Origin: Candidatus Iainarchaeum sp.
GTDB lineage: Archaea; Iainarchaeota; Iainarchaeia; JAGGVJ01
NCBI GenBank assembly: GCA_021158055.1
Contig: JAGGVJ010000033.1
Span: 1 to 43,198, forward strand
Length of the DNA: 43,198 nucleotides
Direction of reading: 5' to 3'
In this document: positions 1 through 43,198 of the stretch, in pieces
Position numbering within the stretch: the first letter of the stretch is position 1
Layout: the number at the start of each line of letters is the position of its first letter
Notes under the pieces: generated by a model
Told to the model about the DNA's origin: nothing
Database searches by the model: none
What the model saw: only the letters and a program-made list of their open reading frames with translations
Program-made: the position numbers and the translations under genes

Positions 1-167
1 ATTTAGTTAACGCATTCAAAAACAACACCTTAATTGCATTTTTCCCCTTTCAATCAAAAAATCCACTGAATCTGCACAGTAAAACACAAATAAAGTAATT
101 AAAAAGGCATACTAAAAAGTATCGCTGAAACAACAACAAAACTAAAAAAACAAACCTTTAAAAAACA

Positions 168-217
168 TTTAAATAAAACTTCAACAGAATTAACTATAGC
201 AAATTAACTATTGTTAA
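168..217 (+). promoter_or_regulatory. Putative TATA box (TTTAAATA, 168-175) followed by a TTAAC-N4-GTTAA palindrome (204-217) and an imperfect adjacent copy (190-203)
   Basis: Motifs read directly upstream of the regulator-iscS-iscU genes; function inferred. Confidence 0.4.
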
Positions 218-259
218 GAATTACTAAACAAAACATTAAATCAACACAGCGGTGAGCAA

Positions 260-646
260 TTGAAAGGACAAATGCCACAGGAAATCGAAGTCTGGTACAT
301 ACTCCCTGCAATAAAACGAGGGATTGCAATTGAACTGGTTTCAAAGGGGTTAAAGCAAAAAGACATCGCAAAACTTCTAAAAGTCACTGAAGCAAGCGTC
401 AGCAACTACCTGAAATCAAAACGCGCAACAACAATTAAATTCAACAAAATTGTCGAATCCGAAATAAAAAAATCAGCCGAAAAACTGCTTTCTGCAAAAG
501 AAAACCACACAAACAAGGCCTTGATTGAAGAACTCCAGCGAATCTGCGCAATAATCAAAGATGAAAAAATACTGTGCAAAGCCCACAAACAGTTTGATTC
601 TTCAATTTCAAAAAACTGCTGCATCTGCAAAGATATTAATCATTGA
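260..646 (+). CDS. Archaeal HTH transcriptional regulator (COG2522-like) with C-terminal Cys/His motif
   Basis: PQEIEVWYILPAI start, HTH QKDIAKLLKVTEASVSNY, C-terminal C..LCKAH..CCIC; GGTGA RBS before TTG, alternative ATG at 272. Confidence 0.8.
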   Translation: MKGQMPQEIEVWYILPAIKRGIAIELVSKGLKQKDIAKLLKVTEASVSNYLKSKRATTIKFNKIVESEIKKSAEKLLSAKENHTNKALIEELQRICAIIKDEKILCKAHKQFDSSISKNCCICKDINH

Positions 647-761
647 ATAATATTGCAAATTACAAAACAACAACACAAAAACAACATTGTGAACAAAAAA
701 ATAAAACCCAAATAAAAAAAACAAAACAAAAATTCAAAAAAAATCTTTTGGGGGAAATCAA

Positions 762-1916
762 ATGAGAGTTTACCTGGACCACGGCGCAACAACGCCGACA
801 GACGAAAAAGTAGTTGAAGCAATGCTTCCATACTTTACAGAAATTTTCGGAAACCCATCAAGCATCCACGAATTCGGACGCGAGGCAAACAAGGCAATCC
901 AAAAAGCACGGGAAACAATAGCTGCAAAACTGAATGCCAACCCAAGCGAGATCCTGTTCACTTCAGGGGGGACCGAGTCCGACAACCTTGCGATAAAAGG
1001 AACTGCCACGGCAGCCAAAGATGCCGGGCGCGGGAACCACATTATCACTTCAAAAATCGAGCACCCTGCAGTGCTTCGCTCGTTTGAGGCGCTTGAAAAA
1101 GAAGGATTCAAGGCAACTTACTTGAACGTGGACCGGGAAGGGTTCGTTGATCTGGAGCAGCTAAAAGAATCAATCACAAATGAGACAATTCTTGTTTCAG
1201 TCATGCACGCAAACAACGAAGTCGGAACAATCCAGGACATTGACGAAATCGCGAAAATATGCAAGGAAAACAACGTGATTTTCCACACCGATGCAGTGCA
1301 GTCGTTCACAAAAGTCCCGCTTGATGTTCAAAAAATACCTGTGGATCTTGTTTCCATGAGCTCGCACAAAATACACGGGCCAAAAGGAGTCGGGGCACTA
1401 TATGTGCGAAAAGGGACACCCTTGAAAAAACTAAATGACGGCGGAGGACACGAATTCGGAATGCGCGCGGGAACAGAAAATGTCACCGGATTCATCGGTT
1501 TTGCAAAAGCAGTCGAGCTTACAACAGAAAACGAAATCACTGACATTGCAAGAATGCGCGACAAATTCGTAAACACAGTTCTCGAAAAAATTCCGGATGT
1601 GAAACTAAACGGGCCAGGCATCAGCGAAGGAAAAAGGCTTTGCAACAACGCAAACCTGTCATTTAAAAGAGTTGAAGGAGAAAGCATTCTCATGCGCCTT
1701 GACGCGCTCGGAATCGCGGTTTCAACAGGTTCCGCGTGCTCTTCAAAAAGTTTAAAGGCAAGCCACGTCTTAACCTCAATGAATATTGACCCCCTGCTTT
1801 TGCACAGTTCGCTCCGCATCACACTCGGGCGCGAAAACACAGACGAAGAAATTGATTATACAATCGAATCACTTGAAAAAGTAATTTCAGACCTCAGATC
1901 AATAAGCCCGTTGTGA
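762..1916 (+). CDS. iscS: Cysteine desulfurase, group I (IscS/NifS type)
   Basis: YLDHGATT, FTSGGTESDN, HTDAVQ, PLP lysine SSHKIHGPKGVG, catalytic STGSACSS. Confidence 0.96.
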   Translation: MRVYLDHGATTPTDEKVVEAMLPYFTEIFGNPSSIHEFGREANKAIQKARETIAAKLNANPSEILFTSGGTESDNLAIKGTATAAKDAGRGNHIITSKIEHPAVLRSFEALEKEGFKATYLNVDREGFVDLEQLKESITNETILVSVMHANNEVGTIQDIDEIAKICKENNVIFHTDAVQSFTKVPLDVQKIPVDLVSMSSHKIHGPKGVGALYVRKGTPLKKLNDGGGHEFGMRAGTENVTGFIGFAKAVELTTENEITDIARMRDKFVNTVLEKIPDVKLNGPGISEGKRLCNNANLSFKRVEGESILMRLDALGIAVSTGSACSSKSLKASHVLTSMNIDPLLLHSSLRITLGRENTDEEIDYTIESLEKVISDLRSISPL

Positions 1917-1981
1917 ACCAGACAGCCAACGGAAAACCTAAAAAACAATTTTGAAGACAAAAAACAAAAAGAAGTGATTGA

Positions 1982-2362
1982 ATGGACGAATACAACGAAA
2001 AAGTAATGGCGCTTTTCAAAAACCCGCACAACATGGGTGAAATCAAAGACGCTGACGGAATCGGCAAAGTGGGAAACCCAGTGTGCGGCGACCTCATGTA
2101 CGCATATATAAAAGTCAAAAACAACATTATTGAAGACATAAAAATGAAAACTTTCGGTTGCGTTGCGGCAATCGTGACCTCTTCAAAAATGGCTGACCTT
2201 GTCAAAGGCAAAACACTTGAAGAATCCCTCAAGATCACAAAACAAGACATTGCAGACGAACTCGGTGGACTTCCGCGGGAAAAAATGCACTGCTCAAACC
2301 TTGCAAACGACGCGCTGCGAAAAGCAATAGAAGATTACAATGAAAAGAAAAATACAAAATGA
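1982..2362 (+). CDS. iscU: Fe-S cluster scaffold protein IscU/NifU-N
   Basis: NPHNMG, GNPVCGD, KTFGCVAA, KMHCS with three conserved Cys. Confidence 0.95.
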   Translation: MDEYNEKVMALFKNPHNMGEIKDADGIGKVGNPVCGDLMYAYIKVKNNIIEDIKMKTFGCVAAIVTSSKMADLVKGKTLEESLKITKQDIADELGGLPREKMHCSNLANDALRKAIEDYNEKKNTK

Positions 2363-2456
2363 AAACTCAAAGAAAGAAAAATGCCTCAACAAAAAAAGCG
2401 CATAACACAAAAAATGAAACTAAAAAACAGAAAAATAATCACAAAAGGCATTATCC

Positions 2457-3719
2457 ATGGAAATCGGACAAAAAAACCACAAATGTGTCGGAAACACAAG
2501 CATGTTTGAAAACGCTCTTGAAGAATTCAGCCACGCTGCAGAAAAAATAAAAATTGACTCAGACGTGCTTGAAATGCTCACGCAGCCAAAAAGAGCAATT
2601 GAATTTTCCATTCCCGTAAAAATGGATTCGGGAAAAATCAAGGTGTTCATCGGATACCGGATCCAATTCAACAACCTGCTCGGCCCCATGAAAGGGGGAA
2701 TCAGGTTCCACCCGAAAGTGTGCGCAGACGAAGTCGAGGCACTGGCTTTTTTGATGACCTGGAAATGCGCGATTTCAGACATCCCGTTCGGCGGGGCAAA
2801 AGGAGGGATTGTAGTCGACCCGAAAGAACTTTCAAAAAGCGAGCTTGAAGCGCTGAGCAGGGGATACATGGCTGCAGTCGCGCCGTTTATCGGGCCGAAA
2901 ACCGACATTCCTGCGCCGGACATAAACACAAACGCACAAATCATGGCCTGGATGTCAGACGAATACAACAAAATAGCCGGGCAAAACGAACCCGCCGCAA
3001 TCACCGGAAAACCCATTGTCTTAGGGGGCTCGCTTGGAAGAGACACTGCAACAGGGCAAGGCGGAATTTTCGCATTGCTTGAAGTTGCAAAAGTAATTGA
3101 CCTGCCGGGAAAAACCGTTGCAATCCAAGGGTTTGGAAACGCAGGAAGCAACTTTGCAGAAATACTTGAAAAAGAAGGCAAATTCAAAATCGTGGCAGTA
3201 TCGGATTCAAAAGGAGGGATTTATGACCCCGACGGGCTTGATATTTCAGAACTGATCCGGCACAAAAAAACAACAGGCCGTGTGTCAAGATTCAACAACT
3301 CGCAGGAAATCACAGGCGAAGAACTCCTTGAACTCGACGTTGACGTGCTTGTGCCGGCAGCCCTTGAAAACCAGATCACAAAAGAAAACGCGGACAAAAT
3401 CAAGGCAAAGCTCATAATTGAGCTTGCAAACGGACCGACTACTTTTGAAGCAGACGAAATCCTGTTTAAAAACGGAAACATTGTGGTTCCGGACATTTTT
3501 GCAAACAGCGGGGGAGTAATAGTAAGCTACTTTGAATGGGTGCAAAACAACACCAGACACTACTGGAGCGCTGAAGAAGTGCACGAAAAACTCAGGGAAA
3601 AAATGACATGCAACTTCAAAAGGCTCTTTGAATACTCAGAAAAACACAACATAAGCTTCAGGACATCAGCATACATCCAGGCAATTGAAAAAATGATCGA
3701 AGCAGTGAAACTTAAATAA
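2457..3719 (+). CDS. gdhA: Glu/Leu/Phe/Val dehydrogenase family, glutamate dehydrogenase
   Basis: KGGIRFHP, MTWKCA, GGAKGG, DIPAPD, TGKP, QGFGNAG, VSYFEWVQN. Confidence 0.92.
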   Translation: MEIGQKNHKCVGNTSMFENALEEFSHAAEKIKIDSDVLEMLTQPKRAIEFSIPVKMDSGKIKVFIGYRIQFNNLLGPMKGGIRFHPKVCADEVEALAFLMTWKCAISDIPFGGAKGGIVVDPKELSKSELEALSRGYMAAVAPFIGPKTDIPAPDINTNAQIMAWMSDEYNKIAGQNEPAAITGKPIVLGGSLGRDTATGQGGIFALLEVAKVIDLPGKTVAIQGFGNAGSNFAEILEKEGKFKIVAVSDSKGGIYDPDGLDISELIRHKKTTGRVSRFNNSQEITGEELLELDVDVLVPAALENQITKENADKIKAKLIIELANGPTTFEADEILFKNGNIVVPDIFANSGGVIVSYFEWVQNNTRHYWSAEEVHEKLREKMTCNFKRLFEYSEKHNISFRTSAYIQAIEKMIEAVKLK

Positions 3720-3757
3720 AAGCCTGACTTTAACTGAACATAACCAACTACTGCCAA

Positions 3758-4396
3758 TCAGGTTTTTTCCAGTACCAGATACACAACCCTTTTTTTCGGA
3801 TTGTCCGGGTTGTCTATTATTACCTCACCTGTCAATCCCATTCTTTTAAACCGCCAGAAAATTGAATCAAACTCTTGTTCTGAGCGCGGGTAAAACTGGA
3901 TTCCTGCCTTTCCTCCTTTTTTAAGCAGTGAATGGATTCCAGACGCCACTTTTTTTATTTCGTTTTGGTCCTTTATCCACTGCAATGCAGAAACAGACAC
4001 AATAAAATCAAAACTTTCCTTCTCAAAAAAATCTTTTACGTCACGCATGTCTCCCGTGACTGCAACGAGACCACGCTGCTTTGCTTTTTCAACCATTTTT
4101 TCATTCACGTCAAGGCCTGTCGCATCAAACTCCAACTCTTCCAGAAGCTCTGTTGAAAAACCGACTGCACAACCGATGTCAAGCACTTTTGCAGGGGGTT
4201 TTGCCTGAAGCAGATCAATGATTCTTGAAGTGATTTTTCTCTGCGTTCTTTTCATGTGAGCAGACTGGTCGTGTTTTTCAACCTCTTCAGTTGTGTAATA
4301 ATCGCCGGGAGAAGCGCATAACTCTTCCGGACGCTCTATTTTTACAGACCACCCTGAATCTTTTTTTCCGGAATTTCTCTTTTCACGCAAAGACAT
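3758..4396 (-). CDS. Class I SAM methyltransferase resembling eukaryotic Bud23/WBSCR22 (SSU rRNA m7G methyltransferase)
   Basis: RPEEL..P..YY, LDIGC, SFDFIVSVSALQW, LKKGGK..IQFYP, IIDNPDNPKKRVVYLVL match Bud23 motifs as recalled. Confidence 0.7.
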   Translation of the reverse strand: MSLREKRNSGKKDSGWSVKIERPEELCASPGDYYTTEEVEKHDQSAHMKRTQRKITSRIIDLLQAKPPAKVLDIGCAVGFSTELLEELEFDATGLDVNEKMVEKAKQRGLVAVTGDMRDVKDFFEKESFDFIVSVSALQWIKDQNEIKKVASGIHSLLKKGGKAGIQFYPRSEQEFDSIFWRFKRMGLTGEVIIDNPDNPKKRVVYLVLEKT

Positions 4397-4499
4397 CTTT
4401 TTTCAAACCCCCGTGACAACATAATTCCATGTTGCAAACAAAACAAAAAAACAACTTTGAGCCAAGCTCAAAAATCAATATGCAAATCCTTGGCTTTTT

Positions 4500-7400
4500 C
4501 TATTTGTCTTTAGTTAAAGAATCTTTTTCAGGAAAATATTTTTTAGGGGTTTCAAATGAACCCAATGGCTTGTCAGACAAACCAGCATCATCTTTCTTTT
4601 TGGCAAAAAAACGGTTTTTTAAATCAAAAACCTTTTTCTTTGCAGCTCCAGCCCCTCTGTTTATCAAAGCAAGTCTGCCGGGTTTTTTTGGTTCAGGCCC
4701 TGCGCCTTTGAAAAACCCTTTTTGTTCGGCAGGGGTTTGAACTTCTTTCTTCAAGGCGCTCAAATTGGAAACTTCCTTGTTCTGGTGCTGAACATCTGTT
4801 TTGGTTTCAAAATCCGGCTTGAACCCGGTTTGTCCGGGGCTGTCTTTTGACTGAAACAGTTCCTGGCTTTCCCTTTTCACAAACTGATATGACTGATAGC
4901 CATCACCATGCGACTGCGGTTTTTGACTGCTTCCCCCCGTTGCAGGCATACCCTGGCCCTTGTTTGACGCTGTGTTTTTGACATCATTTGGAACAGCGCC
5001 TTGAGACGGTTTCGGCACAACGCTTTCAGACGGTTTCGGCACGGCGCTTTGAGCCTGCTCTGCGATGATATCACGGATAGCACCCGCACTTGGCACAGCA
5101 GGGCTCTTTGCAGAACTTTCTTCAATGTTCCTGACACTGTCTGCTGCAAGGCTTTGGCTTGATTTGACTGCAAAACTCCTGTCGGTTTCCGGCGGAACGG
5201 CTTTGGAAACCTCACGGAAATCTTTTTCAAAGCTGTCAAGTGAAATGCCTGTGCCGGAAGAATCCCTGCCTTTTCCTGCGGGCCTGTCAAACACATCCTT
5301 TTTTGACCTGTCAACAAACTTATCCATGGACTCCAGACCTTTTTCAGTTTCTTCCTTTATTTTCAACATGCGTTCCCTGGCTTTTTTTCTCCCGTAAAAA
5401 AAGAGCAGTTTGTCTTTTGCCTTGAAGCCAAGAACCACAAGAACAATCAAAGCGATCGCTGCAACAGCAGGCACAGCATAAGACATTGCCTGCGAGATGT
5501 CAATCAAAGGAACAGGCTCCTCGTCTTTGCCCTGGCTTGCCGTGACTGTTGACTCAACCAGATTGCTGCCTTCAAGCACAACTTTTATCTTGGAGCTGTT
5601 TCCAAACTCGTCACTTATCTGCAACTGGTTTGTCATTTTGAGAAGGTAGCTTTCAAGCTCAAACTCAAAATTATCCTCTTTTCCGACCGCCTCCAAAGTC
5701 ACGGTGTTTCCGTCCAGGTCAACCAGCTGGTTGCCGTACTTATCAAGAGGAATCAGCATTATTCTTTCAGGCGCATTTTCCTGATACCCGACTGCATCTT
5801 TTTCAATGAGAACAATCTTATTCCCTTCAAAATCCATGTCTGTTTTAAGCAAAATGCCTTCACCGTCATCTTTTGAAATCTCTTCAAACCTGTCAACCAA
5901 AGGAATATCCAGTTGAATCGTGTTTGCATTGAGTTTTTTGCCGTAGCCGTCAAACGCAGTTATCTCCAACGGCCACACAGTCATGTTTTTGTCAAACTCA
6001 AACCGCTTTGAAATGAAAAACCTGTTTGAATAATTTCTTTCCAAGGAATACTCTTTCTTTGAGGGTCCTGTCACAACCAGGTTTATCCCCTGGTCTTCAA
6101 ACTCGTCACCCCTTAACTCAACAAGCACATCCGCATAATCCCCTCTTTTCACTCCCTTAATAGAACTTGGCTCAAAAACAACTATTAAAAACTCCCCCAA
6201 CTCTTCCGCGTGCTTGAACTTGATTTCAGGCTGTTCTTCTTCAGGGTCTTCCTCTGCATCTTCAACACCGCCCGAAACAAGGTCTTCTTCCAAAAGTTCT
6301 CCGTCACCTTCTTCACCTGTTTCGCCGGAATCTTCCGGATCAGTGGGATCCACAGAACCGCTGCCTTCAGGCGTGTCTGTTCCAAAAAGCACCAGGGTCC
6401 TGACCGACTTGTTTTTGGCATTGTCAAACACAAACGAAGTGAGTTTCAGCAAAGACCCTTCTTTCAGTTCAAGGTCTGCAAGCTCGGTCGGAAGATTGTA
6501 AAAACAGGCGTCAGATTCGACTTTTGTAAAAACATCTGCCAAAATCTGCGAGTCAAACTCAAGCCTGAACCGGCACGAACTGACGCCGGAATCACTGTCC
6601 GAAACAACTGCTTTTATCTGGGCCGGAATTAACAGGTCCCGGCTTTCATTAAATATCCTTAAATCAAAATCCCCTGACTCTGTCAAAATCACATCAGGCG
6701 GTTTTGTGTCAAGAAAAATTGAATCGCACTTTTCACTGGTTTCCGTATCATCCTCGCTTCTGCATTTTCCGCAGACAGTTTTTTCTCCGTCGCTGTCCGG
6801 CAACACCCACGGATCACGAATACCTGAAGAAAGGAATAATTTTTCATAATTAATCCAGTCAGTGTAATCATCTCCACTGTTCCTGAAAGCGCAATCCACG
6901 GCACCGCGCGCACTTACCAGAAGATACACGTCGCGTGAATTGGTATGCTCCCTCCATTTACCGTTTATGTCAATGTTGAAATAAGTCGGGGAACCTGTAG
7001 AACCAATTGAAAAAGACTGCACTAACCTGTCAAGCTCGTCGCCTTCGTTATTCACGCAACTGATGGAAACTGACGGGTACTGCACTGAAAAAAACTTAAA
7101 AACTTCCTTGAATTCATAAACGCAGCCGTCTTCATCTTCGCTGCAGGTGCATTCCTCGTCATCACAATCACATCCGTCAACAGAATCACCGCAGTCCCGC
7201 TCCATTTCCAGATAGTCCTCTTTTGGCTTATTGTTTTCATACAACCTGCACTTTACCCCGTCACTGAAGTCTTTTATGCGCACAGTGCACGTTGTCATCG
7301 AATCATCATCAATGCTTGAGCAGTACTTGCTCACCAAAGACAAAACCTGCGGGTACTCCATGGTGTCTTTGGAAATCTTTGTTTTCGCGCCGTCTCCCGT

Positions 7401-8432
7401 ATTTAATTCCGCGTCCGTGCAGCTGAAATAAACATAAAAATCATTTTTTGAATTGAAAGCGTAGTCATACTTTACGGCACATGAATCGCACGACGGCCAG
7501 ACACTCACCGATTTTTTAGCTATCTGATCTTCATTAGCATTTTCCACAACAAACCAGCACTCGGTTACCTCTTCATTGTCTGAGACCTGCACTTCAAATT
7601 TTTGTTTTTCCCCGATCATGATCAGGGCCGGAGCCGTTATCCTTGAAACCACCGGCTCTTCAGCGTCATCCTTTACCCAGATAAGCTCTTTTTCAGCGCT
7701 TCCTTCATTTCCCTCGTTGTCAGTGCATGAAAAATACACAAAATAGCTTCCGATTTCATCAAACCTGAACGACTCGGACACTGTGCAGTCTGTACAAGGA
7801 GTTGAAACCGATGCCTTTTCTTCGGAAATCGGATTTTCTGAATTGTCTTCCACAACAAAAACACACCCGTCTATTCCCGAAGCATCGTTTGCGGTTGTCT
7901 GAAAAACAGTGGAGACATCGACCTGAACCGGCAACTCCATGTCAAGCTCTTCCACTGTGGGTTCCTTGATTTCGCTTCTGACCTCAAGCTCTGACTCGGA
8001 ACCGCTTCTCGGGTTCATGTCCTTGTCAAGGCACCGGAAATACACTCCAAATGTGCCTGTCAGTTCAAAAGTGTAATCCGCACTCACCACCAAACCGGAA
8101 GCAGACGCAGGAATTGAATCAACCATGCTTGTGCCTCTCTTTATGCGTAATTCACACGACGGCGTATAGATAAGGTCACTTACCGTGGTCTGAAAAGCCA
8201 CAATCTTATCAACTTCGACGGCCTCGCTTGTATCAATCGGCTCAATCAAGGCCTCTGCAGAAACACCTGCGAAAAAACACAATGCAAAAACTGCAAACAA
8301 GAAAACATGCAAAAAGTTGTTATTCCTGTTCACGTCACCTTTCAAAATCGTTGACTCCATAAGAGATAAAAAAGTACAATGCAATTTATATGTTTCACTC
8401 TTTTTCAGCAATAATATCTCGGATAATGCCAA
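4500..8432 (-). CDS. Large acidic membrane-anchored surface protein with tandem Ig-like repeats and a long C-terminal tail (true start probably 8360 or 8333)
   Basis: Signal peptide FLHVFLFAVFALCFFAGVSA; three ~100-aa repeats ending VYF[RS]C[LT]D; Cys/Asp-rich patch; single TM YAVPAVAAIALIVLVVLGF; low-complexity tail. Confidence 0.8.
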   Translation of the reverse strand: MALSEILLLKKSETYKLHCTFLSLMESTILKGDVNRNNNFLHVFLFAVFALCFFAGVSAEALIEPIDTSEAVEVDKIVAFQTTVSDLIYTPSCELRIKRGTSMVDSIPASASGLVVSADYTFELTGTFGVYFRCLDKDMNPRSGSESELEVRSEIKEPTVEELDMELPVQVDVSTVFQTTANDASGIDGCVFVVEDNSENPISEEKASVSTPCTDCTVSESFRFDEIGSYFVYFSCTDNEGNEGSAEKELIWVKDDAEEPVVSRITAPALIMIGEKQKFEVQVSDNEEVTECWFVVENANEDQIAKKSVSVWPSCDSCAVKYDYAFNSKNDFYVYFSCTDAELNTGDGAKTKISKDTMEYPQVLSLVSKYCSSIDDDSMTTCTVRIKDFSDGVKCRLYENNKPKEDYLEMERDCGDSVDGCDCDDEECTCSEDEDGCVYEFKEVFKFFSVQYPSVSISCVNNEGDELDRLVQSFSIGSTGSPTYFNIDINGKWREHTNSRDVYLLVSARGAVDCAFRNSGDDYTDWINYEKLFLSSGIRDPWVLPDSDGEKTVCGKCRSEDDTETSEKCDSIFLDTKPPDVILTESGDFDLRIFNESRDLLIPAQIKAVVSDSDSGVSSCRFRLEFDSQILADVFTKVESDACFYNLPTELADLELKEGSLLKLTSFVFDNAKNKSVRTLVLFGTDTPEGSGSVDPTDPEDSGETGEEGDGELLEEDLVSGGVEDAEEDPEEEQPEIKFKHAEELGEFLIVVFEPSSIKGVKRGDYADVLVELRGDEFEDQGINLVVTGPSKKEYSLERNYSNRFFISKRFEFDKNMTVWPLEITAFDGYGKKLNANTIQLDIPLVDRFEEISKDDGEGILLKTDMDFEGNKIVLIEKDAVGYQENAPERIMLIPLDKYGNQLVDLDGNTVTLEAVGKEDNFEFELESYLLKMTNQLQISDEFGNSSKIKVVLEGSNLVESTVTASQGKDEEPVPLIDISQAMSYAVPAVAAIALIVLVVLGFKAKDKLLFFYGRKKARERMLKIKEETEKGLESMDKFVDRSKKDVFDRPAGKGRDSSGTGISLDSFEKDFREVSKAVPPETDRSFAVKSSQSLAADSVRNIEESSAKSPAVPSAGAIRDIIAEQAQSAVPKPSESVVPKPSQGAVPNDVKNTASNKGQGMPATGGSSQKPQSHGDGYQSYQFVKRESQELFQSKDSPGQTGFKPDFETKTDVQHQNKEVSNLSALKKEVQTPAEQKGFFKGAGPEPKKPGRLALINRGAGAAKKKVFDLKNRFFAKKKDDAGLSDKPLGSFETPKKYFPEKDSLTKDK

Positions 8433-8609
8433 AAAATATCAACACATCAATAAAAAACCAAAAAGAAAACCAAGAACGATATCTTTATATGGTTAATATT
8501 ATTTTTGTCTAATCAATAATTAAAGTATTATTAAAGTATTATAAGAACGTAAAATAAGAACAACGTAAAAAACACAAATACAAAAATTATTTTACATCAC
8601 GGTGATTTT

Positions 8610-11600
8610 TTGAGCACAAAAACCAACTTTTTTGTTTTTCTGACATTAGTTATTCTCATCCAGACAATCTCTTTTTCAAGCGCAGTGCCCGCAAACCCGA
8701 CGCCATTTGAAATAATCCAGCCCGACGGAAGCACATTCATTGCAATACACCGCGGTGATGAAAAAAGAAATTGGTTTGAAACCGAAGACGGATACTCAAT
8801 AACGCAAGACAAAAACAAATGGTGGACTTACGCTGAAAAAGCAAAAACCGGACAACTTATCTCAACTGAAAAAAAAGTCACCAAAATGACCCCGAATGAA
8901 AAATACATGGAAAAACACTTAATGCCAAAGAAAAAAAACATGGGCACAACAAAAACCCTGTCTCTTTTAAGCACAAACACAAGCTATTCTGCCGCAAACC
9001 TGTCAGGCGCCCCTGCGTCTGCACCTCTTTATGCAACACTGAACGGCACAGAAGAAGTCGTGGTGCTTCCAATAAGATTCACTGACACCGCACCCGACGC
9101 CGCCCACACACCCGCCCATTATAACTCGCTCTTGTTTGACTCCGCGCCAGGGGCAAACAGCATGACAAACTACTTCAAGGAAGTGTCATACGGCAACACC
9201 ACCGTAACCGGAACCACCCTGGACTGGCTTTCAAGCACTCACACTCTGGCTTACTACGGAACAGATTACAACGGAGAAATTGACTCAGGAGAAACAGGCA
9301 CAACACCCATTTATGAACTTGCGAGAGAAGCAGTGCAGCTCGCAGACCCGTTCATTAATTTTGCAGATTACGACAATGACGGGGACGGATACGTTGACCA
9401 CGTCATAATAATTCACGCGGGCGCGGGACAGGAATCCCCACCAACAACATCAACTAATATTTGGTCGCACAAAGGGAGCATATATCCACCACCGGGAGAA
9501 CTGGTTGACGGTGTGCGTGTTTTTGAATACACAATGCTTGCTGAAAGCTCACCGCTTGGAACTTTCGCCCACGAATTCACACACGACCTTGGAGCCCCGG
9601 ACCTCTATGATTACGGGCACGACGGAAACCCGGTTGAAAGATGGTGCTTAATGTCTGCCGGAAGCTGGAACGGCAGCCCTGCAGGAAGCACACCCTCGCA
9701 CATATCAGGATACTTAAAATATGATTTAGACGCAGACCCAAGCAACGGAATACTCGGGTGGGTAACTCCCGTGCCCGTGGCCTCTGACCAGACCATAACC
9801 GTAAATCAAACCGAAACCACCGCAACAAACTCACTCTACAAAATAGACATTGCAAACACAAACCAGTACTTCCTCATTGAAAACCGCCAGCAGACAGGTT
9901 ACGATTCTTATCTGCCGGAAGCAGGGCTGATTTTCTGGCACATTGACAAAGACATGCCAAACAACAACGGCACCCCCAACAACCCTTATTACCGCGCGTG
10001 GGTTGAAGACCCTGGGAAAACAACATACAAACTCGGAGCCGCTTACTCTCAAAACGACGCGCAGACAAGTTTTACGTGGCAAACCGACCCGAACACCTGC
10101 TCAAACAGGTGTGAAACAATAATCAGCAATCAACCAGTAATCTCTTTTTCGTCAATCGGAAATGAATCATCAGCAATGCCCGTTACAGTGACTTTCACTA
10201 CGCCTACAGCACTTTCAGCTTCAGTCAACACGCCTTCAACATCCTTTGAAACTATCAAGGGGACACCAACTGCCATAAGCGTTGAAATTACAAACGGCTA
10301 CGGCTATAAAATCGTTGACGCAACAGTAACCGCTTCTTTTGACAACGGTGATTCTTCAGTCACACTCTACGATGACGGCTCGCACGGAGACGGCTCATCA
10401 ACTGACGGGACTTACGCAAACATCTGGACTCCGGCAAACCCCGGAAGCGTAACAGTAACTGTACTGGCTTCAGACAGCGTTCTTGCTGACGGAAATGCAA
10501 ACGTCTCCGGAACAATTACTGCACCGCAAAACATCCTTCTGGTAGACGATGACGGGGGCAACACATATGAAACATACTTTGAAAGCGCGCTCAATGCAGG
10601 AGGATACACTTATGATGTCTGGGACGTTTCAACAGGTGGATCCCCAACAGCAATAACACTGTTCAACTACGCGGTTGTTATCTGGTCAACATCAGACAAA
10701 TGGACAGACACATTAACAGCAACAGACCAGTTCAACCTCTCAGCATATCTTGACGGCGGAGGGAGCCTTTTTCTTTCCGGACAAGACATCGGCTATGACC
10801 TTTGGGAACAATCAAACGGAACCGCCTTCTACACGGATTACCTTCACGCAGGATACATTGATGACGGGCTTGGAACCCCCGACATCGTGGGAGTCACAGG
10901 CGAACCACTCACTGAAGGGATAACAACCGGGACTTCAGAGATTTACGGCGCAGGCAACACATACCCAAGTGACATATCCCCTGCAGACGGGTTTGCCGCA
11001 CCAATTTTCAAATACGATTCGCAGGCAGGCGCAACAGGCGCGCTGAAAATAGACAACGGGTCATACCAGATCATTTACCTTGCATTCAGCTTTGAAACAA
11101 TGACCGACTCAGCAGACAAAAACCTGCTCATGGACAACGCAATGCAATGGCTTGACTCCAACACAGCACCAACAATGGACGGGCTTTCAGTGTCACCGGA
11201 CCCGGTAAAAGGCGGCGGAAACGTGATTTTGACCGTTTCAAATCCGGCGGATGCTGAATCAGACAGCCTCGACTTATACTGTGCAACCACATCACCCGCG
11301 TCAGTGACAAACTCTGACTTCTGCTCTGACACCGGCAACGCTTCGCCCTACCCGGACATATCCTGCATCGGAACAGCACCGGCAGACAACGCGATTCACG
11401 CAATTTACTGCAGGCTATACGACGGCAAAGACTACTCAACCGAACAAACACCTTTCTTCCAATCAGATTCCGCTGCACCGACAACCGCGGTCGTTTCAGT
11501 CGCAGAAGACACAACACCGCCATACCTTGACGAAATGGATGACAGCGTAACAGACGTAATCATCTCAGGCGAAACAGACATGGCCTGCCGGTCCGGAACA

Positions 11601-14600
11601 ACTGACCTGGCTTATTCAGGCATGGCACCGGAAAACGAATGCGAAATATCGGGAACGCAGGCAACATGCCACCTTGGAAACCTGGCTGAAGCAAACTATA
11701 CATATCACATAAGCTGCCAAGACTGCCTCGAAAACGAGCAGACAGACACAGAAAACCTGGACATCTCTTTTGAAGTGGCATTCAATCCCATCCCGCAGCT
11801 GACACAGCTAGACAGCAACCCGTCCCTTGCAAAAGGAGGGCTGGACGTGACAATCACAGCCACTGCAACTGACTCAAATCTCGACTTGCTGGACCTGTAC
11901 TGTGCAACGACCTCAAACGCAGGACAGTCAAACTCTGACTTCTGCTCTGACACAGGAAACACAAGCCCGTATCCAGACACAAGTTGTGTCGGAACAGCAG
12001 TATCTGATGACTTGAATCACACCATATACTGCAGAATCTTTGACGGAATAAACTATTCAAGTGAACTGACAACCCAGTACACCTCTGACTCCACAGCCCC
12101 CAACCTCAATGTGAGTGCAGTTCCGTCATTTTCAAGGGGAGAAATAACAATCAGTGCAGACGCAACAGATTCCAACATGGACAAAGTGAATCTGATGCGC
12201 GCAGACAACCCGGAAGTGATCTTTGACTCCAACTCAACCCCAAGCGGAAGCAATTACTCCCTAGACCTGAACACGACAGCAATTGCAGACGGAAACACCA
12301 CCTTTATTGTGCAGGCAGAAGACACTGTCGGAAACACAAGCGAATCACAGTTCTGGACAGTCATAGACAACACAGACCCGGTTGTTGAAAACACCCTGGG
12401 CATTCCTGCAGAGTTCATTTCCGGAAGCGAAAACCAAACCTTTTCCATAAACCTGACTGAAGCAAACCTTGACCAGCCAAGCGTGAAAATATGGTGGCGC
12501 ACCGGAACCACCCTGCCATTTAGCGACGTCAATGCAACCTGCAGCGGAACAAGCCCAAATTATGCATGTTCAGTTGACCTGAACTTAACCGGGGTTCCGG
12601 AAGGCACGCAAATACAATTCTACGGGACAGCAAAAGACCTTGCAGACAACAACACCACCGGAACACAGTCAACAACAGCAATAGACCGCACGCCTCCGAC
12701 AGTAAACACCCCGGCAGTCGACATTTCATGCGTCGGAGAAAACAGCGTTGTGTTCGTCCCCCCTGCTTTTGAAACAAGCGCTGCCGCGTCAGACACAAAC
12801 AGCTCAATTTCTTCATGCAGTTATTCCTTAAACAACGGAACCAGCTGGAACAACGCATCTTACCTGTCCGGAAAATGCACTGCAAGCGTCAGCGGGCAAA
12901 GCAACGGCGCAAACCTGTCAATAAAATTCAAAGCATCTGACCTGGCAGGAAACCAGTCAACCGGGTCTGATTTCAATGCAACGGTCGACTCAAGCGCGCC
13001 TGCCATAGCCGGCATTTCAGTCACTTATCCAGGAGGGGACACAGTTGCAGAAAACACGGAATCAATAGTCGTAAAGGCCACAATAACCGAAGAAACCTGC
13101 AGCGTCTTCTCGGTCACCCTCGACGCAGCGCCGATCGGCGACTCACCGTCAATTGCAATGAACGACTCGGGAACAAACGGGGACGAAACCGCCGGAGACA
13201 ACATATACTCTGCAACAGCAACAGTTTCAGGGGTAACCAAAACGCAGACAATCAACATAACAATCAATGCACTGGATTCTCTTTTAAACCACTCAAAGGC
13301 AGACGTTGAAATTTCAGTCTACAAAAAAAGCAGTAGCAAAGGCAGAAGCAGTTCTTCCGGCGGGGGAGGGGGTGGAGGCGGCGGAACTGCCGGCTCGTCA
13401 ATTGAAGGCATACACTTTTTTGAAATCGTAAAAGTGCCTGACAGGGTGAAAATCTCATCCCTGAAAAACAGCGGGTTCAGCTTTTCACTGACAAACATAG
13501 CCGGAGTGTCAATGAGCGGGCTTTCCGCCACCATCAAATCAAAAACATGCGAAGACTGCTTCTCGTTTGAAATAACAAAAGACCTGTCAAAAAAACACCT
13601 GCCATACACTCCGATTAAAGTCCCCGTGAACTTTTCTGTGAAAGAAGGAATTCCTGCAGGAGAATACGAAATAGAAATAGAGCTGTTTGTGGACACCGGA
13701 AGCAAAAACAAAAAAGCAGACTCCAGGAAAATAACAATCATTGTCCCGGGAGACAAGTCAAAAAGAAAAAAACCGGTAGTTGAGCGGGAAATTTACCTTG
13801 ACAAGCAATACCTTGAAGACAGGTACGGGTTCGGGGAACTGTACGTGTACCCGAAATTTGAAGTGAGACTGATTGTAAAAAACGGCCCCTACAGAGTTGA
13901 AAACCTGAAAATAACAGAAACAATCCCAAAAGAAATACTTGAAAACGTAAACGATTTATTCACAGAGTTAAGAATAGATGGAAAAAGCGACATAGCTTAC
14001 CTTAGCTCAGAATACCCGTTCACGGTAATTGACCCTGATCCAATCATTGAATTTGATCTCGGTTCAGCAGAGCCGTTTGAGGAAAAAACCGTAAGCTACA
14101 TAATCAAAAAAGAAAGAATAGACACAGGCCTGTTTTCAAATCAGCCTGACATTGAGTACGACTCGCTTGAAATCATTAAACAACCGACTGCTGTTTGCGG
14201 TGACGGAACCTGCACTGCACCCGACGAAAATGCAACCGTCTGCCCGCAGGACTGCGCCACTGCGCCAAAGCAGACCCAGATAATCCCTGAAGAACCGGGG
14301 AAAAAAGAAGGCACAGGCCTGTGCGGAAACCAAACCTGCGACAAAGGCGAATCAGTTCAAAACTGCCCGCAGGACTGCCGGCAAACACAAACCAACCTGT
14401 TTTTCGGACCTGGCTTTTTGGTTGTTTTGGGCATCGGAGCAACACTGGTAATCTTTGCATGCGCAATGGTTGTTATTGCAGTAATCCTGAAAAAAAGCTA
14501 TCTTGCCTCAAAGATAACCAACATAAAAAAAAGAAGGGGTAAAGTAACAGAAGAAATAAAATCCATGAGGCAAAAAGGTTACAGAAAACGCCGGATAATC

Positions 14601-14717
14601 TCGACTCTGCTGGCGGAAGGCCGCGACGAAAACGAGATAATAAGCGGTTTTCAATCTCTTCCAAAGAAAAAAGGAATACTTGAAAAAATAAGGGAATTCG
14701 TAAAAAAGAAAGGTTAG
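8610..14717 (+). CDS. Secreted, membrane-anchored M6 family (immune inhibitor A-like) metalloprotease, 2035 aa
   Basis: Signal peptide plus AVPANP..QPDG prodomain, DYDNDGDGYVD, IWSH, zinc motif HEFTHDLGAPDLYD, YFLIENRQ, Ig-like stalk, Cys-rich CGN/CGD repeats, C-terminal TM; GGTGA RBS at 8601. Confidence 0.9.
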   Translation: MSTKTNFFVFLTLVILIQTISFSSAVPANPTPFEIIQPDGSTFIAIHRGDEKRNWFETEDGYSITQDKNKWWTYAEKAKTGQLISTEKKVTKMTPNEKYMEKHLMPKKKNMGTTKTLSLLSTNTSYSAANLSGAPASAPLYATLNGTEEVVVLPIRFTDTAPDAAHTPAHYNSLLFDSAPGANSMTNYFKEVSYGNTTVTGTTLDWLSSTHTLAYYGTDYNGEIDSGETGTTPIYELAREAVQLADPFINFADYDNDGDGYVDHVIIIHAGAGQESPPTTSTNIWSHKGSIYPPPGELVDGVRVFEYTMLAESSPLGTFAHEFTHDLGAPDLYDYGHDGNPVERWCLMSAGSWNGSPAGSTPSHISGYLKYDLDADPSNGILGWVTPVPVASDQTITVNQTETTATNSLYKIDIANTNQYFLIENRQQTGYDSYLPEAGLIFWHIDKDMPNNNGTPNNPYYRAWVEDPGKTTYKLGAAYSQNDAQTSFTWQTDPNTCSNRCETIISNQPVISFSSIGNESSAMPVTVTFTTPTALSASVNTPSTSFETIKGTPTAISVEITNGYGYKIVDATVTASFDNGDSSVTLYDDGSHGDGSSTDGTYANIWTPANPGSVTVTVLASDSVLADGNANVSGTITAPQNILLVDDDGGNTYETYFESALNAGGYTYDVWDVSTGGSPTAITLFNYAVVIWSTSDKWTDTLTATDQFNLSAYLDGGGSLFLSGQDIGYDLWEQSNGTAFYTDYLHAGYIDDGLGTPDIVGVTGEPLTEGITTGTSEIYGAGNTYPSDISPADGFAAPIFKYDSQAGATGALKIDNGSYQIIYLAFSFETMTDSADKNLLMDNAMQWLDSNTAPTMDGLSVSPDPVKGGGNVILTVSNPADAESDSLDLYCATTSPASVTNSDFCSDTGNASPYPDISCIGTAPADNAIHAIYCRLYDGKDYSTEQTPFFQSDSAAPTTAVVSVAEDTTPPYLDEMDDSVTDVIISGETDMACRSGTTDLAYSGMAPENECEISGTQATCHLGNLAEANYTYHISCQDCLENEQTDTENLDISFEVAFNPIPQLTQLDSNPSLAKGGLDVTITATATDSNLDLLDLYCATTSNAGQSNSDFCSDTGNTSPYPDTSCVGTAVSDDLNHTIYCRIFDGINYSSELTTQYTSDSTAPNLNVSAVPSFSRGEITISADATDSNMDKVNLMRADNPEVIFDSNSTPSGSNYSLDLNTTAIADGNTTFIVQAEDTVGNTSESQFWTVIDNTDPVVENTLGIPAEFISGSENQTFSINLTEANLDQPSVKIWWRTGTTLPFSDVNATCSGTSPNYACSVDLNLTGVPEGTQIQFYGTAKDLADNNTTGTQSTTAIDRTPPTVNTPAVDISCVGENSVVFVPPAFETSAAASDTNSSISSCSYSLNNGTSWNNASYLSGKCTASVSGQSNGANLSIKFKASDLAGNQSTGSDFNATVDSSAPAIAGISVTYPGGDTVAENTESIVVKATITEETCSVFSVTLDAAPIGDSPSIAMNDSGTNGDETAGDNIYSATATVSGVTKTQTINITINALDSLLNHSKADVEISVYKKSSSKGRSSSSGGGGGGGGGTAGSSIEGIHFFEIVKVPDRVKISSLKNSGFSFSLTNIAGVSMSGLSATIKSKTCEDCFSFEITKDLSKKHLPYTPIKVPVNFSVKEGIPAGEYEIEIELFVDTGSKNKKADSRKITIIVPGDKSKRKKPVVEREIYLDKQYLEDRYGFGELYVYPKFEVRLIVKNGPYRVENLKITETIPKEILENVNDLFTELRIDGKSDIAYLSSEYPFTVIDPDPIIEFDLGSAEPFEEKTVSYIIKKERIDTGLFSNQPDIEYDSLEIIKQPTAVCGDGTCTAPDENATVCPQDCATAPKQTQIIPEEPGKKEGTGLCGNQTCDKGESVQNCPQDCRQTQTNLFFGPGFLVVLGIGATLVIFACAMVVIAVILKKSYLASKITNIKKRRGKVTEEIKSMRQKGYRKRRIISTLLAEGRDENEIISGFQSLPKKKGILEKIREFVKKKG
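11270..12065 (+). repeat. Internal duplication of a four-Cys Ig-like module in the M6 protease (offset 621 nt)
   Basis: LDLYCATTS...NSDFCSDTGN.SPYPD.SC.GTA...IYCR..DG..YS.E occurs twice; 25 identical nt at 11308-11332 and 11929-11953. Confidence 0.9.
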
Positions 14718-14799
14718 TCAAGCAGACATTCAACAGGAAAACAAAAAAAATGACTGCAGACAGGTTAACCAACCTTTAAAGCTTGCTTCAACCCAACCT

Positions 14800-15657
14800 T
14801 TAGACCATTGATTTCAGCCTGCTTACCCTGTCTTTTGTCGGAGGGTGCGTGCTCAAAAGCTTCATGAGATTGCCTGCTGCAAAAGGGTTCACGATAAACA
14901 TGTGGGCAGTTGCCTCGCTCCCCCTCTTCATGGGCGCAACTGCTGCCGCGCCTTCAAGCTTTAAAAGCGCGTTTGCAAGAGCAATGGGATTGTGAATCGT
15001 TTTTGCCGCGGTCTTGTCTGCCTCAAACTCTCTTGAACGTGAAATGGCCATCTGGATAATGACTGCAAGCAACGGCGCGATTATTGCAATCACCAAAAGC
15101 TCAATAATGCCTGAACCGTTATCGTCGCTTCTTCCGAAACCCCCGAAAATCGCACCCCACCTTGCAACAATAGCCATGTAAGAAATGACTCCTGCAATGG
15201 TTGCCGCAATCGTGCTTATCAAAATGTCACGGTTTTTTATGTGGGCCATTTCATGGGCAATCACTCCCCGCAGTTCATCCGGGCTCAATACCTTCAAAAT
15301 CCCCTGAGTCACTGCAACCGCTGCGTGTTTCGGGTTTCTTCCCGTTGCAAAAGCATTTGCTGACATTGTGTTCATGACATACACTTTCGGCTTTGGGATG
15401 CCTGCAAGCTGCGCAACTTCAGAAACCGTTGCATTAAGCTTCGGGTACTCTGAATCGGTTGCCTCTTTTGCCCCGTGCATGGCAAGCACAATTTTGTCTG
15501 AAAACCAGTAGGAACCAAAATTCATGGCAATTGCAAAAACAAGCCCGAAAAAAAGACCTGTCTGTCCTCCGGCAATTCCCCCGATTGCAATCAAAACCCC
15601 GCTTAAAAGACCAAGCAAAGCAACTGTTCTCACATTATTACCAAACATTAAAACCAC
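14800..15657 (-). CDS. htpX: Membrane zinc metalloprotease HtpX (M48)
   Basis: YWFSDKIVL, NAFATGRNP, HEMAH, ISRSREFEAD, STHPP. Confidence 0.95.
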   Translation of the reverse strand: MVLMFGNNVRTVALLGLLSGVLIAIGGIAGGQTGLFFGLVFAIAMNFGSYWFSDKIVLAMHGAKEATDSEYPKLNATVSEVAQLAGIPKPKVYVMNTMSANAFATGRNPKHAAVAVTQGILKVLSPDELRGVIAHEMAHIKNRDILISTIAATIAGVISYMAIVARWGAIFGGFGRSDDNGSGIIELLVIAIIAPLLAVIIQMAISRSREFEADKTAAKTIHNPIALANALLKLEGAAAVAPMKRGSEATAHMFIVNPFAAGNLMKLLSTHPPTKDRVSRLKSMV

Positions 15658-15875
15658 TACCTTATCAATGAATTATACTGACTAAATGAATTGACATATA
15701 ACTAACCCAATCATCTGATCACATTTAATAATTAAACATTTACTTGTTTTTAATAATTAACCACCATTTAAAACAATTTAAACACTGGAATAAAAGCAAC
15801 AATAAACCTAAAAACAGAAGTGCATAAAAATTAATTGTTGCAGAATTCAAACACCGCGTCACTTACCGGCATACC

Positions 15876-16448
15876 CTACTGCTTTCTCTGAAAAACAACC
15901 ATTGCAAGCGCAACAAGCGTTGCCGTAAAAAACCCTACTAAACCCATTCCCGGAACACTGCTTCGCACCAGTAAAGCAGGGGTTCCGTCAGACACTGCAA
16001 AAGGAGAAAAATTTGAAACTTTTGCGCAAAGAATATTTGCTTCAGTATCAATGCTGTAAGTGGAATTCTGCCACGTGGCACCGTTGTAATGCATTACTTC
16101 GAAATTTTCCTCGCCGGAATCATTTGTTATATCAAAATCACTGTAAGAAAAACAAGAAATTACCCCCTCGTTAAAACCCATTCCCTCTGTGTAAGTAGCA
16201 GTTGTCGAAAGATAAACACAACTTCCGCGGGCTAAAAACGACTCCCCGCATTCAAGTTCACGATCTGCAGTCAAAGTGCCTGCAACAGACACATTTGCAA
16301 ACTGCACAGAAATATCTGTGCCGGAAACATTCACGTCAACCATTGAACCGGTCGGAACAGGCCCTGTTCCCAATATGACAGCACCCGCGCCTGAAAGGAA
16401 AACCACAAACGCTGCAAAAAACAAAAATAGCCTCAAAAAATCACTCAC
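15876..16448 (-). CDS. Small surface protein with a PGF-pre-PGF-like domain and a C-terminal sorting/anchor segment
   Basis: Signal peptide; HYNGATW...KVSNFSPFAV signature; VPGMG + TM + RKQ terminus. Confidence 0.65.
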   Translation of the reverse strand: MSDFLRLFLFFAAFVVFLSGAGAVILGTGPVPTGSMVDVNVSGTDISVQFANVSVAGTLTADRELECGESFLARGSCVYLSTTATYTEGMGFNEGVISCFSYSDFDITNDSGEENFEVMHYNGATWQNSTYSIDTEANILCAKVSNFSPFAVSDGTPALLVRSSVPGMGLVGFFTATLVALAMVVFQRKQ

Positions 16449-16594
16449 TCTACATTATATAATACACTAATTAAGAAATTTGGTTTTCATATTTAAATAT
16501 TGTTATTTAAATGACTTTTAAATGAATTCAAAGAATTAACTGCTTGCGCTAAACAGCAATTAAAACACAATGTGCATAAGAAACCTTGCAAACC

Positions 16595-17341
16595 CTACTT
16601 TTCAATTCTTGGAGCAAGGTAATAAGTGAGAACCGCGTCGTTGTTTATGACGTAATTCACTTTCACGGGCGCGTCGGAACGCAACTCTATGTTCACTACT
16701 GTGCCCTGATCAGTGGCTTTCAGTATGTCCTGCAGGTAATCAAGCGGGAAAGTGGATTTTGACTGTTCAGAGGAAACAATATCAAAAATAGAATCGTCGT
16801 CAGTGGTTGAGTCAATATTTACTTCGCCGCCGGAACCTTTTGCAGAAAGCAAAAAAGCAGAATTTTCCACGTTCAGCAAAACATGGCTGGAAAAAAGCGC
16901 CGCGTCTTTTAAAGACTCACGGAATGCACCCGCATTTATTTTCACAGAAGAAGTAAAATCAATTTTCGGGGACGGAAGCTCTGTTGAAGAAATGTCTATG
17001 AGCGGGATATTAAAGCTCCTTGTGGACTTTTCCTTGAACTTGAGCCCAATGCGGGTTTTTCCCTCGTCAACAGTTATTGCAACTGACTCCTTTTGCCGCA
17101 CACGCGAGGTAATCCGCGCAAGCTCTGAAAAATCAATGCCAAGCTTTAGCGGCGACTCAATCGAAAACTCCTTGAAAGCAGAACGCGGCAATTTAAATTC
17201 AACCATTGCAATTCCGCTCGGATCAGTTGCCCTCAACCCGATTCCGCCTTCGTCAACCTCAAATTCCCCTTCATCAATCAAATTGACTATTGCGTCAACA
17301 CAACTCTTGAAAAATTTCGCGTCTTCCAAAACAATTTTCAC
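16595..17341 (-). CDS. pcn: DNA polymerase sliding clamp PCNA
   Basis: AIVNLIDEGEF, ATDPSGIAMV, FPLDYL, C-terminal YYLAPRIE; 248 aa. Confidence 0.95.
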   Translation of the reverse strand: MKIVLEDAKFFKSCVDAIVNLIDEGEFEVDEGGIGLRATDPSGIAMVEFKLPRSAFKEFSIESPLKLGIDFSELARITSRVRQKESVAITVDEGKTRIGLKFKEKSTRSFNIPLIDISSTELPSPKIDFTSSVKINAGAFRESLKDAALFSSHVLLNVENSAFLLSAKGSGGEVNIDSTTDDDSIFDIVSSEQSKSTFPLDYLQDILKATDQGTVVNIELRSDAPVKVNYVINNDAVLTYYLAPRIEK

Positions 17342-17521
17342 TCAATCACCCGGATAATTAACAAACCAACGTTATTGGTTTATTACAATTTATTACCATT
17401 ACAATACATAAACTTCCCATAAATAATACACAAACTTCCTTTAAATAATTGTTCTAAACTAAATGGCGTTGCAACATGGAAAGAAGTCAAAAATAGGTTG
17501 CTGAAAAAACAATATGCAAAA

Positions 17522-18496
17522 TCAACTGCCAAACACAATCAGTTTAAACCAGCCGACGTAAGGAATGTGAAAAACTGATTTTCCGTGAATAACGGAAAAA
17601 TCTGTCGGATACGCTATTCCGGGACGCTGTGAAACCGGGCCCTCTCCGCCGTTGACGCACACATCACCTGCTTTTGCTGAAAACCATTTTGTGTCTGCAT
17701 CAAAAGTTACATCAAGCCTTTCAGCACAAACAGGCCTTTGAAAAATCGGAAAAAGGTCAAGGTAAGAATTATTATCGCCTTTCGTAATCACAAGTTCTTT
17801 CTCCCCGGCACGAACCTTGACAACCGCCCTGTGAATAACAGGAATCGAAGAATTAATCTGGGAATCAAAAACCACTACGTCTCCCCCGGTTGTCACGGGA
17901 ACAGAACCAATGACTTTATCCCGTTTTTCGGTTTCAAAAAACACAATATCTGTGGGGTGACAAAAAAACAAGTAGCCTTGAGCAATATTCTTTGTCGTGC
18001 ATTCACGAACAACTGAAAAAAACATTTTCTCGGAATCAAGCTCAACCAAAGGAGCTGAAAGGGAATCAAAATCAGTCCCCTGAAGAACAACAACATCCCC
18101 CCTGTACATGACCGGCTCCATTGAAGCGGAAAGCACAATCACACCGGGAAGATCTGTCCCCAGCAAGACACCTGCTAAAAAAAGCAAAACGTAAGCTGAA
18201 ATAATTCCTGTTACCGCGTAAGCAATCCACTCCAAAGCAACAAAAAACTTGCTTGAGCCCATTTTTTCTCCAAGCACGCGGGCAATCAAACGCTCGGCGT
18301 AATAAAAGGGGTCAAAGTATTTCAGTTTGGAGCGGACAAACACCAGCGCGGAAAAAACCGGTGACAGAAAAGAAAAAACTGACTTTAAACGTGAAACAAA
18401 TGAAAAGGACTGCTTCTTTACATTTTTATCCTGCTCTTTCGCCTTTTCATTTTTGTGCTTTTTCGCCCTTTTGTTACTGTGCTTTTTTGCCATCAA
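17522..18496 (-). CDS. Signal peptidase I (S26B/Sec11 type) with insertions
   Basis: TM followed by VLSASMEPVMYRGD, VIHRAV, TKGDNN, IPYVGW. Confidence 0.85.
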   Translation of the reverse strand: MMAKKHSNKRAKKHKNEKAKEQDKNVKKQSFSFVSRLKSVFSFLSPVFSALVFVRSKLKYFDPFYYAERLIARVLGEKMGSSKFFVALEWIAYAVTGIISAYVLLFLAGVLLGTDLPGVIVLSASMEPVMYRGDVVVLQGTDFDSLSAPLVELDSEKMFFSVVRECTTKNIAQGYLFFCHPTDIVFFETEKRDKVIGSVPVTTGGDVVVFDSQINSSIPVIHRAVVKVRAGEKELVITKGDNNSYLDLFPIFQRPVCAERLDVTFDADTKWFSAKAGDVCVNGGEGPVSQRPGIAYPTDFSVIHGKSVFHIPYVGWFKLIVFGS

Positions 18497-19188
18497 ACCC
18501 TACCTCTTGAATCCCCTCTTGAAATTCCCGACGCAATCAGATGCGCTACACGAACCGGCTCGGGAACATTTGCATGCAAAATGGTTCTTTTAAGATAAAC
18601 CCTTGCATTTGAAAGTGAAACGCCTGCGCACTGAAAAAAAATTTCTGAATCACCCGTTTTTGCGGCATGCACTTTACCTGCTGAAGCCATCGCTTCAAGG
18701 CGCTTTTCACTGCCGCTCAATCTTTTGACGGCGTCTTTAACAGCATCCATGTCAGGCGGTTTTCGAATGACCGCGATTGCAGGCAACTTTGTCATTTTTG
18801 AAAGTTCAATTATGTCCGGAATGTTAAAACCGGCAAAACTCAAGCCGTCAAGAAAAATCGCCCTGATTTGCGGTTTTTGCCTGCTGTTGTTTACAAGGCA
18901 AGCCATTTTTTCAGTTGAATCAAACCCGTCTTTTTTTACCTGACAGGACATGACCGCTTCAAGCCTTGAATTCCCGCGCAAAACCGCGCCGACAAGAAGC
19001 ACGCTTTCCAAACCAGGGAAATAACAGCCGTCGTCAAAACCAACTGTGCGTATGTCTTTTTTTATCTCATACGCTTCACTGTCTTTTGCAATGCTGCACC
19101 ACTCCCATTTGGAAAACCCGGCTTTAAAGCGCCTGCACTTTCTTGACAAATTCAGCTGAATCTTTTTTAATTTTTTCAATCGCGTCAA
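18493..19188 (-). CDS. DUF99 family (endonuclease V-like fold) protein; start uncertain, probably near 19092
   Basis: IKKDIRTVGFDDG, FLDGLSFAGFNI, PEPVRVAHLIASG; usual neighbour of rpoL. Confidence 0.85.
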   Translation of the reverse strand: MTRLKKLKKIQLNLSRKCRRFKAGFSKWEWCSIAKDSEAYEIKKDIRTVGFDDGCYFPGLESVLLVGAVLRGNSRLEAVMSCQVKKDGFDSTEKMACLVNNSRQKPQIRAIFLDGLSFAGFNIPDIIELSKMTKLPAIAVIRKPPDMDAVKDAVKRLSGSEKRLEAMASAGKVHAAKTGDSEIFFQCAGVSLSNARVYLKRTILHANVPEPVRVAHLIASGISRGDSRGRV

Positions 19189-19399
19189 TTACTGCTGACC
19201 TGGCGCTCTTTGAACCCTTGGTTTTTACGTAAAGAACTGCCTCGTCGCCCAAGGGGTGATCAACATTGCAGGCCGCAAACTCCACTGAACCATCCTCAAG
19301 CAAAGTCTTTGTAATCAGATTAGGCAAAGTGTACTTGTTTGTCTTCCTTATCTTCAACTCAATTTCACTGTTACTTTCTTTTACGACGTCAATATCCAT
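19124..19399 (-). CDS. rpoL: DNA-directed RNA polymerase subunit L (Rpo11)
   Basis: YTLPNLI..LL...VEFAACNVDHPL motif, 91 aa, GAGGTGA RBS, next to csl4. Confidence 0.9.
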   Translation of the reverse strand: MDIDVVKESNSEIELKIRKTNKYTLPNLITKTLLEDGSVEFAACNVDHPLGDEAVLYVKTKGSKSARSAVIDAIEKIKKDSAEFVKKVQAL

Positions 19400-19470
19400 T
19401 GACTCACCTCAAAAACCAAATAATATACTATGCAAAAACAAAAATAAACCTAACTAAAAAAATAATCACA

Positions 19471-20052
19471 TTAAATACAAACATTGCCATAATCTGCGGA
19501 AACTTTCCTGCTATCAAGTTTTCCGCAGTAAGCGCATTTAAGCTTTGAAGGATCCCTTTTGTCCCTCTGCATCTCGTGCCTGCATCGCGGGCAATAACCT
19601 TTTACCACTCCAAGGTCAGGGAACGCGGTTGTCAAATCTACAGTGTACTCATTCAAATCTTTTATCTTCACTTTCACGATGTCTGCGACCCCGAACTCCT
19701 TTTTGGCAGAATCCACGTATCTTCTGTCTATGTCAGAAATCCTCAATATGGCAGTTACAAAATTCGGGACTTTTCTTTTACGACCCCCCCTGCTTTCAAT
19801 CAAGTCAATCATGACCATTTTGTCCCTGATTAAAACAACCGATCCGAAAACAACATCTCCGGTACGCTGAAACGCCGGAAAAGACGCCTGCCCGGTCACT
19901 GTAGCTGAATGATTTGACCTGTCCAGTGAAAAATAACCGACTGACTTGGAATAAATCTTTCCGTTTTTTTCAAAAGTACCCTTTCCTGATAAAAATTCTT
20001 CTTCTGCCCCAAGCAAATCACCTGGGAAAACAAGTTTGTTGTCGTCCTGCAA
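19471..20052 (-). CDS. csl4: Exosome RNA-binding protein Csl4
   Basis: VFPGDLLGAEEEF..GKGT, S1 domain, DLGVV, zinc ribbon CPRC...CAYC, RKVS. Confidence 0.92.
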   Translation of the reverse strand: MQDDNKLVFPGDLLGAEEEFLSGKGTFEKNGKIYSKSVGYFSLDRSNHSATVTGQASFPAFQRTGDVVFGSVVLIRDKMVMIDLIESRGGRKRKVPNFVTAILRISDIDRRYVDSAKKEFGVADIVKVKIKDLNEYTVDLTTAFPDLGVVKGYCPRCRHEMQRDKRDPSKLKCAYCGKLDSRKVSADYGNVCI

Positions 20053-20289
20053 TAAATCACCTAATCATTAAATGGCTGCTGTTTTTAGACAAAACATCAA
20101 ATCAAATATTTTTCACATTATGTGAAATCAAAAAACAGGCCTTAATTTAAAAAAAATTTTTACTTTTAAACACTGCACTAATAATATGAACCTTTTAATT
20201 AAAACACTTTGCATAAAACACGTGAAAAACAAAAAACAACCAATCATGCTATGACAAACAACCAATCATGCCTCTGATATGCGCAACAA

Positions 20290-21222
20290 TCAAAACAGCA
20301 GCGAACTTGCCTCAATCAAGGCACTTGCTGCAAGCATAAGAACAGCTATTACAAACAAAACCAAACTGTCTTTCATCACTTCCACGAATTCGGCTCTGCG
20401 ATATTTTGCAGAAGCAATGCCTGCTGAAATAATCCCCCCTGAAACCGCCGCCAAAAAATAGGCGCCTATCTCAGGCATGCCGTGAGGCATATAAAGAATA
20501 ATCGCCTGCGGTATTGCAAACAAAAACGCCACAAGAGCCGCGTAAGAACCCAAGTAACTGAAAAAACTTACCTGGCTTTTTGCAAGCTCCCCCACCGCAA
20601 CGCTCAAAACAGATGCATTCCAGGTTATGAGCCACACTGCCCCCGCCCCAAACAAAAACGACGTAATTATGGCAAGCAACAAAACCACAAAATTATTCCT
20701 GAAAATACCCCCTGCGCACTGGACAAACCCCCCATTGTCCCTGCTGCACGCACACGCAATATCATTTTCAGTACACGACTTGGCAACCATTATGACATCG
20801 CCTGAAAAAGACGACTTTATCCCTTTCCATGTATTGACCTGTTCCTTGAAAAACAAATCCGTTTTTTCAGAAGGCAAAACAGTGTACCAAAAAGCAAACG
20901 CAAACACAAGCGCAACAAAAAAAACCCCATATGTCTTTATTACATCAGCGTGCCTGTAAAGAAGGTGTGAATTGTCAGCGCGTGTGTCTTTTCCCTGATT
21001 CCACACAACCCACCTGTCTTTGGATTCCTCTATCCTGAACAGGTTCAAAAAAAGAGGAACACTAATTATCGTGACAAACGAAACCATCAATATGCTTGAA
21101 CTTCCCGGAAACATATATCCCGCGAGCCACAAAGAAACAGATGCAAAAATAATCGTTGCAAAAAAAAGCTCGAGAGGGTTTCCTTCAGCATCCTCGGGTT
21201 TAACAAGGGATTCAAGAACCAT
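20290..21222 (-). CDS. SpoIIM-family (DUF95) integral membrane protein
   Basis: Multiple TMs, IFRNN, WNASV, PHGMPEIGAYFLAAVSGG, ALIE. Confidence 0.8.
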   Translation of the reverse strand: MVLESLVKPEDAEGNPLELFFATIIFASVSLWLAGYMFPGSSSILMVSFVTIISVPLFLNLFRIEESKDRWVVWNQGKDTRADNSHLLYRHADVIKTYGVFFVALVFAFAFWYTVLPSEKTDLFFKEQVNTWKGIKSSFSGDVIMVAKSCTENDIACACSRDNGGFVQCAGGIFRNNFVVLLLAIITSFLFGAGAVWLITWNASVLSVAVGELAKSQVSFFSYLGSYAALVAFLFAIPQAIILYMPHGMPEIGAYFLAAVSGGIISAGIASAKYRRAEFVEVMKDSLVLFVIAVLMLAASALIEASSLLF

Positions 21223-21320
21223 AATTATACTAAATTAAGCAATTTATTAAAAAGTATGCCAAAACAGACCTGACTTCAAACAAACCATACGTCAATAACA
21301 GACAAATCAGCTGTTATTAA

Positions 21321-21385
21321 CTATCAAACAACAGCACCGGCACCACCAGTCAACATTGCCAGCGCTATCAAACAACAGCACCGGC
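21321..21385. repeat. 21-bp direct repeat CTATCAAACAACAGCACCGGC (21321-21341 and 21365-21385)
   Basis: Exact copies in the intergenic region; a partial third copy begins at 21387. Confidence 0.85.
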
Positions 21386-21389
21386 GCTA

Positions 21390-22442
21390 TCAATCAACAT
21401 CACTGGCTGACTGTTTCTTTTTCTTCTTTGAACTGACAATCAGTTCTTTCTTCTCAATGGGTTTGCCGTGGTCAGTTATCTTAACTCTGACTCCTTTTTT
21501 TTCCACGTCATCCAGGTACTTCTTCAAGACACCGCCATAGTTTTCCTTGAACCCTTGCTTGATTTCTTCCGAGTCAACCTTTCCGCCGATCTTTGAAGAC
21601 ACCACCTGAGCAAGCTTGGTAAGCTCCACAGGGAAAATAAGCTTGTTGGATCGGCCGTTAGCCATTTTCTTAAGGGCTTCCAGGTACATGTAAGAAATCG
21701 TCGACTCGCTCAAGTTGCTTGCTGCATCTTGTATCGCTTCTATCTCGATTTTCTTTGCCTCAGCATTCTGTTGCGCAGCAAACTTGTTTTGCTCGGCCGC
21801 CCTGAAATTGTGCATGGCATCAATCACTTCCTTTGGAAGTTTCACGTCCTGAATTTCAACCGACTCAACAAGAATCCCCCACTCGTCAGAAACCTTTGAA
21901 ATCTGCCTCAACACTTCCCTGTTAATCGATTCAATGTTTTCGACGATGTCCCTGAACTCAAGGTTTCCGACAACATCCCTGACAGTGGCTTTGGTAAAAG
22001 TAATTATCGCATCGTGGTAATTAGTAACTTCAATTATAGACTTTTTCGGGTCAATAACCCTCAGATAAATAACAGTATCAATCGTCATCTTTATGTTTCC
22101 CTTGGTAAGGATTTCCTGCGGGCGAACATCAACGGTCTGCACGCGCATATTCACAATCTTGAAAGTATCAATAAAAGGAACCAGAATAATCCAACCAGGC
22201 CCCTTTGTAGCGTTATATTTTCCCATCCGGAATATCACTGCTCTTTCATACTCCGGGACTTTAAGCATGACCTGGGCCGAATTTGAATAACTCAACACAA
22301 CAAAAATTATGACCAAAGCAAGGGCAACAAGAAAAAAATCAATGCCGACAAACCCGCTTGAAAGAAAAGACAAAAAAATCGCCAAGACAGCAATCACTCC
22401 GAAAAAAATCACAACGTTTTTAGCGTCAACCACAACAACCAA
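21390..22442 (-). CDS. SPFH/band 7 (stomatin-like) membrane protein
   Basis: N-terminal TMs, VPEYERAVIFRMG, GPGWIILVPFID, WGILVESVEIQDV. Confidence 0.92.
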   Translation of the reverse strand: MVVVVDAKNVVIFFGVIAVLAIFLSFLSSGFVGIDFFLVALALVIIFVVLSYSNSAQVMLKVPEYERAVIFRMGKYNATKGPGWIILVPFIDTFKIVNMRVQTVDVRPQEILTKGNIKMTIDTVIYLRVIDPKKSIIEVTNYHDAIITFTKATVRDVVGNLEFRDIVENIESINREVLRQISKVSDEWGILVESVEIQDVKLPKEVIDAMHNFRAAEQNKFAAQQNAEAKKIEIEAIQDAASNLSESTISYMYLEALKKMANGRSNKLIFPVELTKLAQVVSSKIGGKVDSEEIKQGFKENYGGVLKKYLDDVEKKGVRVKITDHGKPIEKKELIVSSKKKKKQSASDVD

Positions 22443-22588
22443 CCTCAGACAAATTATTCAATGAACTCCAAAACAAACCAATTACCTCGTAAAACAAACC
22501 AATTGCTCCATAAATCACAAAATAAATATTTAATGCAATTAACATTATTATAACATCTATAGATATATAACTATATAATGTAAACTGT

Positions 22589-22622
22589 GTGAACTACCCC
22601 TTACTTTCGCAAGAGGACTTAC
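22589..22622 (+). mobile_element. Orphan 34-nt hairpin resembling an IS200/IS605-family element end
   Basis: GTGAACTACCCCTTACTTTCGCAAGAGGACTTAC; colinear with 28566-28599. Confidence 0.45.
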
Positions 22623-22706
22623 GAAAAGGTTAAATAAAAAACAGACACAAATATATATTGCACTAAAAACAAAAATTTTTGCAAAATTTCCTCTGCTGAA
22701 GCGTGA

Positions 22707-23813
22707 ATGAAAATGAAATACAAAAACATCCTGGTGCTCTGTATTGACAGGGACAACGACCTCGAAAGAAAAGCGGGAATAAAAGGCCCAATCACAGGCA
22801 GGAAACAAAACATCAACGCGGCTGCAAAACTTGCTCTGGCAGACCCTGAAGACAGCGACGTAAACTCAATTTTTGCCGCAGTACAGGCATACGACAAACT
22901 CAAAGAACACGCGGAAAAAATAGAAGTCGCAACCCTTACAGGACACAGGATAGTAGGTTTTGAAGCAGACATGAACATTAACGAACAACTGGATCAAGTA
23001 CTTGAAAAATTCAAAGCCAACGGCGTTTACTTTGTCACAGACGGTGCGGAAGACGACGAAATAATCCCCATTGTCCAGTCAAAAGTTCCGATAATCTCAA
23101 AAAAAACAGTGGTTGTAAAACAGGAAAAAGACATTGAAAAAACATACTACAAAATAAAAGAAGCGCTCTCAGATCCACAAATATCGCTGCTGCTTTTCGG
23201 ACTGCCCGGCCTGGCGTTTATCCTCTGGGCACTCATACCCGCGTTCAACCTCAACACAATCCTTGGAGCAGTCGGCTTTTACCTTTTGGTATTCAAGGGG
23301 CTCGGGGTCGAAAACACGATACTGAAAAACGTCCGGAAACTCAAAAAAAGCACTTTAATTGACAGGGTAAGCTTCCCGATGTACATCGGAATGGTGCTAT
23401 TGCTTGTGTTTGCAGGAATATCAATGTTTGATTCTTTCAAAACCCTGCCGCTTGGCATGGAACTGCATCAAATGATAATCAGCGTGCTGTCAGCGGGGTA
23501 CACATTGATTGGAACAGCAGCGATCATATTCTCGCTTGGAAGGATGATTGACGCGCACTACTCAAAAACAGTTTTCAAATTCAGAAAATACATCATTTCA
23601 ATCCTTTCAATCATCAGCCTCTGGCTAATACTCGACGCATTCACGGGAATAGTCATGGGGGATGGAGACGCCACCTGGTTTATAATAACAATCCTTGCAA
23701 GCGTCATAATCCTTTCGGCAGGAATAAAAACAACCACCATCTTCACAAAAAAATCAAAAAACACAACCCTAAACCAAAAAACAAAACGAATCGCGGCAAA
23801 AGCGGCCAGATAA
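22707..23813 (+). CDS. DUF373 family archaeal membrane protein
   Basis: LVLCIDRDNDL, LADPEDSDVN, VTDGAEDD, VVVKQ, C-terminal TMs. Confidence 0.9.
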   Translation: MKMKYKNILVLCIDRDNDLERKAGIKGPITGRKQNINAAAKLALADPEDSDVNSIFAAVQAYDKLKEHAEKIEVATLTGHRIVGFEADMNINEQLDQVLEKFKANGVYFVTDGAEDDEIIPIVQSKVPIISKKTVVVKQEKDIEKTYYKIKEALSDPQISLLLFGLPGLAFILWALIPAFNLNTILGAVGFYLLVFKGLGVENTILKNVRKLKKSTLIDRVSFPMYIGMVLLLVFAGISMFDSFKTLPLGMELHQMIISVLSAGYTLIGTAAIIFSLGRMIDAHYSKTVFKFRKYIISILSIISLWLILDAFTGIVMGDGDATWFIITILASVIILSAGIKTTTIFTKKSKNTTLNQKTKRIAAKAAR

Positions 23814-23920
23814 AAACAAATTTTGGTAAGGAATATGATCCCTAACCATTTAAACCCTGTTATATAATGGTAATGGCAAATCCCAAAAGCGCAGCGCCCC
23901 CTTGAGTTGCCTTTCACTCG

Positions 23921-24487
23921 TTATACATTAGAAGTTTCTTCCTTGAAAATGAAATTTAATTTTTGATTACCATATTCAATATCCTTTGCTAGTTGCTTAA
24001 CATTTTCTGACATCCTATCATACATAAATCTGATTTTTTTCCTGGCTTTTTCTTCACCAAATTTTTCAAAATATTGCACAAAATTTTCCTCAAAAAAAGA
24101 CATGGAATCCGCATCCATTAAAAGATCAGATTCAAAATCACCTCCAAACTCATGTTTTAAAACCAGATGCTTAACCTTTGAAATAAACTCTTTGTCAAAA
24201 TTGTATTTTTCCAGCAATTCAACAATAATATCAGCACTTTTTTCAGAATGAATTCGTTTATGCTCTTCATAATTATCAAATTTTTCTTTTGTTTCAATAT
24301 AATGATCTGTCTCATAACTTCTTTCAATATCATGAGCCAATGCAGCAATTTGGAGAGCCGAATCCGCATCTGGTTTTAATTCCAGGATCCATTTTCGGGT
24401 AGATTCAGCATGAGCTAAATCTGTTTTGACTGGCGATTTTGATATTATTTTCTTAATCTCATTTTCAAGTTCTTTTATGTTATCCAT
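23921..24487 (-). CDS. HD-domain (DUF4202-like) protein; AT-rich, likely start ATG 24487
   Basis: HA....W, AALAHDIER, HSEKSA, HE, LMDADSMSFF. Confidence 0.8.
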   Translation of the reverse strand: MDNIKELENEIKKIISKSPVKTDLAHAESTRKWILELKPDADSALQIAALAHDIERSYETDHYIETKEKFDNYEEHKRIHSEKSADIIVELLEKYNFDKEFISKVKHLVLKHEFGGDFESDLLMDADSMSFFEENFVQYFEKFGEEKARKKIRFMYDRMSENVKQLAKDIEYGNQKLNFIFKEETSNV

Positions 24488-24637
24488 ATAATAAAGTAGA
24501 AATTTTAAGTTTATCAATCTTGCAGTAAGAGCAAAAAACAATTTTGTATAACACAGGGATTTGCAAAGCGAAATCTTATATGCTTTTTCCCCGGTAATCA
24601 AATTACGGCAACTGGGAAAGACTAAAAGCAAGTCCTT

Positions 24638-26029
24638 TTAAATCTTTAAAGGAACTTCTTCAAGTGCTTTTTCAAGCTTTTTTATCAGTGACTTCTTTGA
24701 TTTGCTGTCAGACAACACCGCTTCAAGCACTTCCAAAATGGTTTCCGCAGGCACTATCCTGATTTGCTTTTTTTGCCTGTCGTCAAGGACAACGTCCCCG
24801 AGATTGGATTTAGGTATCACGACCGTTTTTATCCCGGCTCCAAGAGCAGCCAATATCTTCATCGTGACCCCGCCGACAGGAAGCACGTCGCCCCTCACCG
24901 AAAGAGAACCGGTCATCGCAATCGATTGATTTACCGGAACACCAGTCATCGCGGAAAGAAGAGCAGTGGCAACTGACACGCTTGCAGAATCACCTTCAAC
25001 ACCCTCGTAGGTCTGGAGGAACTGCACGTGAATATCAAACTGGGAAATATCCTTGCCGGAAACAAGCTTCAAAAGAGCACTGACGTTTTGAACCGCCTCG
25101 TTCGCAATATCCCCGAGCTTTCCCGTGGCAATAACTTTTCCCTCGCGCTGGCTTTGAGCCGGGGCCACTTCAGACACAATCGGAAGCACTATCCCCCCGC
25201 CTTCCCTACCAATCACTGCCAAGCCGTTGACGCGGCCGACTTCCATGCCCTTAATCTTGAACACCTCATAATCTTTCTTGACGCTGATATACTTATCCGA
25301 AACCTGTTGTTCAAGCGTCTTTGCAAGCTTCATGGCTTCCTTGACGTGTCTGACATGCACAAGTTTCTTTGACTTATCCTCTTTCGCCAAGTCCCCCGCG
25401 GCCCTCACAAGACCTCCCAGGTCACGCAGCTTTAAAGTAAGCTTTCCTTTTCTTCCTGCGCGAATTCTTGCAACCCTCACAACCTCGTCAACGGCGCTCT
25501 TGCTGAAGTGAGGTATTTTCCCGTCCTTTTTGACTTCCTGCGCAATAAACTGCGCAATAAAAAACCTGTTTTCGGGAGTGTCTGCAAGGTCATTGTTCAT
25601 GAAAATCTCGTAACCGTAACCGCGGATTCTCGAGCGAAGAGCAGGGTGCATGCTTTTCAGGTCTTCCATGTTTCCAGCCGCAACCAAAACAAAATCACAT
25701 GGAACCGCTTCGGTGCGAACCATTGCCCCGCTTGACATCTCGCTTTGACCTGTAATGGAATATTTTTTCTCCTGCAGCGCAGTCAAAAGCTCCTGCTGGG
25801 CCTTTGGAGACAAAGCAGCCATCTCGTCAATAAACAACACTCCCTTGTTTGACTTGTGAATCATTCCCGGCTCAACCCTTGCGTGAGCAGGAGTTCCAAG
25901 TCCGCCTGAATTTGAAACTGCCACTTCCCGGGAAAAAAGGTTTCCTGTTGAAGTCGTGGCATTGTACACAAAACCGTTTTTTACTTCTTTGACTTTCTTT
26001 CCAGTGATCTCTGACTCAACCGGTTTCAT
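24638..26029 (-). CDS. lonB: LonB protease C-terminal half preceded by a 40-aa C-intein
   Basis: [29 protein letters not shown] junction; Walker [23 protein letters not shown], catalytic EGDSAS and PVGGVTMK. Confidence 0.93.
25910..26029 (-). other. C-intein (blocks F and G), 40 aa, ending in Asn with Ser+1
   Basis: [40 protein letters not shown] then SGGLGTP; Asn codon 25910-25912. Confidence 0.88.
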
Positions 26030-27195
26030 ATGCCACCGCCCCCCGCCTTCAAAACAGCATCGTTTGCCTGATTTGATTTTCCCTGAGATAAAAACAATGC
26101 CCTTAACCTTTCAAGCTGTTCTTCAAACAAACCCGCAAACCCGGCAGGCGCAGAAAACACCTTTGTCCCGACCACAGCATCTTTTGCCAAAACGCGTCCC
26201 TGCGGAGTCAAAATTTCGTGCTCGCAAGTGACTGAAACGGTTTTTCCTGAATCTGTCTTCAGGCAGACTATCTCCCCGGAAAAAGGCCGCCTGTTAATCA
26301 CTTCCACTCTTGCAAGCTCCATTTCCCCTGAACCACTCAATCCGACAGTGTATATTTTTTCATCTTCCGGGCCCGAAGGCAACACAATTGCCTCGTAGCC
26401 ATCAGGGTTTTTTTCAATCAAACCTGAGTATTTTTTTGAGAGCATCTCCCAGGCTTCTTCAAAAGAAACTTCCACAAGCGCGTTTTCAAAATTCGTTGAA
26501 ATGCCTGCAAAATTTTCTTTTCCAAGGCTCATATAAAAAGTGTTTTCCCCTGAAAAACTCTGGAACGGGTCGTGGCGGACGTCCCCGAGAAGCGCTCCTG
26601 ACTTGGCGCCGGTCGCTTCAATGAACGGGGCAGTTTTCTGGGTTGCATTGTCAACAAGCAGTTTTGGCGCACCGCCTTCTCCCGCTGCACCCCCCCGCAT
26701 ACTCATGCCCATTACAGTAACTGCTGAAAAAAGCGCGCCGACTATCAAAAACGCGGCGGCGATTATCTCTGTTATCCAGCCGAAACTAAGAGCAATCATC
26801 GGCAACATGATTGCGGCAATCAATATCACAAAACCCAAAAGGCGCTGGTTGCTCATCGCTGACGCCGCAGTAAGTCGTTCTTTTTCAACAATCTTCTTAC
26901 CTTCCCCTGCCTTGACTGTCCTTACCTTTGGGTTGTTGTCAAACTCCGGGTTCGGGTAACACAACACATCCTGAAGTTCGCTCAAAGGCATGAGTTCTGC
27001 CATGGCCTGGGCGATCATGGATTTTCCGGTTCCCGGCTCTCCGATAAGCAAAACGTTTCTTCGCTGCGCTGCAGCTTTTTCAATAATATAAGATGCCTCT
27101 GTCTGGCCTATGACCTGGCCAATCAACTTTTTCGGAATCGAAATGTCTTTTGTGGACCTGAACTTTTTGCTGTATTTTTCAACCATAAAACTCAC
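26026..27195 (-). CDS. lonB: LonB protease N-terminal half followed by an N-intein
   Basis: QVIGQ, Walker A GEPGTGKS, two TM helices, [20 protein letters not shown], then intein sequence. Confidence 0.93.
26029..26559 (-). other. N-intein (blocks A and B), 177 aa, starting with Ser
   Basis: Begins SFSGENTFY right after RHDPFQ; block [26 protein letters not shown]; no homing endonuclease motifs. Confidence 0.88.
26030..26044 (-). promoter_or_regulatory. Putative ribosome-binding site for the C-half ORF (GGGGGGCGGTGG-CAT-ATG)
   Basis: GGTGG lies 3 nt before ATG, the same spacing as GGTGA-TTC-ATG at the tldD/tldE ATGA overlap. Confidence 0.55.
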
Positions 27196-27215
27196 AACAC
27201 TCCTGATGAACTAAA

Positions 27216-27261
27216 ATTAACAAATTGCCGCCTGAAATATTAACAAATTTCCGCCTGAAAT
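27216..27261. repeat. 23-bp tandem duplication ATTAACAAATT(G/T)CCGCCTGAAAT between divergent lonB and trm11
   Basis: Copies at 27216-27238 and 27239-27261 with one mismatch. Confidence 0.85.
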
Positions 27262-27313
27262 TTGCCATTTAATACTTGCCATTATTTAAAACGCAAAATC
27301 CATTTTTATAAGT

Positions 27314-28375
27314 ATGTTATTGGCAATACTCTTAAGCAAATGGCACCCCAACCTACCTTTCCTTGAAGTGAAATCGCTTGAAAGCCTTGGCTATCTCGTT
27401 GAAGAAAAACACGACGAACTGACGCTAATAAAACCAAAAAAAGAAAAAGAAACAAAAAACATTAAAAAAACGCTTTCTTTGCGGCTTTCGCTTTCACACG
27501 AAATTTCTGAAAACGCAATGGTGTTTCAACAAAAAGACTTTTTCAGCGAATTTTCGGGAGTAAAACAAAAACTAATCCCTTTCATTTCAAAAAAAACAAT
27601 TTGCGTCAGAGTGAAAAAAATGCAGGCATATTCAAAAGCGCAAAAAGACGACGCTGATAAAAAAACTGTTCCTGAACTTGAAAGGCAAATCGGCGGTCTG
27701 CTCTCTGAAAAAACCGACCTGAAAAACCCGGATGTTACCGTTCGGTTTTACCTTTGCAAAGACAAAATTATTGTAGGTCTTAACCCTGTTGAAGTCGACA
27801 AAACATTCCTTAAAAAACACAAGCCAACAAAACGCGCTTTCTTTCATCCGGCAACTTTGGAGCCAAAGCTTGCAAGAACCCTTGTGAACCTGACAGGGCT
27901 TGTTCCCAGGCAAACTTTGCTTGATCCGTTTTGCGGGGCAGGGGGAATACTGCTTGAAGCAGGATGCATGGGGCTGAATGTTGTAGGGATTGAAAAAGAC
28001 GAAAACGTATTTGAAGGGTGCAAAAAGAATCTGGACTTTTATGAAATCAAAAATCAGCAAGTATTTTTACAGGACGCAACGCAAGCGCTTCCAAAAAAAG
28101 CAATGGTTGTTGACGCGGTTGCAACAGACGCTCCCTTTGGAAAAAGCACGCTTTTGTTCGGGGAAAAGCAAATTGAGCTGTACAAAAAAACACTGCTCAA
28201 CCTGAAAAAAATATGCAATGGGAGCATTGTTTTCTCAACCAACATTGACATAACAGAACTTTCTGAATCACTTGGGTTTAAAACGCAATTCGTTGAAAAA
28301 GTATACGTGCACAAAAGCTTGACCCGAAGGATCCATGTGCTGAAACCTGTTTCAGGTAAAACTATTTCCAGTTGA
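27314..28375 (+). CDS. trm11: THUMP-domain tRNA (guanine-10-N2) methyltransferase Trm11/TrmG10
   Basis: THUMP-like region, RAFFHPATLEPKLARTLVNL, DPFCGAGGILLEA, TDAPFG, VHKSLTRRI. Confidence 0.85.
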   Translation: MLLAILLSKWHPNLPFLEVKSLESLGYLVEEKHDELTLIKPKKEKETKNIKKTLSLRLSLSHEISENAMVFQQKDFFSEFSGVKQKLIPFISKKTICVRVKKMQAYSKAQKDDADKKTVPELERQIGGLLSEKTDLKNPDVTVRFYLCKDKIIVGLNPVEVDKTFLKKHKPTKRAFFHPATLEPKLARTLVNLTGLVPRQTLLDPFCGAGGILLEAGCMGLNVVGIEKDENVFEGCKKNLDFYEIKNQQVFLQDATQALPKKAMVVDAVATDAPFGKSTLLFGEKQIELYKKTLLNLKKICNGSIVFSTNIDITELSESLGFKTQFVEKVYVHKSLTRRIHVLKPVSGKTISS

Positions 28376-28565
28376 TCCAGTCACTCACTGTTTCATCAGA
28401 CAGCACATTGCCGCCGCCTGCCTGAACAAAAACCCGAAACGATTTACCTGTCGGGGAATTAAGATTGGTTACTTTAAATTTATATGATGCTTCCGGTTTT
28501 ATTTCAATCACATCGCTTTTTACCTGATCCCACACTTTGCCTTCTTCAACATCTTCCAATGCAAC
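28362..28565 (-). pseudogene. 3' remnant of an unknown gene whose 5' part ends at the IS-like hairpin
   Basis: Protein-like 65-aa frame without a convincing start, abutting 28566. Confidence 0.4.
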
Positions 28566-28599
28566 GTCAATTACCCCACCCTGACAGATGGGGTCTTAC
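28566..28599 (+). mobile_element. Orphan 34-nt hairpin resembling an IS200/IS605-family (IscB/TnpB-associated) element end
   Basis: GTCAATTACCCCACCCTGACAGATGGGGTCTTAC with ACCCCA/TGGGGT stem. Confidence 0.55.
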
Positions 28600-28682
28600 A
28601 GTAAGGATAAAAGGGATATGCCTTAAATCAAGCATTGCAAATGTTTATTAAATTAAAACCATTTGAATAAATTATTGATATC

Positions 28683-29762
28683 ATGGACAACACCACAAGT
28701 GACAAAATAAAAGAATTGCTGAAAACCAGCAAACAGGTCATTCAAGACTGTTCCCTGCCAAACGGTGCAATAATCGCTGCAAATTCCACTAAACCTTATG
28801 CTCCAAAAGAAGCAAAATATTACAAGTTTGTCTGGCCAAGAGACGCAATGTACACCTGCATGGCCGCAGACATACTTGGAATAAATATTGCGGAAAAATT
28901 TTTCAAATGGTGCATGAAAGCAGAAGGGTGGCAAAAAACAGGTTTGTTTTATGAAAAATACTTCATCAACGGAAAAAAAGCCCTGCATCATTTTCAACCG
29001 GATCAAACCGGAAGCGTCCTAATGGCTGTGTTCGAGCATTGCAAAAACAACAAAAATGATTACAAAAAATTTCAAAAACTCATTGAAAAATCAGCAAACG
29101 GATTATGCAATGTCTGGAAAAAAGACCATTTTACGCCGGTAACACAAGATCTATGGGAAGAACGGCTTTGTTTTCCCGACCTCAAAGAAAACTTCACTTA
29201 TTCACTTGCCATTTGTTCCAGGGGGCTGAGTTGCGCAAACAAGCTTATTCCAAACAAAAAATGGCAAAAAACATCAAACGAAATGAAAACCGTTTTACTG
29301 AAAAACTTCAAAAATGAATTCTATCGCTCTTTTGGAAAAATGAACGACACACGAATCGATGCCTCGCTGCTGGGCCTGGTGTGGCCGTCAGGAACAGTTG
29401 ACGCAGACGACACACGGATCAAAAAAACAATAAAACTCATCGAGGAAAAACTCAGCGACAACCTTGGCATCCACAGGTACGAACACGACGAATACGACGG
29501 GTGGATGTACAACAAAACCACGCACAGAAAAAAAGGAGGCGGTTACTGGCCTCTCTTGAATTTTTGGCTGACCATCTGCTATCTCGAACAAGGCAACAAC
29601 GAAAAAGCACTGAAATACCACAACAAGGTTCTTGAAGACATCAAAAATAAAAAATTCATTCCGGAACAAATATTCAACAACGACATACAAAAAAGCGTTT
29701 GTCCCCTTTGCTGGTCTCATTCAATGTTTGTCATCGCTTCAAAAAAACTAAAGCATATCTGA
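28683..29762 (+). CDS. Glycoside hydrolase family 15 (glucoamylase-like)
   Basis: NGAIIAA, YKFVWPRDA, QPDQTG, DLWEER, IDASLL, RYEHDEY, PEQ, PLCWSHSM. Confidence 0.9.
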   Translation: MDNTTSDKIKELLKTSKQVIQDCSLPNGAIIAANSTKPYAPKEAKYYKFVWPRDAMYTCMAADILGINIAEKFFKWCMKAEGWQKTGLFYEKYFINGKKALHHFQPDQTGSVLMAVFEHCKNNKNDYKKFQKLIEKSANGLCNVWKKDHFTPVTQDLWEERLCFPDLKENFTYSLAICSRGLSCANKLIPNKKWQKTSNEMKTVLLKNFKNEFYRSFGKMNDTRIDASLLGLVWPSGTVDADDTRIKKTIKLIEEKLSDNLGIHRYEHDEYDGWMYNKTTHRKKGGGYWPLLNFWLTICYLEQGNNEKALKYHNKVLEDIKNKKFIPEQIFNNDIQKSVCPLCWSHSMFVIASKKLKHI

Positions 29763-29870
29763 CTATCCACATAAAACAAACATCTTGTTGATTGATACAA
29801 TCATTGTGACTAAAACGCAAAGACAACTTGCACTTTCTTTTTATCTTCAAAAAAAGCACTGCAATTACAA

Positions 29871-30359
29871 TCAAACATTCTTCTTTTTCAATCTGGATAT
29901 CGTCAAACTTAAATTTTCAGCGGAAATCAAAGCCCAATCATCATTGACTTCAAAGCCCTGGTCTTTATACCAACTCAAAGGAAATTCAGTTTTTTTAAAT
30001 GTAATCTTATCAAAACTTACAACATCATACTTTTCTAAAGCAATCAAATACAACTTTTCCGAAAGCTCAGTTCCAATGCCTCTTTTCTGAAAATCCGGAT
30101 GGACAAAAATTTCCCCATCAAACAAATGGTTCCCGTTCCACCACGGTTTTATCGCTGCAAAAAACGCACCCACAACAACCCCTCCGCATTCAGCAACAAA
30201 TGCAATACTGGGTTGCCTTTCCAACAGATAAGACAAAAAAGTTTTTGCAGTATCAACACTCCAACGTTCACCGACATCAAAAACAGTGTAAACCTCAACA
30301 TAAATCTCTGCAAGACACTGCAAATCACTTTTTTGAACAGGCCTTAAACTGATTGCCAT
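29871..30359 (-). CDS. GNAT family acetyltransferase
   Basis: FVAECGGVVVG, EIFVHPDFQKRGIGTEL, WYKDQGF. Confidence 0.9.
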   Translation of the reverse strand: MAISLRPVQKSDLQCLAEIYVEVYTVFDVGERWSVDTAKTFLSYLLERQPSIAFVAECGGVVVGAFFAAIKPWWNGNHLFDGEIFVHPDFQKRGIGTELSEKLYLIALEKYDVVSFDKITFKKTEFPLSWYKDQGFEVNDDWALISAENLSLTISRLKKKNV

Positions 30360-30444
30360 GCAATCTGTATGTTTTGCAAAATATAAAAAGAATTAGTGCC
30401 CGGACAATCAACCAATCAAACAAGCGATCATTTGAATCTGAAAT

Positions 30445-31025
30445 TTACTGATTGAATGCTGCCTTTAAGCTTTTCAATACTTCATCATAATTGCCCTGGT
30501 CGAAATACAAGACAACATCTGCTTCATCTTTTGCCGCTTTCTCAAATTTTTCCTTCCTGATATCCTTATAGAAATCAACCCACCTGTGGTTGCTGTTTAA
30601 CCTGTTTCTTTTCTTCAGCCTGTCCAGTACCTGCTCTTCTTCCAGCCCGCATTCGATAATGACAGTGGTTATTTTACCGAAGCAATCTCCGCTAAATCCA
30701 GATACTTTTTACGGGCTTTTCTCTCTATCCCTGCCCCGTCCACCAGCACAGATTCGCCTTGCGACAACAACTCTTTAACTAACGCCATCCTAAATGCAGA
30801 TACGGTCTTATTTGCGGAGATTATTTTTGAATTAGGATAAGAATAATGGGCGTCTGAATAAAATTTAATGCTTGAAATCAAAAAATCCCTGACATCATCA
30901 CCGTTAACCTTGTTCAGGTCAAATTCCCGCAGCAGTTTTCTTGAAAGGACTGTTTTGCCTGAAGCATTGTGCCCGGAAATAAGTATCAAGAACTGTTTTG
31001 TCATAGCATGCACCTGTTCTGCCAC
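30445..31025 (-). pseudogene. Frameshifted P-loop kinase (AAA_33-like)
   Basis: GHNASGKT, DDVR, VLVDG; after a shift near 30678 the frame continues KITTVIIECGLEEEQVLDRLKKR...AFNQ to a stop at 30445. Confidence 0.75.
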
Positions 31026-31049
31026 CCAGCATCTACTGTTTTCTTTTAT

Positions 31050-31312
31050 CTATTGTTTTCTTTTCTTTAAAAAGACACAACCGGCAATCAAAATAACCGC
31101 AACGGCAAAAACACCATAATACAGGTAATCCGATTCTGCCGCATCTTCATCCTGACCTTTAACCGCATCTTCCAGAATTTCGATATCTGACAAAAAATAA
31201 CCTGCAAACGATTCATCGCCCTGGAAATGAATCTTCGTCTTAATTTTTTGCCCCTTTAAAATCGGGTTACTGCGCGATAAAATTCCAATCGTGATTAAAA
31301 TTTTTTGTTCAT
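31050..31312 (-). pseudogene. Deletion remnant: frameshifted signal peptide fused to a C-terminal membrane anchor
   Basis: Adding one A to the A6 run gives MNKKILITIGIL..., open through YLYYGVFAVAVILIAGCVFLKKRKQ*. Confidence 0.65.
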
Positions 31313-31314
31313 AT

Positions 31315-33933
31315 CTATTCTCCTGCTTTTTTCAAAGCAAGTTCCTTAATGGTCTCGTATGTCTGGAATTCAGGAGCAAGAGAATCATAATTTTTAGACA
31401 TGCCGAACGAGAGCATTTCTGCATGCTGTCCCATGAACCCGCCGTGAACCGGGTAAACAAAAACCATGTCCAGTTCATTGAAAAAATTATCCGCATATTC
31501 CAGGAATTCATTCTGCTGTGCAGGGGTCATCTTTTGGCTAAAGGCCGCTATCGGCAACTTGTCGTTCCCGACATCAATAAACACAAAAACAGGTATGTCT
31601 TTGCTTAATTTTTTCTCAATCCCCTCAACCTGAAGCTTTATATTGTTCCATTTGCCTGAATCCAATGTTCTATTTAACACTTCTTCAGATGAAGGTGTCG
31701 CAGTCACAAAATCAACATTCGGCGGAAAATAAGAAAATTCAGCAAAAGTACGCCAGGTCCCGACATAAACCTGTTTATCTTTTGATTTGCCGTATTTATG
31801 AATCTCATCAACAACTTTTGACGAAGCTTCAAATGACTCTTTTACTGCCGCGTGCCCAGGATAAGATTTTTCAATGATGTTTGCCTGCTTGAACAGCATA
31901 TCAATCCACATAATATCCGCCCCGCAGTCAATCTGTTTTTTCGCCCAGCTCAAAAAAAGTTCCTGAAATTTTTCATTAGTCATATCCGGAAAGTAAGCCG
32001 GGGCATTTTCCGGATCATAATCCTGAGGGCATTCAATTCCCGAATCAATCCAATTCCATGATTTGGTAAGCTTACATTGTGTTTCTTCCTTGGAAACACC
32101 CAGATTCCATTTTTCCGGATTAAAGGCCATTTCCCATGTTTCGGTTTGTTTAAATATCTTGTCAGTTATGGGATTTCTTTCAAGTTTGTTGAGACGCTGA
32201 GTGGTTACAGCACCTGTAAATAATATATGTGGAATATCTGCTTTTATTTTTTCCGTGGCATCTTTTAATTGCTGATAAGTGTATCCTCTTATTTCAGCTT
32301 CTTTTACATATTCATCAGGAAATTCCAAAGATACCGCTAAATCAGGTGATTCAGGCACAGGATTCCATCTCCAAAATCCCCTGAATACCATATCTGTCTT
32401 CGTTTCTTCAAATATGGCAGATACTTCATCAATACTCCTGCTAATCACATCTCCATCAGTTACGGTCTGATAAAAAGAAGCGACTCTGATGTTTTCCAGA
32501 TTAGATTGTCTGCAATCATCATCATTTGCTATGGTGCATCCAACAGGACATATTCCGTCGCCTGAAACACAGCAATCTTCCGGGCAGTTATAGCCGTCTT
32601 CTCCCTGTTCGCAGATTTGATTGCCACAGACAGGTTCATCTTCCCCTGCTTTTTTCAAAGCAAGTTCCTTAATAGTCTCGTAAGTGCCAAATTCAGGGGC
32701 AAGGGAATCATAAACTCTAAATCCAGGGGGAAATTCCTTTGAAAAAGAAAGTATTTTTGCATTATTTCCCATCCACCCCCCATGAATCGGGTAAATAAAA
32801 TTAATTTCCTTTTTTTGAAAAAATTCATCCGCAGTTCTTAGAAATTGCCCTTGTTCTCGCGGTGTCAATTTTTGGCTAAATACAGCTAAAGGATTATCGT
32901 CACGCATGCTCCAGTCTATAAAAGCAAAAATAGGAATATCCCCTGCTTTTTCTTTTATCATACTCCATTTTTCGCTATCAAGGGTTTTGTCCAGTATCTC
33001 CTCGCCGTCAGGTGTAAAAGTAATGAAATCAAGATCAGGGAATGGACAATCGTGCATAATCGGAAAGTGGCCCCATGACCCGACATAAATAGGTTTATTG
33101 TATTTTGATAAACCATATAAACGAATCTGTTCAGCTATTTTAGATAAGCTGGAAGTGTATTCATCTATTAAAGGATCGCTTGGATCCAAAATATCTCCGG
33201 CTATTAAAATAGTCAAAATACCATATGGGCCATCAATCCATATAGCGTCAACTCCGGAATCTATTTGTTTTTTTGCAAGATTAAGAATATGTTTTTGAAA
33301 ATCATGGCTTGTCAAGTCAGGTATATATTCAATTTCCCCAGCAGAACGATTATGCAATATATCCCTCAACTGCTCCAAAGTCATATCCAATCCATACTTT
33401 GATGGATCAAAAGCCATCTTTTTAACTGTTTCCCTGTCCAGAGGATTGCCTGTTAACGGATCGCTATCCTTTTCATGGAAATACTGAAGTCCAAGCGACC
33501 CGCAGAATATCACATCAGGCATTTTCTTTTTTATCTCTTTTATCGATTCTCCCAATTGGCTGTAGCTATACCCATTTTTATCTTCCTCAAAGCATGGTGT
33601 TTTCCATTTCCAGAATCCCCTAAAGATAAAATCTGTTTTTGTTTCAGCAAGTATATTGACAACATCATCAATATCCCTATTGATTACTTCACCGTCAGTT
33701 ATCCTCTCATAAAGCGAAGCAACCTTAACATCAGAAAGTTCTTTTGACCCACCCACCGGGCAAACACATTTGCCATTGTCGCAATAAGCCCCTTCGCATC
33801 GCACAAGTTTGCAATCCGCGTCTGTTTCGCAAGCTCCAAATTCTGGTTTTTCTCTAATTTTCATCAATATAAAAACTGACAAAATAAGCAAAATCAAAAT
33901 TCCGATTGTAATCAAGATTTTTTTGCCCACCAT
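31315..33933 (-). CDS. Secreted/anchored protein with two copies of a ~370-aa uncharacterised domain separated by a Cys-rich linker
   Basis: VAS.Y...TDG.VI.R....V..I..ETKTD..FRGFW.W through YDSLAPEF.TYETIKELALKKAGE occurs twice. Confidence 0.85.
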   Translation of the reverse strand: MVGKKILITIGILILLILSVFILMKIREKPEFGACETDADCKLVRCEGAYCDNGKCVCPVGGSKELSDVKVASLYERITDGEVINRDIDDVVNILAETKTDFIFRGFWKWKTPCFEEDKNGYSYSQLGESIKEIKKKMPDVIFCGSLGLQYFHEKDSDPLTGNPLDRETVKKMAFDPSKYGLDMTLEQLRDILHNRSAGEIEYIPDLTSHDFQKHILNLAKKQIDSGVDAIWIDGPYGILTILIAGDILDPSDPLIDEYTSSLSKIAEQIRLYGLSKYNKPIYVGSWGHFPIMHDCPFPDLDFITFTPDGEEILDKTLDSEKWSMIKEKAGDIPIFAFIDWSMRDDNPLAVFSQKLTPREQGQFLRTADEFFQKKEINFIYPIHGGWMGNNAKILSFSKEFPPGFRVYDSLAPEFGTYETIKELALKKAGEDEPVCGNQICEQGEDGYNCPEDCCVSGDGICPVGCTIANDDDCRQSNLENIRVASFYQTVTDGDVISRSIDEVSAIFEETKTDMVFRGFWRWNPVPESPDLAVSLEFPDEYVKEAEIRGYTYQQLKDATEKIKADIPHILFTGAVTTQRLNKLERNPITDKIFKQTETWEMAFNPEKWNLGVSKEETQCKLTKSWNWIDSGIECPQDYDPENAPAYFPDMTNEKFQELFLSWAKKQIDCGADIMWIDMLFKQANIIEKSYPGHAAVKESFEASSKVVDEIHKYGKSKDKQVYVGTWRTFAEFSYFPPNVDFVTATPSSEEVLNRTLDSGKWNNIKLQVEGIEKKLSKDIPVFVFIDVGNDKLPIAAFSQKMTPAQQNEFLEYADNFFNELDMVFVYPVHGGFMGQHAEMLSFGMSKNYDSLAPEFQTYETIKELALKKAGE

Positions 33934-33949
33934 AATTTAACCACACCCA

Positions 33950-35710
33950 TTACTTTAAAATCAATACTCTTGACCCGTAAGCGGGAACCGAAATCCTGAA
34001 ATCTGCCGGGTCTGCGACCGTGAAGGTTTCGCCTGAGAGTTCGTCTTTTAATTTATCCCTTTTTTTGAAAGGAATATCCAAAATGCTTGTTGCCTGCTTG
34101 TCGTTGAAATTTATCACAACCACAACATTTTCATCCTCGTAGGTTCTGGAATATGCATAAGTGTTATCTCCGGATTTCCAGACGTTTTCTAGGGTGCCAT
34201 ATTTTAGGGCGTTGTTGTTGTTTCTTATGTTCAGAACTTTTTTCCAATGGGAACGCCTAATATTTACGGGATACTTTATAGATTGTATATTGAGCTCATC
34301 CAACATTTCAGATGGTGGTTCCTCTATAATTTCGAATTGTGATACTTTAGGCACACCTGGGATTGTAGAAAGAAGTGTAACAGTAAGGAGATATTTGGGA
34401 TCATTTAAGATGAAGTTTATAATAGAATGACCAAATAGATTCCAATTTCTCAACATACGGTAACGTGTTCTATTATAATTAATAGGTTCATTCTTAAACC
34501 ATAAAACGAAATCTTTTGAATTGAGATTATTTGTTATTACCTGTTCATTAATCAATTTAATAAAAAGATAATCTTCACTTATCTCTGCAATTTCGTCCAT
34601 CTCAGTGGAGGTGCGATAATAAGGATATTTACATGCCCAATCCGATGCATGCGGATTTGTGGAGATGCCTTCAGAGGTATAAATCTGATTAGGTTTTGTA
34701 AGTTTTCTTAATTCTCTATATAAATCCATTGGGGAATAATCACCAAATATAACCGGGTCGGGACATGTTTCCTTATTGCAAATATGCCAGGTCGTATCTT
34801 CCGCAAAACAGGGATTAATGGCTGGATGATCTATTCTCATCCCATCAAATCCACGTTTGTTTATTTCTTTATCGTATAATTCCTTAAATATCTTTATAAC
34901 ATCCTCATTTTTTGGATTAATGAATAGTCCGTGCCCTGAAAATTCACAGGCATATTCTCCATCTAAATTTTTTATCAGAATATCTTTTTCTTTATTGGCA
35001 ACCTGATATTGATACAAAAATCCCCCAACCCTATCTCTATCATAGTCAATTCCTGTAGACCATGAAGCAACTCTCCCCTGACATGCAGGCAATTGGGGTG
35101 CAGTGGTTGCTGTCTCAAACATTGTTATCACTTTTAGTCCATTGCTATGGGCTTCGGTAAGAAATGTGGAAAGTTCTGCCTCAGTTCCTCTTGCAGGATC
35201 AAGATTATCATAATTACTTATCTGCCATCGAAATCCCGGTGTCTTAGAATTACAATGTTCCCATATAGGTGTAAGTTCAATAAGATTTACTCCAGTATCC
35301 TTGAGGATTGAAACAATATCGTTAAGTTCTTCAAATGTCGCAGTTTTCACGACCAATTCTTCACAAAATGTAGCACCCTCTCGTATCCAGCAATCCCCAT
35401 CATCGTTGTCTGTTAAGCCGTCGCCGTCGTTGTCAATCCCGTCTGTGCAGATTGTTTCTACTTTGACTTCCGGTGTTTTGCAGTCATCATCATTTGCGGG
35501 GGTGCAACCTGTCAGACATTTATTGTCTCCTGAAATGCAACAATCTTTTGGGCAGTTAAAACCGTCTTCTCCTGTTTCGCAGATATTGTTGCCGCATTCC
35601 GTTGATATGATTGTCGTGGTTGTTGTAAGTTTGGGTTTCTGTATGCATCCTGCCAACAGGATAACTGCTATTGCAACTATTCCTACTCCAATCAAGATTT
35701 TTCTATCCAT
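33950..35710 (-). CDS. Alpha-amylase family (GH13-like) lipoprotein with atypical active site
   Basis: Lipobox LLAGC, GVNLIELTPIW, LDPARGT, AHSNGLKVI, GFDGMRIDH, TIPGVP, YAYSR..VVVVINF. Confidence 0.8.
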   Translation of the reverse strand: MDRKILIGVGIVAIAVILLAGCIQKPKLTTTTTIISTECGNNICETGEDGFNCPKDCCISGDNKCLTGCTPANDDDCKTPEVKVETICTDGIDNDGDGLTDNDDGDCWIREGATFCEELVVKTATFEELNDIVSILKDTGVNLIELTPIWEHCNSKTPGFRWQISNYDNLDPARGTEAELSTFLTEAHSNGLKVITMFETATTAPQLPACQGRVASWSTGIDYDRDRVGGFLYQYQVANKEKDILIKNLDGEYACEFSGHGLFINPKNEDVIKIFKELYDKEINKRGFDGMRIDHPAINPCFAEDTTWHICNKETCPDPVIFGDYSPMDLYRELRKLTKPNQIYTSEGISTNPHASDWACKYPYYRTSTEMDEIAEISEDYLFIKLINEQVITNNLNSKDFVLWFKNEPINYNRTRYRMLRNWNLFGHSIINFILNDPKYLLTVTLLSTIPGVPKVSQFEIIEEPPSEMLDELNIQSIKYPVNIRRSHWKKVLNIRNNNNALKYGTLENVWKSGDNTYAYSRTYEDENVVVVINFNDKQATSILDIPFKKRDKLKDELSGETFTVADPADFRISVPAYGSRVLILK

Positions 35711-35750
35711 AATATAACCATCCGTATAATACTGTGATTATAATACTGTA

Positions 35751-35835
35751 ATTATTATCCACCCATAATAATTATCCACCCATAATAATTATCCATCCAT
35801 AATAATTATCCATCCATAATAATTATCCACCCATA
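35751..35835. repeat. Tandem repeat, 5 x 17 bp, ATAATTATCCA(C/T)CCATA
   Basis: Units start at 35751, 35768, 35785, 35802 and 35819; no spacers. Confidence 0.95.
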
Positions 35836-35853
35836 AAACTTAGTTTGCACACA

Positions 35854-36544
35854 CTACTTCAACATGGTTTCAACCGTCGCATCTGCAAAAATCTTCATCG
35901 TGTCAAATATTTTCAGTTTACCGTGTTCCAGGATAAGCAACTGCAAATCAGTGCACGCCAAAACAACACAGTCAACATCTTCACTTTCAAAACCAGTAAT
36001 AATCCCAATCAACTCTTTGCGGTCCCTGTTATTTTGCTGCCCGGTAACCAGATTGTGAATGACTTTACCCATTTTTGCCTGCTGGAAATCATCAGGAGCC
36101 GCAAACCCGATGTTGTTTTTCTCAAACGCATTTTCATACAACTTGTTTTTGATAGTTGCTGAAGTTGAAACAAGCCCGACTTTGTTCATCTTGTTTTCCT
36201 TCAAAAACTTTACTGTCTCCTCAATTATGCTCAAAACCGGAACACCAACCGATTCACGTATTTCTTCAATGAAAACATGCAAGGAATTGCAGGGCATCAC
36301 AACAAAATCAACACCGCTTTCTTCAAGCCTTTAAGCCTCGCGCGTCAAAAAAGGCAAACATCTTTCAATGCCGAAATTTCTTAAAATTGCATCTTCTTCA
36401 ATTTCATACGGCAACGGAACACTTGAAATAAAAATTGGGAGCCGGTTGATTTTGTTTTTTTTTCTGGCAGGAAAAAACAAGATCCAGATAAAACTCGGAA
36501 GTGGTTTCCGGTCCGAGCCCGCCGATTACACCAACAGTTCTCAT
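35854..36544 (-). pseudogene. Aspartate/glutamate racemase pseudogene
   Basis: MRTVGVIGGLGPETT from 36544; frameshift in A9 run (36455-36463); in-frame TAA at 36331-36333; then PCNS and LACTDL catalytic Cys motifs. Confidence 0.88.
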
Positions 36545-36653
36545 ACCTATTAAAATGCTTTTTCTTTTATATATATATATTTTTGAAAAAATTTTTGATT
36601 GTCTTTAGCTGCATGAAAACAAAAAATGTTGCATAGCGCTTAATAAAAAATAA

Positions 36654-37007
36654 TTACCTTTTAAGCAATTTTTCTGTTAATTTTTCCGGTTCAAATGCCT
36701 CTTTCAAATAACCGGCTACTTCTTTAGAATCAAAACCCCTGCATGAAAACAAATCAAAATACAAAGATCCCTTGAACGGATAAGTATGAACGCTCACGTG
36801 GCTGTCAGATATTATCACAAACCCCGTAACACCGCTTTCTTCTCTGTCCCCGTGCTCGTAATACAGCACACACGGTTTTGTTATCGCTTTCATTTTCACG
36901 ATCTTTACCAAGTCAACAAGAGTGTTCTCAATAAACTTTTCATCTGAAAGCCCGCTTAAATTCCTGCATTCCTTCAAATCAACCGTTAAATGATGTCCAT
37001 CTTTCAT
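36654..37007 (-). CDS. speD: Pyruvoyl-dependent S-adenosylmethionine decarboxylase family proenzyme
   Basis: GHHLTVDL, GVTGFVIISDSHVSVHTYP, DLFSC. Confidence 0.82.
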   Translation of the reverse strand: MKDGHHLTVDLKECRNLSGLSDEKFIENTLVDLVKIVKMKAITKPCVLYYEHGDREESGVTGFVIISDSHVSVHTYPFKGSLYFDLFSCRGFDSKEVAGYLKEAFEPEKLTEKLLKR

Positions 37008-37178
37008 TCCAATGCCTTTTGTTTTTTTAATCTCTTTGACTTTTAATATTCTAATTTTTTAAACACACCCTAATTACAAACAACAAACTAAAAAACACCA
37101 AAGTCATTTAAGATAAAAGTCATTTAAAATAATATACAATAACAGATTTCATAAATATACAATAAACGATGTGATCAT

Positions 37179-38135
37179 ATGAACGGAGCAAAAAGCGCAG
37201 TGGAAAAATGCCTTGCAATAAAAAAAGGTGAAGAAATACTCATAATCACAGATGAGAAAAAAATAAGGATAGCAACCCTTCTTGCAGACGAATGCATAAA
37301 AATCGGTGCGAAAGTAACAACTGTGTTCCTGCAGAAAACACAGCGACCGCTTACAGAAATCCCAAAATGCATTGAAAAAGCGGCAATTGCATGCGATGTC
37401 GCAATGACTCCATTTTCAAGCTTTCACGAAGAAGGGACATTTCGATTCAGGCTAATCAAACTGCTTGCGGAAAACAATGCACGGGTCGCGCACATGCCAA
37501 ACATCCCCTTGTCGGCAATTGAATCCGGGGCAATCGGAGCTGATTTCAAAGAGATAAAAAAAGCAAGTGAAAAAATCACTGAAAAACTCAAAGGCTCGGA
37601 TGAAATAACAATTGTTTCAGGAAAAAACAAAAAACTCACCTTTTCAATCAAAAACGCAAAAACACTAATTGACGACGGGAACCTCACAAAACCCGGAAAC
37701 TGGGGAAACCTTCCCGCAGGAGAAGCATTTTTAGTCCCTGTTCCTGAAACAGGCAACGGTGAATTTGAATGCAATGTCACCGCCGGCGGAATCGGAAAAA
37801 TAATGACCCCGATCACACTGGTTTTTGAAAACGGAAAGATTGTAAAAATAAACGGAAAAAGCAGTCAAGCAGACAAAATCAGAAACGCAATCAAAAACGC
37901 GACCGGGGGAAAAGACATCTTGTGCGAGTTCGGAATCGGCACAAACCCGTTTGCGAAACAATGCGGAAACACGCTCGTAGACGAAAAACTAATGGGCACC
38001 TGCCACATCGCAGTCGGGGAAAACACCGGGTTCGGGGGGAACAACAGCTCAAGCATACACATTGACTTTGTCACAAGCAACCCAAAATTTTTTTCAGGAG
38101 AAAAAGAACTTGACTTAAATGTGCAAAATGATTAA
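37179..38135 (+). CDS. Aminopeptidase, M29/thermophilic metalloprotease-like
   Basis: GEEILIITD, GNLPAGEAF, EFGIGTN, DEKLMGTCHIAVG, HIDFV. Confidence 0.88.
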   Translation: MNGAKSAVEKCLAIKKGEEILIITDEKKIRIATLLADECIKIGAKVTTVFLQKTQRPLTEIPKCIEKAAIACDVAMTPFSSFHEEGTFRFRLIKLLAENNARVAHMPNIPLSAIESGAIGADFKEIKKASEKITEKLKGSDEITIVSGKNKKLTFSIKNAKTLIDDGNLTKPGNWGNLPAGEAFLVPVPETGNGEFECNVTAGGIGKIMTPITLVFENGKIVKINGKSSQADKIRNAIKNATGGKDILCEFGIGTNPFAKQCGNTLVDEKLMGTCHIAVGENTGFGGNNSSSIHIDFVTSNPKFFSGEKELDLNVQND

Positions 38136-38157
38136 TCGGGCGTGAATCTTACTGGTT

Positions 38158-38908
38158 TCAGTTAACTAAAAATTCTTTGATCTGCTTGAACAAATTTTTT
38201 CTGTCTTCCTTCTTTTTAAAATTGTGGTCCCCGTCAATTTTCACATACTTCGCGTTCTTCAGATGCTCATACTCTTCATAGTACTTGTCTGCAAGAACTT
38301 CGTCTTGATTGGGCTTGAAAAGGATCAGATCAGTTTTTGAGCCCAACTCCTCGACATACTCAACAGGTTCAAACTGCCTTAAAGTGCGCCAGAAATCACG
38401 ACCCATCACCTGAACAACACCACTTGTTCTCGGGTAAAAAGTCAGCCTGTCCTCGTTTATCCTGCCGCCGTTTGACACGATCCTTTTTTTCAGCTGGTCT
38501 ATTATGAACCCCGTGTCTGAATTTGGAATGGACGTAAAAACCGTTTTCTTAATCATGAAAGGCGAAAGCAATAAAACGACAAAAGCCCCAAGGGAATGCG
38601 CAATTATGTTGATATTTTTTCCCTTGTAAGTTTTCTGGCATACCTTATCACAAAATCAACGTCACCTGCCGCCTTCTGAAACTGGAACTCGTAATCTTCA
38701 CCTTCGCTTTTCCCGTAACCGGACAAGTCAAACCTTATCGTCAAAAAATCATCTTTCAGGTAACCCGAAAGATCCAAAAAAGAATCAAACCCCTCGTTTT
38801 TATCAGTCCCGTAGCCGTGGACAAAAACTATGACATCACTTGCCGCCTCACCCCCTCAATCAAGACATCAAGGTTTTCCCCGAAAATGTTTTTAATGGTT
38901 GTTTTCAT
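38158..38908 (-). pseudogene. Alpha/beta hydrolase pseudogene with two frameshifts
   Basis: MKTTIKNIFGENLDVLIEG / VIVFVHGYG...RFDLSGYGKSEG / IIAHSLG...QDEVL...GDHNF; shifts at G5 run 38851-38855 and near 38631-38634. Confidence 0.85.
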
Positions 38909-39062
38909 GCAGTAAATCTGAAAAAAAGACTATAAATGGATTTGGTTTTGATTACCCTTTCATGCGAAAACCCGCGGCAAAACCGCAAAAAAAGCAATAA
39001 TCATACATTTAATCAGTTTTTTGTAAAACTTTTTTGCGCAAACATCATTTCAGCCTTGAAAT

Positions 39063-39335
39063 GTACATGGGAGTAGTCAAAAAATTATCTATTATTTGAA
39101 TAACAAAAAAGACAAACGTGTTAAAAAGCTGATATTTTTAGCGCCGGTAAATGACATTAAAATACCTATTTTAGCAATATTCGGTTCAGAAGATAACTAC
39201 CAATTTGAACCCAAAGAAAAGCTGGAACTGTTAAAAAACATCATTAAATGCGACACCTATTTAATCCAAAACTCAAATCATTGGTTTACTTCTCATGAAA
39301 ACGAATTAACAAAAAAAGTTTTAAATTGGGTAATA
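39063..39335 (+). pseudogene. Internally deleted alpha/beta hydrolase (DUF1749-like) fragment
   Basis: VHGSSQKIIYYL...LIFLAPVND joined directly to IKIPILAIFGSED...NSNHWF; AT-rich, no good start. Confidence 0.55.
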
Positions 39336-39554
39336 TAACAAGGAATACTTACAAAGAAAACAACACCCTTCTTTTTCTTAAACTCCTGCCAAAAAAAGTT
39401 AACTTAAAAAATAACCGTGAGGTTATATTTTTAGTAACTTGGTGAAAACAAAAACATTAACGCAAAATCTGATTTTTTCACTTCAGAAACCCCTGATAAA
39501 ACATCAACACACAAACAGGGTCAAATCACCCGAACAATCAAAGGCAGGAATAAA

Positions 39555-41003
39555 ATGGAATCAAACACAGCAAACATACCAAACACAACAGACCTATCAG
39601 CTCAAATACACGACCTGGTTCAAAAAACCGCGCAATACGCCCAAACCGGCCCGCAAATCACATACTGCGACGTGCGGGGCGTGATCGGAGAAAGCAACAC
39701 ACTTTCAATGAGCGACAGCGAAGGAAAAACCGATTCCACAAACGGAATCGGAATAGGGATTCGCGTGCTTGCAGACGGAGCGTGGGGATACACTTCTTCA
39801 ACGCAACTTGATGCGGCAAAACTCAAGGGGAAAGTAGACCAGGCACTCAAAATCGCGCTTGGATTATCACATGCGAAAAAAGACAAGGCGACTGTCCGGG
39901 AACTTGACCCGGTGATCAGAAGCCACAAAACAAAATACAAAATCAATCCCCTTGAAGTTGACATGAAAGAAAAACACGAAATACTGACTCACATGTTTGA
40001 CTGCTGCGAACACGAGGAAATAATCCACAATCAGGCGAGGATCAGCGCGGGACAAACAAGCAAATGGTTTGCAAACACAGAAGGAAGCCTCATTGAAACC
40101 CAGGCTACAAAAACCATAATCTCGCTTTCAGCAGTGTCGCACAGGGACGGGAAAACATCAATGAACTACGACGTCAAAGCCGGAATCGCCGGATTCGAAT
40201 TCATAAAAAACCTTGACATCGAAAAATTCGCAAAAGGAATATATACAAAAGCAGTGGATTTCCTCGACGCAAAACCGTTCAAAGGCGGTGCAATGGACGT
40301 TGTCCTGTCCCCCTCGGTCGGAGGCACCCTTGTCCACGAAGTATTCGGCCACGCAGCAGAAGCCGACTGGGTAACAAACGGAAGGTCCCTTCTCAAAGAC
40401 AAACTCAACACACCCATCGGAAGCGAAATGGTCACAATCTGCGACGACGGCTCAATGAGCAACTCATGGGGGAGCATTTACTTTGACGACGAAGGAATCC
40501 AAAACAAAAACCAGGTACTGGTTGAAAACGGAATGCTAAAAGGATACATGCACTCGCGCGAAACAGCCTGCAAAATGGGTGTCCCTGAAACCGGAAACGG
40601 GCGGGCGCAAGACTACAACCACAGAGTGATACCTCGGATGACAAACACATACCTCAAAAAAGGGGACTTTGAAGTTGATGAAATGATTGAAGGGATAAAA
40701 AACGGCATAATCGTCGACAAATACACCTGCGCCCTTGAAGACCCTGCGGGAGGAAGCTTTGAGCTCAAGACTCTCGGGGGATATGTCATAAAAAACGGAA
40801 AAACGGAAACGCCGATTGCAAGAACAACCCTTTCAAGCCCTTCATTCATAGACACATTCAACAATATTGACGCGCTCTCAAAAAACATGAGCAAAGACAA
40901 CATCGGGATGTGCGGGAAAGGACACGAGGACTGGGTGCCTGTCGGAAACCCGTCGCCGTTCATAAGGATACGGAACCTCATAGTCAACGGGGGTGATTCA
41001 TGA
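39555..41003 (+). CDS. tldD: TldD family metalloprotease
   Basis: GIGIRVLADGAWGY, HEVFGHAAEAD, FDDEG, GNGRAQ, PRMTNT, CGKG. Confidence 0.92.
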   Translation: MESNTANIPNTTDLSAQIHDLVQKTAQYAQTGPQITYCDVRGVIGESNTLSMSDSEGKTDSTNGIGIGIRVLADGAWGYTSSTQLDAAKLKGKVDQALKIALGLSHAKKDKATVRELDPVIRSHKTKYKINPLEVDMKEKHEILTHMFDCCEHEEIIHNQARISAGQTSKWFANTEGSLIETQATKTIISLSAVSHRDGKTSMNYDVKAGIAGFEFIKNLDIEKFAKGIYTKAVDFLDAKPFKGGAMDVVLSPSVGGTLVHEVFGHAAEADWVTNGRSLLKDKLNTPIGSEMVTICDDGSMSNSWGSIYFDDEGIQNKNQVLVENGMLKGYMHSRETACKMGVPETGNGRAQDYNHRVIPRMTNTYLKKGDFEVDEMIEGIKNGIIVDKYTCALEDPAGGSFELKTLGGYVIKNGKTETPIARTTLSSPSFIDTFNNIDALSKNMSKDNIGMCGKGHEDWVPVGNPSPFIRIRNLIVNGGDS

Positions 41004-42346
41004 TGTTTGAAGAAATACTCAAAAGCGGGAACTGCGAAGTGTACTCAAGCAACGTCAGGGTTGCCGACGCAAACCTTGACAACGACGTCAACGCGTTAAG
41101 GTCAACAAACGAAAGCGGGTACTCAATCCGCGTTCTTGAAAACCTCAAAATAGGCAATGCATCTTCAAACGATTTTTCTGTTCAAAGCATCCGAAACACC
41201 CTTGAAACCGCAAAAAAACTAAGCGGTTTCGGAAAAGAAATCCCAAAAAACTTTTCATTTTGCGACACCGGCAAAAAATCAGACGCAAAACAAAACTTTG
41301 ACAACCTACTCTCAACACAACTCGACGAATGCTGCAGCAAGCTCGCGGAAATCACCCTGCAGAAAGCAAGCGATCAAAACGTGAAAATCACGAACTGTTC
41401 CATCAAAACAATTCAAGTGGACTTTCGCGTGCAAAACAGCCTTGGAATCGACAAGCAGGAAAAAGGAACCTTCGTGGTTGCGGCAATCGACTCAAAAGCA
41501 AACACAAACAAACCCTTGGCAGAACTTTCATCAACGTTTTCCTCAAGAATTCTTGACGAAAAAGAATACGAAAAATGGGTTTCTGAAAGGTTTGAGCTCA
41601 CAAAACTGTTTGTTGAGCCGAAAAAAATTGAATCCGGAAAATACCCGCTTTTGATTGAACCTGGAGTGTTCTCGCCGCTTATCGCAGACACTGTCGGGTA
41701 CTGGGCAAGCGGAAAATCACGCGTTGACAAAATAAGCTTTTTTGAAGGCAAAAAAAACCAGCAGGTATTCTCGGAAAAACTGTCAATCACAGACGACGCA
41801 CTGTTTGAGAACGCCCCTTCCACAAGCTCGATTGACATGGAAGGAAACCCCACGAGGCAAACTGAAATCATAAAAAACGGAACTTTCAATTCTTTTTTCT
41901 ATGACCAGCTTTACGCAAGCTACTTTGACGAACAGGCAACAGGAAACGCAAAAAAGCAATCCGGAATGGGCGGGGAAAAAATTTATTCAAGCTCCACATT
42001 TTGCGGCTCAAACAACCTCGTGGTTGAACGCGGAAGTCACTCAATTGAAGAACTAAAGCAGGACTTTGAAGGAATAATCATTGAAGGCGCGGGTCTTCCG
42101 ATGGCTGACAGCGAAACAGGAGAATTCGGGTTTGAAATCCGAAACGGCCTGCTTTCAAAAAACAAAGAACTTACCCCCGTGCGCTACGGGATATTTGCAG
42201 GAAACGTCAAGGCAATACTCAACCAAATCAGCGCGTTTTCAAAAGAAAGAGACACCGTTCCAGACGAACGCACGGCTGAATTCAACAGTTCCTGCGTGTG
42301 CCCGTGGGCAAAACTTGAAAACCAGACAATTGTCGGCGGGAAATAA
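41000..42346 (+). CDS. tldE: TldE/PmbA family protein
   Basis: YSIRVL, DMEGNP, TGNA, TGEF; lacks HExxxH; ATGA-coupled to tldD. Confidence 0.82.
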   Translation: MMFEEILKSGNCEVYSSNVRVADANLDNDVNALRSTNESGYSIRVLENLKIGNASSNDFSVQSIRNTLETAKKLSGFGKEIPKNFSFCDTGKKSDAKQNFDNLLSTQLDECCSKLAEITLQKASDQNVKITNCSIKTIQVDFRVQNSLGIDKQEKGTFVVAAIDSKANTNKPLAELSSTFSSRILDEKEYEKWVSERFELTKLFVEPKKIESGKYPLLIEPGVFSPLIADTVGYWASGKSRVDKISFFEGKKNQQVFSEKLSITDDALFENAPSTSSIDMEGNPTRQTEIIKNGTFNSFFYDQLYASYFDEQATGNAKKQSGMGGEKIYSSSTFCGSNNLVVERGSHSIEELKQDFEGIIIEGAGLPMADSETGEFGFEIRNGLLSKNKELTPVRYGIFAGNVKAILNQISAFSKERDTVPDERTAEFNSSCVCPWAKLENQTIVGGK

Positions 42347-42358
42347 AAACAAAAAGAA

Positions 42359-43057
42359 CTACTTCTTGGCAGGTTTTTCTGCCCCTTCTTTGTTTTTCTG
42401 TTCAGCGGCAGGTTTTTTTTCCTTTCCCTTGTTTTTCTGTCCGGCGACAGGCCTGCTTTTCCTGCCGGAGTTTTTTGACTCAAACTCCTTTTTGAAACCA
42501 AGCAATTCTTTTTTCGCGCGTTCGCGAAGACTCAAGCTGCTTGCGCAGATTTCAAAAAAAAGATCCTCAAAAGCAAAAAGGGACTTGAAAACCGGCTCGT
42601 ACTGGAGGGGATTTTCCACCTGAAACTCCTCCAAAACACCTTGTTTTGAAACACGCCCTTTGGAAATTATTGCCTGGTGAACCTGTTTATTGTCTTTCGG
42701 GTTATAAACTGCACTTAAAATGTCACCTGCTGTTTTTCCTTTTGCAAGCTCGTCCTGCGACAGCTTAAAAAAAAGAACCCGAATCACATCATCTTCCCCG
42801 CCGCGAAAATAATAAGCAACCTGACCAAGGCCCCTGAAAGAAACCTTTGTTTTGTGTTGGGGGTCCTCAAAAAAATTCACCAAAGAACCTAAAAGAACTG
42901 TTATCTGCCTGCGGCCTGCTTCATCCAGATCAAAAACTTTCGGAATCAGCTTTTTGAACGACGGGTCGTCAGTAAAATACTTCTTGTCTTTGCTGATGTG
43001 AAGAACTTCTTTTGGCTGCTTACTGCCAAAAAACCTGTTAAAAAATTTGAATGCCAT
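42359..43057 (-). CDS. Hypothetical protein with Lys-rich tail (probable start ATG 43057)
   Basis: Long open frame, no recognisable motif; the longer start at 43117 lies inside the tandem repeat. Confidence 0.6.
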   Translation of the reverse strand: MAFKFFNRFFGSKQPKEVLHISKDKKYFTDDPSFKKLIPKVFDLDEAGRRQITVLLGSLVNFFEDPQHKTKVSFRGLGQVAYYFRGGEDDVIRVLFFKLSQDELAKGKTAGDILSAVYNPKDNKQVHQAIISKGRVSKQGVLEEFQVENPLQYEPVFKSLFAFEDLFFEICASSLSLRERAKKELLGFKKEFESKNSGRKSRPVAGQKNKGKEKKPAAEQKNKEGAEKPAKK

Positions 43058-43080
43058 AAACAAAGTATGCAAAAACAAGT

Positions 43081-43198
43081 ATATATTTTTGACTGGTTCC
43101 GGATCTTGATTGATCATATATTTTTGACTGGTTCCGGATCTTGATTGATCATATATTTTTGACTGGTTCCGGATCTTGATTGATCATATATTTTTGAC
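43081..43198. repeat. Perfect tandem repeat, at least 3.4 x 35 bp, ATATATTTTTGACTGGTTCCGGATCTTGATTGATC, running off the window
   Basis: Units start at 43081, 43116, 43151 and 43186 (partial). Confidence 0.95.

Follow-up and report, generated by a model that had tools for sequence, protein, structure and literature searches.

The sole complete lonB gene of this 1.15 Mb DPANN-type archaeal genome lies on the minus strand of the window (the whole 43,198-nt stretch analyzed) and, according to the ORF list, occupies two overlapping reading frames. The N-half gene (26026–27195, 389 aa) starts with a GTG preceded by AGGAG, three codons upstream of the ATG at which the gene call of a sister strain begins, and encodes the N-terminal part of LonB (N-extein) followed by an intein N-part (IntN). 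The C-half gene (24638–26029, 463 aa, ATG start) encodes an intein C-part (IntC) followed by the remainder of LonB (C-extein). Both ORFs are full length and free of internal stops. The stop codon of the N-half and the start codon of the C-half share an ATGA (26026–26029), and a Shine-Dalgarno-like GGTGG (26033–26037) lies 3 nt before the putative C-half ATG. Ahead of this ATG the C-half frame stays open across 27 codons, and a G6 run (26039–26044) is the sole obvious place where a +1 slip could fuse the frames. Reading the TGA as a sense codon was considered and rejected, as the frames stay unfused; the N-half frame meets another stop 14 codons on. The same junction architecture occurs between ORFs 39555–41003 and 41000–42346, PmbA/TldD-family genes (tldD/tldE) that are likewise joined by an ATGA overlap, with GGGGGTGATTC preceding the ATG, and several other starts within the window have GGTG 4–5 nt before them. 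The spacing of GGTG before the C-half ATG matches that before tldE and further genes of the window. The first-pass annotation had described this organization, including its resemblance to the tldD/tldE junction, and the features it gave were all found where it had placed them: the N-half carries LonB up to RHDPFQ (residue 212) and then a 177-aa intein N-part that opens with SFSGE, contains TVSVTCEH and ends with GGGGI before the stop, and the first 40 aa of the C-half run up to REVAVSN, with SGGLGTPAH next.

The two exteins together contain a complete LonB. The N-extein (residues 1–212, 26560–27195, minus strand) has a Walker A motif (GTGKS at residue 55), Pfam Mg_chelatase/AAA matches at residues 27–77 and two hydrophobic membrane segments (about 118–140 and 141–166, motif and hydropathy script), and ends with HDPFQ. 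The C-extein (residues 41–463, 24641–25909, minus strand) starts with Ser+1 and continues with Walker B (VLFIDE, 64), the LID and the protease domain (GDSAS at 346, GGVTMK at 386); its Pfam matches include Lon_C (E 7.6e-32) and LonB_AAA-LID. Against the NCBIfam LonB model TIGR00764 (cut-off 516.6 bits, exceeded by at most the C-half when the halves are scored singly), residues 11–217 of the N-half align to model positions 3–200 (E 2.8e-59) and residues 16–453 of the C-half to positions 174–607 (E 2.2e-197), so that the AAA+ module, membrane insert and Ser-Lys protease domain of the full model are all present across both ORFs. The mature protein is predicted to have 635 aa (212 aa from the N-extein and 423 aa from the C-extein). 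In all 13 intein-less relatives examined, SGGLGTP comes straight after HDP[L/F]Q, and excising both intein parts therefore gives an ordinary LonB sequence, as had been proposed.

The intein interrupts LonB at DPFQ/SGG, which the first-pass annotation gave as the insertion site of the contiguous Lon inteins of Thermococcales. Its first residue is Ser213, directly after DPFQ; this position is C or S in relatives and T or S in contiguous alleles. The IntN core (residues 213 to about 345, 26161–26559, minus strand) comprises Ser1, a helical insert and the block B motif T-x-x-H, here T-C-E-H, of which T111, E113 and H114 are invariant in 25 sequences (IntN alignment A5). IntC (residues 1–40 of the C-half, 25910–26029, minus strand) comprises blocks F and G and ends with AVSN. 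The terminal Asn (N40) and Ser+1 (S41) are invariant in 21 C-halves, and within IntC the invariant positions of the 21 sequences are G19, V21, Y22, N23, T25, T26, G29, N30, and N40. The best PDB match of the IntN family profile (A5) was 2jmz, the M. jannaschii MJ0781 (KlbA) intein (E 1.1e-9, profile positions 20–115), including the helical insert and block B; four further inteins matched at E < 0.01, and the solved inteins matched included the Pab PolC intein (1e-3) and VMA inteins (about 1e-3). 2jmz is itself a contiguous mini-intein from a different protein, so the resemblance identifies IntN as an intein splicing domain and nothing more. The intein HMMs suggested as a check gave a divided result: the family profile and 19 of 25 family members (Pfam Intein_splicing) matched, and the IntN of the window, taken alone, stayed below the thresholds of both Pfam Intein_splicing (E 0.017) and NCBIfam TIGR01445 (E 9.5e-4, 20.1 bits against a cut-off of 24.5 bits). 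The window intein is the most divergent of the set examined. Its IntN is also longer than those of relatives (177 aa versus 122–151 aa), owing to a C-terminal tail of about 44 aa (26029–26160, minus strand) that contains the G6 run, ends with GGGGI and is without counterpart in relatives. This tail could hinder intein assembly or be irrelevant to it, and appears nearly free of constraint. A remnant of an endonuclease ORF was considered as its source and rejected as unsupported, since comparison of the endonuclease-like family A2 (see below) with IntN by hhalign gave only a spurious 17-column match in the core (E 0.1). Charge complementarity is an argument used for other split inteins. The contrast noted at first between an acidic N-part and a Lys-rich C-part is true of the window (net charge −8 for IntN, +2 with five Lys for IntC) but is no family trait, with IntN charges from −5 to +9 across 24 relatives, and we dropped it as a family-level argument.

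The break is shared by many relatives. Searching with IntN (E ≤ 1e-8) gave 50 matching genomes among the 215 of the class, that of the window included; this phylum-level search took in the same 215 genomes as a class-level one and differed from it by a stricter threshold. In 47 of the 49 other genomes the lonB frame ends within the intein at the same place as in the window, and in two (G047 and G022) it is contiguous, so the search for the same break in related archaea found far more than contiguous alleles. All 24 relatives inspected, which were picked for having both halves on one contig, carry N and C as two ORFs on the same strand, 287–4331 nt apart, and their C-half ORFs start about 17–22 residues ahead of a conserved G-[HYF]-VYN block (24/24), the position of the putative start in the window. 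Most C-half ATGs of relatives are preceded by a TATA-like box (TATTTAAT/TTTAAA) about 25–37 nt upstream, and in one genome (G192) a distance of at least 5.8 kb separates the halves, which lie on two contigs. The identical DP[LF]Q/SGG site also carries contiguous alleles, found in G022, G047, and G053 of the class (inteins of about 495 aa), in P0016, and in P0008, an 837-aa protein with a 173-aa mini-intein. An IntN tree (128 columns, bootstrap unconverged at 0.958, midpoint root only) placed the window and its sister-strain protein P0009 within a 32-row clade of split N-halves only (support 97/89) and the contiguous endonuclease-bearing alleles in a clade of their own (96/95). The window holds one compact member of a large split-lonB family in this archaeal class.

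We consider it probable that the only complete lonB of this small archaeal genome is interrupted by a genuine naturally split intein. The conserved catalytic residues, together with the need for an intact LonB, suggest that the protease is made by protein trans-splicing; co-transcription, association of the halves, splicing and the order of the evolutionary steps are what we infer. Both genes would be transcribed together and translated as two polypeptides, the C-half by coupling through the ATGA overlap and the GGTGG upstream. The N-half, in which 177 aa of intein follow Walker A and two membrane helices, would be anchored in the membrane, and the C-half, whose 40 aa of intein precede Walker B, the LID and the protease domain, would be soluble. 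The intein parts would associate, fold as one HINT domain and follow the class-1 pathway, in which an acyl shift at Ser1 is followed by transesterification to Ser+1, cyclization of the terminal Asn and an O-to-N shift, ligating DPFQ to SGGLGTP and yielding the 635-aa LonB.

The alternative that survives best, though we think it improbable, is a non-covalent two-subunit LonB, in which the intein halves bind without splicing and serve as a mere dimerization module. The penultimate His of block G is Ser in the window, the window IntC differs at the near-invariant A4 positions V24, E27, E34, L37, and V38, block F is without Asp and His, and the IntN tail is seemingly unconstrained, all of which would fit a module released from catalysis. 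The usual Asp and His of block F are missing throughout the lonB intein family, contiguous alleles included. The penultimate residue is H in 19, S in three, C in one and K in one of 24 relatives, so that five of these share a replacement. According to the review PMC4031507, the penultimate His is an assisting residue, not a nucleophile, and the title of a reference listed there reports splicing without it. Ser1, Ser+1, the terminal Asn and T-x-x-H are all kept and are needed by nothing but splicing. A 217-aa insert kept within the AAA+ module, separating Walker A from Walker B, would probably interfere with the hexameric ATPase.

It is less likely still, and in our view very unlikely, that the split lonB is a decaying pseudogene remnant and that the organism is without functional LonB. 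DPANN genomes are reduced, the window intein is divergent, and contig C37 of the same genome carries a second LonB-like AAA+ gene. Against this, both ORFs are full length with intact catalytic motifs, the C-half is 56–65% identical to the C-halves of relatives, and comparison with the sister strain, about 6% divergent in DNA, shows only three changes among 209 residues of the N-extein. Constraint is graded along the N-half, with 7/133 residues changed in the IntN core and 5/44 in the tail. LonB C-half matches occur in 202 of the 215 class genomes and in all 58 high-quality ones. The C37 frame (483 aa) covers TIGR00764 positions 3–93 and 170–402 only and has no protease domain by comparison with this model, and no other complete lonB was found in this 95%-complete genome.

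A frameshift introduced by sequencing or assembly into a contiguous 217-aa mini-intein, which would make lonB one cis-splicing ORF, is highly improbable and already largely refuted. It would be favored by the open C-half frame, which contains the G6 run, and by the existence of a contiguous mini-intein allele in P0008. The first-pass annotation had named an extra base near this G run as what would fuse the ORFs; none was found, as contigs from all four public runs cross the junction (26030–26118) without an indel. These are assembled contigs, and the public runs listed for the stretch include no RNA run. X1 may be where this DNA came from and X2 was sampled in the same study, whereas X3 and X4 come from other studies and represent relatives at 93–94% identity. 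The X2 contig (record 9) spans 24600–26545 with no differences. Record 21 of X3, whose cover of the stretch is incomplete in parts, crosses the junction from 25708 to 26433 with 44 differences and no gaps, and record 27 of X4 from 25330 to 26118 with 56 differences and no gaps. Among the differences listed, X3 and X4 share a 12-nt in-frame deletion at 26490–26500 and one X4 contig has a compensated −1/+1 pair, and these are the sole indels within the intein. The sister-strain protein P0009, an independent gene call on an NCBI-sourced 2541-nt contig (95% identical, 367/386), terminates at the same GGGGI residue. The C-half ATG is located as in relatives and has its Shine-Dalgarno-like site, and the window groups with split alleles in the IntN tree. 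The two-ORF break is genuine in the DNA and not a sequencing slip.

Programmed +1 ribosomal frameshifting on the G6 run, giving a contiguous cis-splicing precursor with the two ORFs as a by-product, has an equally slim chance and would be a minor side route at most: the GGG GGC context permits +1 re-pairing of tRNA-Gly and the C-half frame is open from 27 codons upstream, but no stimulatory element was identified, the conserved ATG with its Shine-Dalgarno-like site makes frameshifting unnecessary, and the halves of relatives lie up to kilobases apart, so trans-splicing would be the normal mode of the family.

The region between the halves points to how the split intein may have arisen. In relatives it usually contains an endonuclease-like ORF (family A2) plus unrelated genes, among them a Zn-phospholipase-C-like ORF (five loci), a reverse transcriptase, TPR and Lcl_C proteins, and opposite-strand ORFs. 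Full-length A2 matches (E ≤ 1e-120) were obtained in 35 genomes, each beside a split lonB (seen in the fetched loci, by coordinates elsewhere). An intervening 367-aa ORF at locus L072 was unrelated (20% identity) and was excluded from the family. A2 and the endonuclease insert found in one contiguous allele of this intein are homologous (hhalign E 1.1e-49), which suggests fission of a bifunctional intein and not invasion by a foreign endonuclease. No match was obtained between A2 and the contiguous LonB of G003, the intein of which is of another lineage. The LAGLIDADG label of A2 comes from two motifs in the alignment and weak LAGLIDADG_3 matches in two of 15 members (best E 0.013). Pfam gave no match at E ≤ 0.01 for any of ten A2 ORFs, the A2 profile matched nothing meaningful in the PDB (best E 0.059, a penicillin-binding protein), and its sole match in PHROGs was phrog_14115, of unknown function. 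In the window the gap between the halves is −4 nt, with no free-standing endonuclease gene there, and the genome as a whole gave no A2-family match at E ≤ 1.

For the split intein, we therefore favor an ancestor that was a bifunctional intein and would have broken into three ORFs, namely the N-half, a free-standing endonuclease-like gene and the C-half. Descent of the window intein from split ancestors is supported, the placement in the IntN tree being counted in its favor. The window would represent a late stage: no endonuclease gene is left, the two halves have moved next to each other, and translational coupling has replaced the C-half's own promoter. It is the most compact form of split lonB, without an endonuclease ORF and with translation presumably coupled through the Shine-Dalgarno-like site. 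More tentatively, and with rather less than even confidence, we suggest that the lonB split intein of this class may still be a mobile three-gene homing cassette. IntN, the free-standing LAGLIDADG-like endonuclease and IntC, products of the fission, would move between lineages as a unit, and the window would be a domesticated end state, in which the endonuclease is lost and the cell can make its only LonB, at the membrane, solely through Ser1/Ser+1 trans-splicing without a catalytic cysteine. If so, one orthologous locus would display all stages of split-intein evolution (contiguous with endonuclease, contiguous mini-intein, fractured, fractured with foreign genes, adjacent, on separate contigs, and three-piece LonB) and yield natural split inteins that are redox-insensitive and possibly orthogonal.

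The natural split intein and the fractured gene are a known kind, of which LonB and this lineage are apparently new hosts. In the fractured genes described by Dassa et al. 2009 (PMC2677866), as here, a conserved enzyme gene is broken within the intein at the endonuclease-insertion region, both halves lie at one locus on one strand, and a free-standing endonuclease-like gene lies between them, as in the lonB relatives. The window corresponds to 'step III' of their scheme, with the endonuclease lost and the halves adjacent (their locus gp41-7). The hosts there are eight DNA synthesis or repair enzymes in mostly phage-like sequences from ocean metagenomes, whereas here the host is a membrane protease in cellular archaea; the endonucleases are GIY-YIG or Vsr-like, in contrast to the LAGLIDADG-like A2 ORF, and the paper gives LAGLIDADG involvement as a prediction only. 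Like the window, the DnaE of cyanobacteria and the PolB of Nanoarchaeum equitans (PMC2677866, PMC4760082) are described as essential enzymes encoded by two genes, split at the canonical site and without an endonuclease at the locus, but their halves lie at separate loci, whereas the lonB halves share a 4-nt overlap and are probably co-translated. Their host proteins differ from LonB as well, and the lonB nucleophiles are Ser1 and Ser+1. Those of the DnaE split intein are Cys and Cys. Contiguous archaeal Lon inteins share the host protein but splice in cis from one polypeptide; a table in PMC4760082 gives ten LonB inteins in Euryarchaeota, and a reference title cited in PMC4031507 concerns the Lon intein of Pyrococcus abyssi. 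We found no description of a split Lon or LonB intein in the literature, supplementary intein tables (e.g. those of PMC4760082 and PMC7090010) lying outside the scope of the search, and PMC5498576 names 'intein-mediated trans-splice' simply among the categories missing from one Micrarchaeon.

Few natural split inteins are known, and those in the literature consulted serve DNA-metabolism enzymes of cyanobacteria, phage-like sequences and Nanoarchaeum. In this class of small-genome archaea, the enzyme assembled post-translationally would be a membrane protease, ATP-dependent and acting in protein quality control, in about a quarter of the class genomes sampled. The lonB family offers an unusually complete natural series for how inteins split, and the route it indicates, in which the endonuclease domain of the intein itself splits off as a gene of its own, was not emphasized by the 2009 model. 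Public records label the lonB halves only 'ATP-binding protein', and LonB is therefore probably scored as missing or truncated in these genomes. For engineering, Ser/Ser split inteins without catalytic cysteines are described in PMC13014065 as sought after, and the family supplies dozens of diverged natural pairs. The N-half of the L039 locus is a 347-aa ORF found at L082, and a relative (G008) seems to carry two different split inteins in one protein.

In the window, lonB is encoded by two minus-strand ORFs. The N-half (26026..27195, 389 aa) encodes LonB to ...RHDPFQ at residue 212 and then 177 residues from SFSGE, including TVSVTCEH (IntN, the N-part of an intein); the C-half (24638..26029, 463 aa) opens with 40 residues ending ...AVSN (IntC), followed by SGGLGTPAH. 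Stop and start overlap in a four-base ATGA, with GGTGG 3 nt before the C-half ATG. The ORFs, intein motifs and junction described in the first-pass annotation were all confirmed in the sequence, as was the likeness it drew to tldD/tldE, which are joined by the same design of overlap and upstream site; GGTG also precedes several other window genes by 4–5 nt. The NCBIfam LonB model TIGR00764 aligned to the N-half over positions 3–200 (E 2.8e-59) and to the C-half over positions 174–607 (E 2.2e-197), and Pfam placed the P-loop in the N-half and two domains, Lon_C and the LonB LID, in the C-half. Walker A and two membrane helices lie on the N-half and Walker B, the LID and the Ser-Lys protease domain on the C-half, which puts the break inside the AAA+ module. 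The LonB motif that removal of the intein had been said to restore is found intact in relatives: the motifs flanking the insertion site were directly joined in 13/13 intein-less genes. Compared with the inspected relatives, the window is the sole case of zero gap between the halves, and since they abut, a promoter could not fit upstream of the C-half. Both halves would be co-transcribed and their translation coupled, which would yield roughly equal amounts of the two.

The C-half frame runs on without a stop for 27 codons ahead of its ATG, so a single-base error could mimic a split and had to be excluded. We compared contigs (not reads) of four public runs with 24600–27250. The run that may be the source of the window DNA (X1, record 1) covered the whole region, and another sample of the same study (X2, record 9) covered 24600–26545, both with 0 differences and 0 gaps. 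Two runs from different studies, labelled cold-seep metagenomes, contained relatives at 93–94% identity that crossed the junction gap-free (X3, record 21, 25708–26433, 44 differences; X4, record 27, 25330–26118, 56 differences; 0 gaps in each). Among the differences listed, indels within the intein were in frame or compensated: one X4 contig carried a −1/+1 pair five bases apart, and a 12-nt in-frame deletion at 26490–26500, removing four residues from the N-terminal part of IntN, was shared by X3, X4 and P0009, a sister-strain N-half. This loop evidently tolerates length change. P0009 was among the matches when 1.84 billion representative proteins were searched with the IntN profile. This gene call of 382 aa comes from an NCBI-sourced contig of 2541 nt; it is 95% identical to the window N-half and ends at the same GGGGI. 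Its differences number 3/209 in the extein (the LonB portion), 7/133 in the intein core and 5/44 in the C-terminal tail, the fastest-changing IntN segment between the two strains, and read as graded constraint with frame and stop preserved. The extra base that would have fused the ORFs, named by the first-pass annotation as fatal to its reading, was thus absent from the contigs of 4/4 runs, and the break in lonB is real.

The IntN profile (alignment A5, 25 sequences) matched solved inteins, best MJ0781/KlbA (2jmz, E 1.1e-9), followed by the Pab PolC intein (1e-3), VMA inteins (about 1e-3), PI-PkoII (8e-3) and NrdJ-1 (1.4e-2). Pfam Intein_splicing matched 19/25 A5 members, the window copy alone being subthreshold. 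Ser1 is present in the window IntN, T-x-x-H is invariant in A5, and the terminal Asn and Ser+1 are invariant among the aligned C-halves. The penultimate residue, described as an assisting His in the relevant passage of PMC4031507, is Ser rather than His in the window; of 24 relatives, 19 have H at this position, 3 have S, and one each has C and K. No block F Asp or His was seen in any family member, contiguous alleles included. About 44 C-terminal residues of the window IntN have no counterpart in relatives, and this tail bears no likeness to the endonuclease-like ORFs discussed below (alignment A2). The lonB element is very probably a genuine natural split intein.

Splicing is expected because the break lies inside the AAA+ module, LonB is near-universal in the class and the genome holds no other complete copy. 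LonB C-half matches occur in 202/215 genomes of the class, including 58/58 of high quality. The sole other LonB-like frame in the genome of the window (G000; 1.15 Mb, 45 contigs, 95% complete) spans 4816–6183 of contig C37 (L079, L081; 483 aa); it covers model positions 3–93 and 170–402, has neither membrane insert nor protease domain and, judged by its domain content, is a protease-less LonB paralogue. The predicted spliced product, at 635 aa, falls within the 624–777 aa range of frames with intein-less lonB in relatives. These observations support the earlier interpretation that LonB is made by trans-splicing of a natural split intein, and we regard the full mechanism as very probable.

We searched 215 genomes from the class with a 183-aa query, made up of IntN and six extein residues, and found matches in 54 at E ≤ 1e-5 and in 50 at E ≤ 1e-8. 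At the latter threshold, the matching frame ended inside the intein in 47 of the 49 genomes besides G000; the two exceptions, with contiguous alleles, were G047 (1124 aa) and G022 (1158 aa). We inspected 24 relatives in which searches placed both halves on one contig; in all 24 the N and C ORFs were separate and on the same strand, 287 to 4331 nt apart, and IntN was 122–151 aa long. Their IntC starts 17–22 residues before a near-invariant block, G-[HYF]-VYNVTTETGNLFVE..LVHN, followed by SGGLGTP, and the window C-half ATG stands at the matching position. The search of related genomes proposed for the same break thus found it widely, and the split of lonB is conserved in the lineage. In one further genome (G192), the halves lie on two contigs (L082 = G192:C2; L083 = G192:C79), with other genes in the 2.4 kb after the N-half and the 3.4 kb before the C-half, which may represent a stage of complete uncoupling. 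Near both G192 halves there are paralogous ORFs of about 300 aa.

In most loci, a same-strand ORF of 320–400 aa lies between the halves (e.g. L021:2888-3892, L022:3495-4619 and L023:3061-4131, plus 12 more; A2, 15 sequences, 52% mean column identity). These proteins have an N-terminal region with many conserved basic and aromatic residues and two LAGLIDADG-box-like motifs. Pfam matched 0/10 at E ≤ 0.01, LAGLIDADG_3 was weak in 2/15 members (best E 0.013), no solved structure in the PDB matched the profile, and the one PHROGs match was to a PHROG of unknown function. A2 aligned with residues 328–647 of the contiguous 1135-aa LonB of G022 (hhalign, probability 100, E 1.1e-49, 33% identity), by this alignment the segment that the unbroken form of this intein carries as its insert. 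The A2 proteins probably represent a branch of homing endonucleases, both intein-borne and free-standing, that has yet to be described. The family matched 78/215 genomes at E ≤ 1e-10; full-length matches (E ≤ 1e-120) in 35 genomes adjoin split lonB, in the loci fetched directly and elsewhere by coordinates, and weaker ones inside frames of roughly 600–1700 aa elsewhere, many of them near 1000 aa, fit, as expected, endonuclease domains of other inteins. Decayed copies stand beside lonB in G095 (7 stops) and G052 (two copies, 3 stops each), and G000 had no match at E ≤ 1.

Other cargo also occupies the gap. Zn-phospholipase-C-like ORFs of ~230 aa, weakly matched (E 7e-8 to 5e-6), lie there in 5 loci (L025:3824-4522, L057:2786-3505, L069:1869-2558, L075:1836-2531 and, twice, L076:2160-2858 and 4115-4795), representing at least five genomes of different families. 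A reverse transcriptase ORF in G146 (L074:1830-3125; RVT_1, E 3.7e-19) may have entered the gap as a group II intron or retron-like element, and TPR proteins, Lcl_C proteins and opposite-strand ORFs were also found in relatives. Most relatives have a TATTTAAT box or a TTTAAA box about 25–37 nt before the C-half ATG, and its flanking sequences are similar in L022, L058, L061, L067, L070, L073, L075, L076 and others; it is absent before the C-half ATG in the window. By the general pattern of archaeal promoters, we take such a box to mark a promoter belonging to the C-half, from which a short-leader or leaderless mRNA would be made, and its recurrence points to a promoter dedicated to this gene that either originated with the split or accompanied it. 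With its own promoter before the C-half, the halves in relatives would be independent genes.

The window form could have arisen by a fresh frameshift in a mini-intein or from an already split ancestor that lost the intervening DNA. We built an IntN tree of 40 rows (25 loci, 5 contiguous alleles and 10 of at least 150 representatives listed; 128 columns, LG+C20; bootstrap not fully converged, rooted at midpoint only). The window and P0009 grouped with support 100/100 inside a 32-row clade of split N-halves only (97/89), four contiguous endonuclease-bearing alleles formed a separate clade (96/95), and the contiguous mini-intein P0008 fell outside both. Because of the place of the window among split N-halves, the tree favours the split ancestor. 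Host families f7, f8, f12 and f22 have members within and beyond a well-supported 13-row clade, and presence within genera is patchy (e.g. g42 4/7, g17 1/6), a pattern consistent with either horizontal movement of the element or its persistence as a long-lived polymorphism. P0008 itself, drawn from the representative proteins, is a contiguous LonB of 837 aa whose mini-intein, 173 aa long and lacking an endonuclease, occupies the same site; it has either been re-fused or was never fractured, and would serve as a cis-splicing comparator.

The arrangement in relatives corresponds to the 'fractured gene' of Dassa et al. [quoted passage not shown] Relative to that account, the host protein, lineage, endonuclease type and scale are new: the endonuclease beside split lonB in relatives is LAGLIDADG-like and homologous to the intein's own insert, unlike the GIY-YIG or Vsr-like enzymes described there, and lonB is split in about a quarter of the class. 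In the relevant part of PMC4760082, LonB is listed with 10 inteins in Euryarchaeota and only PolIII-alpha inteins are named as split. A full-text search of the literature (main texts) found no description of a split Lon intein, and in public records related N-halves are named 'ATP-binding protein' in Micrarchaeota or Diapherotrites genomes. The family is of value chiefly because it forms an evolutionary series and could supply Ser/Ser split inteins.

In G008 (L025, G008:C1:150000-158000), LonB is encoded in three ORFs. ORF1 (1363-3771, 802 aa) carries a contiguous intein within the P-loop, and its last segment is the N-part of the split intein at site a; ORF2 (4695-6578, 627 aa) opens with the site-a C-part and closes with the N-part of a second intein, to which an endonuclease-like domain is fused; ORF3 (6575-7792, 405 aa) opens with the C-part of that second intein, where an ATGA overlap follows GAGGAG. 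Frames of 620–665 aa with A2-like matches in G055, G187, G182, G052, G202, G129 and G049 suggest that three-piece LonB recurs in further genomes. Elsewhere in the window, two very large divergent ORFs at 4500-8432 (−) and 8610-14717 (+), of 1310 and 2035 aa, occupy about a quarter of its length.
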